DNA of 49,343 nt from NCBI GenBank assembly GCA_035632515.1, contig DASQGR010000149.1:1-49343 (forward strand), in the 5' to 3' direction. Made by a program: the position numbers and the translations under genes. A model generated the notes under the pieces. The model was not told the origin of the DNA and made no database searches. It was given only the letters and a program-made list of their open reading frames with translations. This DNA is from Stellaceae bacterium. Lineage in GTDB: Bacteria > Pseudomonadota > Alphaproteobacteria > ATCC43930 > CGMCC-115725. Shown piece by piece: positions 1 to 49,343 of the stretch (its first letter is position 1; every line of letters starts with the position of its first letter).

Positions 1-1065
1 GCCGACCCCTTCGGCGAGATGCTTGCGGCGGATCGCTTCCGGCGCCAGCACGCCGCCGAGCCCCGGAGTGGCGAGGCTGAGATAGGCGAGCGACAGGATT
101 GCGCTGCGATGCTCGGGCCGGCCGAGGATCGGGTTGTCGGGCCAGGCGGCAAGGTTCAACAGGTGGTGGTGTTGCTGTGCCTTGCCGGTGACGGTGATGC
201 GTCGGCGCACATAGCGGCCACCAGGACGCCCACCGCCATCGACGTGGAAATCGAGCGCCCGGTCGAGCCCCGGCTGGGTCAGCACGATATCGGCGATGCG
301 GCCTTCGAGATGGCCCATGTAAAAGCGGCCGAGCGGCCCGCTTTCGCCGCCGAACGCCAGCGGGATTTCGCGCCGGGCAGCCAGCATCAGCCGCGTGGTT
401 TCCAGCCCGCCGCAGGCGAGCACCACGGCGCGGGAGCGCAGCGTCATCCGCCGGCCCGAGGCCAGCGCCACCGCGAGCTCATCGACCCGGCCGCTCGCCG
501 GGTCGATGGCGAAGCCGGTGGCGACCGCGCCGAGGCAGACGCGAAGGCCCGGATCGCTCTTCAGCGCCCGGTCGTGCAGTCGGCCCAGATCGCGCGTCTC
601 GCTCCAGCGCTCCAGCCGGTCGAGCCGGCATTCGGCGTTGTCGCCGTAGCTGCCGAGCTTTTCCTCGAACACCGGAGGCCCGCAATCGAGATAGCCGGCG
701 GCGGTGTCGTACCACGGCCGAATCGCTTGCGGATCGAGCGGCCAGCCGCCAAACGGCACGTAGTCGCGCGCAGCGAAATCATTGTCGTCGAACGGCACGC
801 AGCGCCCGCCCCACAACAGCGAGGTGCCGCCGAGCGCGCGCCGTACCGCCATCTCCATCGGCGCGTGGCGCCGCGGATCGACCAGGACGGCATCGGCCAA
901 AGCCTGGTAATCGCTGCGGAAACCGTCCATCCCGCCGGCCAGCACCAGGACCTCGACCCCGTGCCGGCGCAATTCCAGCGCCTGCACGATCCCGGCCGGC
1001 CCGGCGCCGACAACGACGACCGGATGGGCGATTGCGTCATCGTCGGAAAGGTCGCTGACGATCAT
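1..1065 (-). CDS. FAD-dependent oxidoreductase, GMC-like (partial; C-terminus lies outside the window)
   Basis: The minus frame is open from the window edge to the ATG at 1065. It is absent from the ORF track because there is no stop in the window. The N-terminus MIVSDLSDDDAIAHPVVVVGAGPAGIVQALELRRHG is a Rossmann GxGxxG FAD-binding motif, and the later RALGGTSLLWGGRCVPFDDN resembles GMC-type flavoproteins. Confidence 0.7.
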   Translation of the reverse strand, partial: MIVSDLSDDDAIAHPVVVVGAGPAGIVQALELRRHGVEVLVLAGGMDGFRSDYQALADAVLVDPRRHAPMEMAVRRALGGTSLLWGGRCVPFDDNDFAARDYVPFGGWPLDPQAIRPWYDTAAGYLDCGPPVFEEKLGSYGDNAECRLDRLERWSETRDLGRLHDRALKSDPGLRVCLGAVATGFAIDPASGRVDELAVALASGRRMTLRSRAVVLACGGLETTRLMLAARREIPLAFGGESGPLGRFYMGHLEGRIADIVLTQPGLDRALDFHVDGGGRPGGRYVRRRITVTGKAQQHHHLLNLAAWPDNPILGRPEHRSAILSLAYLSLATPGLGGVLAPEAIRRKHLAEGVG

Positions 1066-1094
1066 CTTGCCGCCCGGCGTCGCGCGGCGGCAAG

Positions 1095-1991
1095 GTGCGC
1101 CCGATGGACTACGTGACCCTCGCGCCCGGCCTGCCGCCGTCGTCGCGACTCGGCTTTGGCTGCGGCAGCGTGATGGGCCGGGTGGGTCGCGGCGAGTCGC
1201 TGCGCGCGATCGCCGCGGCGTGCGACGGCGGCATCACGCATTTCGATGTCGCCCGCCTCTACGGCTACGGCGAGGCCGAAGCTTTGCTCGGCGAGGCGCT
1301 GCGTGGTCGGCGCGACCGGGTGGTCGTCGCCAGCAAATTCGGCCTTAGCGCACCGTCGCGCGCCGCGGCATTGCGCGGGCTGAAGCCGGTGGCGCAACGG
1401 CTGGCGGCGGCGGTCCCGGGCGCACGCGGCGTGCTGCGCTCGCTGGTCGGCGGCGCGGCGCGGTCGGCCGACCGCTTCTCGGCCGGCGCGGCCGAGGTGT
1501 CGCTCAATCAGAGCCTCGCCGCGCTGGACACCGACTATCTCGACATCCTGTTCCTGCACGATTGCGCGGCCGACGACCTCTCCGACGAACTGGCCGGGTT
1601 TCTCGATCGCCAGCTCGCGATCGGCAAAATTCGCGCCTACGGGGTGGCGACGTCGATCGAGGCCGTACTGCCGGTCTATGCCGCCCGCGGCGGGACGGTC
1701 CTCTACCAGTTCGCCAACAGCCTGGTCGCGCGCAATGCCGAGCGCCTTGCCGGGGCCGAGCGGCAAGTTCTCACTCACAGCCCGTTCCTTGGCGCCGACC
1801 GGCTCGCCGCGCTGGTCGGCCGCGGCGAGGCGCACCAGGCGATGCTGACCTACGCGCTCGCCGCAAAAGCAGTCGCAGTGGTGCTTTGCTCGATGCTCGA
1901 CGCGGCGCATCTCGAGGCCAATCTCGCGGCGGTCGAGCGCCCACGCTTCACCGCCGACGAGATCGCTGCGCTGGCAGCCCGGATCCGATAG
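1095..1991 (+). CDS. aldo/keto reductase family oxidoreductase
   Basis: 298-aa ORF. SRLGFGCGSVMG, GITHFDVARLYGYGEAEALLGEAL and DRVVVASKFG follow the typical AKR motif order. Confidence 0.88.
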   Translation: MRPMDYVTLAPGLPPSSRLGFGCGSVMGRVGRGESLRAIAAACDGGITHFDVARLYGYGEAEALLGEALRGRRDRVVVASKFGLSAPSRAAALRGLKPVAQRLAAAVPGARGVLRSLVGGAARSADRFSAGAAEVSLNQSLAALDTDYLDILFLHDCAADDLSDELAGFLDRQLAIGKIRAYGVATSIEAVLPVYAARGGTVLYQFANSLVARNAERLAGAERQVLTHSPFLGADRLAALVGRGEAHQAMLTYALAAKAVAVVLCSMLDAAHLEANLAAVERPRFTADEIAALAARIR

Positions 1992-2003
1992 CAGAGCCCG
2001 ACC

Positions 2004-2597
2004 TTGCCATCGATCTGGGTCTTCGTCACCGATTGCGGCGACAGTGCGGTCACCCTGCCGCTCGCCGCTCTCGCGCTGTTCTGCCTGGTTGCGACGCGGC
2101 AGCGGCACCTGGCGTTCGCCTGGCTGCTGATGGTCGCCGGCTGCGCAGCGGCGATCGGGGCGCTGAAGCTGTGGTTCGGCGCCTGCGGCAGCAGCATCGG
2201 CATTCCGGCGATTGTCAGCCCGAGCGGCCACACGGCGATGAGCGTGGCGATATATGGCGGGTTGACCTTGCTGATCGGCGCGACCCTGAGGCCGGCGCCC
2301 CGCGCCGCGACCTATGCCGTTGCGATGATGCTGGTGGTCGCGATCGCCATCTCGCGCCTCGTGCTGCACCTGCATGATGCCGCCGAGGTTGCCGTCGGGC
2401 TGGTCACCGGCCTGATCGCGCTGACCGGCTTTGCCGTGGCGATGCGGGGACAGGCGGTTCCCGAATCGCTCGCCATCCGGCTGCTCGGTTGGGGCTTGCC
2501 CGTCATTGTGCTGATGCATGGCACCCGGCTTATGGTCGAACCCGCGTTGAACCGTGTCGCCGGGGCATTCCGCCTGGTCTTGCCGTGGTGCGGCTGA
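2004..2597 (+). CDS. PAP2-family membrane phosphatase
   Basis: 197-aa polytopic membrane ORF with the PSGH motif (SPSGHTAMS) and a later HDAAEVAVG, matching the PAP2 C2/C3 signature positions. Confidence 0.75.
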   Translation: MPSIWVFVTDCGDSAVTLPLAALALFCLVATRQRHLAFAWLLMVAGCAAAIGALKLWFGACGSSIGIPAIVSPSGHTAMSVAIYGGLTLLIGATLRPAPRAATYAVAMMLVVAIAISRLVLHLHDAAEVAVGLVTGLIALTGFAVAMRGQAVPESLAIRLLGWGLPVIVLMHGTRLMVEPALNRVAGAFRLVLPWCG

Positions 2598-2608
2598 GCG
2601 GGACGGCG

Positions 2609-3397
2609 CTACGCCGCCTGCTTGTCGGCCTGGGGTTTGTTCGCCCGTTTTTCGCCCGGGAGCCCGAGGCTGCGCAGCATGTCGTCCACCGGGAGAACCG
2701 TGGCGTTCTGCGCGGCGTAGGCGACGACCCACTCAAGCTGCTCGGGGGTGCAGCCAAAGGCCGAGGGCGTATCGGAAACGTCATGGGTGTAAAAGACGAT
2801 CCACCCGCCTTGGGCCCGGCTGTCATCGATCAGCTGGCACAGCCGGGCGCGGTCGAACACGCCGGCGTAGATGTGGATGCCGAGCAGATCGGCCAGGTCG
2901 ACGGTGCCCTGGTTGATCCCCTGGCCGGTGCTGCGGCACGAGGCGAAGCGACGGCTCAGCGCGTGTTTCGCGGCGAGCGATACGGCGCCGTAGGGGTAGG
3001 CGAAATTGCTCATGGTCGCGCCGTCGAGCAATCGGCTCAGCGCCGCGGCGTTCTCGTCGATCTCGGCGAGGATCTCGCTGGCCGGAGCGCGGCGGCAATC
3101 GCGGTGGTTGAAGGTGTGGCAGGCGATCTCGTGGCCGCGAGCATGCACCTCGCGCAGATCGTCGATCGTGAACATCGGGCCGAGATGGTTCTCGGTGCCG
3201 GCGAGGTTCAGCGCCGCGTAGTAGGTGCCGCGCAAACCGTGTCGTTCGAGGATCGCGCCGCCGTTCAGCCATGCCGAACGCGGAAAGTCGTCAAAGGTGA
3301 ACGAGACCGCGCCGCCCGGCCAACTCACTTTTGCCGGCCGGGTGCACAGGAAGCCGCCGATCTCCCGAGCCAGGCGTGCCGCTATCGAAGAACGCAT
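2609..3397 (-). CDS. polysaccharide deacetylase family protein
   Basis: 262-aa ORF. VSFTFDDFPRS (the TFDD motif) and HEIACHTFNHRD (the HxxxH metal motif) are characteristic of the NodB-type deacetylase fold. Confidence 0.85.
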   Translation of the reverse strand: MRSSIAARLAREIGGFLCTRPAKVSWPGGAVSFTFDDFPRSAWLNGGAILERHGLRGTYYAALNLAGTENHLGPMFTIDDLREVHARGHEIACHTFNHRDCRRAPASEILAEIDENAAALSRLLDGATMSNFAYPYGAVSLAAKHALSRRFASCRSTGQGINQGTVDLADLLGIHIYAGVFDRARLCQLIDDSRAQGGWIVFYTHDVSDTPSAFGCTPEQLEWVVAYAAQNATVLPVDDMLRSLGLPGEKRANKPQADKQAA

Positions 3398-3525
3398 GAA
3401 CGACTACTCCCGAGGTGCTACGCAACGACCACCCGTCCCTACAGCTCCGGTGTAGCGCGATTATGTTGTCGAGAAATTAATGTTCGCCGTGGCAACCTCC
3501 CGGGGACGTCCCGGGACAAGAGCCG

Positions 3526-4434
3526 ATGATCGAGACGAGCGTCGTCATTCCGTCCTATCGCCGGCCGGATGATCTCGAGCGGGCGATCCGCAGCGTATTG
3601 GCGCAACGCGATGTCGCCACGCCCTATGAGATCCTGGTCGTCGACAACGACGCCGAAGGGTCGGCCCGGCCGGTCGCCGAGCGGATGGCGGCGGCGAGCG
3701 CCGTGCCGATCCGCTATGTCTGCGAAAAGCGGCCGGGCATTTCCCACGCCCGCAACACCGGGGTTGCCCATGCCGCCGGCCGCTACCTTGCCTTCCTCGA
3801 CGACGACGAGGTGGTCGATCCGCGCTGGCTCGCGCACTTCCTCGACACCTTCCGCCGCTTCGGCGCCGACGCCGTGGTCGGCCCGGTCTATCCCAGCTTT
3901 CCCGACAACGCAGCCGCGATCGATGCCTATCGTCGCGGCGTCTATACGCGCGACGCGCGAATGCCGACCGGAACGCCGCTGCTGCGCTGGAACATCGGCA
4001 ACAGCATCTTCGACAAGGCGCGCTGCTTCGTCAGCCCCGAACCGTTCCTGCCCCGGCTCGGCCGCACCGGCGGAGAGGACACGGTGTTCATGCGCCAGAT
4101 GACCCGGCGCGGCTGCAAGCTCGTATGGTGCGGCGAGGCGAAAGCATGGGAAACCGTGCCCGAGGATCGGCTCGAACCGCGCTACCTGTTGCGGCGCGCG
4201 TTTCGCGGCGCCCAGACCACGACCTTTGTCTGCATCATCGTGAAGCCGCGCGAGCCCGGCCGGGCCCTGCGGCTGATGGCGGGGGGCTGCGTCCAGGTCG
4301 CGCTCTACGGCCCGATGGCGCTGGCGCTGAAGGCGATCAATCACGCGCGCTGGCTGCCGCTGATGGCAAAGGCGGTCGGCGGGCTCGGCAAGGTGTTGTG
4401 GCACCCGAGCCTGCATCCGCGGTTGTATCGGTAG
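3526..4434 (+). CDS. family 2 glycosyltransferase
   Basis: 302-aa ORF. The N-terminus VVIPSYRRPDDLERAIRSVLAQ, VVDNDAEG and FLDDDEV (a DxD-like motif) are typical of GT2. Confidence 0.88.
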   Translation: MIETSVVIPSYRRPDDLERAIRSVLAQRDVATPYEILVVDNDAEGSARPVAERMAAASAVPIRYVCEKRPGISHARNTGVAHAAGRYLAFLDDDEVVDPRWLAHFLDTFRRFGADAVVGPVYPSFPDNAAAIDAYRRGVYTRDARMPTGTPLLRWNIGNSIFDKARCFVSPEPFLPRLGRTGGEDTVFMRQMTRRGCKLVWCGEAKAWETVPEDRLEPRYLLRRAFRGAQTTTFVCIIVKPREPGRALRLMAGGCVQVALYGPMALALKAINHARWLPLMAKAVGGLGKVLWHPSLHPRLYR

Positions 4435-4480
4435 GCGCGGCTGCGGAGCGGATTGCGGTGCTGCGCGCAAGGGCGTCCGT

Positions 4481-5389
4481 TTACCCGTCGGCCTCTTGGC
4501 GCAGCCAGTCGCGGAAGACGCGGACCTTGGGCCGCTCCAGCGCGCCCGGCGCGGTGACGATGTAATAGGCGAACAGGTCGGGCAACGACAGCGAGAACAG
4601 CCGCACCAACCGGCCGGTCGCGAGGTCGGCGGCGGCCGTGGTGCTGTAGGCGAGGGTGACGCCGTGCCCGGCGATCGCTGCCTCCAGCGCCAGATGGTTG
4701 GTGCTGAAGGTCAGCCCCGGCGCGGTCGGCAGGTCGCTCACCCCAGCCGCCTTCAGCCACATCGCCCAGGTCGGCACCAGCGGGTCGCGATCGACTGCCT
4801 GGTCGTGCAGCAAGGCATGGTGGAGCAGGTCGGCCGGTGACTCGAGCGGCGGGCCGCGTCGCAGCAATTCCGGGCTGCAGGCGGGGAACACCTCGTTCTT
4901 CAGCAGCAGCTCGACCGTCAGTGCCGGGTAGCGCCCGTTGCCGTAACGGATCGCGACGTCGTAGTCGCCGCGCATCAGGTCGACGACCTCGTCGCTCGCC
5001 GAGATCCGCACATCGACCTCGGGTGAGATTTCTTGAAACCGGTAGAGGCGCTGCACCAGCCATTTGCCGGCGAACGACGGCGAGGCGGTAACATTCAGGG
5101 TGCCGGTGTCGTTATGCGCTCTCAGGCGCCGCACCGAGGCCTGGATGCCGGCAAAGGCCTCGCTCAGCCCCGGCAGCAGCACCCGCGCCGAGGCGGTCAA
5201 TTCGACCGCGCGGCTCAACCGGTTGAACAGCTTGACCCCGAGATCGGCTTCGAGCGCGGCGATCTGGTGGCTGATCGCCGCCGGGGTCACGCTGAGCTCG
5301 TCGGCGGCCTTCGAAAAACTCGTCAGCCGCGCCGCCGCCTCGAAGGCGCGCAGCGCACTCAGCGGCGGCAGGTGCCCTGTTTCCGGCAT
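4481..5389 (-). CDS. LysR-family transcriptional regulator (GcvA-like)
   Basis: HTH region LPPLSALRAFEAAARLTSFSKAADELSVTPAAISHQIAALEADLGVKLFNR. The start is placed at the internal Met (MPETGH, 5389) rather than at the ORF-track start 5461. Confidence 0.88.
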   Translation of the reverse strand: MPETGHLPPLSALRAFEAAARLTSFSKAADELSVTPAAISHQIAALEADLGVKLFNRLSRAVELTASARVLLPGLSEAFAGIQASVRRLRAHNDTGTLNVTASPSFAGKWLVQRLYRFQEISPEVDVRISASDEVVDLMRGDYDVAIRYGNGRYPALTVELLLKNEVFPACSPELLRRGPPLESPADLLHHALLHDQAVDRDPLVPTWAMWLKAAGVSDLPTAPGLTFSTNHLALEAAIAGHGVTLAYSTTAAADLATGRLVRLFSLSLPDLFAYYIVTAPGALERPKVRVFRDWLRQEADG

Positions 5390-5522
5390 GAGAATTTCTA
5401 ACTCGTTGCTGAAAAACTCTCGTTTGCGGATTGGTGTAATGACGCCCATTTTCCCGTGCAAGGAGCAAGCAGGCTCCGAATTTCGACGAGATCAGAAGGT
5501 TAGGACTTCTCACACGGCAACC

Positions 5523-5672
5523 ATGCATTTGCGAACCACGTTGCGCGAATGGCGGCGGCGCATCCGCGATCGCCGCGAACTCGCCGGGCTGGGCGAAGAG
5601 ATGCTGCACGATATCGGCATCTCCCGCGCCGAAGCCCAGTACCTCGCCAACAAGCCGTTCTGGAGGGAATGA
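5523..5672 (+). CDS. DUF1127-type small protein
   Basis: 49-aa tail of ORF 5064..5672 starting at ATG 5523. WRRRIRDRRELAGLGEEMLHDIGISRAEA matches the DUF1127 pattern (R-rich helix, then LsDhmLkDIGisR). It is divergent from the LysR gene. Confidence 0.72.
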   Translation: MHLRTTLREWRRRIRDRRELAGLGEEMLHDIGISRAEAQYLANKPFWRE

Positions 5673-5889
5673 TGACCACGCACCGCAACACCGCGCCGGC
5701 CGGGATTTGGCGCCGGACTACCAAGGCTCTCGGCAAGCTGTGGGTCGAGATGATATCGTTGCCCGATCGCGGCCAGGCCGCACCGAGGCGCGACCCGCCG
5801 GTGGAATTTTTCCGCTTCCCCCCGTTCTAGCCTGCCCAACTTCTCGCCTGCCCGATTTCAGCTCGCAAATCTCACGGAGGACCCTATCG

Positions 5890-6723
5890 ATGACCGACCG
5901 TGCCAAACTTGCTCACGTCGAGGCCGAACTGAACTACATGGCCCCGATGGCGATCCGCCCCAGCTATCTCGCCTATGATCCGGAGCCTGGCGAGCCGCGT
6001 TCGAACATGACCGCCGATCCGCACTCCGTCAGCATCTACGACATGCGGCCGATCCAGAAGGAGCTCGATCTCGACCGCGAAGGCTTCGGCCTCGTCGAGC
6101 ACCGCAGCGCGGTCAAGGATTTCTGGGACGATGACGAGGTGCGCCGCGTCTATTACCCGGAAGCCGAAGCTTTTATCAAGGAGCACACCGGCGCCAGCCG
6201 CGTCTTTATTTTCGACCATCTGCAGCGCCGCCGCGTGCCGGGCCTGCGCGACTATTCGCGCAGCGGTCCGCGCCAGCCGGCGACCCGCGTCCATGTCGAC
6301 CATACCGCCCGCTCGGGCCCGCAACGGGTGCGCGACCTGCTCCCCGACGAGGCCGAGGAGCTGCTGAAGGGTCGCGTCCAGGTGATCAATCTGTGGCGTC
6401 CGATCAAGGGCCCGCTGCAGGATTCGCCGCTGGCGCTGTGCGATGCCCGCACGGTCGACAAGGACGACCTCGTGCCGTCGGACCTGGTCTACAAGAACCG
6501 CGTCGGCGAGACCTATTCGGTCACCTACAACCCGGCGCATCGCTGGTACTACGCGCCCGAGCTCCGGCGCGACGAGGCGCTGCTGCTCAAGATCATGGAC
6601 AGCAAGGACGACGGCCGGGCGCGGTTCATGCCGCACACCTCGTTCACCGACCCGACCACCCCGGCGGACGCCTTCCCGCGCGAAAGCATCGAGCTGCGCA
6701 CGCTGGTGTTCCACCCGGCGTAA
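5890..6723 (+). CDS. CmcJ/NvfI-like oxidoreductase family protein
   Basis: Starts at ATG 5890 (MTDRAKL). REGFGLVEH, VRRVYYPEAEAFIKEHTGASRVFIFDH, VHVDHT, VINLWRPI and PLALCDARTV follow the conserved layout of the CmcJ-like family. Confidence 0.7.
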   Translation: MTDRAKLAHVEAELNYMAPMAIRPSYLAYDPEPGEPRSNMTADPHSVSIYDMRPIQKELDLDREGFGLVEHRSAVKDFWDDDEVRRVYYPEAEAFIKEHTGASRVFIFDHLQRRRVPGLRDYSRSGPRQPATRVHVDHTARSGPQRVRDLLPDEAEELLKGRVQVINLWRPIKGPLQDSPLALCDARTVDKDDLVPSDLVYKNRVGETYSVTYNPAHRWYYAPELRRDEALLLKIMDSKDDGRARFMPHTSFTDPTTPADAFPRESIELRTLVFHPA

Positions 6724-6737
6724 CGTCTCCACACTCC

Positions 6738-6812
6738 TCGCCCCTGCGAAAGCGGGGGCCGGGGCTTGCGATGTACCGTTGGCTCCGGATCCCCGCTTCC
6801 GCGGAATGACGA
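6738..6812. repeat. REP-like intergenic hairpin elements
   Basis: One hairpin is gcccctgcgaaagcgggggc (6740-6759). A second module is ccgcTTCCGCGGAAtgacg, with a 10-bp palindrome at 6797-6806. Related cgggaatga or gtcattcc motifs recur at 8385-8404 and 23283-23310. Confidence 0.55.
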
Positions 6813-6896
6813 TCGGAAAGCGATACGGCTCCCCGCCCTGTGGCGGGGGGCTTTTTGTTGTAGTGTTGCGGCCAACAACCGATGAGGGAGGGTGCG

Positions 6897-7826
6897 ATGA
6901 AGGCGATGCTGCTGGTGAAGCACGGCGGGCTCGATGCTCTGCAATACGGCGACGCGCCGGACCCGGTGGCGGGGCCGGGCGATGTCGTCGTCGATATCCG
7001 CGCCGCCAGCGTCAATGCCGCCGACTACAAGATGCGGCTCGGCGGCGGCCACTATCAGACCGGCGGCCTCAAATTCCCGCACATTCTCGGGCGCGACTTC
7101 TCCGGCGTGGTCAGCGCGGTCGGGCCTGGGGCCGACCTCAAGGTCGGTGACGAGGTGGTCGGGGTGACGATCCCCGGCACCGAAGGCGCCTATGCCGAAA
7201 AGATCGCGATCAAGGCGGCGATCATCGCCAAGAAGCCGAAAAAGCTGAGCCATGCCGAGGCGGCGGCGATGGCGCTGACCAGCCTCACCGCGATCTGGGC
7301 GCTGGAAGACACCGCCAAGCTGAAGCGCGGCGAGACGGTGCTGATCCAGGGCGGCGCCGGCGGGGTCGCCGGGTTTGCGATCCAGCTCGCCAAGCATCTC
7401 GGCGCGACGGTGATCACCACCGCCAGCGCCAGGAACCATGATTACGTCAAGAAGCTCGGGGCCGACCGGGTGATCGATTACCAGAAGGAGGATTTCACCA
7501 AGGTTGTCGGGCCGGTCGATGTCGTCTTCGACACCGTCGGCGGCGAGGTGCAGGTGCGTTCCTACGAGGTGCTGAAGCCGGGCGGGCGGCTGGTGTGGAT
7601 CGCCGCCGCGCCCGCGGGGTTCAAGCCCAGCCGCGCGGATGTGCAGGTGCTGCGCCCCAAGGTCGACCGCGACCGCGCCCATCTCGAACGCATGGCCGAG
7701 CTGCTGGAGGCGGGCGCGGTCTGGCCGCCGGCGATCACCCGCTATAAGCTCGCCGACGCGGCCGAGGCCCACCAGGTCAGCGAAGGACGCCACCTGCAAG
7801 GCAAGCTGGTGCTGGAGGTGGGGTAG
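6897..7826 (+). CDS. NADPH:quinone oxidoreductase / zinc-type alcohol dehydrogenase superfamily (MDR)
   Basis: A GGGAGGG RBS lies before ATG 6897. MKAMLLVKHGGLDALQYGD, VVVDIRAASVNAADYKMRLG and VLIQGGAGGVAGFAIQLAKHLGA (the nucleotide-binding motif) are typical. Confidence 0.88.
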   Translation: MKAMLLVKHGGLDALQYGDAPDPVAGPGDVVVDIRAASVNAADYKMRLGGGHYQTGGLKFPHILGRDFSGVVSAVGPGADLKVGDEVVGVTIPGTEGAYAEKIAIKAAIIAKKPKKLSHAEAAAMALTSLTAIWALEDTAKLKRGETVLIQGGAGGVAGFAIQLAKHLGATVITTASARNHDYVKKLGADRVIDYQKEDFTKVVGPVDVVFDTVGGEVQVRSYEVLKPGGRLVWIAAAPAGFKPSRADVQVLRPKVDRDRAHLERMAELLEAGAVWPPAITRYKLADAAEAHQVSEGRHLQGKLVLEVG

Positions 7827-7845
7827 GCGGTTTTACCGCGTGCGG

Positions 7846-7866
7846 TCGGGCATTCGCCCGATTTTT
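7846..7866 (+). terminator. rho-independent terminator candidate
   Basis: Stem tcgggc, loop attc, stem gcccga, followed by ttttt, about 20 nt after the stop of the quinone oxidoreductase gene. Confidence 0.6.
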
Positions 7867-7919
7867 CGGCACCGGACGGGGGGCGGGCCGGAACCGCAAC
7901 TTTAACACAGGAGGAAGGC

Positions 7920-8294
7920 ATGGCAGGCAACGGACAGATGGTCATCGATCTCGACAAGAAACGCATGTCGGCGATGGCCGAGAAGGATATCAAGACGCTC
8001 AATGAAATCATCTCGGACGATCTCGTCTACACCCATTCCTCGGCCCGGCTCGACACCAAGAAGAGCCTGATCGGCAACATGGAATCGGGCTCGACCGTGT
8101 ACACTTCGGTAGTGCCGTCAAGCGTCAAGGCGCAAGACCTCGGCGACACCGTGGTGCTGACCGGCGAGTGCAAGATCAGCGTCAATTCCGGCGGCAAGGC
8201 GAACAGTTTTGGCGTCCGCTTCACCGACGTCTACGCCAACAAAGGCGGCAAGTGGCAAATGGTGACCTGGCAATCGACCCGGTTGCCGGATTAG
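7920..8294 (+). CDS. SnoaL-like / DUF4440 (NTF2-fold) protein
   Basis: 124-aa ORF with a strong RBS (caggaggaagg). The DDLVYTHSSARLDTKKSLI ... VRFTDVYANKGGKWQMVTWQSTRL pattern is typical of DUF4440 proteins. Confidence 0.75.
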   Translation: MAGNGQMVIDLDKKRMSAMAEKDIKTLNEIISDDLVYTHSSARLDTKKSLIGNMESGSTVYTSVVPSSVKAQDLGDTVVLTGECKISVNSGGKANSFGVRFTDVYANKGGKWQMVTWQSTRLPD

Positions 8295-8323
8295 CTTTTC
8301 AGTCCCGGATTAGCTCTTCAGTC
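8286..8323. repeat. 19-bp tandem duplication (2 copies, 1 mismatch)
   Basis: ccggattagctTttcagtc (8286-8304) is followed by ccggattagctCttcagtc (8305-8323). Copy 1 contains the TAG stop of the upstream CDS. Confidence 0.85.
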
Positions 8324-8414
8324 ATCGACTCGCGCAGTCGGGACCCGGAACTCGCCCGCGGGTTTTGCCGAGGCAAGTTCTGGGTTCCCGTTTCGCGGGA
8401 ATGAGGCGAACAAG

Positions 8415-9395
8415 TTACATCGCCCGTGCCATTCGTGCGGCGCGGCGGTCCTTCAGCGGCTGCGCCCGCGGCCAGGTGAACTCGGGCACCCCGGCCAGGC
8501 GCGGGTTGCTGACCCGCGTCTGCCAGTTCCACTCGTCGCCTTCCATCTGATAGCTCTGCTGGCTTTGCATCGGGTTGCGGTTGACCAGCGGCCGCGCGTA
8601 GAGCGGGTGGGTCATGCTGCGGATCTCGTGCTCGATCTCGAACAGCGTCTCGTTGGTCTTGAGGTCGACGATGTGCTCGAAGCGGTATTGGTAGGCGTTG
8701 CTCTCCTCGGTCAGCACTTCGCGCTTCAGCAGCTCCTTGTAGGGGCGCGAGAAGTTCTGCACGTAAACCTGGATGTGGTGGCCGTCATACGGCACCTTCT
8801 GCGCGCCCTTCTTCTGGCGGAAGCGCAGTTCCTGGTGGTGGCCGACACCGACCCGCGCGACGCGGTCTTCGCCCTTGCCTTCGATGCAGGTCTGCGCGTC
8901 GAAGATCTTGCGATAGAACTTGGCGATGCCCTTCGCCGTCCCCAGCGGCGCGTTGAATTCGAGATAGGGCATTCCGAGGCTGACCGCGCCGAAGCGCGCT
9001 TCGTCGGGGCTGTGCATGTTGAAAATATTGCCCCACGGGCAGGTCACTTCGACGTATTCGTTGTTTTCCCTGACCTTGAACTCGGTGCCGGCAAGGCCCT
9101 TCGACACGTTGTCGAGGCGCTTCAACAGCGCTTCCCGGTCGGGGGTGACGAGACCGATCGCGCCCCGCAACACCCACGGCTCGCCGGTCGGCAAATGGAA
9201 CTGGCTCCTGCCGACATTGATCCACATGTTGGCGAGCCCGGTGTTCATGTACGGGTCGCGGGTCAGGCCGAGCCCTGAAATGTAGAACAGGGTCCCCAGG
9301 CTCTGGTCGGGGATCTGCAGGTTGACGTGTTCGAGCCCGACGATGTTGCCGAGGTCTTCGGCGTCGCGGTCGTAATGTTGAACGTCCTTGGCCAT
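8415..9395 (-). CDS. conserved hypothetical protein, possibly VOC/glyoxalase-fold-like
   Basis: 326-aa ORF with ordinary amino-acid composition and no competing gene. LEHVNLQIPDQSLGTLFYISGLGLTRDP resembles the first beta-alpha-beta unit of VOC-fold enzymes. The family assignment is uncertain. Confidence 0.6.
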   Translation of the reverse strand: MAKDVQHYDRDAEDLGNIVGLEHVNLQIPDQSLGTLFYISGLGLTRDPYMNTGLANMWINVGRSQFHLPTGEPWVLRGAIGLVTPDREALLKRLDNVSKGLAGTEFKVRENNEYVEVTCPWGNIFNMHSPDEARFGAVSLGMPYLEFNAPLGTAKGIAKFYRKIFDAQTCIEGKGEDRVARVGVGHHQELRFRQKKGAQKVPYDGHHIQVYVQNFSRPYKELLKREVLTEESNAYQYRFEHIVDLKTNETLFEIEHEIRSMTHPLYARPLVNRNPMQSQQSYQMEGDEWNWQTRVSNPRLAGVPEFTWPRAQPLKDRRAARMARAM

Positions 9396-9520
9396 GGGTT
9401 CCTCCGGGCAGCGGTGTGTTTGGCCGGAGTCTAGAGCACGATGGCGTCTGAACGAAATGTTCCTTCGCGAGCCCGGCGTTGCCGGCTAGGATCATGCCGT
9501 CCCGCCGAGAGGAGACCCCG

Positions 9521-10719
9521 ATGAGCTGGAATGGCCACCTTGTCGTCGACATGGACGCGCATATCCGCGAGCGCGCCGACCGCTTTTTCCTCGACTACAT
9601 CGATCCCGCCTACCGCGAGCCGTACAAGCTTTTGTGCGAGGCGGTGGCCAAGCAGGAGAAAAAGGGCGACCGCTATGCCCTCTTCGGCAGCCGCACCGCG
9701 GTTGTCGAGCAGCTCGAAACCGGACGCGCGCTCGGCGTGCGCGACACGTTCGGGCTGACCGGCCGCTCCGAAATGGAGCACGGCCGCGTTGCCTTTCCGC
9801 CCGGTCGCCGCGACGCGCTGCCGCCGATCCGCCCGGAGGTCAACTGGGACATCAAGGCGCGGATCGAGGACATGGACCGCGCCTTGGTCGATATCGGCGT
9901 CCTGTTCCCGACCCATGTGTCGAGCTATTGCGCGTTGCGCGACGGCGGGTTCGAGAATGCGCTCTACCGCGCCTACCACCGCTGGGTCGCCGATTTCTGC
10001 AAGCAGGCCCCGACAAGGCTCAAATGGACCGTCGTCGCCAACATGCGCGACACCGCGGCAGGGGTCGCCGAGATCCAGTATTGGGCCGAGCGCGACCCGA
10101 ACCTCGTCGGCGTCTACATCTCGCCCCAGGCGCCGGACGGACGGTTGCTCGACAATCCCCACCTCTATCCGCTTTACGATGCAGCTCAGGCGCTCGACCT
10201 GCCGATCCTCGCGCATGGCGGCACCGCGCGGCCGCCCTATGGGCCCGGCACGTTCGACCTCGACGGCGCGTGGTTCCTGCTGCACGCCTTCTCAAACCCG
10301 TGGGCGGGCATGGCGGCGCTGGGCGCGCTGATCGGCGGCGGCATTTTCGAGCTGTTCCCGCGGCTGCGGGCGGCGATCATCGAGACCGGCGGCGGGTGGA
10401 TGCCGCTGGCGATGGATCGGCTCGATACCCACTACCTGATGTCGCCGGGCCACGTGCCGAACCTCAAGCGCATGCCGCGCGAGGTGCTGGCCGAGGGCCG
10501 CTACTTCCACGGCATCGACAGCTGGGAGCGGTCGCTCGAATTTTGCATCGAGGAACTGGGCGAGGACCTCTTCCTGTTCGCCACCGACTGGCCGCACGGC
10601 GCCAGCGCCTGGCCGGAAAGTGTCGAGCAGGCCGCTGACCGCCCGCGCCTTGGCGAACCGCCCGCAAAAAGCTGCTCGGCGAGAATGCGCTGCGCCTCTG
10701 CCCCCGGCTCAAGGGCTAA
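9521..10719 (+). pseudogene. amidohydrolase-2 (ACMSD-like) family protein with an apparent -1 frameshift near the 3' end
   Basis: MSWNGHLVVDMDAH ... FATDWPHG is typical. The expected C-terminus KKLLGENALRLCPRLKG-stop lies in the -1 frame from the A5 run at 10666-10670 and ends at 10719. In the original frame the ORF runs on to 10792 with a low-complexity tail. Confidence 0.75.
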
Positions 10720-10945
10720 GGCAGCGGATCCACGCGCCTCGCGGGCAGCGGTCGTTAAGACTCTACTAAAAGTAGTTATTTTAACTATCTAAAGCGGAGC
10801 AGGCAAAGAATATCGCTTCCCTGGCCGAGCAGACGACAGATCGCAGAATCAAACTCCATTTGATCGGAGTGGCGCTGGGCCTGCTGGACATGGTGGAGAA
10901 ATGCAGCAACAAAGCGGAAATTTCCGGTCGTATTACCTGATCGGT

Positions 10946-11047
10946 TCAGCGCGGCGGATCGTTGTCGCGCAGCTCGAACCACATCGCATTGAGAATCGCA
11001 AAGGCGCAGGCGAGGCCCAGCCCCAATACCCAGCTGAAATACCACAT
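10946..11047 (-). CDS. cydX: cytochrome bd oxidase small subunit CydX
   Basis: 33-aa MWYFSWVLGLGLACAFAILNAMWFELRDNDPPR, 25 nt downstream of cydB. The MWYFxW start and single TM helix are typical of CydX. Confidence 0.8.
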   Translation of the reverse strand: MWYFSWVLGLGLACAFAILNAMWFELRDNDPPR

Positions 11048-11072
11048 CGGCCGCTCCTGATATCTGCTTTTC

Positions 11073-12236
11073 CTAATATTGGCTTTCGCGGCGGCGGGCG
11101 ACATCGGCGATACGAACCGGACCGCGCATGATCCGCAGGGCAACGCCGGTATAGACGATGACGATCGGCAGGATCGCCGCCGTCGCCACCAGCATGATGA
11201 ACAGCGTGAGTTGGCTGCTCGATGCGTCCCAGACGGTGAGGCTCATCTCCGGATGGGTCGAGGACGGCATCAGGAACGGGAACAGCGACGCTCCGGCAGT
11301 AGCGATGATCCCCGCGACCGACGCAGCGCTCGCCAGGAACGCCAGCAGCCGCGCCCGGCGCGCCGGGATCAGCGCCACCAGAACCGCGCCGGCAATGCCG
11401 AGCGCCGGCGCGGCGACCAGCGCCGGGTGGATCCGGTAATTTGCCAGCCAGGCGCCGGCGGCGCGGGTTACCGTCTTGGCCAGCGGGTTCGACGGCGCCG
11501 TGTGCGACATCGCACCCGTCAACGCATAGCCGTCGATTCCGGTCGCGATCCACCATCCGGCAAGGGCAAAAACAACCGCCGCGGCGAGCCCCAGCACCCG
11601 TGCCGTCCGTCCCGCGCGCACGGCAACCGCGCCATCGGCCTTCATCGCCAGCCACGTCCCGCCGTGCATCGCCAGCATCAGCACGCTCAACACTCCGGCG
11701 ACAAGGCCGAACGGGTTGAGCAGTTCGAAAAAGCTTCCGGCATAGCTCAGCCGCAGCTCCGCATCGAAGCCGAACGGCACGCCGAGCAGCAGGTTGCCGA
11801 AAGCGATGCCGAACACCAGCGCGGCGACAAACCCGCCCGTCGCCAGCCCCCAATCCCAGAAGCCGCGCCAGCGCCGCCCCGGCAGCTTGTCGCGGAAATG
11901 GAAGCCGACGGGCCGGATGATGAAAGACAGCAAGGCCAGAAACATCGCGACGTAAAAGCCGGAAAAGCTCGCGGCATAGAGCATCGGCCAGGCGGCGAAC
12001 GAGGCGCCGCCGCCGAGGATGAACCAGACCTGGTGACCTTCCCAGTTGGGCTCGATCGTTTCGCGCACCTGCCGGCGCTCGGGATCGCCGCGGCCGATGA
12101 AGGGCAGCAGCATCGCCGTGCCGAGGTCGTAACCGTCGAGCACGGCAAAGCCGATCAGCAGCACCCCAAGCAGTCCCCACCAGGTCAGCCGCAGGATGTC
12201 GTAGGGGATCGGCCCGGCCGACATCACGCCGCTCAT
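11073..12236 (-). CDS. cydB: cytochrome bd ubiquinol oxidase subunit II
   Basis: Starts at ATG 12236 (MSGVMSAGPIPYDILRLTWWGLLGVLLIGFAVLDGYDLG) and overlaps the cydA stop by 4 nt (ATGA). The protein is polytopic. The ORF track merges it into a longer spurious ORF, 11073..13586. Confidence 0.93.
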   Translation of the reverse strand: MSGVMSAGPIPYDILRLTWWGLLGVLLIGFAVLDGYDLGTAMLLPFIGRGDPERRQVRETIEPNWEGHQVWFILGGGASFAAWPMLYAASFSGFYVAMFLALLSFIIRPVGFHFRDKLPGRRWRGFWDWGLATGGFVAALVFGIAFGNLLLGVPFGFDAELRLSYAGSFFELLNPFGLVAGVLSVLMLAMHGGTWLAMKADGAVAVRAGRTARVLGLAAAVVFALAGWWIATGIDGYALTGAMSHTAPSNPLAKTVTRAAGAWLANYRIHPALVAAPALGIAGAVLVALIPARRARLLAFLASAASVAGIIATAGASLFPFLMPSSTHPEMSLTVWDASSSQLTLFIMLVATAAILPIVIVYTGVALRIMRGPVRIADVARRRESQY

Positions 12237-13753
12237 TCCGCGCCTCCCGGCCCGCGCCGGACGGCGCGCAGCATCAACGCCACCTCGGTCACCGCCAGGG
12301 CGCTGTAGAAGAGGACGAACCCGGCGAGCGAGCCGATTATGGTGCTGCGCGGCACGGCGGAGGCGCCGAGAAAGGTCGGCAGGACGCCTTCGACGACCCA
12401 GGGCTGACGGCCGTATTCGGCGACGATCCAGCCGAGCTCGATCGCGATCCACGGCAGGGGCAGGCTGAGGACGGCCAGGCGCAGAAACCACGGCTTGTCG
12501 AGCCGGCGGTGCGAGGCGAGGTAAAAGGCGATCGCGAACAGCAGGATGAAATAAAAGCCGAGGCCGGCCATCACCCGAAAACCCCAGAACAGCATCGGCA
12601 CGTCGGGGATCAGATCGTCGGCGGCACGGGCGATCTGAGCGGGGCTGGCGTCGAGGATGTTGCTGCTGTAGCGGCGCAGCAGCAGGGCATAGCCCATATC
12701 GGGCGAGGTCTCGCCGAATGTCTTCCGCGCCGCCTCGTCGTTGGGGTTTTGCCGCAGGGTCTGCAACGCGCGGTAGGCCTTGAGCCCGTTCGCGATGCGC
12801 TGGGTGCCTTGCGCGACCAGTTCGGCGATGCCGTCGACCGGCGTGTCGAGCGAGCGCGTGGCGATGAGGCCCAGCAGCCAGGGGATCTCGATCCGGTAGC
12901 GGGTCACCCGCTCGGCGATGTCGGGAAGGCCGAACGCGGTAAAGCTCGCCGGCGCCGGCTCGGTCTGCCACATCGCCTCGATCGCGGCGATCTTCATTTT
13001 CTGGTTGAGCCCGGCGGTATAGCCGCTCTCGTCGCCGAGCACGACGACCGACAGCGCCGAGGCCAGGCCAAAGCTGGCGGCCACGGTCAGCGAACGCCGC
13101 GCCAGCGCGACATGCCGGCCGCGCAACAGGTAATAGGCGCTCACCGAAAGCATGAACACCGCGCCGCACACATAGCCGGCGCTGACCGTGTGGACGAACT
13201 TGTCCTGCGCCACCGGGTTGAAGATGAGCTCGTAGAACGAGGTCAGCTCCATCCGCAGGGTCGCCGGGTTGAATGCGGCGCCGACCGGGTTCTGCATCCA
13301 GGCATTGGCGATCAGGATCCACAGCGCGGATAGATTGGCGCCGATCGCCACCAGCCAGGTCACCGCCAGATGGCCGAGCCGCGACATGCGGTCCCAACCG
13401 AAAAAGAACAGGCCGACAAAGCTCGCTTCGAGAAAGAACGCCATCAGCCCTTCGATCGCGAGCGGCGCCCCGAATATGTCGCCGACATATTGCGCGTAGT
13501 AGGCCCAGTTGGTGCCGAACTGGAACTCCATGGTGATCCCGGTGGCGACCCCCATCGCAAAGTTGATGCCGAACAGGATCCCCCAAAACCGGGTCATCTC
13601 GCGCCAGATCGGCCGCCCGGTCATCACATAGACGCTCTCCATGATCGCCAGCAGCAGCGACAGCCCGAGCGTCAGCGGCACGAAGAGGAAGTGGTAAAGC
13701 GCGGTCAGCGCGAATTGCAGCCGCGATAGGTCGACGACGACGGGGTCGATCAT
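12233..13753 (-). CDS. cydA: cytochrome bd ubiquinol oxidase subunit I
   Basis: DLSRLQFALTALYHFLFVPLTLGL ... GITMEFQFGTNWAYY ... GAPLAIEGLMAFFLEASF are hallmark CydA segments. The start is placed at MIDPVVV (13753). Confidence 0.93.
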   Translation of the reverse strand: MIDPVVVDLSRLQFALTALYHFLFVPLTLGLSLLLAIMESVYVMTGRPIWREMTRFWGILFGINFAMGVATGITMEFQFGTNWAYYAQYVGDIFGAPLAIEGLMAFFLEASFVGLFFFGWDRMSRLGHLAVTWLVAIGANLSALWILIANAWMQNPVGAAFNPATLRMELTSFYELIFNPVAQDKFVHTVSAGYVCGAVFMLSVSAYYLLRGRHVALARRSLTVAASFGLASALSVVVLGDESGYTAGLNQKMKIAAIEAMWQTEPAPASFTAFGLPDIAERVTRYRIEIPWLLGLIATRSLDTPVDGIAELVAQGTQRIANGLKAYRALQTLRQNPNDEAARKTFGETSPDMGYALLLRRYSSNILDASPAQIARAADDLIPDVPMLFWGFRVMAGLGFYFILLFAIAFYLASHRRLDKPWFLRLAVLSLPLPWIAIELGWIVAEYGRQPWVVEGVLPTFLGASAVPRSTIIGSLAGFVLFYSALAVTEVALMLRAVRRGPGGAE

Positions 13754-13795
13754 GTCGCCACCTGCCTGGAGCATCGACGGCGCAGGGACGACACG

Positions 13796-13975
13796 TCAGC
13801 GCAGTCCCAGAATCGCCGTGGCGGCCCGGTCGACGCGCGGCGTCGGGTCGGGCTCGGGAGTGAAGAATGCAAAATAGAGCGCCGTCAACGCGACGAGCTT
13901 GACCGCCAGCGCTGCCGCGATCGGCACCGCCAATCCGCGGCGCCCCGCGGCATCGAGATGAGACTTGTTCGGCAT
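13796..13975 (-). CDS. small single-TM protein upstream of cydA (possible cyd-operon accessory peptide)
   Basis: These are the last 59 codons of spurious ORF 13796..15478: MPNKSHLDAAGRRGLAVPIAAALAVKLVALTALYFAFFTPEPD..., with one hydrophobic helix, lying 43 nt upstream of cydA on the same strand. No homology was recognised. Confidence 0.35.
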   Translation of the reverse strand: MPNKSHLDAAGRRGLAVPIAAALAVKLVALTALYFAFFTPEPDPTPRVDRAATAILGLR

Positions 13976-14056
13976 ATCGATCCGGCAGCCCCCCGTTCCG
14001 AGATGATCTGCCTCCTCGAGCGAGAGTCTGCGGATCGGTCTCCGGTCTGACAACTG

Positions 14057-14101
14057 AAATTGTTCGGGTGAAAATTGTTCGGGTGAAGATTGTTCGGGGC
14101 T
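14057..14101. repeat. 3 x 15-bp direct repeats in the cyd / ACAD divergent intergenic region
   Basis: aaattgttcgggtga / aaattgttcgggtga / agattgttcggggct. The ATTGTTCGGG core starts at 14059, 14074 and 14089. Confidence 0.85.
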
Positions 14102-14129
14102 ACTGGCGCCATGGGCGCGCGATCGGGCA

Positions 14130-14143
14130 TTGACCTGGGTCAA
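14130..14143. promoter_or_regulatory. FNR/FixK/Anr-type box (TTGAC-N4-GTCAA)
   Basis: gcaTTGACctggGTCAAtgc has 8-bp perfect arms and fits the TTGA(T/C)-N4-(A/G)TCAA consensus. It lies between the cyd operon (minus) and the ACAD-like gene (plus; ATG 58 nt downstream). Confidence 0.55.
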
Positions 14144-14200
14144 TGCGCCGGGTTTCGCTAACCTGGATCGGGATGCGGCAACAGCGAGGAGGAATGAACG

Positions 14201-15385
14201 ATGGATGGCGTCGGCCGGGATCGCCCGGATTATGTTGCCCGCGTCCGTGCTCTGGGGCCGCTCATTGCCGCCGCCGCCGATGAGATCGAACAGCGGCGCG
14301 AGCTGCCGCGCGCGCTGACCTTGGCGCTGGCGGAACAGGGCCTCTTCCGCCTGCTGCAACCGCACGTGCTGGGCGGCGGCGAGCTGACCCCGATGGAATT
14401 CGCCGAAATCATGGGCGAGATCGCGCGCCACGACGCCAGCACCGCGTGGTGCGTCGGCCAGGGCAACGGCTGCGGCGTCGCCGCCGCGTTTCTCGCCCCC
14501 GATGTCGCCCGCGAGATCTTCGGTCCGGTCGACGGCATCGTCGCTTGGGGACCGCCAAGCCCGTGCGAGGTCAAGAAGGTGCCGGGCGGCTATCGCCTGA
14601 CCGGCTCGTGGGCCTTTGCCAGCGGCAGCCACAACGCCAGCTGGCTCGGCGCGCACACGCCGGCGATCGGGCCGGACGGCGCGCCGCTGCGCCGCGCCGA
14701 CGGCGGCACGGTGCTGCGCACCCTGCTGTTCCCCAAGAGCCAGGCGGTGATGACCGACATCTGGCGCGTCATAGGGCTGAAGGGTACCGGCAGCGACCGC
14801 TACAGCGTCACCGATTTGTTCGTGGCCGACGATCACACCGTACTGCACGACCGCAAGACCCCGCCGCACCAGGGCGGGCAGCTCTACAAGTTCAGCTTCA
14901 GCAATCTTTACGCCTCGGGGTTTGCCGGCCTCGCGCTGGGGGTGGCGAGCGCGTTCTACGACAGCTTTGTCGCGCTCGCCGCCGACAAGACCCCGCGCGG
15001 TGCGAAGTCGACGATGCGCCACGACCACGTCGTCCAGTCGCAAGTGGCGCAGGCGCGCGCCCGGCTGCGCTCGGCGCGGGCGTTCCTGCTGACCTCGCTG
15101 TCGGAGATCTGGGATGCGGTCGGCGAGTGCGGCGCGTTGACGCTCGACGACAACGCGACGATCCGCCTCGCCTCGACCTGGGCGATCAAGCAGGCGCGCG
15201 AGGTGGTCGGCGAACTCTACCACGCCGCCGGCGCGACCGCGATTTTCGAGGAGCAGCCGTTCGAGCGGCGCTTCCGCGACATCAACACGATCGCGCAGCA
15301 GATGCAGGGCGCACAGCGGCATTTCGAGACGGTCGGCGGCATCCTGCTGGGCCTCGAACCCGACGCCACGATGTTCACCTTCTGA
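14201..15385 (+). CDS. acyl-CoA dehydrogenase family flavoprotein (possibly a flavin-dependent monooxygenase type)
   Basis: 394-aa ORF with a GAGGAGG RBS. The layout has a DEIEQRRELP N-terminal helical domain, a middle beta domain (GGYRLTGSWAFASG) and a C-terminal helical domain, as in ACAD/DszC-like proteins. Confidence 0.85.
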   Translation: MDGVGRDRPDYVARVRALGPLIAAAADEIEQRRELPRALTLALAEQGLFRLLQPHVLGGGELTPMEFAEIMGEIARHDASTAWCVGQGNGCGVAAAFLAPDVAREIFGPVDGIVAWGPPSPCEVKKVPGGYRLTGSWAFASGSHNASWLGAHTPAIGPDGAPLRRADGGTVLRTLLFPKSQAVMTDIWRVIGLKGTGSDRYSVTDLFVADDHTVLHDRKTPPHQGGQLYKFSFSNLYASGFAGLALGVASAFYDSFVALAADKTPRGAKSTMRHDHVVQSQVAQARARLRSARAFLLTSLSEIWDAVGECGALTLDDNATIRLASTWAIKQAREVVGELYHAAGATAIFEEQPFERRFRDINTIAQQMQGAQRHFETVGGILLGLEPDATMFTF

Positions 15386-15554
15386 GGCGGACGCGCCCGG
15401 GCCGGCATGCGCGGCGCCGCGACAGGCGCCTCGCAATACCGGCGCAAGGATCGTTGCGGGGTCTGAAAGGCCCGACACGGGGGCTTGTATTTAGCGTCGT
15501 CTCGCGCGACCCTTGGCGCCTGTTCGACAGCATTGCTTGAGTGGGAGATTCGCC

Positions 15555-17828
15555 GTGAACGATGTTGCGCCGTCTCGGTACAAGTGGGTGGGAACGCGGC
15601 CGATCCGTCCGGACGGTGTGCCGAAAGTCACCGGCCGGGCGATGTACGGCGCCGACCTGGCATTGCCGGGGACGCTTTACGGCAAGGTGGTCCGCTCGCC
15701 GCACGCCCATGCCCGCATCCGCTCGATCAATACCGAGAAGGCCAAGGCGCTGCCGGGGGTGAAGGCGGTGATCACCGGCGCCGACTTCCCTGACCACAAG
15801 TTCGAGTACATCGGTCCGGAGCGGGTCGCGGTCAATTTCTGGCACGTGACGCGCAATGTCATGGCGCGCGAAAAGGCGCTCTACGAGGGCCATGCCGTCG
15901 CCGCGATCGCCGCGACCAGCAAGGAGATCGCCGAGGAGGCCGAGGCGCTGATCGAGATCGATTACGAGGTGCTGCCGCACGTCATCGATGTCGATGACGC
16001 GATGAAAGACGACGCACCCTTGCTCTTCGAGGACATGATCACCCGCGGCATCGAGCCGGCGCCGGCCAAGCCGTCCAACGTCTCGAAGCGGCTCGAATTC
16101 GCCATCGGCGATGTCGAGGCCGGCTTCAAGGACGCCGATTTCGTCATCGAGAAGGAATTCAAGACCGCGGCGGTGCACCAGGCCTATATCGAGCCGCATG
16201 CGACGACGGCGCGGATGGAGGCCGACGGCCAGGGCGAGATCTGGGCCTCGAGCCAGGGGCATTTCGTCGTCCGCGCGCTGACCGCCAAGCTCTTGGACAT
16301 GCCGGTCGGCGATCTGCGCGTGACCCCGGCCGAGATCGGCGGCGGGTTCGGCGGCAAGACCGTCGTCTATATCGAGCCGGTCGCGGCGCTGCTGTCGAAG
16401 AAGACCGGCCGCCCGGTCAAGATCGTGATGAGTCGCGACGAGGTGTTCAAGGCGTCGGGGCCAACCTCGGGCTCGTCGATGTGGGTCAAGATCGGCGTCA
16501 AGAAGGACGGCAAGATCACCGCCGCCGAAGGCATCTTCAAGTTCCAGGCCGGCGCCTTCCCGGGCTCGCCGGTGATGAACGGGTGCCTGTGCGCGTTTGC
16601 CCCTTATGACGTCGCCAACGCCAAGACGGTCGGTTACGACGTCGTTTGCAACCGGCCGAAATCGGCCGCCTACCGGGCGCCGGGCTCGCCGATCTCGGCC
16701 TTTGCGGTCGAGAGCGTGCTCGACATGTGCGCGAAGAAGATCGGCATGGACCCCGTCGCCTTCCGCCTCAAGAACGCGGCCAAGGCGGGCACGACGATGA
16801 TCTACGGGCCAAAGCTCGCCCACGGCGGCTATATCGAGACGCTGGAAGCGGTGAAGAACCACCCCGAATACAACAAGCCGCTCGGGCCGAACCAGGGCCG
16901 CGGCGTCGCCTCGGGCTATTGGTTCAACGGCGGCGGCGAGTCGAGCGCCAGCGTCCAGATCAACGCCGACGGCACGGTCCTCGTCGCCACCGGCAGCGTC
17001 GATGTCGGTGGCTCGCGCGCCTCGATGGCGCTGATGGCGGCGGAGACCTTCGGCGTCGATTACAGCCAGGTTCGCGCGATCGTCGCCGACACCGCCTCGG
17101 TCGGCTACACCCACGTGACCGGCGGCAGCCGCGTCACCTTCGCCACCGGCACCGCGGTCGTCGACGCCAGCAAGAAGGCGATCGAACAGCTGCGCGCCCG
17201 CGCCGCGATGATCTGGGATGTCGATGTCGAGGGCGTCGTCTGGGAGGACGGCTACGCCAAGCCGGCGTCGAGCAATGTCGGCGACTTCAAGCCGATGTCG
17301 CTAAAGGAGCTGGCGGGCAAGGCCTCGGTGACCGGCGGGCCGATCACCACTGCCGCCTCGGTCAATGCCGGCGGCCAGGCGCCCGGCTTTGCCACCCAGT
17401 TCTGCGATGTCGAGGTCGATCCCGAGACCGGCAAGGTGACGATCCTGCGGTTCGTCGCGGCGCAGGATGTCGGCACCGCGATCCATCCTTCCTATGTCGA
17501 GGGGCAGATCCAGGGCGGTGTCGTCCAGGGCATCGGCTGGGCACTCCATGAGGAGTACATCTACGACCAGAAGGGCCGCATGGATAACGCCGGCTTCCTC
17601 GATTATCGCTGCCCGGTCGCCTCCGACCTGCCGATGATCGAGCCGCTGCTGGTCGAGGTGCCGAACCCGGCGCACCCCTACGGCGCCAAGGGCGTCGGCG
17701 AGGTCAATATCTGCCCGCCGATGGCGGCGATTGCCAATGCGATCGACAACGCCATCGGTCGGCGGCTGACCGAGCTGCCGATGTCGCCGCCGAAAATCCG
17801 CGCCGCGCTCGACCACGCCACGGAGTAG
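15555..17828 (+). CDS. xanthine dehydrogenase family molybdopterin-binding (large) subunit
   Basis: A GTG start at 15555 is assumed. RPDGVPKVTGRAMYGADL, LYGKVVRSPHAHARI, GGGFGGK, AYRAPG and GVGE near the C-terminus are hallmark Mo-hydroxylase large-subunit motifs. Confidence 0.9.
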   Translation: MNDVAPSRYKWVGTRPIRPDGVPKVTGRAMYGADLALPGTLYGKVVRSPHAHARIRSINTEKAKALPGVKAVITGADFPDHKFEYIGPERVAVNFWHVTRNVMAREKALYEGHAVAAIAATSKEIAEEAEALIEIDYEVLPHVIDVDDAMKDDAPLLFEDMITRGIEPAPAKPSNVSKRLEFAIGDVEAGFKDADFVIEKEFKTAAVHQAYIEPHATTARMEADGQGEIWASSQGHFVVRALTAKLLDMPVGDLRVTPAEIGGGFGGKTVVYIEPVAALLSKKTGRPVKIVMSRDEVFKASGPTSGSSMWVKIGVKKDGKITAAEGIFKFQAGAFPGSPVMNGCLCAFAPYDVANAKTVGYDVVCNRPKSAAYRAPGSPISAFAVESVLDMCAKKIGMDPVAFRLKNAAKAGTTMIYGPKLAHGGYIETLEAVKNHPEYNKPLGPNQGRGVASGYWFNGGGESSASVQINADGTVLVATGSVDVGGSRASMALMAAETFGVDYSQVRAIVADTASVGYTHVTGGSRVTFATGTAVVDASKKAIEQLRARAAMIWDVDVEGVVWEDGYAKPASSNVGDFKPMSLKELAGKASVTGGPITTAASVNAGGQAPGFATQFCDVEVDPETGKVTILRFVAAQDVGTAIHPSYVEGQIQGGVVQGIGWALHEEYIYDQKGRMDNAGFLDYRCPVASDLPMIEPLLVEVPNPAHPYGAKGVGEVNICPPMAAIANAIDNAIGRRLTELPMSPPKIRAALDHATE

Positions 17829-17857
17829 GGGCGCCGGGCGAACGGCGGGAGACCAAG

Positions 17858-18115
17858 ATGGCGACCGCGCAGGTCACGCTCACGAGCGGCTTCAGCCGCC
17901 GCTATACCGGCGGCCGGCGGGAGTTCGAGATCGAGGCGCGCACCCTGCGCGACGTCATCAAGGCGCTCGACAAGATGTATCCGGGCCTCGGCGAGCATCT
18001 CGAAGAGGAAACCACCGTCGCCATCGACGGCGCAATCCACGACGCCCCCGGCTATTTCCAACAGCTCCGCCAAGGCAGCGAGGTGTTCTTCATCCCCAAG
18101 CTTGAAGGCGGCTGA
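17858..18115 (+). CDS. MoaD/ThiS-family ubiquitin-like sulfur-carrier protein
   Basis: 85-aa ORF 30 nt after the Mo-enzyme gene, ending in ...FFIPKLEGG-stop (a C-terminal Gly-Gly). Size and pattern fit the MoaD/ThiS fold. Confidence 0.75.
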   Translation: MATAQVTLTSGFSRRYTGGRREFEIEARTLRDVIKALDKMYPGLGEHLEEETTVAIDGAIHDAPGYFQQLRQGSEVFFIPKLEGG

Positions 18116-18246
18116 GCCGGGGTATCGCCTCGCTGTCACCCCGCGGGCGCACAAGGCGCCGCAGCGGAACCGGGAAACGCGGCCCGTCACGAAGGTGTCG
18201 AGTCGCGTTTTCAATGCCGCCTGGGTATCCCCTGCCCGGTGCTTGC

Positions 18247-18274
18247 TTACAAACTGGCGGTTACAAACTGGCGG
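18247..18274. repeat. 14-bp perfect tandem duplication
   Basis: ttacaaactggcgg occurs twice (18247-18260 and 18261-18274). The second copy is the last 14 nt (including the stop) of the minus-strand flp gene. Confidence 0.85.
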
Positions 18275-18422
18275 CGATATTCGTGAAAAGAGCGACCAGG
18301 TTGGTGCCGACTGTCTCGACCGCGCCAACAACGACGACCGCAATAAGCGAAACGAGCATTGCGTATTCGATTGCCGCAGTGCCCTTCTCTTCCATAAAGA
18401 TACCGTTGAACCACGCAACCAT
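18261..18422 (-). CDS. flp: Flp-family type IVb pilin
   Basis: MVAWFNGIFMEEKG|TAAIEYAMLVSLIAVVVVGAVETVGTNLVALFTNIAASL carries the G/xxxIEY prepilin processing motif plus a hydrophobic helix. The length is about 53 aa, and AT-rich sequence lies upstream. Confidence 0.8.
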   Translation of the reverse strand: MVAWFNGIFMEEKGTAAIEYAMLVSLIAVVVVGAVETVGTNLVALFTNIAASL

Positions 18423-18721
18423 CGCCGATTCTCCCGAAGAAATGGCGATGAAGACCCTATTAAATATCCACGGTATTTTCATAAAATTGATAATTAATGC
18501 GACCGATAGGGACGGCACTTAGGGTTAATTTCGCTCACTCCCGGCCACGAGGCAGGTCAGCCTCGGGGCCTACAACGGCTGCGTCATTCCTGTTCCGGCG
18601 CCACTGCACGCGTTGGACTGGGCCCGATTTTAGCCGCTGATCGTGCTGCCTCCGGCGGTGCGAAATCCAGCAACGTCGCTGCCTGGCGGCACCGGCGCGG
18701 GAGACCCACAGCGCTGCGGCC

Positions 18722-18901
18722 CTATAGGCCAAGCTTGCGGCGAATTGCGTCCCGATCGGCTCTCGCGGCCTCGATCTGCGTGTTCAACGTGTCGACGCGC
18801 TGCCAGTCTTCCGCCCGGATCGCTTCATCGTACTGGACGAGCAGGTCAATGAGGCGATCCTGCGCTTCGGTCAACGAGCGACTATCGTGATCCGCGGCCA
18901 T
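18722..18901 (-). CDS. small helical hypothetical protein (59 aa)
   Basis: Hand-translated: MAADHDSRSLTEAQDRLIDLLVQYDEAIRAEDWQRVDTLNTQIEAARADRDAIRRKLGL-stop. It falls below the ORF-track length cutoff, has a weak RBS, and no homology was recognised. Confidence 0.25.
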   Translation of the reverse strand: MAADHDSRSLTEAQDRLIDLLVQYDEAIRAEDWQRVDTLNTQIEAARADRDAIRRKLGL

Positions 18902-19117
18902 GACAAGCTTTCAATGTTGTACGACACCGTACTGGATCATTACCTGAGCAACAAATTCTCGCGAATTTTGGTCCAAAGTACACGCATATCTTATACGTTA
19001 GCGCACATCTTTTTGCCGCAGTTGCCCGGTAAGATTTGATTATTGCGCTGACTATTTTGAGCACCAGCGCAGCAGAGGGAGATGCGTACTCCCGCTCGGT
19101 TGTCTGGGGAGTGCGAC

Positions 19118-19822
19118 ATGGCATCCGCAATCGGCTATAGGGGCAAAAACCGCCTCCTCGCGGCGTTGCCCGCAGACGATTTTGATCGATATTTCTCGGC
19201 GCTTGAGCGGATTACCTTGACGCTAAGGTCGGTAATCCAAGGCGCGGCACAGCCAGTCAAGCATGTCTATTTCGTGGAGGACGGGGTCAGCTCGGTCCTC
19301 ACCATCATGGACGACGGCTCGGCTGTCGAGGTCGGCATGATCGGCAGCGAGGGAATGATCGGTATCGCCGCCTTGCTCGACGGTGGGTCGGCGCCCCCGC
19401 AAGTCATCGTGCAGATACCCGGTACAGTGCTGAGGATGCCCATTGCCCTTTGCAAATGCGCGTTTGACGAAAGCGCAGGGGTGCGCACGGTCATGCTTCG
19501 CTTTGCCGCCGACATGCTCGGCCTCAGCACCCAGACCGCGGCTTGCAACCGGCTGCACTCGATCGAGCAGCGATGCGCGCGCTGGCTGCTGATGGCGTAT
19601 GATCGCGTTGGATCGGAGACGATGCCGATGACACACGAGTTCCTGGCCTACATGCTCGGCGTGCGGCGCGCGGGAGTGACGACGACGGCCCAGGAACTGC
19701 AACGCTCCGGGCTGATCCGCTATCGCCAGGGGCAGATTGTGATCACCGATCTCGAAGGATTGAAAGCGCTTGCCTGCGAATGCCGCCGGCTCGATCACGA
19801 GCGGCTCAACCGCATGCTGTAA
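19118..19822 (+). CDS. Crp/Fnr-family transcriptional regulator
   Basis: A cNMP-binding-like beta-roll (VYFVEDGVSSVLTIMDDGSAVEVGMIGSEGMIG) is followed by a C-terminal HTH (THEFLAYMLGVRRAGVTTTAQELQRSGLIRY). A GGGGAG RBS precedes ATG 19118. There is no N-terminal Cys cluster, so it is not a classical O2-sensing FNR. Confidence 0.88.
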   Translation: MASAIGYRGKNRLLAALPADDFDRYFSALERITLTLRSVIQGAAQPVKHVYFVEDGVSSVLTIMDDGSAVEVGMIGSEGMIGIAALLDGGSAPPQVIVQIPGTVLRMPIALCKCAFDESAGVRTVMLRFAADMLGLSTQTAACNRLHSIEQRCARWLLMAYDRVGSETMPMTHEFLAYMLGVRRAGVTTTAQELQRSGLIRYRQGQIVITDLEGLKALACECRRLDHERLNRML

Positions 19823-19914
19823 ATCGTCGGAATCCCGCCGAGCCTGTCCACTACCGGACAGCTTGTTATCGTTTCCGGTCGCCTCCTGTAACGTCAAGAA
19901 AATAGGAGGGACCA

Positions 19915-20202
19915 ATGCCCCGAAGTCGACCGATAAGTCTTAACGTGTTGCCCGATGTGGAGATCGAAGCGGAGAACATCGCGCGCGTCGTGTTGGAAAC
20001 ATACACCGCCGCCATGGCCTTGAGCCGAAACGAAGACAACGCCTTCAACGCAGCCGCCCACATATGGCGGGAGCATCATCCAAAAGCCACGCAACACGAA
20101 GCGGCGCGCCGTCGCAACCATCATCTGTCAAGCCATGTAGGCGCTGAGTTTTCGCCATGCCGGCACGCATCGTTCTCGTTCACGACGACGCGGATTTTCT
20201 GA
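19915..20202 (+). CDS. hypothetical protein
   Basis: A strong RBS (taggaggga) precedes ATG 19915. The first roughly 65 aa look protein-like. The tail is R/H/S-rich and overlaps the receiver-domain fragment, so the true 3' end is uncertain. Confidence 0.4.
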   Translation: MPRSRPISLNVLPDVEIEAENIARVVLETYTAAMALSRNEDNAFNAAAHIWREHHPKATQHEAARRRNHHLSSHVGAEFSPCRHASFSFTTTRIF

Positions 20203-20302
20203 ACGGGCCGCGGCGGCCGTCCGGGCGCTGGGGCATGACGTAGCGGCATTCGACGGTTCGATGATCGCTTTGGACCGCGTGTCGCGCCTATTGGCGCCGT
20301 GA
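20157..20302 (+). pseudogene. response-regulator receiver-domain N-terminal fragment (frameshifted and truncated)
   Basis: MPARIVLVHDDADFL is followed, after a 1-nt shift, by ERAAAAVRALGHDVAAFDGSMIALDRV, then a stop. This matches only the first third of a CheY-like receiver. Confidence 0.5.
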
Positions 20303-20407
20303 AGCCGGCAACGTCATGGAACGGCGGCTCCAGTCGATCGTCTGGCGGAAGCCCGCGAGGATAGGAGCTTGGGCTCCGTCCGCCAGCCCGCTCGCAGGCG
20401 CCAGTTC

Positions 20408-20728
20408 CTAGAAGCGGCACAGAAGCTTGCTGGCGGCGGGATCTTGGAGGAATGTCTGCAACTGTCCTCCAAGCCTGTGGCACGTCTCTTCGGCTTGAGC
20501 CCTTGTTGTGCTGCTCGGCACCTCCATCAATGCCACCGGCCCGTGTGCGGCCAGCCTGTTTACCGTATCCTGCAAGGCCCGCATTTGTCCGGTAAGCGAG
20601 CGCACTTCCGAGGCGAGCTGGGCAACCGATCTTCCCACTTCATCATCGCGAGCCTGCGCAGTTTGAAGGGTGGGTTGAAGGACAACCAAGAGCCCGAGTA
20701 TGCCGAGCACTCCAGCCATTGATTTCAT
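20408..20728 (-). CDS. secreted hypothetical protein (about 106 aa)
   Basis: An AGGAGA RBS lies 7 nt before ATG 20728. MKSMAGVLGILGLLVVLQPTLQTAQA is a signal-peptide-like N-terminus, followed by a helical region. No homology was recognised. Confidence 0.5.
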   Translation of the reverse strand: MKSMAGVLGILGLLVVLQPTLQTAQARDDEVGRSVAQLASEVRSLTGQMRALQDTVNRLAAHGPVALMEVPSSTTRAQAEETCHRLGGQLQTFLQDPAASKLLCRF

Positions 20729-20775
20729 TTCGCCATCTCCTGTCGCATTGGCCTCGATCTCGCCGCCGATAGCCG

Positions 20776-20925
20776 GTGATACGTGAAGCCGGTACGCCGC
20801 AATTGGCAACACGAACGGTCGAGCTGCATCGGACCGCGGTGATGCAAAAGGCGCAGCTGACGACTTTCGCGGAGATGATCCGGCTGGCGATCGACGCGCG
20901 TCAAACCGATCTTAACCGCCGCTCT
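20776..20925 (+). pseudogene. LuxR/FixJ-type HTH C-terminal fragment
   Basis: QLATRTVELHRTAVMQKAQLTTFAEMIRLAIDA matches the recognition-helix region of LuxR-type HTH domains (SxrTVExHRxxvMxKl...l). No upstream receiver or effector part lies in frame. Confidence 0.5.
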
Positions 20926-21191
20926 CCCCACCCCATCGGCCCCGTTTTGCCGAGCTTGCCGTCCCATCGCGACTTGGCAAATGCGCTCGGGAGTGCCCAA
21001 GCGGAGGCGACGCACCGCGCGGCAACCACCTCGTAACTTGCGGCGGCAAGATGGGTGCGTTGATGCGGGCTCATAATTGCGGCTATGCGCGACGCGCACG
21101 CGATCGGCGAGCCACTACCGCCGGGCGTGGTGCTGGAGCACGATCTATTTAGATTGAAGCCCCAAAGCAGTTTCCCTTCCGCGGGCTTGAC

Positions 21192-21410
21192 TTGCGGGTC
21201 CACGTCTTTGTTTGCGAACGTCGGAGAAAAAGACGGGTCAAGCCCGGCCACGGCGCTACACAAAGCGGTTCGGCCCAAACAGATAAGGCTCTAATGAAAA
21301 AGCCGTTCAAGATGGAGGAGCTGGCGGCCGCATTGGAGGCCGCCGCCCGAGAAGCTGGAGGCGTTGCCGGGACCCATAACGTAATTTCGCTGAGTCGGGC
21401 TCGCCACTAA
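21192..21410 (+). pseudogene. possible receiver-domain C-terminal remnant
   Basis: ALMKKPFKMEELAAALEAA resembles the KPF...eL end of CheY-like receivers. The upstream part of the ORF is not protein-like. This is a weak call. Confidence 0.3.
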
Positions 21411-21523
21411 CCCTCGCGCTGGAGCAGCGCGGTCGACGCAGCATTGCGCGGTGCTATAAATGCCCTCGCGGCGCGGAAATGAAGCGGCTCGCTCGGAACA
21501 AGGGATCCCTGTCGGTCAAAGAA

Positions 21524-21557
21524 CCGAGATTTTGTTTAGGCCGAGATTTTGTTTAGA
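21524..21557. repeat. 17-bp tandem duplication (16/17 identical) just upstream of the tRNA
   Basis: ccgagattttgtttagg (21524-21540) is followed by ccgagattttgtttaga (21541-21557), 11 nt before the tRNA-Thr 5' end. Confidence 0.85.
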
Positions 21558-21568
21558 CATCGCATTAT

Positions 21569-21640
21569 GCCGGGTTAGCACAGTGGCAGTGCAGCGGTTT
21601 TGTAAACCGAAGGTCGGAGGTTCGAATCCCTCACCCGGCA
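21569..21640 (+). tRNA. tRNA-Thr (anticodon UGU)
   Basis: Hand-folded cloverleaf: acceptor GCCGGGT/ACCCGGC; D stem GCAC/GTGC; anticodon arm GCGGT-TTTGTAA-ACCGA (U33, TGT, A37); T arm GGAGG-TTCGAAT-CCCTC. There is one A-C mismatch in the T stem and a G27-A43 mismatch. CCA is not encoded. Confidence 0.8.
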
Positions 21641-21712
21641 CCGGCGACCGTCGCCCTTGGAAATTTCCGCCGACCCACCAGATCAGGCGCAGCTCGTGCG
21701 AGGGAGGTTTGC

Positions 21713-22081
21713 GTGCGTCGCAATATGCTGATTGTTCTTGCTTTGGGGGTTGTCGTCATGTCGCCGGCGGCGTCGGCGCTCGCCGCTTATGGGGCCTTTG
21801 CCTATGACAACGATGCCCATAAATACGGCTACAGCTGGAACCAGGACACCCAGCGCCGCGCCGAAGAGGCTGCGCTCAAAGGCTGCGCCACCGACAAGTG
21901 CAAGATCGTCTTCCGCACCGGACCCAAGCAGTGCGGAGCCATCGCGATGACCGCGGACGGCAAAATCTGGGGCGGGGCACAGCGCGACCAGCGTTCCGGC
22001 GCCGAGCTCGCCGCGATCGAGAATTGCCAGAAGCGGACCTCAGGCCAATGCAAGATCCGCGCGTCCGAGTGCAACCGCTAG
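21713..22081 (+). CDS. DUF4189-domain secreted protein
   Basis: GTG start after a GAGGGAGG RBS. Signal peptide MRRNMLIVLALGVVVMSPAASALA is followed by YGAFAYD...GYSWNQDTQRRAEEAALKGC...CKIV...CGAIA..., the Cys-rich DUF4189 pattern. Confidence 0.78.
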   Translation: MRRNMLIVLALGVVVMSPAASALAAYGAFAYDNDAHKYGYSWNQDTQRRAEEAALKGCATDKCKIVFRTGPKQCGAIAMTADGKIWGGAQRDQRSGAELAAIENCQKRTSGQCKIRASECNR

Positions 22082-22107
22082 CATCGGGTTGCGGCCAAGT
22101 CGTGTCG

Positions 22108-22128
22108 TGAGGCCTGGGCCGGGCCTCA
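22108..22128. terminator. hairpin between convergent genes (possible bidirectional terminator)
   Basis: tgaggcc / ggcctca are 7-bp arms with a 7-nt loop. There is no T-tract, and the 3' arm overlaps the stop of the hydrolase gene. Confidence 0.3.
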
Positions 22129-23175
22129 TCGGCCGTCGATGACCGCTAGGGGTCGAGCGCGGGGAAGGCGGGTCGGTTTGAGGCTCTCGCGCGAAGCCAC
22201 CCGCTCGGCGACAAAGCGGTCGATGCGGGCGAGCCAGGCGTCGCGGATCGCGTCGCGTTCGAGGAATGGCTCGTGCTTTGATTCGGGCAGTTCGAACAAG
22301 GTGCAGTCGGGCAGGTGCCGGGCGGCGCGGTGGTGCGCGAGCGGTGCGACGATATGCTCGCGGCCGGCGCTGCCGATCAGGATCGGGGTATGGATCGCGG
22401 CGAGGAAGCGCGGCTTGCCGATCCGCGCGATCAGCGACAAGGCCGGATCAAGCCAGCCATAGGTCGGCTGGTCGAGGCGGAGCCCCGGCTCGCTCGACAC
22501 CCAGGCGTGACGGATGCGGCAGCGCTCGGCGTCGCTCGAGATGCGGCTGCGCTCCGGGGTCGGCGGCTGCGCCGGGCGCCAACGTGCGGTTCCCGGCAGC
22601 CGGCACAAGCCGAGCCCGGCGAGGCGCGCAGGCCCGGTTACCGCGCGCAGCAGGGTCGGCGGCGTCCGCCCGCTGAGGATGCCGAGCATCGGCGCCGACA
22701 GGATGGCCGCATCGAACAGGCCGGGGTTGCGGTGCAGGCAGAGAAGCGCGATCGCCCCGCCCATCGAATGGGCGATCAGCACGCGCGGCAAGCCGCCGGT
22801 CAGCTCGGCACGGGCAAATTCGGCGAGCTCCGCGGCATCGCGATCGAAGCGGCGGGCCCGCGGCCGGTTGGGCCAGCGCTTGGGCCGGGTCGAGCCGCCC
22901 TGGCCGCGCCAGTCGAGGCACCACACCGAGAGCCCGTGCGCGGCGAGGTCGCGCACCGTCTCGAAGTGCTTTTCGATAAAGTCGCCAAAGCCTCCGACCA
23001 GGACGCATTCGGCGCGGGCCTCGGCGGCAGGGAGATGACCCCAGCGCAACACCGCCCCGTCGCCGGTCGCAAACCCGCCCCAGACAAACCCCGGCGGGTC
23101 GAGGAACCGTTCCGGCAAAGGCGGCATCCGCCGGGTCATGGCGAGCATCGGGCCAGGCGCATAACTATCCGGCAT
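22126..23175 (-). CDS. alpha/beta hydrolase (lysophospholipase-like)
   Basis: The nucleophile elbow is AHSMGG, with WCLDWRGQGGS upstream, giving a typical alpha/beta-fold layout. The start is placed at MPDSYAPG (23175). Confidence 0.82.
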   Translation of the reverse strand: MPDSYAPGPMLAMTRRMPPLPERFLDPPGFVWGGFATGDGAVLRWGHLPAAEARAECVLVGGFGDFIEKHFETVRDLAAHGLSVWCLDWRGQGGSTRPKRWPNRPRARRFDRDAAELAEFARAELTGGLPRVLIAHSMGGAIALLCLHRNPGLFDAAILSAPMLGILSGRTPPTLLRAVTGPARLAGLGLCRLPGTARWRPAQPPTPERSRISSDAERCRIRHAWVSSEPGLRLDQPTYGWLDPALSLIARIGKPRFLAAIHTPILIGSAGREHIVAPLAHHRAARHLPDCTLFELPESKHEPFLERDAIRDAWLARIDRFVAERVASRESLKPTRLPRARPLAVIDGR

Positions 23176-23313
23176 TGTTCGGCAATCCACTCCCGCCGCG
23201 CTGGCGCGGACTGCTACGCAGCAAATATGGCGATCACGTGACCGTGCCGGGATCACGCGCGCCGCTGCGGCAAATTTTTCGCCTCCGTCATTCCGGGACA
23301 GGCCATGACGGCG

Positions 23314-24530
23314 TCAGGCGGTGGCCGGGCCGGCGATGATCCCTTTGTCATGGAGCCGCCCGACCTCCGCGGCGGAAAGACCAAGAACCTCTGCCAGCAC
23401 CCGCTCGGTATGCTCGCCGAGACGGGGCGCCGGCCGGGTCGGTTGGCGCGGTGCCGCACTGAAATCGAGCGGCAGGCCGGGCATCAGATAGCGACCGATC
23501 CCCGGCTGTTCGATTTCGGTGAAAAGCGGGTTCGCGGGCGAGCAGCGCGGGTCGTGCTCGACCAGGGTGGCGAAGTCCTGGAAGGGTCCCCAGAGCACGC
23601 CGCTGCCGGCAAAAATCCTCTCGATCTCGGCCAGAGTCTTGCCGGCGCACCAGCGCCCGACCAGCGCGGCGATGGCATCGCGCGCCTCGAAGCGGCCGGC
23701 CTCGGTGTCGAGATCGACGTCCATCATCGTGCCCACCCTCGCCAATTTGTCGGCGAGGCCGGTGGCGCGGCCGAGCGCCCGCCATTGCCGCGGGGTCAGC
23801 GCAATGACCATCACTCGGCGGCCATCGGCGGTGGCGAAGTCGCGACCAAAGCTGCCGTAAAGGTCATTGCCCAATGCCGGTCGCGAGGTGCCGTTGATCT
23901 GCACGTCGCCGACATAGCCGAGGTGCCCCATCATCGCCAGCATCACGTCGGCGAGCGCGGCGACGACTTCCTGGCCCTGGCCGGTGCGGCCGCGGTGACG
24001 CTCGGCGGCGAGCAGCGCGGTCGCGAGGTAAAGCCCGGTCGCGACATCCCAGGCCGGCAGCACGTTGTTCACCGGCTCCCCGCCGCGCCCGGTGACGAGC
24101 GGGAACCCGCTCGCCGCATTGACGGTGTAGTCGACCGCCGCCGAGCCGTCGCGGTTGCCGATCAGCCGCAGCATGATGACGTCGTCGCGCGCCGCCCTGA
24201 GGCTCGCGTAATCGAGCCCGGCGAGCGGTGGCAGATTGGTCAGCACGATGCCCGCGCCCGGCCCCGGCGCGGTGGCGATGGCTCTGGCGAGCTCGCGGCC
24301 TTCGGGCTTGTCGAGGCGATCGCGACCGAGCGCTTCGCCTTGTTGAGCCCGGCCCAATAAAGGCTCGCGCCGCTATCGGTGACCGGCCAGCGATTGTGGT
24401 CGATACCGCCGCGCAGCGGATCGATGCGGATCACCTCGGCGCCCATCTGCGCCATTGTCATGCCGCCGAGCGGCGCGGCGACAAAGGCGGAAAACTCGAC
24501 GATGCGCAGATCGGCGAGGAGCTGGTTCAT
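23314..24530 (-). pseudogene. family III CoA-transferase (CaiB/BaiF-like) with an internal frameshift
   Basis: The N-terminal part MNQLLADLRIVEFSAFVAAPLGGMTMAQMGAEVIRID...YWAGLNKAKRSVAI lies in ORF 24240..24647. It continues as LDKPEGRELARAI...VLTNLPP...GEHTERVL in ORF 23314..24357. The frames join only if 1 nt is added near 24316-24317. Confidence 0.8.
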
Positions 24531-24657
24531 GGCCGCGCCTCCTTGGAGCGTGATCGCCGCATTGAGCCGAAACTGTGGTGCCGCCGCAAGCGGGGCGCCG
24601 GGGAACGCGATGCGCTGCGGCCCGTTGGAACACGTGAAGCAGCACAAGCATACGACG

Positions 24658-25125
24658 ATGAGCTATTCGCCAGACAGCCGCGACGGCGGCGAAAAGCGGC
24701 GCGGCACGGTCGCGGTGAAATCGATGATCCGCCGCAATCGGCCGGTGTCGTCCCACCTGCACCCGGCGATCTATTGGACCATCGTCGGATTGGCCGGGTG
24801 GCTGGTGCTGTCGGTCTGGGGCTTTTTCGGCAGCGGCTATGCCGGGTTGGCACTGGCGGTGGTGAGCATCTTTATCGGCATCGCGGTGGCGATCCCGCTG
24901 CTGTTGTGGGCCATCGCCCGGCGACACCCGCCGGCGCACACCGACCCGCGGGACTCAGCCTCGTTCAACGAGACGCTTTCGGAATGGCTGGCGCACAAGC
25001 TCGATATCAACACCGGGCAGATGAAGGCGACGGTGGCAGCGGTCGAGATATTGCTGCCGATTGCCGCCGTGGCGTTTGGAATGACGGTCTTTGCCCTCGT
25101 GCGCCATCTTGACGGGGTTGTCTGA
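24658..25125 (+). CDS. hypothetical membrane protein (about 155 aa, 3 predicted TM helices)
   Basis: This is the tail of ORF 24379..25125 from ATG 24658. The hydrophobic segments are IYWTIVGLAGWLVLSVWGFF, LALAVVSIFIGIAVAIPLLLWAI and ILLPIAAVAFGMTVFALV. The upstream part of the ORF is antisense to the CoA-transferase gene. Confidence 0.55.
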   Translation: MSYSPDSRDGGEKRRGTVAVKSMIRRNRPVSSHLHPAIYWTIVGLAGWLVLSVWGFFGSGYAGLALAVVSIFIGIAVAIPLLLWAIARRHPPAHTDPRDSASFNETLSEWLAHKLDINTGQMKATVAAVEILLPIAAVAFGMTVFALVRHLDGVV

Positions 25126-25161
25126 TACGGTCCGCTTCCGCTCGATGTTTCAGGCGGCGTT

Positions 25162-25596
25162 TCAAGCGGCGCCGGCGATGAACAGGCGCATCGAACTCGC
25201 CTCGAATTCGATCTCGTCGAGCCGGCTCTTGACCAGGTCGCCGATGCTGACGATGCCGCAGAGCTGGTTATGGCGGATTACCGGAAAGTGGCGAATGCGC
25301 CGGTTGGTCATCTCGGCCATCAACTCGGCGACGCCGTCCTCGGGCTTGCAGGTCACGACCGGGCGGGTCATCACCTCGCCGACGCGCAGCGACAGCAGTT
25401 CGTTGCCGTAAACCGCGAGGGCGGCGACGATGTCGCGCTCGGAGAGGATGCCGTCAACGGCCTCGCCGTCATTGCTGACGACCAGCGCACCGATGCCGCG
25501 CTGATGCAGCAACATCACCGCCTGGTCGACCGTGGCGTCCTGGTGGATGGTCGCGACCGCACGGCCCTTGTTATGCAGGATTGTCTCGACGTTCAT
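25162..25596 (-). CDS. CBS-domain pair protein
   Basis: 144-aa ORF with two CBS-like units (GIGALVVSNDGEAVDGILSERDIV and IRHFPVIRHNQLCGIVSIGDLV). Confidence 0.88.
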   Translation of the reverse strand: MNVETILHNKGRAVATIHQDATVDQAVMLLHQRGIGALVVSNDGEAVDGILSERDIVAALAVYGNELLSLRVGEVMTRPVVTCKPEDGVAELMAEMTNRRIRHFPVIRHNQLCGIVSIGDLVKSRLDEIEFEASSMRLFIAGAA

Positions 25597-25745
25597 CGGC
25601 GGCTCCTACGATCGGAGGCAGGCAAGCGCTTGCGCGGGTGCCGCTTATGCCACGGACGTTAGGACATAATGTCGCAGTCGATCCAGTCAAAATGTGTAAA
25701 TGGACAGTAACAGTCGTGTCCGGGACCCGAGGTGCAAGCACCGCG

Positions 25746-26057
25746 TCAGCGCAAGGAATTGATGATCTCGCGATAGGCGGCCTCGGGAAACGCCTTCATC
25801 GTGCGGGTGCGCACCGTGCCGAGCTGGCCGAGCAGCAAGGTAAAGCGGGCGGCGACGGCATCGTCCGGCGCTTCGTAGATGACCACAAGGTCGTAATCGC
25901 CCATCGTCATGTACAGCGAACGGAACTCGCCGCCCATGTCGATCAGGGCCTTGCGCACCAGATCGACCCGTTTCGGTGATTCCTTGACCTCGCGGGCGCC
26001 CCGATCGGTCCAGTTGGCGAGCGCAATATAGGTCGGCACGGCGGTTCTCCCTGTCAT
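25746..26057 (-). CDS. GYD-domain protein
   Basis: 103-aa protein from ATG 26057. YIALANWTDRGAREVKESPKR ... YMTMGDYDLVVIYEAPDD contains the eponymous GDYD motif. Confidence 0.82.
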   Translation of the reverse strand: MTGRTAVPTYIALANWTDRGAREVKESPKRVDLVRKALIDMGGEFRSLYMTMGDYDLVVIYEAPDDAVAARFTLLLGQLGTVRTRTMKAFPEAAYREIINSLR

Positions 26058-26229
26058 GGCGGTGACGCGGCGGGCGCTTTTTTGGTCTTCGCCGAGCCCT
26101 TCAACTTGGCGAGCCGTGGCGTCCGGCGCAAGCATGCGGCAATGCACCGCAGGCGGTGCGTTCATCAATGTTTTAGAAGCAATGCTTACTATCTACCGGG
26201 CTTGGTCATGGTGTTTTGGAAGCGGCGCG

Positions 26230-26361
26230 ATGCGTGACTGGATGGCCGATTGGCGGAAATGGTCCCCGGCGGAGCGGGCTTTCGCCATAGCTTTGGTTCT
26301 GACGATGGTCATGGCATTGCCGCTCGGCCTTCTGCTCGGGGTCGGCCGGCCCGGCGTCTAG
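26230..26361 (+). CDS. possible small membrane protein (43 aa)
   Basis: MRDWMADWRKWSPAERAFAIALVLTMVMALPLGLLLGVGRPGV has one hydrophobic helix. The RBS is weak and no homology was recognised. Confidence 0.22.
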   Translation: MRDWMADWRKWSPAERAFAIALVLTMVMALPLGLLLGVGRPGV

Positions 26362-26521
26362 CTATCTGGCGGGGCGCTTTCCCGCCCGCCCTTGCCGCCC
26401 GCCCTTACCGTTCGCCGCCCTTACCGTTCCATGTCGTTCGAACCGCATCCGCTGCGGCACGATGGTTGACCTATTTTTACATTATATATAAGTTGAATAG
26501 TTTGTATTGACTCTGTTTCAT

Positions 26522-26545
26522 CTGTGAAATAATTTCTTTTCACAG
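26522..26545. promoter_or_regulatory. inverted repeat (operator-like) inside an AT-rich promoter island
   Basis: CTGTGAAA-taatttct-TTTCACAG has 8-bp perfect arms. It overlaps a candidate -10 (TAATTT) located 17 nt after TTGACT (26499-26504), about 57 nt upstream of the GTG at 26602. Confidence 0.4.
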
Positions 26546-26601
26546 CGCCGATTTGCAATGCCTTGCGGGCGCTCGAAAAATGCAGCTAAGGAGCCGGATT
26601 A

Positions 26602-27207
26602 GTGTCGATTTCCACTGTTGTTCCGATCGGATTGGTCGAGCGCGCGACCGCGCGATCGCCTGTTCTTGCTCTCCCGATCCTCCCCCAAATCGAGCCCGGT
26701 CAGCTCTGGCTGATCGAGCTTGCGACGGCGCAGGATCCGCCCGCCGCGCCGCTGCGCCAGGCGATCGACCAGGCCAATGTCGTTATCTACGACCGGGCAT
26801 TTGCCGATTTCGTCGCCGCGTCGCTGCCGCTCGGCAACTATGCCGAGCCTGCCGCCAGCACTGACGAGGCGGGCGATCCGGCAGCGGCGCGCGCGGTGCG
26901 CTTTGCCTGCGACGGCTGGAGCGTCGCCCGCCTAGTGCCGCCCCACCCGACGCAGCGCGAGCGCATCGTCCGTGTTCGCCGGCTCGTCGAGGAACTCGCC
27001 GCGACCAAGGCGCCGGGCGATGTGCCGGTGACGGTTGTCGGCGAACTTGCCGATGGTGTCTTCGAGCCGACCGAGACCCGGCTCGACCGGCTCGACCTGG
27101 TCGTCGTCACCTATCCGCGCGATGCGCGCCTGACGATCGTCGTCGGCGACGTCGGCGGCACCGCGGCGCGGCTCCATGCCGTCGCCGCCAACGGGCTCGC
27201 CGGCTGA
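26602..27207 (+). CDS. degenerate tetrapyrrole (uroporphyrin-III C) methylase-like protein
   Basis: GTG start 8 nt after AAGGAG. LWLIELATAQDPPAAPLRQAIDQANVVIYDRAF parallels the CobA/CysG N-terminus (VYLVGAGPGDPELLT...ADVVLYDRLV), but the Gly-rich GAGPGD loop is replaced. At 201 aa it is shorter than canonical methylases. Confidence 0.5.
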   Translation: MSISTVVPIGLVERATARSPVLALPILPQIEPGQLWLIELATAQDPPAAPLRQAIDQANVVIYDRAFADFVAASLPLGNYAEPAASTDEAGDPAAARAVRFACDGWSVARLVPPHPTQRERIVRVRRLVEELAATKAPGDVPVTVVGELADGVFEPTETRLDRLDLVVVTYPRDARLTIVVGDVGGTAARLHAVAANGLAG

Positions 27208-27219
27208 GCTGGCTGCTCG

Positions 27220-27303
27220 ATGCATCGGCTCGGCGGCGCCGTCCTCGTCCTCGTGGTATTTTTTGGCGTGCTTTGGGCGGTCGGGCTGCTCCGACCGTTT
27301 TAA
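27220..27303 (+). CDS. possible 27-aa hydrophobic micro-protein
   Basis: Hand-translated MHRLGGAVLVLVVFFGVLWAVGLLRPF-stop, lying between the methylase-like gene and hemD. No homology was recognised. Confidence 0.2.
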   Translation: MHRLGGAVLVLVVFFGVLWAVGLLRPF

Positions 27304-27334
27304 GGGCGCAACACCCTTGCGGACGGTGCCCGGG

Positions 27335-28144
27335 ATGAGTGCTGCGTTAACCGGCCGGCGGGTCGTCGTTCCCGAGACGCGTGAGATCGAGCTGCTGGCC
27401 GGCATGCTGGAAAAGCACGGTGCCACGGTGGTGCGCTGCCCGCTGGTGGCGATCCGCGACGTCGCCGACCCGGCGCCGGTAATCGGCTGGATCGAGCGTT
27501 TCGTCGCAAGCCCGCCCGCCGATGCGATCCTCTTTACCGGGGAGGGGCTGCAACGCCTGCACCGGCTCGCCGAGGGTGCCGGGCTTGGCGAAAAATTCGT
27601 CGCGGCGCTCGGTCGGGTGCGCACGATCGCCCGCGGCCCCAAGCCGGCGCGGCGGCTGCGCGAGTTGGGGCTGAAGGTTGATTTGCCGGTCGAGCCGGCG
27701 ACCACGGCCGGAATCATCGCTGCCTTGTCGGCGGAAGACCTCTGCGGGCGGCGGATCGCGGTGCAGCTCTATCCCGACGCGCCGCAGGGGCTGCTGGCGT
27801 TCCTCGCCGAGAGGGGGGCCCAGGCCGACCCCGTCGTGCCCTACGCGTATGCTTCGGCCGCCGATGCGGAGCGGGTCGTCGCGATGATCGGCGAGATGGC
27901 GCGCGGCGAGGTCGATCTGGTCGCCTTTACCAGCTCGCCGCAATTGCGCCGCCTGCGCCAGGTGGCCCGGGCCCACGGCTGCGAGGCAGCGCTCGCCGAG
28001 GGCTTCGCCAAGACCAAGCTGGCTGCGGTCGGCCCGGTTGTCGCGGCGGCGATCGAAGCGGAAGGCGGTACGGTCGCAGTTGCGCCGCCGGCCAATTTCC
28101 ACCTGCGCCCGATGGTCAACGCCATTGTCGAGGCGCTGGGGTAG
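27335..28144 (+). CDS. hemD: uroporphyrinogen-III synthase
   Basis: 269 aa from ATG 27335. LTGRRVVVPETREIELLAGMLEKHGATVVRCPLV, DAILFTGEGLQRL, VDLVAFTSSPQL and KLAAVGPVVAAAIEAEG follow the two-lobed HemD pattern. Confidence 0.8.
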   Translation: MSAALTGRRVVVPETREIELLAGMLEKHGATVVRCPLVAIRDVADPAPVIGWIERFVASPPADAILFTGEGLQRLHRLAEGAGLGEKFVAALGRVRTIARGPKPARRLRELGLKVDLPVEPATTAGIIAALSAEDLCGRRIAVQLYPDAPQGLLAFLAERGAQADPVVPYAYASAADAERVVAMIGEMARGEVDLVAFTSSPQLRRLRQVARAHGCEAALAEGFAKTKLAAVGPVVAAAIEAEGGTVAVAPPANFHLRPMVNAIVEALG

Positions 28145-28217
28145 GAGGCCGGACAAGCCCGCGCGCGCTGCGAGACGCACCCTGCCGGCGGATTTCACGA
28201 CACCAAGAGGGCTGGCG

Positions 28218-29579
28218 TCAGCCGGCCCTGATCTCGTTCGCCGTCGCCCGGGCCCGTACCGCCGCCTCGCGGGCCATGTCGGCGCACAGGCCGGTGTAGG
28301 CGGTGGGGTCGAGCAGCGCGGCGATCTGTTTTGCGTCGAGATGGGCGGTCACCCGCTGGTCGGCCGCCAACAGCTCGGCGAAGGATTTGTGCTCGACCGC
28401 CGCCTCCATCGCCGCGTCGTAGACGACATCGTGGGCATGCTGGCGGCCGATCGCGGCGCCGAGGTCGAGCATCACCGCCTCGGCCATGATGAGGCCGCCG
28501 CCCAGGTCGAGATTGGCGCGCATCCGCGCCGGGTCGAGCTTCAGCCCGCGCAATATCTCGACCAGCCGGCTCAGCATGTCGCCGGTGGCGATGCAGGCGC
28601 GCGATTCGGCCGAATCCATCATCAGGCTGGTGGTGCGGTCGGCCTCATGCTCGGTCTGCATCGCTTCCAGGGCGAACGGCACGATCGCGCGAATCTCGGC
28701 CGCTGCGGCGATGATGTCCTGGCACAGCTTGGGGTTGCGCTTCTGCGGCATCGTCGAGCTGCCGACCGTGCCCGGCGGCACCGGCTCCTCGACCTCGCCG
28801 AACTCGGTCTTCATCAGCGTATAGATCTCGCGGCCGATCTGGCCGCAGGTCGCCGCCAGCATGCCGAGCAGGCAGATGTTCTCGGCAAGATGATCGAGGA
28901 TCACCCGCGACGGCACCGTCATCGAGTTGAACCCGAGCTGCCTGCCGATGCCGGCCTGCACCGGCGGCCCGTTCTTGCCGAGCGAGGCGAAGGTGCCGGC
29001 GCCGCCGCCCAGCATCGCGACAAAGATGCGCGGCGCCGCCTGATGGAAGCGCTCGACGTGGCGGATCAGCTGGTCGACCCACACCGCGACCTTGTAGCCA
29101 AAGGTCGCCGGCACCGCATGCTGGCCGTGGGTGCGGCCGGGGATCGGCATCTCGGCGCCGCGCTCGGCGAGGTCGGCGGCCGCGGCGAGGGCGTCGGCAA
29201 TCAGGCCGAGAAAGATGCCGTGCGCCTGGCGCAGCACCAGCAGGTCGCCGGTCTGGGTGATGTTCTGCGTCGTGGCGCCCCAATGCACCCAGCCGCCATG
29301 CGGCTCGCCGACGACGCGCGACAGCTCCCACACCAGCGGCACGATCGTATGGCCGGTGCGGGCGAAGCCCTCGTCGAGCCGGGCGCGGTCCATCAAGTCG
29401 TAATGCGCCGCCTTGGCGATCGCCTCGGCCGCCGCCGCCGGGATGATGCCGAGCTCGGCCTGGGCCCGGGCCAGCGCCGCCTCGACATCGAGCCAGGCCT
29501 GCCAGCGGTTTTCCAGGCGGTAGAGCGCGCGGATGCCGGGATCGGACACGCGCGCGGCGGTCGGGAGTTCATCGCTCAT
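28218..29579 (-). CDS. class II lyase (3-carboxy-cis,cis-muconate cycloisomerase / adenylosuccinate lyase family)
   Basis: 453-aa ORF with the family signature GSSTMPQKRNP, plus WGATTQNITQTGD and TFGYK motifs. Confidence 0.88.
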   Translation of the reverse strand: MSDELPTAARVSDPGIRALYRLENRWQAWLDVEAALARAQAELGIIPAAAAEAIAKAAHYDLMDRARLDEGFARTGHTIVPLVWELSRVVGEPHGGWVHWGATTQNITQTGDLLVLRQAHGIFLGLIADALAAAADLAERGAEMPIPGRTHGQHAVPATFGYKVAVWVDQLIRHVERFHQAAPRIFVAMLGGGAGTFASLGKNGPPVQAGIGRQLGFNSMTVPSRVILDHLAENICLLGMLAATCGQIGREIYTLMKTEFGEVEEPVPPGTVGSSTMPQKRNPKLCQDIIAAAAEIRAIVPFALEAMQTEHEADRTTSLMMDSAESRACIATGDMLSRLVEILRGLKLDPARMRANLDLGGGLIMAEAVMLDLGAAIGRQHAHDVVYDAAMEAAVEHKSFAELLAADQRVTAHLDAKQIAALLDPTAYTGLCADMAREAAVRARATANEIRAG

Positions 29580-29694
29580 CTGGGTTCCTCCCTGGGGGAT
29601 CGAGCGTCATATATCACTAACCGTGCGTCTTTAGGTTGACGACCGGCGGCTGCCCGGTCACAGGATCGGGCGGCATCAGCGGAGAGGTAAGGAC

Positions 29695-30285
29695 ATGCCC
29701 CACCCGACGATTTACTTGGCCCGTCACGGCGAGACGGAATGGAGCCTTTCCGGCCAGCATACCGGGCTCACCGACCTGCCGCTGACCCCGCATGGCGAGG
29801 AGCTGGCGCGCAAGCTGGCGCCGCGGCTCAAAGGCATGAGCTTTGCCAAGGTGTTCACCAGCCCGCTGCAGCGCGCCAAGCGGACTTGCGAGCTCGCCGG
29901 TTTCGCCGCCCGGGCCGAGATCATGCCCGAGCTCGTCGAATGGAATTACGGTGATTACGAGGGGATCAAGACTCACGACATCCACAAGGATCGCCCGGAC
30001 TGGCAGCTCTTCGACCACGGCGCCCCCGGCGGCGAATCGGTCGATCAGGTTACCGCCCGCGCCGGCCGCGTCATCGCCCGCCTGCGCGAGATCGACGGCA
30101 ATGTGCTGTGCTTTTCGAGCGGCCACTTCCTGCGCGCCTTGGCCGGCACCTGGCTGGGGTTCGGCGCCGCCGGCGGCCGCTATCTGATGCTCAGCACCAC
30201 CAGCCTCAGCGCGCTGAGCTACGAGCACAATGTGCAGGAACCGGTGCTCAAGCTGTGGAACGACACGGCGCATTTGAGCGGGTGA
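29695..30285 (+). CDS. histidine phosphatase (phosphoglycerate mutase-like) family protein
   Basis: Catalytic RHGET motif (LARHGETEWS), LTPHGEELA, and SPLQRAKRT. Confidence 0.88.
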   Translation: MPHPTIYLARHGETEWSLSGQHTGLTDLPLTPHGEELARKLAPRLKGMSFAKVFTSPLQRAKRTCELAGFAARAEIMPELVEWNYGDYEGIKTHDIHKDRPDWQLFDHGAPGGESVDQVTARAGRVIARLREIDGNVLCFSSGHFLRALAGTWLGFGAAGGRYLMLSTTSLSALSYEHNVQEPVLKLWNDTAHLSG

Positions 30286-30348
30286 CCGAGCGCGTCGGTG
30301 CATCCGCGCCGATGACGGGCCGCAGCCGTTTGCGCGCGTGACGGGCGC

Positions 30349-31527
30349 CTACAGCCTCACCATCCCCATCCACCACTGGGTCCGGCCGCCGACATCGATG
30401 TCGTATTTGCGGACGAAATCGAGCTTGCCGTCATCGCCGATGCGAAACACCGAGAGGCAGCACGGCACTTCGCGGAATCCCGCGCCCTCCTTGACGGTGA
30501 TGCCCTGGATGTGGGCGGCCACCAGCATTCGTCCGCTCGGATCGATGTGAAAGGTGCGGCAATGGATGCCGCGAGTGTCGACGTGCTGGATCGCATTCGG
30601 CTCGCCGGTCGCCGGATCGATGGCAAAAACCGCGAGCGTGTTTTCGCCGCCGGCGAAGACGCTGCGGCCCTCGACCGGCACCGCGGTCGAGGCGCGATTC
30701 GCGACGTAGACGAACTTGCCGCTGGGATGGACATGCACGGTGCCGACCGCCTGGCGCGCGCCCGGCGGGACCGGCTGCGACAGGGTCGACTTGCGGAACG
30801 CCGCCTCCGGGGTCAGCGCGCCGTTGTTCAAGGGAAACATGTCGACCCGATTCTCGCGTTCGAGCGAGACATAGACCCACGGCCGGGCCGGGTGGAAATC
30901 GAGGTGGCGCGGGCCGAAGCCGTAGCCGCCATTGGGCGCGATCGAGACTTCCCGGCTTAACATCCCGGCGTTGTAGTCGAAGACCTTGAGCGCGCCGGGC
31001 TCCTCGGGCCTGGCGCCGGCCGGGTCGTGACCGCGGGTGACCAGAATCACCTGCTTGTTGTCCGGGGTGGCGCGCACCTGATGGGCGAAGATGCCCGGGT
31101 CGATCGTACCCGGCTGCGCCACCTCGACGCCCGGGGTGCCGTCCGGATTGATCCGGTAGATGTGGATCGAGCTTGGGTTGTTGAACGCGACCAGCGCGTG
31201 CTCGCTGGGGATGTCGGTCGCCATGTGGATCGGGCGGGTCGGCAGCGGGATCGAGGCCCCGTGCGGCGACAAGGCGCCCGAGCCCGGGTCGATTCGCAGC
31301 GCGGTGAGGCGATGATTCGTGCCGGCGGGCCCCATGCCCGAGGCGCTATCGCTGGTAGCGACGTAAAGAAAGGGCTGCGAGGCGTGCGGCCATGCGTATT
31401 GCACATTCGCCGGCAGCGATACCGTACCGCGTCGGGTCAGCGCGGCGCCGGCGACATCGACGTCGTAATGCGTCAGCTCGGCGCCGATATTAGCGTAAAG
31501 CGCGATTTTTGCTGCGGATGCGGGCAT
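30349..31527 (-). CDS. lactonase, 7-bladed beta-propeller family
   Basis: 392-aa ORF with repeated blade-like units (PFLYVATSDS, HALVAFNNPSSIHIY, KQVILVTRGHD, PWVYVSLEREN, KFVYVANRAS, RMLVAAHIQG), typical of the 6-phosphogluconolactonase / muconate lactonizing propeller family. Confidence 0.8.
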   Translation of the reverse strand: MPASAAKIALYANIGAELTHYDVDVAGAALTRRGTVSLPANVQYAWPHASQPFLYVATSDSASGMGPAGTNHRLTALRIDPGSGALSPHGASIPLPTRPIHMATDIPSEHALVAFNNPSSIHIYRINPDGTPGVEVAQPGTIDPGIFAHQVRATPDNKQVILVTRGHDPAGARPEEPGALKVFDYNAGMLSREVSIAPNGGYGFGPRHLDFHPARPWVYVSLERENRVDMFPLNNGALTPEAAFRKSTLSQPVPPGARQAVGTVHVHPSGKFVYVANRASTAVPVEGRSVFAGGENTLAVFAIDPATGEPNAIQHVDTRGIHCRTFHIDPSGRMLVAAHIQGITVKEGAGFREVPCCLSVFRIGDDGKLDFVRKYDIDVGGRTQWWMGMVRL

Positions 31528-31675
31528 CGCGGCTGCCTCCCTGGCAATTGATCAAAATCCGGACGATGACGGCCGGTCGCGGAACCGGCCGGGGCATGTC
31601 GGCGAGAGGGTGCCCGCTTCGAGCGATGCCGGCAAGACGGTGCATAAATGCGAAATAGCCCTACCTTTCGGAGTG

Positions 31676-31701
31676 CCCAGTTGGTAGATTCTTCAACTGG
31701 G
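31676..31701 (+). promoter_or_regulatory. inverted repeat in the leader or promoter of the redox operon
   Basis: CCCAGTTG-gtagattctt-CAACTGGG has 8-bp perfect arms and lies about 72 nt upstream of the TTG start at 31773. A second hairpin, GGCCGC-gagaa-GCGGCC, is at 31720-31736. A candidate extended -10 (TGCATAAAT) is at about 31650. Confidence 0.3.
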
Positions 31702-31772
31702 GATGGGGTGCCGGACGGCGGCCGCGAGAAGCGGCCCTGGAGCTGGCGAAAACCTGAAAATCGGGAAGCGCG

Positions 31773-34223
31773 TTGGCCGCAGATTTCAAGGTTGTCATCA
31801 TTGGCTCCGGACCGGCCGGCTTGAGCGCCGCCGTTCACGCCGCCAAGGGCGGCGTGTCCCATGTGCTGCTCGAGCGTACCGACCACATCAACAACACCAT
31901 CTTCCGCTATCAAAAGCGCAAGCACGTGATGGCGACCCCCGAGGTCCTGCCGCTGCGCAGCGACCTCGAGTTCGAGGAGGAGTCGCGCGAGGAGTTGATC
32001 GACAGTTGGACCGGGGGTTCCACCGCAGCGGGGATCAACATCCGGTTCAACACCGAGGTGTCGGCGATCAAGGGCGAGAAGGGCAATTTCCAGGTTCAGC
32101 TCGTTGGCGGCGGGGTGATCTCCGCCGAATACGTCGTCCTCGCCATCGGGGTGCAGGGCAATTTCAACCGGTTGAGGGTTCCCGGCGCCGATCTGCCTTT
32201 CGTCCAGTACCAGCTCGACGATCCCGACGAATACCGGGAGGAGAAGATCGCGGTCATCGGGGTCGGCGATGCCGGCATCGAGAACGCGCTGGCGCTGGCG
32301 ACCAACAACGAAGTCTACGTGCTCAACCAGAAGGACGACTTCCCGCGGGCCAAGGCCGGCAATCGCGCGCTGATCATGGCCGCGGTTGCCAAGAACCCGG
32401 ACGAGGCGGGCTCGATCAACCACGTCGTCAACGTCGAGACGCAGGAAATCGTCGCCGGCCCGCCGGGCCAGCCCGGCGAACTGGTGCTGCACCGCGCCGA
32501 CGGCGCAACGGTGCGCGTCGCGTGCAACCGGGTCATCGCGCGCATCGGCGCACAGCCGCCGCGCCGCTTTCTCGAAGATTGCGGCATCGTCTTCACCAGC
32601 GCCGACCGCAACGCCATCCCGGAGGTGTCGGAGACCTACGAATCAGGGGTCAAGGGACTCTATATAATAGGGGCGCTGGCCGGGTACCCGCTGATCAAGC
32701 ATTGCCTCAACCAGGGCTACGAGGTCATCGAGTACATCCTCGGCAACGAGCTCCCGCCGGCCGACGAGCCGCTGATCCAGGCAAAGCTGACCCCCGAGAA
32801 GATACGTGTCCTCGATCCGAGCAAGGACGCGATGACCGGCGCCGAGCTGATCGGCTACATCAGAGCACGGGCGCCGATGTTTTCGGGCCTCAAGCCGATC
32901 CAGATCCGCGAATTCCTGATCCATGCGGAGCTGCATCGGCTGCAGCCCGGCGACGTCGTCTTCCGCCGGGGCGAGTCGACCAATTCGCTGTACACCATCC
33001 TCGACGGTCAGGTCGGCATCCAGATCGACCCGACCAATCCGGCGGAGATGGTTCATCTCGGACCCGGCCAGTTCTTTGGCGAGATGGGGCTGATCTCCGG
33101 CCGCAAGCGCACCGCCACGGTCGTCGCCGCCCAGCCGAGCCTGTTGCTCGAAGTCGACCGCAACACGATGATCCGGCTGGAGCGTTCGGAAGCATCGATC
33201 AAGCAGGCCATCGATTCGGCCGCCGTGATTCGCCAGATCAAGACGTTCCTGGCCCCGCAGGTCGAAGACAGCCTGCTCGCCGAGGTGGTGGCGACCTCCA
33301 AGATCGTCGAATTCAAGCCCGACCAGAAACTGATCGAAGAGGATGCCGAGGACGATGCGGTCTATCTGATTCGCAAGGGCTCGGTGACGGTGTCGATGCG
33401 GGTCGGCGGCAAGGATGTCGTGCTCGCCTATGTCCCGGCCGGCAATTATGTCGGCGAAATGGCGATGATCACCCGCCGCCGCCGTGCCGCAACGGTCACC
33501 GCCGCCAGCGTTACCGAGGCGATCCGCATCGACAGCAGCGCCTTTCGCAAGCTGCTCGACCGCGATCCCGACCTGCGTCGACGGGTCGAGGACAAGCTCG
33601 AGCAGCGGCTGGCCGAGCGCAACCAGATGCAGCAGAACGCCGAGACCGGCGATCTGATCAAATTCCTGGTGCGCGAGGGGCTGGGGGAGGCGACCAACGT
33701 CCTGCTGATCGACGAATCGCTCTGCGTGCGCTGCGACAATTGCGAGAAGGCCTGCGCCGAGACCCATCACGGCGTCAGCCGGCTCAACCGCGAGGCCGGG
33801 CCCACCTTTGCGATGGTGCACGTGCCGACCTCGTGCCGGCATTGCGAAGACCCGCATTGCATGACCGATTGTCCGCCGGACGCGATCCACCGCGCGCCGA
33901 ACGGCGAGGTGTTTATCAACGACCAATGCATCGGCTGCGAGAATTGTAAGAACAACTGTCCCTACGGCGTCATCCAGATGGCGGCGGTGCCGGAAGAAAA
34001 GCCCGGCCTGCTGAGCTGGCTGCTGTTCGGCTGGGGCGCCGGCCCGGGCGAGGACAAATCGCCGGAGGGCATGGCCAAGCGCACCGGCGGCAAGCATGCC
34101 GTCAAATGCGATATGTGCAAGGATCTGGCCGGACCGGCCTGCGTGCGCGCCTGCCCGACCGGCGCGGCGATTCGCGTCGATCCGGCCGGGTTCATCGACG
34201 TCATGCGCCAGGCCCAGGCATGA
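31773..34223 (+). CDS. fusion protein: TrxR-type FAD/NAD(P)H oxidoreductase + two cNMP-binding domains + four-cluster [4Fe-4S] ferredoxin domain
   Basis: 816 aa with a TTG start.
- **aa 4-320:** KVVIIGSGPAGLSAA and KIAVIGVGDAGIE dinucleotide folds, with no redox CxxC.
- **aa ~365-480 and ~495-605:** FGEMGLISGRKRTATV and VGEMAMITRRRRAATV cNMP signatures.
- **aa 651-794:** four Cys motifs, CVRCDNCEKAC, CRHCEDPHCMTDCP, CIGCENCKNNCP and CDMCKDLAGPACVRACP. Confidence 0.85.
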   Translation: MAADFKVVIIGSGPAGLSAAVHAAKGGVSHVLLERTDHINNTIFRYQKRKHVMATPEVLPLRSDLEFEEESREELIDSWTGGSTAAGINIRFNTEVSAIKGEKGNFQVQLVGGGVISAEYVVLAIGVQGNFNRLRVPGADLPFVQYQLDDPDEYREEKIAVIGVGDAGIENALALATNNEVYVLNQKDDFPRAKAGNRALIMAAVAKNPDEAGSINHVVNVETQEIVAGPPGQPGELVLHRADGATVRVACNRVIARIGAQPPRRFLEDCGIVFTSADRNAIPEVSETYESGVKGLYIIGALAGYPLIKHCLNQGYEVIEYILGNELPPADEPLIQAKLTPEKIRVLDPSKDAMTGAELIGYIRARAPMFSGLKPIQIREFLIHAELHRLQPGDVVFRRGESTNSLYTILDGQVGIQIDPTNPAEMVHLGPGQFFGEMGLISGRKRTATVVAAQPSLLLEVDRNTMIRLERSEASIKQAIDSAAVIRQIKTFLAPQVEDSLLAEVVATSKIVEFKPDQKLIEEDAEDDAVYLIRKGSVTVSMRVGGKDVVLAYVPAGNYVGEMAMITRRRRAATVTAASVTEAIRIDSSAFRKLLDRDPDLRRRVEDKLEQRLAERNQMQQNAETGDLIKFLVREGLGEATNVLLIDESLCVRCDNCEKACAETHHGVSRLNREAGPTFAMVHVPTSCRHCEDPHCMTDCPPDAIHRAPNGEVFINDQCIGCENCKNNCPYGVIQMAAVPEEKPGLLSWLLFGWGAGPGEDKSPEGMAKRTGGKHAVKCDMCKDLAGPACVRACPTGAAIRVDPAGFIDVMRQAQA

Positions 34224-35155
34224 GCGTCAGCGAACAGGCGGCCGCTCGGCCCAACGCCGCTTCCGCCGCCGCGCCGCGAACGGACCGGCACACCTCCTTC
34301 CTCGCCTATGAAGGGTATCGCTATCTGAAATGGGCGCTCGCCGCGGTGGTGGCGGCGATCCTGCTTTATTGGCTGGTGCCGCCCTACGGCGCGCGCTACG
34401 GCGGCGGCTGGGCCGGGTACACGCTGGGGACGGTGGGCGCCCTGCTGATCCTGTGGCTGACCTGGTTCGGCTATCGCAAGCGCACCTATGCCTCGAGCCT
34501 GGCCGGCGCGGCGGATGTCGGCGGCAATCCCGTCGAGGATCCGAGCCGGCTGGCGCGGCGACTGTCGGCGCATGTCTACCTCGGCAGCGCGCTGCTGGTC
34601 ATCGCGACGCTGCACACCGCGTTCAATTTTCATTGGAACATCCACACCCTGGCCTATGCACTGATGTGCATCGTCATTTTCAGCGGCATGTTCGGGGTTG
34701 TCGCCTATGCCCGCTATCCGCGGCGGATGACCGAGAATCGCGAAAACCTCACCCTGGGGCAGATGCTCACCCGTGTCGGCAGCATTGACGGCGAGTTGCG
34801 CCGCGGCGCGATGCAGCTCGACGATGCGACGGTCGCCATGATCGAGAATACGGTCGAGACGACCGCGATCGGGGGCTCGATGTGGCGGCAATTGTCGGGG
34901 CGCTATCCCCGGTGCACCACCGCCGCGGCGATCGCCCGCATGGATGCGCGCGCCGAGGCGGTCCCGCCCGAGCTGCAGGATGCCTGGCGCCAGACCCGGC
35001 TGAGGCTGGAGGAAAAGGCCGCCCTTCTGACGCGCCTGCGCCGCGACATCCGCTTCAAGGCGATGATGGAGGTGTGGCTCTTCCTGCATGTTCCGCTGAC
35101 CTTCGCCCTGATTGCCGCGCTTGTCGCCCACATCGTCGCGATCTTTTTCCTTTAG
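34220..35155 (+). CDS. 5-TM membrane protein with two H-x13-H pairs (candidate di-haem b-type transmembrane electron carrier)
   Basis: ATG 34220 overlaps the upstream stop (ATGA). TM3 is HVYLGSALLVIATLH (His codons at 34571 and 34613). TM5 is HVPLTFALIAALVAH (His codons at 35087 and 35129). An Arg-rich loop of about 95 aa separates TM4 and TM5. Confidence 0.7.
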   Translation: MSVSEQAAARPNAASAAAPRTDRHTSFLAYEGYRYLKWALAAVVAAILLYWLVPPYGARYGGGWAGYTLGTVGALLILWLTWFGYRKRTYASSLAGAADVGGNPVEDPSRLARRLSAHVYLGSALLVIATLHTAFNFHWNIHTLAYALMCIVIFSGMFGVVAYARYPRRMTENRENLTLGQMLTRVGSIDGELRRGAMQLDDATVAMIENTVETTAIGGSMWRQLSGRYPRCTTAAAIARMDARAEAVPPELQDAWRQTRLRLEEKAALLTRLRRDIRFKAMMEVWLFLHVPLTFALIAALVAHIVAIFFL

Positions 35156-35225
35156 CCCGATGCGGTCTTGAGATCGGCAATGTCCGCTTCCCACTCCCCG
35201 AACTTTCGCGATTGCGGCCGAGCGC

Positions 35226-36986
35226 ATGGAGGTTGAGTTCACCTTTCTCACCCAGCGCGGCACCGCGGTGATGCGCCGGTCTCAGCGAGCCAGCGCCGAC
35301 AGCGTGCGGCTGGGTCGCGGCACCGACAACGAGGTGCCGCTGGGCGATATTCGCGTCGGGCTGCGGGTGGCGCAGCTCGTGCGGCGTCCCGACGGGATCG
35401 CGATCGAGAAACTCGGGGCGATGCCGCTGCAGGTAAACGGCCAGTCGGTCGACAATGCGATGCTGCATGTCGGCGACGAGATTCGGCTCGGCCCCTACCG
35501 GATCGAGGTCACGGCACCGCCCGAGGGCTGCGACGGCGCGATCCAAATCGAACTGGCGGAGCCGCTGGCCTCGGCGACCGACCCGGTGCGGGCGAGCTCC
35601 CGAATCGGCCTGGAGCACGCCGGCTTCAGCAAGCGCATCGCCTCGTGGACCGGCGTCTTGGTGCTGGCGGTTATCTGCCTGGCGGTGCCGCTCATCGTCT
35701 TTACCAGCGGCGCGTTGACGCCGTGGCACAAGGACACGCCGGCACCGCATGCGACGACCCTGGTCGGGCTGTCGTGGAATACCGGCGAATTCTCGAATTC
35801 GCATCGATTTTTCGCCAAGAATTGCGCGACCTGCCATGAGGGCAAGTTCTCGCGCGTCGCCGACACGGCATGCCTTGCCTGCCACGCGGCGGTCGGCAGC
35901 CATGTCGAGCACGGCGTCAAGCTCGGCTCGGCGGGCGAGCAGCTGGCGGAGTCCCGCTGTATCGATTGCCATACCGAGCACCGCGGCGTGCGCGGCTCGG
36001 TGATCCGCACTGCCGCGCTCTGTCTCGACTGCCATCGCGGGCTCGACAAGACCGCTCCGGAGGCCGGGGTAAAGGCGGTCGGCGGCTATCCGGCCGGCCA
36101 CCCCCAGTTCCGCGCAACGCTTGTCGCCGATGCCGCAAAAAAGCAGAACGTGCGGGTCGAGCTCGGCAGCAAGCCGGCGCCGGCCGATCATCCGGGGATC
36201 AAATTCTCGCACGCGGCCCATCTCGTGCCGGGCGGCTTCCCGAAGCTCCACTACAAGGAGATGGCCTGCGCCGATTGCCATGTCCCGGAGCCGGGCGGCC
36301 AAAGCTTTCAGCCGATCACGTTCAAAGGCCAGTGCCAGAGCTGCCACAACGACAATCTGACATTCGACAGCGTCGCGTTGCCGTGGTCCGGCGCCAAGGT
36401 ACCGCATGGCGATGACAGCGCGGTCGTCGCCGGGGTGGTCAACTTCTATGCCGCGCAGGCAGTGCAGAACGGCGCCGCCGCGCCTGCCGCAACGCCCGCG
36501 GTCGAGCGGCGCGGCGCCGGCATGCCGACTTCGCTGGCAAGCGCGGCGCCGGCCAGCGTCCAGGCGTGGATACGCGACAAATCGCAGGCCGCGCTCCGGG
36601 TGATTTTCGACGAGAAGCGCGGCTGCGCCTATTGCCACTACGGCACCGGGGCGGACGGTGCCATCGACACCGGCAAGGTGATGGCGAGCCTGGCGGCAGA
36701 CAAGGAACCGCTGAAGGTGATCGCCGCGGTCGAGATGCGCACCCGGTTTCTGCCCAACGCGGTCTTCGACCATTCCCAGCACCGCGGCGTGAAGTGCGAG
36801 GAATGCCATGCCAGCCGCCAGTCCCAGGCAAGCGCCGACGTGCTGATCCCGGGCATCGAGACCTGCAAGACTTGCCACGGCGCCGAGGACGTCCACCTGC
36901 AGGTCAAGTCGACCTGCATTACCTGCCACGTCTTTCACCGCAGCGAGTTGGGGTTGATGCACATGACCGCGGAGGCGCCAAAATGA
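35226..36986 (+). CDS. FHA-like domain / single TM / decahaem c-type cytochrome
   Basis: 586 aa. aa ~1-98 are FHA-like (VRLGRGTDNEVPLGD...LQVNGQSV...VGDEIRLGPYRIEV). The TM helix spans aa 139-160 (WTGVLVLAVICLAVPLIVF). There are ten CxxCH motifs, with first Cys at aa 200, 216, 245, 266, 348, 370, 467, 524, 547 and 564. Confidence 0.85.
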   Translation: MEVEFTFLTQRGTAVMRRSQRASADSVRLGRGTDNEVPLGDIRVGLRVAQLVRRPDGIAIEKLGAMPLQVNGQSVDNAMLHVGDEIRLGPYRIEVTAPPEGCDGAIQIELAEPLASATDPVRASSRIGLEHAGFSKRIASWTGVLVLAVICLAVPLIVFTSGALTPWHKDTPAPHATTLVGLSWNTGEFSNSHRFFAKNCATCHEGKFSRVADTACLACHAAVGSHVEHGVKLGSAGEQLAESRCIDCHTEHRGVRGSVIRTAALCLDCHRGLDKTAPEAGVKAVGGYPAGHPQFRATLVADAAKKQNVRVELGSKPAPADHPGIKFSHAAHLVPGGFPKLHYKEMACADCHVPEPGGQSFQPITFKGQCQSCHNDNLTFDSVALPWSGAKVPHGDDSAVVAGVVNFYAAQAVQNGAAAPAATPAVERRGAGMPTSLASAAPASVQAWIRDKSQAALRVIFDEKRGCAYCHYGTGADGAIDTGKVMASLAADKEPLKVIAAVEMRTRFLPNAVFDHSQHRGVKCEECHASRQSQASADVLIPGIETCKTCHGAEDVHLQVKSTCITCHVFHRSELGLMHMTAEAPK

Positions 36987-38968
36987 CCGATTCGCGCCGA
37001 CCGAGATTTCTCCATCATCCGGCGTTTCGTGCCGCCATGGCGGTGCTTTCCGTATGGTGCATGGCGCCGGGCGGCTGTGGCGGCGGCAGCAGCGGCGCCA
37101 ACAACAGCAACCCGAACGCGATCACCCCGGCGGCGCCGGTTGCCGACACCAGCCCCAACCTGACCGAGAGCGACGTCAACACGATCGTGCTGCAGGCGAT
37201 CAACGAGGCGACCGCCCGCGGCCGGCCGGCGACCATTGCCGTGGTCGATCGGGTCGGCAATGTGCTGGCGGTGACCCAGATGGCAGGCGCGCCGGTCTTG
37301 GCGACGGTCACCTCGGGGCGCGGCGTGACGACCGGGCTCGAGACGGTTCAGGTGCCGACGACGCTCGCGGCGCTCGCCAAGGCCTATACCGGCGCCTACC
37401 TGTCGTCGAACGGCAACGCCTTCAGCACCCGCACTGCCAACCAGATCGTCCAAGAGCATTTCAACCCCGGCGTCCGCGGCACGCCGGGCGGGCCGCTGTT
37501 CGGGGTGCAGTTCAGCCAGCTCGCCTGCTCCGATTTCAACACCGCCGCCTCCCCCGTTGCCGGCGGCACCAATGCCGGGCCGCATCGCTCGCCGCTCGGC
37601 TTTTCCGCCGATTCCGGCGGGTTGCCGATCTACAAGAACGGCGTCCTCGCCGGCGGTATCGGGGTGATGACCAAGACCATCTATGGCGCCAACCTCAATA
37701 TTTTTGCCGTGCCGATCGATGACGACGAGGTGGTGGCTATCGCCGGAACGACTGGATACGCGGCGCCGCCGGCGATTACCGCCGACAACATCGCCGTCGG
37801 CGGCCTGACGCTGCAATATATCGACGCCTCCAGTGCCAATCTTGCCGCGCCGGTGTCGGCTGCGGGCACCTTCACGCCGCTGCCGGTGGCCGGGTACTGG
37901 GCCGGGCCCGCCGCCGGTCACACGGCGAATGCCGGGTTGATCTACGGCAGCGCGGACGGCGCTTCGGGAGTGGCTCCGGACGGCGCACTCGGCCCGGTGA
38001 TCTACCCCGGCACCACCCAGACCTCCTACGTCTTCACCGACGGCGCCGGCCATATCCTCTACCAGCCGACCGCAGGGGCGATGCCGGCAGACGGCAATGC
38101 GATCACCGCGGCGGAGGCGAAAGGGCTGACTACCGCGGCGCTCAATGTCGCCTACTCGGCCCGTGCCGCCATCCGGGTGCCGACCAACAGCTTCGCCCAG
38201 GTGACCGTCACCGTGGTCGATCTCGACGGCAATGTGCTGGCCCAGGCGCGCACCCCTGACGCACCGATCTTCGGCGCCGACGTGTCGCGGCAAAAGGCGC
38301 GCTCGGCCGTGTTCTTTTCGCGGCCCGACGCGGCAGCGAAGATCAACGCGATCACCGCTCCGGCGAGCACCGTGACCGGCACTTTTGCCGACTACATCAC
38401 CCGCTCGCAGTTGTTGATCGGCAGCGGCACCTTCTCCAACAGTTTGGCTTGGGCGGCGGTGTCGATCGGCGATGTGGCGCGGCCGTTTTATCCGGACGGC
38501 ATCGACGGCAACCAGCCGGGATCGCTGAGCCTGCCCTTCGACCGATGGAGCGTGTTTTCGACCGGCCTGCAGGTCGACCTGGTGACGAGCGATATCGTTG
38601 CCGGCACGACCGGGGCGCTGGCGCCCGCGACTGGCTGCGGCAACGCCAACGGCCGAGGCTTGCCGCCGACCGCGAGCGGCAAGACCCAGCTCGCCAACGG
38701 ACTGCAGATCTTCTCCGGGTCGGTGCCGATCTACCGCGGCAATGTCCTGGTCGGCGCCGTCGGCGTCTCCGGTGACGGCATCCAGCAGGACAGCCTGATC
38801 TCGTTCCTCGGCCTGGACCGCTTCGCCGCGCAGGACGGCGCAAACCCCATCGCCAACGCGCCCGCGGCAATCCGTGTCGACCTCCTCAAGCCGGCCGGCG
38901 TCAACCTGCGCTACACCAACTGTCCGGCGGCCCCCTTCGTCGACTCCACCGTGCAAAACCCGTGCTGA
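36983..38968 (+). CDS. probable lipoprotein with two GlcG/HbpS-like (DUF336) domains
   Basis: ATG 36983 overlaps the upstream stop (ATGA). The signal is followed by Cys and a Gly/Ser linker (MAPGGCGGGSSG). There are two DUF336-like units, ending in GGLPIYKNGVLAGGIGV and SGSVPIYRGNVLVGAVGVSGDGIQQD. Confidence 0.7.
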   Translation: MTDSRRPRFLHHPAFRAAMAVLSVWCMAPGGCGGGSSGANNSNPNAITPAAPVADTSPNLTESDVNTIVLQAINEATARGRPATIAVVDRVGNVLAVTQMAGAPVLATVTSGRGVTTGLETVQVPTTLAALAKAYTGAYLSSNGNAFSTRTANQIVQEHFNPGVRGTPGGPLFGVQFSQLACSDFNTAASPVAGGTNAGPHRSPLGFSADSGGLPIYKNGVLAGGIGVMTKTIYGANLNIFAVPIDDDEVVAIAGTTGYAAPPAITADNIAVGGLTLQYIDASSANLAAPVSAAGTFTPLPVAGYWAGPAAGHTANAGLIYGSADGASGVAPDGALGPVIYPGTTQTSYVFTDGAGHILYQPTAGAMPADGNAITAAEAKGLTTAALNVAYSARAAIRVPTNSFAQVTVTVVDLDGNVLAQARTPDAPIFGADVSRQKARSAVFFSRPDAAAKINAITAPASTVTGTFADYITRSQLLIGSGTFSNSLAWAAVSIGDVARPFYPDGIDGNQPGSLSLPFDRWSVFSTGLQVDLVTSDIVAGTTGALAPATGCGNANGRGLPPTASGKTQLANGLQIFSGSVPIYRGNVLVGAVGVSGDGIQQDSLISFLGLDRFAAQDGANPIANAPAAIRVDLLKPAGVNLRYTNCPAAPFVDSTVQNPC

Positions 38969-41037
38969 GCGTGCCCCGGCGTATCGACCGATCGCGGCGC
39001 GAGCGGCGACTGGGCCGCAGCGCGCTCGCGTTCATGGCCGCGATGACGGCGCTGACCGGCGCGGCCACGCCGCCCCACGCCTCGGTCGACATCGGCGAGC
39101 TGCGCCGCGACCGGCGCATGGCCGACGAGCTCTACTCGGCGACGACCGGCGACGCCGCCGCCTTCGAGAAAGCGCTAAAGACCCCGGTCCTGCGCAGCGA
39201 GCTCGAACGAACCCTCAACCGTCAGCTCTCCGACGAGACGCTCCAGGCGATGGCCTCGCACGCCCGTGCCGAGGCCGATTACTGGGCCTCCTATCGCCGC
39301 GGCATCGACATGGCGATCGGCGCCGAGGGCCCGTTGATCATGGGCCGCCGGGCGCCCGGCCGGGCCCCGCCGAGCTCGGAGGCCGAGCCCATCGTCAATC
39401 CGGCGGCGTTGCCGCCGCCCGAGCCGTTCGAGCGGGGCGGCTATGTCCCGGTGCAGGATCGCTGGCGCATTCTCGACGCGCTCGGCCGCCGTGAGAACCT
39501 GCTCGATCCCTACAACACCAACACGCTGAAGGCGGATAAGCCGATCTTCGGCGAGGACTGGTTCGTCAACGTCGCGGCGATCGTCGATATTCTCTACGAG
39601 CCGGCGCGGGTGCCGCTGGGGGTCGGCGCGCAATACATCGCGCGGCCGCTCGAAAACAATACATTCGGCCGCTACGGCCGCACCATGCTCAACCAGACCG
39701 ATATTCTCAGCGTCTCGTTGATCAAGGGCGACACCGCGTACAAGCCGCCCGATTTGGAGTTCCGCCTGACCCCGGCGTTCAATTTCAACCATACCGATGT
39801 CGGCGAAATCGGCGTCCTCAACATCGATCCGGCCTACGGGCAAACGCGCAACGACAATTTCATCGGCCTGCAGGAAGGGTTCATCGACTATCACTTCCGC
39901 AACGTCTCCGAGTATTACGATTTCGATTCGGTCCGCGTCGGCATCCAGCCGTTCAACGCCGATTTCCGCGGCTTTTTGTTTCAGGACAACCAGCTCGGCG
40001 TGCGCTTGTTCGGCGATCGCGACGCCAATCGCTGGCAGTACAACCTCGCCTATTTCCGCCGGCTCGAAAAAGACACCAATAGCGGCCTCAACGATATCGG
40101 CCAGGCAGTGCGGCAAGACGGCGTCTTTATCGCCAATTTGTTCCGCCAGGATTTCCCGGTGCACGGGTTCACCTCGCAGATTGCCTTTCTGCGCAACGAC
40201 AACCACGAGGGCGGCGATTTTCACTTCGACAAGAACGGGTTCCTCGTTCGCCCGTCGCAGATCGGCGACAATCGTGGCTACAACTATGACGCCAATTATC
40301 TCGGCTTCAACGGCGACGGCCATTTCGGCCGCGTCAACCTGACGACCTCGGCCTACTATCTGTTCGGCCATCTGAGCCACAATCAGTTTGGCGCGCCGGG
40401 CAACAAGGGCTCTGACATCAGCGCTTTCTTCGTTGCCGCCGAGCCGTCGATCGATTTCGACTGGGCGCGGTTCCGGTTGTCCGGCCTCTACGCCAGCGGC
40501 GCCCGGCATCCGCAAAGCGGTACGGTCGGCGGGTTCGATGCAGTGTTCGAGAACCCGCAATTCGCCGGTGCCGACTCGAGCTTCTGGATCCGCCAGTCGA
40601 TCCCGCTCATCGGCGGCGGCGGCGTGGCGCTCAACACCCCGAACGGCGTGCTCGCCGACCTGCGCTCGTCGAAGGGCGAGGGCCAGTCGAACTTCCTCAA
40701 TCCGGGGATCATGCTCGCCGGTATCGGCGGCGATTTCGACATTCTGCCCGAGCTGCGTTTGTCGACCAATTTCAACTATCTGCGCTTCGACACTACCGCC
40801 CCGCTCGAATTCCTGCGCCACCAGGCGAACATTCCCAACTCGATCGGCTGGGACCTGTCGGCGGCGCTGACCTACCGGCCGCTATTCACCCAGAATATCG
40901 TCTTCCGGCTCTCCGGCGCGGTGTTGCTGCCCGGCGAAGGCACCAAGGCGCTGTTCAATACGCCGGGCGGCCTCGGCCTCTTCGGCAATGACGGTCTGCT
41001 CTACTCGGTTCTGGCCAACGTGATCGTGAACTATTGA
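38962..41037 (+). CDS. large outer-membrane beta-barrel-like protein with a helical N-terminal extension
   Basis: 691 aa. GTG 38962 overlaps the upstream stop by 7 nt. It has a signal-like N-terminus, a helical segment of about 100 aa, then long runs of alternating-hydrophobicity strands rich in Y/F/N/G/D (NRWQYNLAYFRRLEKD, ISAFFVAAEPSIDFDWARFRLSGLYASG). The C-terminus ...VLANVIVNY ends in an aromatic residue. No family was recognised. Confidence 0.6.
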   Translation: MLSVPRRIDRSRRERRLGRSALAFMAAMTALTGAATPPHASVDIGELRRDRRMADELYSATTGDAAAFEKALKTPVLRSELERTLNRQLSDETLQAMASHARAEADYWASYRRGIDMAIGAEGPLIMGRRAPGRAPPSSEAEPIVNPAALPPPEPFERGGYVPVQDRWRILDALGRRENLLDPYNTNTLKADKPIFGEDWFVNVAAIVDILYEPARVPLGVGAQYIARPLENNTFGRYGRTMLNQTDILSVSLIKGDTAYKPPDLEFRLTPAFNFNHTDVGEIGVLNIDPAYGQTRNDNFIGLQEGFIDYHFRNVSEYYDFDSVRVGIQPFNADFRGFLFQDNQLGVRLFGDRDANRWQYNLAYFRRLEKDTNSGLNDIGQAVRQDGVFIANLFRQDFPVHGFTSQIAFLRNDNHEGGDFHFDKNGFLVRPSQIGDNRGYNYDANYLGFNGDGHFGRVNLTTSAYYLFGHLSHNQFGAPGNKGSDISAFFVAAEPSIDFDWARFRLSGLYASGARHPQSGTVGGFDAVFENPQFAGADSSFWIRQSIPLIGGGGVALNTPNGVLADLRSSKGEGQSNFLNPGIMLAGIGGDFDILPELRLSTNFNYLRFDTTAPLEFLRHQANIPNSIGWDLSAALTYRPLFTQNIVFRLSGAVLLPGEGTKALFNTPGGLGLFGNDGLLYSVLANVIVNY

Positions 41038-41041
41038 GACA

Positions 41042-44000
41042 ATGTCGCTGCGCGCTCTGATAGTAGCTGGATTGATGGCATGGGCCGGCGTCTTCGTCGC
41101 GCCGTCGCTTGCCCGCGCCGAGGAATCGCCGGCCGCCCATGAGGAGAGCGCGCCGCCGGCCCCACAAAAGCAGTCGGAGGCTGCGGCGCGGCTCAAGAGC
41201 GCCGGGTGCATGAGCTGCCATACGGCGACCGACTCGGTGACGATGCATACCAGCCCCGGGGTCGTCCTCGGCTGCGCCGATTGCCATGGCGGCAACGCTG
41301 CGGTGTTTGCGCAAGGTGCGGCGCCGGGAACCCCGGAATACCGCAAAGCGCTCGACGCCGCTCATGTCCACCCGCTTCATCCCGAAGCCTGGAATTACCC
41401 GTCGAGCGTCAAGCCGCCGCGCACCTACACGCTGCTCAACAAGGAATCGCCGGCGTTCATCCGCTTTATGAACCCGAGCGACTACCGGGTGGCGCGCGAG
41501 GCCTGCGGCGCCTGCCATCTGAAGGAGATCGCCGCCAACGAGCGCAGCCCGATGGCGACGACCGCGATGTTCTGGGCGGCCGGCGCGTACAATAACGGCA
41601 TCCTGCCGTTCAAGCACTCGATCGTCGGCGAGGCCTATACCCGGGAGGGCGAGCCGGCGACCCTGCTCGATCCCAATCCCCCCAGCCCCGAGGCGAGCCG
41701 CCTGCACGGGATCGAGCCGAAATTCGTGCCGCTGCCGACCTGGGAGGTGTTTCCGACCGGCGACGTCTTCCGCGTCTTTGAGCGCGGCGGCCGCACCATC
41801 AACACGCAATTCCCCGAGATCGGCAATCCGAACTCGACCGGCGAGCTACAGAAGCTCGAGGAGCCGGGGCGGCCCGATCTGAAGCAATCGAACCGCGGCC
41901 CCGCCACCGGGCTGCGGGTGTCGATCCCGATCCTCAACATCACCAAGACCCGGCTCAACGACCCGACCACCTGGTTCCTTGGCACCAACGACAATCCCGG
42001 CGACTATCGCAACTCAGGCTGTGCCGCGTGCCATGTCGTCTACGCCAACGACCGCGACGTGCAGGAGGGCGGGCCCTACGCCGCCTACGGCAATCGCGGC
42101 ACCGGCGCCGGTATCGACCCGACCATCCGCAAGGGCGAGTCGGGGCACCCGATCGTGCATCGCATGACCACGGCGATCCCGACCAGCCAGTGCATGATCT
42201 GCCACATGCATCAGCCGAACCTGTTCCTCAACAGCATGCTCGGCTACACGATGTGGGATTACGAGACCGGCGCGCCGCAGATGTGGCCGAAGCGGCAGAA
42301 ATACCCGACCGACACCGAGATGCGCGCCGCACTTGAGCGCAACCCCGAGGGGGCGGTGGTGCGCGGCAGATGGGCCGACCCGGAATTCTCGGCCAACGTC
42401 AACGAGCTCAACCCCAAGCTCAATGACACCCAGTTCGCCGACTATCACGGCCACGGCTGGAACTTCCGCGCGATCTTCAAGCGCGACCGCAAAGGCAACC
42501 TGCTCGACGACGACAACAACATCATCCCGGCCAGCGACCCGCAAAAATTCAAGAAGGCGGTGCACCTCGATTCGATCCACGTCGATTTTGGGATGCAATG
42601 CGTCGACTGCCATTTCTCGCAGGACAACCACGGCACCGGCCATCTCCACGGCGAGATCCAGGGTGCGATCGAGATCACCTGCGCCGATTGCCACGGCACT
42701 GCGACCAAGCTGCCGGATCTGAAGACCCACGGACCGGCGGCGCCGCCGCGGGGCACCGACATGTCGGCCTTGCGCACTGCCGATGGCCGCGCCCGTTTCG
42801 AATGGCGTGGCGACAAGCTGTTCCAGCGCTCGGCGGTCTATCCGGGGCTCGAGTGGCAGGTCACCCTGGTCAAGGACACGGTCACCCCGGGCAACCCGCA
42901 CTACAATCCGCGGGCGGCCCGCGCCAAGCTGATGTCGAAGGGCAACTCGATGGCCTGGGGGCCGGGGGTGCCGACAAATCAGCTCGCGCACGGCAGCGAC
43001 GAGATGGCGTGCTACACCTGCCATTTGTCGTGGACGACGAGCTGCGCCGGCTGCCACCTGCCGATCGAGGCCAATCAGCACACCGAACGACACCGCTATG
43101 AAGGCGAGACCACCCGCAATTTCGCCACCTACAATCCGCAAGTGGCGCGCGAGGACATGTTCCAGCTTGGCCGCCACAGCACGGTGAAGAACAACATCAT
43201 CGCCCCGATCGCGTCGCGCTCGGCGCTGGTGCTGTCGTCGACCAACATCAACCGCGAGCACATCTATGTGCAGCAGCCGCCGGTGTCGTCGTCCGGGTTC
43301 TCGGCCCAGGCGTTCTCGCCTCACTACCCGCATACCGAGCGGCGCACCGAGACCAAGACCTGCACCGACTGCCACATCTCGGCGCAGAACGACAACAACG
43401 CGATCATGGCCCAGCTGCTGCTGCTCGGGACCAATTTCGTCAATTTTGTCGGGCTCAATTCCTGGGTCGGCGAGGAACACGACATCGAGGCGGTGCGTGT
43501 CACCGAATGGGACGAGCCGCAGGCGGTGATCGGCAGCTACCTGCACCGCTATGCCTACCCGGACTACTACAAGAAGCACCTCGCCGAAGGCCGCAAACTG
43601 GAGGAGGCCCACGGTCATGCCTCCAACGACGCCAAATGTCTGCAGCTGCGCGGCGAATACCTCTTCGTCTCCGAGGGCTCCAACGGGACGCGGGCCTATG
43701 ATGTCGCCAGCATTGCCAACAAGGGCGTTTCCGAGCGCATCATCACCGCGCCCTTCTCGGCCCTCGGCCACGACACCCATATCGCCTCGAAAAACGCGAC
43801 CTGCGTCGTGCTGCCGACCGATCAGCCGATCAACCCGCTGCGCAATGCGGGCAAGAACGAGGCACTCGATTTCAGCCAGGATTACGGCCCGGTGATGCGC
43901 GGGGCGAACGAAGAACAGGTGATGCACCCGATCTACAACTACGCCTACATCACCGATTCCGTCGAAGGGCTGATCCTGACCAATGTCAACACGCTGCAGG

Positions 44001-44821
44001 ACCAGGAGCCGCGCAACAACTTCTTCACCCGGGCGCTGACCTGGAACGAGAACGGCATCCTTAACGGAGCCCGCTACCTGACCATCGCCGGGACCAAGTT
44101 CTACGTCACCGCCGATGCCGGCATCGTCGAGCTCGACATGGACGACCCGCTGCATCCCAAGCTCGTCGCGGTGATCCCCATCCGCGATGCCCGGGCGACA
44201 GTGGTGCAATTCCGCTATCTGTTTGTCGTCGGCGCCAGCGGGCTGGAAGTCGTCGACGTCACCAACCCGGCCCGGCCGGTGGTGGTGCCGGGCGCGCGCG
44301 TGCCGCTCGCCGATGCGCGGCGCATCTTTGTCGCTCGCACCTATGCCTATATTGCCGATGGCCGCGACGGGCTGGCGATCGTCGATGTCGAGCGGCCGGA
44401 CCACCCGTTCCTCAAGATGCAGTACACCGCCGACGGCAAGATCACCGACGCGCGCGATGTGGTCGTCGCCTCGACCAATGCCTCGCTCTTTGCCTATGTC
44501 GCCGACGGGGTGAATGGGCTCAAGGTGATCCAGTTGCTCTCGCCGGTCAGCCAGCCCAATTTCTACGGCTTTTCGCCGGAGCCGAAACCGGAGCTGATCT
44601 CGTGGTACCCGACCGCCTCGCCGGCGCTGTCGTTGTCGCGCGGGCTCGAGCGCGACCGCGCGGTCGACGAGACCGGACACCAGATCGCGGTATTTGGCCG
44701 CATCGGCTCGCGCCCGTTCACCCTCAAGGAAATGCAGCAGCTCTATATGGGCCCTGACGGCAAGCCGTTCACTGTCACCGATCAGGTGCAAAAGCAGGAC
44801 TTCGTGCCGGCGCGGCATTAA
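41042..44821 (+). CDS. secreted decahaem c-type cytochrome with a C-terminal LVIVD-repeat beta-propeller region
   Basis: 1259 aa with Sec signal MSLRALIVAGLMAWAGVFVAPSLARA. Ten widely spaced CxxCH motifs have first Cys at aa 56, 78, 155, 327, 384, 520, 547, 657, 668 and 774. aa ~865-1165 (nt 43634-44536) carry LVIVD-type repeats (YLFVSEGSNGTRAYDV, YAYITDSVEGLILTNV, FYVTADAGIVELDM, YLFVVGASGLEVVDV, YAYIADGRDGLAIVDV, FAYVADGVNGLKVIQL). Confidence 0.85.
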   Translation: MSLRALIVAGLMAWAGVFVAPSLARAEESPAAHEESAPPAPQKQSEAAARLKSAGCMSCHTATDSVTMHTSPGVVLGCADCHGGNAAVFAQGAAPGTPEYRKALDAAHVHPLHPEAWNYPSSVKPPRTYTLLNKESPAFIRFMNPSDYRVAREACGACHLKEIAANERSPMATTAMFWAAGAYNNGILPFKHSIVGEAYTREGEPATLLDPNPPSPEASRLHGIEPKFVPLPTWEVFPTGDVFRVFERGGRTINTQFPEIGNPNSTGELQKLEEPGRPDLKQSNRGPATGLRVSIPILNITKTRLNDPTTWFLGTNDNPGDYRNSGCAACHVVYANDRDVQEGGPYAAYGNRGTGAGIDPTIRKGESGHPIVHRMTTAIPTSQCMICHMHQPNLFLNSMLGYTMWDYETGAPQMWPKRQKYPTDTEMRAALERNPEGAVVRGRWADPEFSANVNELNPKLNDTQFADYHGHGWNFRAIFKRDRKGNLLDDDNNIIPASDPQKFKKAVHLDSIHVDFGMQCVDCHFSQDNHGTGHLHGEIQGAIEITCADCHGTATKLPDLKTHGPAAPPRGTDMSALRTADGRARFEWRGDKLFQRSAVYPGLEWQVTLVKDTVTPGNPHYNPRAARAKLMSKGNSMAWGPGVPTNQLAHGSDEMACYTCHLSWTTSCAGCHLPIEANQHTERHRYEGETTRNFATYNPQVAREDMFQLGRHSTVKNNIIAPIASRSALVLSSTNINREHIYVQQPPVSSSGFSAQAFSPHYPHTERRTETKTCTDCHISAQNDNNAIMAQLLLLGTNFVNFVGLNSWVGEEHDIEAVRVTEWDEPQAVIGSYLHRYAYPDYYKKHLAEGRKLEEAHGHASNDAKCLQLRGEYLFVSEGSNGTRAYDVASIANKGVSERIITAPFSALGHDTHIASKNATCVVLPTDQPINPLRNAGKNEALDFSQDYGPVMRGANEEQVMHPIYNYAYITDSVEGLILTNVNTLQDQEPRNNFFTRALTWNENGILNGARYLTIAGTKFYVTADAGIVELDMDDPLHPKLVAVIPIRDARATVVQFRYLFVVGASGLEVVDVTNPARPVVVPGARVPLADARRIFVARTYAYIADGRDGLAIVDVERPDHPFLKMQYTADGKITDARDVVVASTNASLFAYVADGVNGLKVIQLLSPVSQPNFYGFSPEPKPELISWYPTASPALSLSRGLERDRAVDETGHQIAVFGRIGSRPFTLKEMQQLYMGPDGKPFTVTDQVQKQDFVPARH

Positions 44822-44867
44822 CCTTTCCGAGGTTTCCGCTCGCTGCCAAACTGCGCTACCGTGCCTC

Positions 44868-45572
44868 ATGGATCGGCGTTTGTTTCTATCCTTGCTGGGT
44901 GCGGCATTGGCGTCGCCGTCGGTGTCACAGGCCCAACCGGCCGCTCCACGATTGCGCCGACTGAAACTGGTCAACGCCCATACCGGCGAGACCTTCAACG
45001 GACCCTATCGCGACGATGGCGGCCCGATCGCTGCGGCGATGGAGGACCTCTCCGCCTTCTTGCGCGACCATCATTCCGGCGAGACGATCGACTACGATGT
45101 CGGGGTCATCGATTTTCTCGCCGGGGTGATGGAGGCGGTCGGCGCCGGCCAGGCGACGATCCTTTCGGCCTATCGCACCCGGGCGACCAACCAGATGCTG
45201 GCGCGCACCACGTTCGGCGTCGCCGACAACAGCCAGCACATCTACGGCCGCGCGCTCGACATCTACCTGCCGGTGCGGCTCGATACCGCAATGGAGGTGG
45301 CGCGGGCGATGCAGCGCGGCGGTGTCGGCTGGTATCCGGATTCGCACTTCATGCACCTCGACAGCGGGCCGGTGCGCAACTGGACCCTGGGCGGCGAAGG
45401 GTTCGAGCGTTTGTTGCTCGAGTTGCGGCGGATCATCGCCAAGGGCGACCTCTCGGTGACGCCCAAGGGTGAGTTGCGGGTCGGCGACGAGCAGCGGCCG
45501 CTATCGGCAAAAGAGCGGTTGGCCCTGCACCGCCTCCTCAGCAAGGCCGAGGCGGCTGTCGCCTCTCACTGA
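44868..45572 (+). CDS. DUF882 / YcbK(MepK)-like peptidase M15 family protein with a Tat signal
   Basis: MDRRLFLSLLGAALASPSVSQA carries a twin-arginine motif. SQHIYGRALDIY (HxxGxAxD) and SHFMHLD are metal-ligand motifs typical of DUF882. Confidence 0.8.
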   Translation: MDRRLFLSLLGAALASPSVSQAQPAAPRLRRLKLVNAHTGETFNGPYRDDGGPIAAAMEDLSAFLRDHHSGETIDYDVGVIDFLAGVMEAVGAGQATILSAYRTRATNQMLARTTFGVADNSQHIYGRALDIYLPVRLDTAMEVARAMQRGGVGWYPDSHFMHLDSGPVRNWTLGGEGFERLLLELRRIIAKGDLSVTPKGELRVGDEQRPLSAKERLALHRLLSKAEAAVASH

Positions 45573-46054
45573 GGCTTCGTCTCGGGGGCGGCGGTGCGGG
45601 AGAGCTTTAGCGTCACTTCGCCCGCGGGCGATGCCAGCACCACCTGGTCCTGGGCGACGATTTTGACCGTCCAGCCGTCGAGCGTGTCGCCCTCGCCAAT
45701 TTCCATGCGCCGCGTGCCTTCCGCGACAAAGGCATGCCGCTTCGCGCCGGTGCCGACGATCCCGAGCAGGCGATAGCGGCTGTCGATCGACGGACCGGCG
45801 GGCGCGACGGAAACCCCGGGCGGCGCCTGTCGCGACGGAGCAAAAAGCGGGCGCTCGACGATCGCGGCAAGGCTGGCGAGGGGCGGCAGCGCCGCGAGCG
45901 CCGGCGGCGGTTTCGTCGTCTCCTGGGTGGCGGCGTGCCGGTTCGACGGGGTCGGCGGCACCAGCCAGGGCCAGACGGCGAGGGCGGCGAATAGCGCCGT
46001 TGCCAGGCCGAGCAGCGAAGCGGGCCGCAGTGCCGGCAATTTCGCCGCGATCAC
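45566..46054 (-). CDS. gspN: type II secretion system protein at the GspN position (PilP/GspC-HR-like C-terminal domain)
   Basis: GTG 46054 overlaps the gspM stop (GTGA). It has an N-terminal TM (LLGLATALFAALAVWPWLV) and a C-terminal region YRLLGIVGTGAKRHAFVAEG...GDTLDGWTVKIVAQDQVVLAS. The assignment rests mainly on gene order. Confidence 0.55.
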   Translation of the reverse strand: MIAAKLPALRPASLLGLATALFAALAVWPWLVPPTPSNRHAATQETTKPPPALAALPPLASLAAIVERPLFAPSRQAPPGVSVAPAGPSIDSRYRLLGIVGTGAKRHAFVAEGTRRMEIGEGDTLDGWTVKIVAQDQVVLASPAGEVTLKLSRTAAPETKPQ

Positions 46055-46602
46055 GGGGCCGGCTCCGTCTTGAAGCCGGCGATGTCGAGCTGGAAATCGA
46101 GCCGCGGCGCGGCTGCGCCCGGTGACGGTGCGGGCGACTGAACCTGCAGGTTGTCGGCGTAGAGCACCGGGCGCGCCGATTCGATTGCGTAGATCAGGCT
46201 GCGCAGGCCGGGCATGTCGCCGCTGGCGCGGATGCGGACGCCGATCCGGGTCGCACCGGGCAGCGCCTCGCTGCGCAGCATCTGCAATCCCTGCACCTGG
46301 ATACGGGCGGCGGTGGCGGCGCCTTTGACCGTTTCTTGCAGCATGGCCGCGGCCTGCGAATCGGGCATTTCGGGATAAAGCAAGCTCCGACCGGCCGCCG
46401 ACGGCAAGGTGGCGGGTGTGGGGCCGTCGGCGAGCGCCCGATAGCGGGCCAGTACCGCAGCCTTGGCGGCCAGCCGATCGTCGGCGGCATCGATCAGCCC
46501 GCGATAGGCGCCGACCGGCCCGAACCAGAACGCGACAATCAGCGCCGCCAGGATCGCGAGCGCCGCGGCTCGCCTCGCCGTGGCCCGGTCGGTCAGGCTC
46601 AC
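46051..46602 (-). CDS. gspM: type II secretion system protein M
   Basis: 183 aa with a GTG start. It has a single N-terminal TM followed by a periplasmic domain. Its position between gspL and gspN, with 4-nt overlaps on both sides, supports the call. Confidence 0.7.
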   Translation of the reverse strand: MSLTDRATARRAAALAILAALIVAFWFGPVGAYRGLIDAADDRLAAKAAVLARYRALADGPTPATLPSAAGRSLLYPEMPDSQAAAMLQETVKGAATAARIQVQGLQMLRSEALPGATRIGVRIRASGDMPGLRSLIYAIESARPVLYADNLQVQSPAPSPGAAAPRLDFQLDIAGFKTEPAP

Positions 46603-47675
46603 GGCTTTGTTTCCGCCAACGTTGCGCCGAGCTGGAAGTGCTCCAGCCCCGACGCCGGTTCACGCGTGATCGGGGTGCGAAAGACCACGCCGGCGACGTT
46701 GCCGCCTTTCTCCAGTGCCAGCGCCATGGTCGCCGCCGACGGCGACAGCCCATCCATGACCACCTCGCGGCCACTCACCGACAGCGATAGCAGGTACGAG
46801 CCGTCGGGAACGTCGCGGCTCAGCGCGTCGAGCACCGTGACGAGCGGGGGCCGGCCGGCACGCAGGCCGAGAACCGCGTCGCTGCGTTCGCTGTCGTGGC
46901 GCTGAGCCTCGCCGGCACGCAAAGCCGCCTCGGCACGCGGCTTCAGCACCGCCAGCTCATGCTCGATTCGGGTGAGCTGTGCCTGCTGCGCCAGCGGCCA
47001 GGACACCGCCGCCGCAACCGCCGCCAGCGCCGCCGCAAAACCCAGGCGGCGGGTGGCCGGCGATGCTGCGGCCCGGGCGCCGAGCACGGCAGCAGGCAGG
47101 AATAGCGGCTGCGAGTCGGCTCCCGCTAGCACTGCGATCCCCGCCGGCCGCAGCCCCGCCTCGGCGAGCACGGCGCCGATGCCGTCGACGACGTCGCGCG
47201 GCACCGCGACGATCTCGACCGCGATGGTCGCGCCGCCGCCATCGCCGCGCGGCACCAGCCGATGGTGGAAATAGACCCGCTTGGCCGGGAAGGGGAAATG
47301 CCGTGCGATCTCGAATTCGACGATGCGGTCGAGCTGGCCCTTTGCCCCCGCGGGGAAATCGACAATCTTACTCAGTGCCCGCTCGGGCGGGATCTCGACG
47401 ACAACGCCTCGCTGCTGCGCTGGCGGGATCAGGTTGCGCACTTGCGCCGGGTCGGCGGACTGCCAATCGACCTGGCCGATCGGCCGCTGGCCCTGGCGCA
47501 ACAGCCAATAGCGCTCGCCGGCCTCGATTGTCACCGTGCCGCGGCCCCGCGTTACCGCCCACCGCCGCAGGTCGTCGCCGCAGCCCCGCAACTCGCCCAG
47601 CCACCAGCCGAGCGCGCGGCCGATCCGGGCGGGGGGACGCGCGCTTTTCAGCGGGTTGTTTGCAGCAATCGTCAT
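46599..47675 (-). CDS. gspL: type II secretion system protein L
   Basis: 358 aa from ATG 47675. It has a cytoplasmic actin-like N-domain (IVEFEIARHFPFPAKRVYF), a central TM (LGFAAALAAVAAAVSWPL) and a periplasmic C-domain. It sits between gspK and gspM. Confidence 0.72.
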   Translation of the reverse strand: MTIAANNPLKSARPPARIGRALGWWLGELRGCGDDLRRWAVTRGRGTVTIEAGERYWLLRQGQRPIGQVDWQSADPAQVRNLIPPAQQRGVVVEIPPERALSKIVDFPAGAKGQLDRIVEFEIARHFPFPAKRVYFHHRLVPRGDGGGATIAVEIVAVPRDVVDGIGAVLAEAGLRPAGIAVLAGADSQPLFLPAAVLGARAAASPATRRLGFAAALAAVAAAVSWPLAQQAQLTRIEHELAVLKPRAEAALRAGEAQRHDSERSDAVLGLRAGRPPLVTVLDALSRDVPDGSYLLSLSVSGREVVMDGLSPSAATMALALEKGGNVAGVVFRTPITREPASGLEHFQLGATLAETKP

Positions 47676-47769
47676 GGGCGGTCGACGGCCTCGCAGCCGG
47701 AACGAAACGACCTTAAAGGAATTTCCGCCGATGCAAAATCGGTTCCGTGGCGCCGTTGCTTGCCGTTGC

Positions 47770-48708
47770 TTAAGGTGCCTGCCGCCGGGCGACGACCGCC
47801 TCGCCACCGCGATCGGCCTGCGGGGTTCGCCAGGCGACCACCTCGTAGGGGCGGGCGGGTCGATCGGTCAGGCGCACCTGCAGCTCGGCGCGAAAGCGCG
47901 CGCCCTCCGGGGTTTTCGCGGTGGCGGCGATGGTGAAATCGCGCCGCGGGCTTGCCATCACGAACGGCGCCGCGGCGGCCAGCCCGAGAGTGCCACCGGC
48001 GGAGACGGCGTCGTGCCAGCTCGCGCGGCGGTCGAGAAAATCGTCGACGAGGCTCGCGGTCGCGCCTGGGATTGCCATCAGCGCCAGACGCGGCGCCACC
48101 ATCGGGTCAATGGCGGAAGCACCGGTCGCCACGGTGATGCTGTCGGCGACGCGGTCGTAGAGCGAATCGTCGATGCCGGGAAGCTGCGCCAATTCCTCGA
48201 TCGCGGCAAAGCGGCGAGCGGCAGGCCGCGCGGCGCCAGCGCCCTCGGCCGGACCAGGGCAGTCGGCGCCCGTCTGGCCGCGCCAATCGAGGACATTGCA
48301 GGCGAGCAGTGCCGCCTCGTTGCGCGCTCGGCCGGCGGCGATGAACAGTCCGGTGAGCAATTCCTGCGAGGCGACGTTGAGGTCGATCTTGCCGGCCTCG
48401 TCGGAAATGGCGATGGCAATGTGGGTGCTGCCCTGCTGCCAGATCTCGGGGGCACCATCGAAATAGACCGTGCCGGCCTCCTTGCGGCGCAGCAGGCGGG
48501 CGAGGCCGAGCTGGGTTCCGGCCTCGGCCGCGAGCCGCGCCCGGCTGGCGCCGAGCGCATTGCGCGCCACCTGCAATTCGGTGCGGGTGGCGAAGGCGAC
48601 CGGTGCCAGCAGCATGAAGATCAGCGCGACGCCCCACAGCGCGAGGATCGCGACCGAGCCGCGCTCGCGGTTTCGCTCCGGCGCCGCTTCGCGCATCTCA
48701 GCCGGCAT
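47770..48708 (-). CDS. gspK: type II secretion system minor pseudopilin K
   Basis: 312 aa. RGSVAILALWGVALIFMLL, the DEAGKIDLN motif, and IEELAQLPGIDDSLYDRV (helix-hairpin-helix-like) are typical of GspK. Confidence 0.82.
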   Translation of the reverse strand: MPAEMREAAPERNRERGSVAILALWGVALIFMLLAPVAFATRTELQVARNALGASRARLAAEAGTQLGLARLLRRKEAGTVYFDGAPEIWQQGSTHIAIAISDEAGKIDLNVASQELLTGLFIAAGRARNEAALLACNVLDWRGQTGADCPGPAEGAGAARPAARRFAAIEELAQLPGIDDSLYDRVADSITVATGASAIDPMVAPRLALMAIPGATASLVDDFLDRRASWHDAVSAGGTLGLAAAAPFVMASPRRDFTIAATAKTPEGARFRAELQVRLTDRPARPYEVVAWRTPQADRGGEAVVARRQAP

Positions 48709-49270
48709 TCCACAGATGCACGATCAGCGGCGGTCGCGGCGCGTCGCCGGTGTCGACGATCACCTGCACCAGCAGCGGCAAGGTGCCCAGCCCCTCCCAG
48801 CGGTCATGCCAGGCAGGCTCGGCATCGGCGCCATCGGCGCCGAAATAGGTGAGGCGGAACTCGCCTATATTGGCGGCAAGGACGCTGGCGGCGGATCGCG
48901 GGTCGCCCCCCGCCACGGCCAGCCGGCGCTGCAGGATCAGGCGCCGGTCGGTCCGCGTCTTGTCGATGGCGATCTCGATGCGGTAAAGCCCGGCGCCGCT
49001 GTCCTCGGCGATCGCCAGAAAGGCAACGGCATCGGGCCGGCCGACAAAGCCGCCCGCCTGGCCCGGCACGATCGCGGCCGAGCCCAGGGTACGGCGCAGG
49101 ATGTCGTCAAGGCTGCGCTGCGCATCGAAGCGCTCGGCCTGGCGGGCGTGACGGTCGAGCCCGGTCGCGGCGAGCCGGATTCCGCCGAGCAGGATCAGGC
49201 TCACCACCGCTGTCAGCGCCAGCGCCACCAGCACCTCGACCAGGGTGAAGCCGGCCTCCCGTTTGCTCAC
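48698..49270 (-). CDS. gspJ: type II secretion system minor pseudopilin J
   Basis: 190 aa with a GTG start. It carries the prepilin N-methylation motif AGFTLVEVLVALAL and sits between gspI and gspK with overlapping stop/start codons. Confidence 0.82.
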   Translation of the reverse strand: MSKREAGFTLVEVLVALALTAVVSLILLGGIRLAATGLDRHARQAERFDAQRSLDDILRRTLGSAAIVPGQAGGFVGRPDAVAFLAIAEDSGAGLYRIEIAIDKTRTDRRLILQRRLAVAGGDPRSAASVLAANIGEFRLTYFGADGADAEPAWHDRWEGLGTLPLLVQVIVDTGDAPRPPLIVHLWNAG

Positions 49271-49343
49271 GGCGACGGTCCAAGCCGCAGGGTGGACAGG
49301 GCCAATTGCCGCTGACGATGGCCGTCGCGCCAGGCGACGCTGA
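49267..49343 (-). CDS. gspI: type II secretion system minor pseudopilin I (C-terminal fragment at the window edge)
   Basis: Hand-translated ...SVAWRDGHRQRQLALSTLRLGPSP-stop, whose TGA overlaps the GTG of gspJ (GTGA). The call is made from position and the short C-terminal pattern only. Confidence 0.55.
   Translation of the reverse strand, partial: SVAWRDGHRQRQLALSTLRLGPSP

Follow-up and report, generated by a model that had tools for sequence, protein, structure and literature searches.

The gene at 41042..44821 on the + strand of the window, the 49,343-nucleotide stretch of a Stellaceae bacterium contig that was analysed, encodes a 1259-aa fusion of a decahaem c-type cytochrome with an LVIVD beta-propeller, recognised from its open reading frame, CxxCH motifs and Pfam matches. 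It is the last gene of a tightly packed six-gene operon that belongs to a widespread system, which seems to connect NAD(P)H in the cytoplasm with the outer membrane of its mostly aerobic hosts. We give an even chance to the reading that this protein is the outer, distal subunit of a conserved system for electron transfer across the envelope, a variant of the PCC4 or ptd clusters, which are putative porin-cytochrome systems.

The decahaem-propeller protein

The open reading frame begins with an ATG at 41042, 4 nt past the stop of the upstream gene, and from this start the product has a proper signal peptide; in the public annotation the gene (P0001, 1248 aa) lacks the first 11 codons. Read by eye, the N-terminus runs from MSLR through a hydrophobic core to ARA and then EE, a predicted Sec signal peptide of aa 1-26 (41042..41119, + strand) with cleavage after ARA and no lipobox Cys behind it, and the protein is predicted to be secreted, as a sequence-only reading of this DNA had proposed. 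That reading also knew of no characterised representative and this still holds, as a PDB sequence search with the protein found no match, none of the curated NCBIfam cut-offs was reached and the only Pfam cut-offs met were those of the generic LVIVD and Cytochrom_c3_2 families. The labels on its relatives in databases are only 'hypothetical', 'LVIVD repeat' or 'multiheme c-type cytochrome', a literature search found no paper tying LVIVD to multihaem cytochromes, and an outer module made of a propeller and a decahaem was not found in the searchable literature. The family is large, with more than 7500 homologues, and those among the matches listed share 65-85% identity along their full length. 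Two segments had been picked out as conserved-looking, CMICHMHQPN beginning at aa 384 and ADYHGHGWNFRA beginning at aa 466; CHMHQPN is one of two peptide patterns that retrieve relatives, from at least 594 GTDB species genomes.

The haem domain (41207..43375, + strand; aa 56-778) was delimited from motifs, a family alignment and weak collinear similarity to ExtM, and holds ten CxxCH motifs and ten candidate distal His. The motifs, at aa 56, 78, 155, 327, 384, 520, 547, 657, 668 and 774, span 722 aa, where shuffles of the same protein gave a mean of 0.02 CxxCH and a maximum of 1; both the decahaem assignment and the 1259-aa frame at 41042-44821 are confirmed. No CxxCK or long CXnCH motif is present in the protein, and many relatives have CX4CH at haem 3, to judge from alignment A3 and motif counts. 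When 131 diverse family members were aligned, exactly ten His outside the motifs proved invariant (H69, H108, H369, H373, H390, H508, H513, H530, H650 and H764), which makes them the candidate distal ligands; as they match the haems in number, none of the haems has to be left open, and this pattern suggests that all ten are probably bis-His. Haems 1-2 form a di-haem unit resembling haems 6-7 (hhalign probability 94%), the Pfam c3/c7 matches are weak and a structure model of the domain is of low confidence (pLDDT 41).

The beta-propeller (43457..44641, + strand) was recognised by Pfam, AlphaFold2 and Foldseek, with six LVIVD-like repeats at nt 43661-44536 (43634-44536 in the sequence-only reading) and then a conserved tail to 44818. 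The match to the LVIVD family PF08309 has 59.2 bits (cut-off 20.2; E 2.5e-16), with three stretches that also pass when taken one by one, and the six units are visible at aa 874-888, 968-982, 1020-1033, 1060-1073, 1102-1116 and 1151-1165, which bears out the repeats claimed earlier. The propeller claimed with them also stands as a model, as AlphaFold2 folds aa 801-1259 into an all-beta propeller (pLDDT 83, pTM 0.87) whose top Foldseek matches, AztD, WD40, BtuG2 and BamB, are all propellers.

The operon and its conservation

The six co-directional genes, with spacings of -4, 70, -4, -7 and 4 nt, encode an NAD(P)H flavoprotein, a membrane protein, an FHA-decahaem, an HbpS-like lipoprotein, a probable barrel and the decahaem-propeller protein, in that order and all on the + strand; we infer the cofactor loading and location of each. 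The first (31773..34223) is an 816-aa cytoplasmic protein, assigned by Pfam, PDB and NCBIfam, that joins an FAD/NAD(P)H domain of the thioredoxin-reductase type to two cNMP-binding domains and a HycB-like poly-[4Fe-4S] part, its PDB matches being YpdA, PKA regulatory subunits and HycB. Its stop overlaps by 4 nt the start of the gene for a 311-aa inner-membrane protein (34220..35155), in which hydrophobicity and conserved His pairs predict a di-haem b site. Three stretches are strongly hydrophobic on the Kyte-Doolittle scale, the count of five helices being a reading of the sequence, and the pairs H123/H137 and H295/H309 (alignment numbering), each HX13H, lie on two helices and reach 98-100% conservation among 55 homologues. 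The protein also has an SGxxG motif (FSGMFG), and HX13H pairs with SGxxG are the haem-b pattern noted for the PCC3/PCC4 inner-membrane protein and for NOX/FRE domains (PMC5566968). The third product (35226..36986) has 586 aa, with an N-terminal FHA domain, one TM helix (hydrophobic segment at ~aa 136-167) and a periplasmic c7/c3-type cytochrome domain with ten CxxCH, supported by the Pfam FHA, Cytochrome_C7 and c3_2 families.

The fourth product, a 661-aa repeat protein (36983..38968), is HbpS-like (PF03928, DUF336; Pfam E 1.7e-18, 3 stretches) and probably a lipoprotein, as 44 of 65 homologues have a lipobox-like motif, followed by a Gly-rich linker where shown; the Sphingobium orthologue is labelled 'heme-binding protein' by PGAP. 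The 691-aa product of the next gene (38962..41037), which ends 4 nt before the decahaem-propeller gene, is a probable outer-membrane beta-barrel by its gene position and by a C-terminal signal, YSxLxNLxLTY/F with an aromatic final residue, conserved in ~70 homologues. Pfam and PDB searches with it found no match, weak Alginate_exp matches occur in 2 of 21 members of its family, and a crude count of 16 strands is not above that of shuffles (12.5 +/- 3.1).

It is apparent from a survey of 82 related loci of distinct species that these genes belong together, with the gene order recurring in essentially all loci that have enough flank and the barrel gene adjoining the decahaem-propeller homologue in 80, the other two being contig ends. 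The trio of HbpS-like, barrel and decahaem-propeller genes is kept in Planctomycetota, Acidobacteriota and Wallbacteria. In L083-L085 its parts are homologous to those of the window by BLAST (barrel E 1e-40 to 1e-112), and the barrel gene is 27-40% identical to the same-position gene in Planctomycetota and Wallbacteria loci; in L086 and L087, an Acidobacteriota locus and a second one from Planctomycetota, the trio was assigned by Pfam labels and gene position only. The cytoplasmic partner is always an NAD(P)H-type flavoprotein, yet in three different architectures, a thioredoxin-reductase-like FAD protein in the window, a NuoE/F-like one in L084 and a Pyr_redox domain fused to FHA and FeS in L086, and this makes NAD(P)H the likely redox partner on the cytoplasmic side. 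A tetrahaem c554-like gene lies beside the decahaem-propeller homologue in 50 of the 82 loci and is absent from the window. In the window the decahaem-propeller gene is directly followed by a type II secretion cluster; 3 related loci share this arrangement, and near a fourth there is a GspK-like gene.

A proposed trans-envelope conduit

On the preferred reading, electrons from NAD(P)H would enter on the cytoplasmic flavoprotein, whose cNMP-binding domains suggest gating by cyclic nucleotides, and pass along its 4Fe-4S clusters to the NOX/ferric-reductase-like di-haem b protein, by which the inner membrane would be crossed. The membrane-anchored FHA-decahaem cytochrome would then carry them over the periplasm to the decahaem-propeller protein, which would be located at the outer membrane together with the barrel and the HbpS-like lipoprotein. 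There its ten haems would serve as the final relay, and its LVIVD propeller would dock to or bind a partner, a surface or a substrate. The conduit probably exports NAD(P)H electrons, an outward direction that is a guess from the NOX analogy. Ten haem motifs with exactly ten invariant His fit an all-bis-His relay, the order of cNMP/FeS protein, membrane protein and decahaem is that of ptdE-F-G, and the downstream type II secretion cluster gives a hint of secretion. Against it, the protein has no lipobox and its neighbour is an inferred barrel, which weakens a place at or outside the outer membrane, most hosts, Sphingobium, Limnobacter and Zavarzinia among them, are aerobic heterotrophs that are not known to depend on mineral respiration, and the window has no tetrahaem gene. 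The sequence-only reading had suggested a surface-displayed or substrate-binding redox protein; the conserved neighbours are in keeping with a redox role at the outer membrane or in association with the surface, and substrate binding is kept as one option for the propeller.

Alternative functions

It is possible, if rather unlikely, that the protein is instead a multihaem enzyme of the periplasm that oxidises or reduces some small soluble compound, such as hydroxylamine, NO, peroxide or an N-, S- or Se-oxyanion, with the upstream outer-membrane protein as substrate channel and the FHA-decahaem and c554-like tetrahaem as redox partners. Its conservation is unusual for a cytochrome: homologues from Alpha-, Beta- and Gammaproteobacteria share 62-85% identity, whereas the wire-like FHA-decahaem beside it reaches 26-49%, a difference that still favours something more than a wire, and many invariant residues (RLNDP, GTND.PGDYR, FADYHGHGW) lie between the haems. 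A true enzyme would also be consistent with this conservation and with the frequent c554-like partner, a pairing reminiscent of HAO and c554. Enzymes that combine haem c with a beta-propeller are moreover known, cd1 nitrite reductase and hydrazine synthase among them. The best curated match, ExtM, comes from a Geobacter selenite/tellurite-reduction cluster with the porin-like ExtI, but ExtM itself is not known to have a catalytic role. The wide haem spacing had earlier been taken for that of an enzyme-type fold, a view that is not supported, as ~80 aa per haem lies within the usual 60-70 +/- 30 (PMC5566968), profile comparison of the family with HAO, Otr and MccA found nothing and with NrfA gave only a marginal E of 0.06-0.09. 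The lack of CxxCK and long CXnCH and the ten invariant His, which leave no obviously open haem, argue the same way, and in the alignment no propeller His is among the family-wide conserved residues and no His cluster of the metal-cofactor type stands out.

Equally doubtful is a conduit of the same parts running inward, in which the protein would oxidise Fe(II), Mn(II), reduced humics or a similar extracellular or periplasmic donor and the electrons would reach the quinone pool or the cytoplasm via the di-haem b protein, as proposed for PCC4. The PCC4 clusters reported by He et al. 2017 come from iron/manganese oxidisers of the Zetaproteobacteria and Hyphomicrobium, with the flow drawn inward (PMC5566968), the inner module occurs in the Fe(II) oxidiser Ferrigenium straubiae, where it was expressed under all conditions tested (bioRxiv 10.64898/2026.01.22.701106), and FecR-type genes lie near the cluster in 8 of the 82 loci and again in L084. 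However, three independent architectures all have an NAD(P)H-type flavoprotein on the cytoplasmic side, reduction of NAD(P)+ by Fe(II) is strongly uphill with no energy-coupling subunit seen, and most hosts are ordinary aerobic heterotrophs.

That the protein serves redox sensing, signalling, haem handling or adhesion, and not a metabolic conduit, is very improbable: the cNMP-binding, FHA and HbpS-like parts could reflect regulation or haem sensing, HbpS in Streptomyces is the partner of a redox-stress sensor, and Ser/Thr kinase and CHASE2 guanylate cyclase genes lie near some loci, but the regulatory domains sit on redox proteins and not on output domains, and with a flavin, several FeS clusters, two b-type and twenty c-type haem sites the system makes a complete wire from cytoplasm to outer membrane, far beyond a sensor's needs. 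In favour of this reading, LVIVD repeats were originally reported from cell-surface proteins (PMC2447325).

Comparison with known systems

The closest relative of the proposed conduit is the putative ptdABCDEFG operon, which has no assigned function (bioRxiv 10.1101/2023.11.21.568154); its description matches that of the equally putative 'PCC4' cluster (He et al. 2017, PMC5566968), with which it appears to be identical. Compared by description and gene order, both it and the window have a porin-type gene adjoining a multihaem cytochrome gene, an FAD/NAD(P) oxidoreductase and a cNMP-binding 4Fe-4S protein, a ferric-reductase-like inner-membrane protein with five helices, SGxxG and two HX13H pairs, and a decahaem after this membrane protein in the same gene order, the FHA-decahaem of the window taking the position of PtdG. 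They differ in that PtdC and PtdE are separate proteins whilst their counterparts in the window are fused into one, that the decahaem of the window has an FHA domain, and that the ptd/PCC4 tetrahaem cytochrome has a counterpart in most of the related loci but none in the window. Beside the porin, ptd/PCC4 has PtdA, a pentahaem protein of the NrfA COG with a beta-sandwich, in place of which the window has the 1259-aa decahaem-propeller protein and the HbpS-like lipoprotein.

The Ferrigenium straubiae cluster shares the inner part, with a five-helix membrane protein, a 4Fe-4S protein and an FHA-nonahaem of the same architecture as the FHA-decahaem, that is a cytoplasmic FHA, one TM helix and a periplasmic multihaem domain (bioRxiv 10.64898/2026.01.22.701106). 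As described it has no barrel, HbpS-like or decahaem-propeller gene, and thus the outer module can be added or left off. ExtM (GSU2935; NF040943) is the best curated sequence match of the decahaem-propeller protein, at 71.6 bits against a cut-off of 800, with aa 51-89, 508-561 (E 5e-15) and ~650-780 collinear with positions 17-50, 255-309 and 379-502 of its profile. Each of the two has a porin-like gene and further cytochrome genes in its cluster, but ExtM has ~599 aa, 12 haems and no propeller, and the Geobacter extHIJKLMNOPQS cluster has a Rieske/cytochrome b pair and a selenoprotein, neither of which is in the window cluster.

MtrCAB, PioAB/MtoAB and the Geobacter Pcc systems follow the same logic of an outer-membrane barrel gene adjoining decahaem genes, and likewise have a tie to an inner-membrane protein for electron transfer. 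The likeness to MtrC/OmcA models is below threshold (PF22113 19.5 bits, cut-off 30; TIGR03507 18.1, cut-off 209), the window barrel does not match MtrB_PioB, the decahaem-propeller protein is no lipoprotein, and at the inner end an NAD(P)H flavoprotein and a di-haem b protein stand in place of a quinol dehydrogenase like CymA. This inner end shares its design with NOX/ferric reductases (FRD), which export electrons from NAD(P)H through a flavin and two b haems to the outside, in having an NAD(P)H flavoprotein and two HX13H pairs on TM helices, although in the window flavoprotein and membrane domain are separate proteins with FeS clusters between them, and the chain would go on through ~20 c-type haems across a second membrane.

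The decahaem-propeller gene

The gene at 41042..44821 (+) is a real open reading frame of 1259 aa, with a codon-position GC of 0.62/0.46/0.87 that is coding-like and typical of coding sequence on a contig of ~67% GC, and it starts 4 nt past the stop codon of the gene upstream. Its product contains ten CxxCH motifs (aa 56, 78, 155, 327, 384, 520, 547, 657, 668 and 774), compared to a mean of 0.02 when the protein is shuffled. By eye the N-terminus looks like a Sec signal peptide (MSLR and a hydrophobic core ahead of ARA|EE), with no lipobox Cys seen after it when the sequence was read. With conserved CxxCH motifs and an export signal, the latter by eye, the protein classes as a multihaem c-type cytochrome. 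Promoter and terminator scans gave no informative result, and an Rfam scan found a single tRNA and nothing else.

The haem domain is followed by six LVIVD-like cores (aa 874-1165, nt 43661-44536) of a tandem-repeat type of ~42 aa, and the protein scores 59.2 bits against the Pfam PF08309 cut-off of 20.2 (E 2.5e-16), three stretches passing individually. Modelled with AlphaFold2, the region of aa 801-1259 is all-beta (pLDDT 83, pTM 0.87) and has 822 Foldseek matches at E <= 0.001, the top ones all being 6- to 8-bladed propellers, with AztD, WD40 proteins, BtuG2 and BamB as its neighbours. The open reading frame, the ten motifs, the LVIVD score and the propeller model thus confirm in every particular the sequence-only reading, which had observed a secreted decahaem cytochrome carrying LVIVD beta-propeller repeats. 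A metal cofactor within the propeller was considered and rejected, as the family alignment output contained no conserved propeller His or Cys; C866 and C921 are conserved in close relatives only.

The haem domain

The wide spacing of the haem motifs had been taken to look more like an enzyme-type fold than a compact haem wire, a suggestion that the sequence tests made here do not support. At ~80 residues per haem the domain falls within the ordinary range of multihaem cytochromes, for which a usual spacing of 60-70 +/- 30 residues is quoted (PMC5566968), so the spacing alone says little. In an alignment of 131 diverse full-length members drawn from three divergent subfamilies, each of the ten haem motifs is conserved to 97% or more, and there are exactly ten invariant His outside the motifs (H69, H108, H369, H373, H390, H508, H513, H530, H650 and H764). 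Haem 3 has a CX4CH motif in many members, as judged from the family alignment and from motif counts. Ten such His for ten haems is the pattern expected of an electron-relay cytochrome in which every haem is bis-His ligated, and would argue against an open catalytic haem. The target sequence contains no CxxCK and no long CXnCH motif; by sequence, none of the marks of a special catalytic haem site (CxxCK, CX15CH or a missing distal His) is seen.

Sequence and profile comparison with known enzymes points the same way. The target has no match in the PDB by phmmer at E <= 1, nor any match to Pfam Cytochrom_C552 or HAO at that threshold, and its Pfam c3/c7 matches are weak and generic. A 22-sequence family profile searched against the PDB found ActA of alternative complex III (E 3e-4), over the first three haems only, and NrfA marginally (E 0.06-0.09), over one di-haem stretch, with nothing for HAO, Otr or MccA; the ActA and NrfA matches are treated as motif-level similarity. 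The AlphaFold2 model of aa 41-840, built from a 63-sequence alignment, is of low confidence (pLDDT 41, pTM 0.37), and Foldseek found nothing with E < 9 for it. Haems 1-2 and haems 6-7 of the domain resemble each other as copies of one di-haem unit (hhalign probability 94%); duplication of a whole pentahaem unit as in MtrC was considered and set aside, as only the di-haem unit repeats convincingly.

Two homologues, P0137 (1648 aa) and P0142 (1702 aa), have long extra segments in the family alignment. In P0137 there is a ~500-aa N-terminal extension dense in additional CxxCH motifs, which suggests an entry point for electrons on the N-terminal side of the haem domain.

Gene cluster and conserved neighbours

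The target closes a run of six co-directional genes, separated by -4, 70, -4, -7 and 4 nt. The first (31773-34223, +) encodes a cytoplasmic protein of 816 aa with a thioredoxin-reductase-type FAD/NAD(P)H domain, two cNMP-binding domains and a HycB-like poly-4Fe-4S domain; on reading the sequence, the redox CxxC is absent from the thioredoxin-reductase-type domain. The second (34220-35155, +) encodes a membrane protein with SGxxG and two HX13H pairs (H123/H137 and H295/H309 in alignment numbering) that are 98-100% conserved. Its five helices are counted by reading the sequence, a hydrophobicity scan giving three strongly hydrophobic stretches. The product of the third (35226-36986, +) combines an FHA domain, one TM helix and a periplasmic decahaem cytochrome with ten CxxCH motifs. 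This is followed by the gene of an HbpS-like (DUF336) repeat protein (36983-38968, +), a putative lipoprotein whose homologues have a lipobox-like motif in 44 of 65 cases and a Gly-rich linker in those shown.

The fifth gene (38962-41037, +) encodes a putative barrel protein of 691 aa, ending in a conserved YSxLxNLxLTY/F signal typical of outer-membrane barrels. Neither sequence nor profile searches of the PDB gave a match for it, and Pfam had no match to the window copy; 21 homologues gave weak matches to Alginate_exp (2/21) and SlipAM (1/21). A home-made count of amphipathic strands was not above that of shuffled sequences and is left out of account. The idea that the protein is a Slam-like translocon for the lipoprotein was dropped, being without support.

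By tblastn the cluster neighbours flank the homologue of the target in practically all of the 82 related loci with enough flanking sequence, the barrel gene in 80 and the HbpS-like gene in 72, whilst a seventh gene, for a c554-like tetrahaem cytochrome, is found in 50 of them and is absent from the window. The target is by far the most conserved member at 62-85% identity, followed by the barrel (44-80%), the HbpS-like protein (39-67%), the flavoprotein (41-68%), the membrane protein (32-58%) and the FHA-decahaem protein (26-49%). The trio of HbpS-like, barrel and decahaem-propeller genes is kept in loci of Planctomycetota, Acidobacteriota and Wallbacteria, with its parts homologous by BLAST in L083-L085 and identified by Pfam labels and gene position in L086 and L087. 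The cytoplasmic partner of these distant loci is of changed architecture and is still an NAD(P)H-type flavoprotein. In L084 the cytoplasmic end (16213-20509) is a NuoE/F-like NADH module with an FHA/cNMP/FeS protein, and in that of L086 (17097-22961) a 1091-aa protein, which may be a gene-call fusion, matches FHA, c3-type, FeS and Pyr_redox.

Regulatory genes are found near some of the clusters. FecR-like genes occur in 8 of the 82 loci, and are seen in the betaproteobacterial loci L001 (1-1779) and L002 (1-3161) and in L084 (400-3619) from a distant phylum. L002 and L084 also have a CHASE2 guanylate cyclase gene beside the FecR-like ones, and L083 and L084 have Ser/Thr kinase genes close to the cluster. 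Such neighbours could supply the cNMP and phosphothreonine signals for the cNMP-binding and FHA domains.

Directly downstream, the cluster is followed by GspM-, GspL- and GspK-like type II secretion genes (46051-48708, -). The same adjacency is seen in L003, L008 and L009, with a GspK-like gene alone near L064, and is absent from the other 78 of the 82 loci, so a bearing on surface export of the cytochrome is at most hinted at by this linkage in four loci besides the window. Just past the target is a gene for a DUF882/peptidase M15 protein (44868-45572, +), which follows the cluster only in the window and in its closest relative, L003, and is therefore probably unrelated.

Further upstream, a stretch of lower GC (18000-21642; 0.59-0.62 against ~0.67 elsewhere) has few convincing open reading frames, contains a Crp/Fnr-type regulator gene (19082-19822, +) and ends in a tRNA-Thr(TGT) gene (21569-21642). 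This stretch may be what is left of an integrated element.

Distribution and hosts

The family is very large. Three homologue searches gave at least 7533, at least 6779 and at least 7960 significant matches among the 8000 candidates scored in each, and a scan of one genome per species placed relatives in at least 594 species. Its members come from Pseudomonadota, Acidobacteriota, Planctomycetota and Nitrospirota, along with several candidate phyla. Close relatives (62-85% identity) are found in Alpha-, Beta- and Gammaproteobacteria, those nearest to the window copy, among the matches listed, being from Stellaceae and other alphaproteobacterial MAGs. Divergent subfamilies of the same architecture (40-50% identity) occur in Acidobacteriota, Planctomycetota, KSB1, Nitrospirota, Rokubacteria, Calditrichota, Wallbacteria and Xenobia.

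Several hosts are in culture, among them Limnobacter alexandrii LZ-4, Zavarzinia sp. CC-PAN008, Sinimarinibacterium flocculans DSM 104150, Sphingoaurantiacus capsulatus KCTC 42644, Parahaliea maris HSLHS9 and Sphingobium herbicidovorans MH, where the protein (WP_037469316.1) has only the PGAP name 'multiheme c-type cytochrome'. The whole cluster is present in S. herbicidovorans MH (locus B6S01_RS18425 and its neighbours), L. alexandrii LZ-4 and a Zavarzinia strain. That no characterised representative was known still stands, with all relatives named 'hypothetical', 'LVIVD repeat' or something generic in their sources, and our literature search finding no paper that links LVIVD with multihaem cytochromes. 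It is a very large family whose members are uncharacterised in the literature found, and the cultured hosts allow it to be tested.

The family sits in ordinary aerobic bacteria of soil, freshwater and the sea and not in classic metal respirers, which is odd given the redox chain that its gene cluster encodes. The window also encodes subunit I of a cytochrome bd oxidase (12233-13774, -) and a molybdoenzyme of the xanthine dehydrogenase family (15513-17828, +), both of which fit an aerobic or microaerobic host.

Possible function

The target is more interesting in its gene context than alone. The cluster encodes redox carriers for the whole way from an NAD(P)H flavoprotein in the cytoplasm out to the outer membrane, with cNMP-binding and FHA domains inside the redox proteins themselves. 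From the domains, motifs, operon packing, cross-phylum linkage and propeller fold observed, a path for electrons can be proposed. NAD(P)H would give its electrons to the flavin, and the FeS clusters would hand them on to two b haems that take them across the inner membrane, in the manner of NOX and ferric reductases. They would then reach the FHA-anchored decahaem cytochrome and from there the target at the outer membrane, whose ten putatively bis-His haems would form the last relay, the propeller docking a partner, a surface or a substrate. Binding of cNMP and recognition of phosphothreonine by the FHA domain may gate the flux.

That the system is an electron conduit of some kind is likely, and for the version in which flow is outward and driven by NAD(P)H the chances are about even. 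If the conduit exists it would be a common and regulated trans-envelope electron route in aerobes, with a bearing on iron acquisition, extracellular reactive-oxygen production and the redox cycling of humics. A bolder proposal, for which the odds are rather poor, is that the target is the terminal module of an unrecognised and very widespread two-membrane counterpart of NADPH oxidases and ferric reductases, gated by cyclic nucleotides and, through FHA, by phosphothreonine, and exporting electrons of NAD(P)H out of the cytoplasm. Were this true, the decahaem-propeller protein would reduce an external acceptor at the cell surface of aerobes, with the enzymatic formation of extracellular superoxide, and the reductive mobilisation of Fe(III) or Mn oxides by ordinary aerobic heterotrophs, as candidate roles.

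The target might instead be a periplasmic enzyme acting on a soluble substrate, for which its extreme conservation, its c554-like partner and its link to ExtM could be cited; we consider this unlikely given the ten-for-ten His count and the lack of similarity to any enzyme family. Equally doubtful is that electrons flow inward from Fe(II) or Mn(II), the direction drawn for the PCC4 cluster by He et al., since although related modules do occur in iron oxidisers, the cytoplasmic end is of the NAD(P)H type and the hosts are aerobic heterotrophs. A sensor or adhesin role seems unlikely, as the cofactors would form a complete wire. Of these readings the outward conduit is the one favoured here.

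Comparison with known systems

The best curated family match to the target is ExtM of Geobacter, itself uncharacterised, which aligns in three collinear pieces. Membership of that family (NCBIfam NF040943, an equivalog) was rejected, the score being 71.6 bits against 800, with no ExtKL, Rieske or cytochrome b neighbours. The OmcA/MtrC decahaem family was also rejected (TIGR03507, 18.1 against 209.3 bits; PF22113, 19.5 against 30; no lipobox Cys).

The closest relative is PCC4 of He et al. 2017 (PMC5566968), which has a porin, cytochromes of 4, 5 and 10 haems, an FeS (pfam13247) gene and an inner-membrane protein of five helices with SGxxG and two WX3HX13H motifs. Judged by how the two are described, PCC4 seems to be the cluster that a 2024 preprint (bioRxiv 10.1101/2023.11.21.568154) names ptdABCDEFG and whose function it calls 'completely unknown'. 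There PtdA is a pentahaem cytochrome with a beta-sandwich (NrfA COG), PtdB a porin, PtdC an FAD/NAD(P) oxidoreductase, PtdD a tetrahaem cytochrome, PtdE a cNMP-binding protein with 4Fe-4S clusters, PtdF a ferric-reductase-like membrane protein and PtdG a decahaem cytochrome.

Set against these published descriptions, the inner module of the window corresponds in content and order to PtdC and PtdE, fused in the one 816-aa protein that has both the cNMP-binding 4Fe-4S and the FAD/NAD(P) oxidoreductase parts, then PtdF, the membrane protein with SGxxG, two HX13H and, by reading, five helices, and then PtdG, the decahaem gene (35226-36986) following it. The outer module is different. The window cluster has no pentahaem gene, its barrel gene being adjoined by the decahaem-propeller gene instead, an HbpS-like lipoprotein has been added, and the PtdD-type tetrahaem is missing, though present in 50 of the 82 related loci. 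Identity with PCC4/ptd was therefore rejected, since neither PtdA nor the haem counts of 4/5/10 agree with the window cluster. Searches of the divergent subfamilies returned no Zetaproteobacteria or Hyphomicrobium names among the top matches. In Ferrigenium straubiae, a nonahaem cytochrome with an FHA domain, accompanied by a membrane protein of five helices and a 4Fe-4S protein, is presented as novel in a 2026 preprint (bioRxiv 10.64898/2026.01.22.701106).

With an inner module that matches ptd and an outer module that differs, the system has a modular look, in which one shared inner module, taking NAD(P)H electrons by way of flavin and FeS to b haems and a decahaem cytochrome, would be combined with alternative outer modules; no description of the decahaem-propeller outer module was found in our literature search. 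The system is not categorically new, because it agrees with the idea of a porin-cytochrome pair and with the inner module of PCC4/ptd. The target family forms a new outer module within a class of putative porin-cytochrome systems that has hardly been described, and one modular system joins three separate sightings in the literature, PCC4, ptd and the FHA-cytochrome of Ferrigenium.
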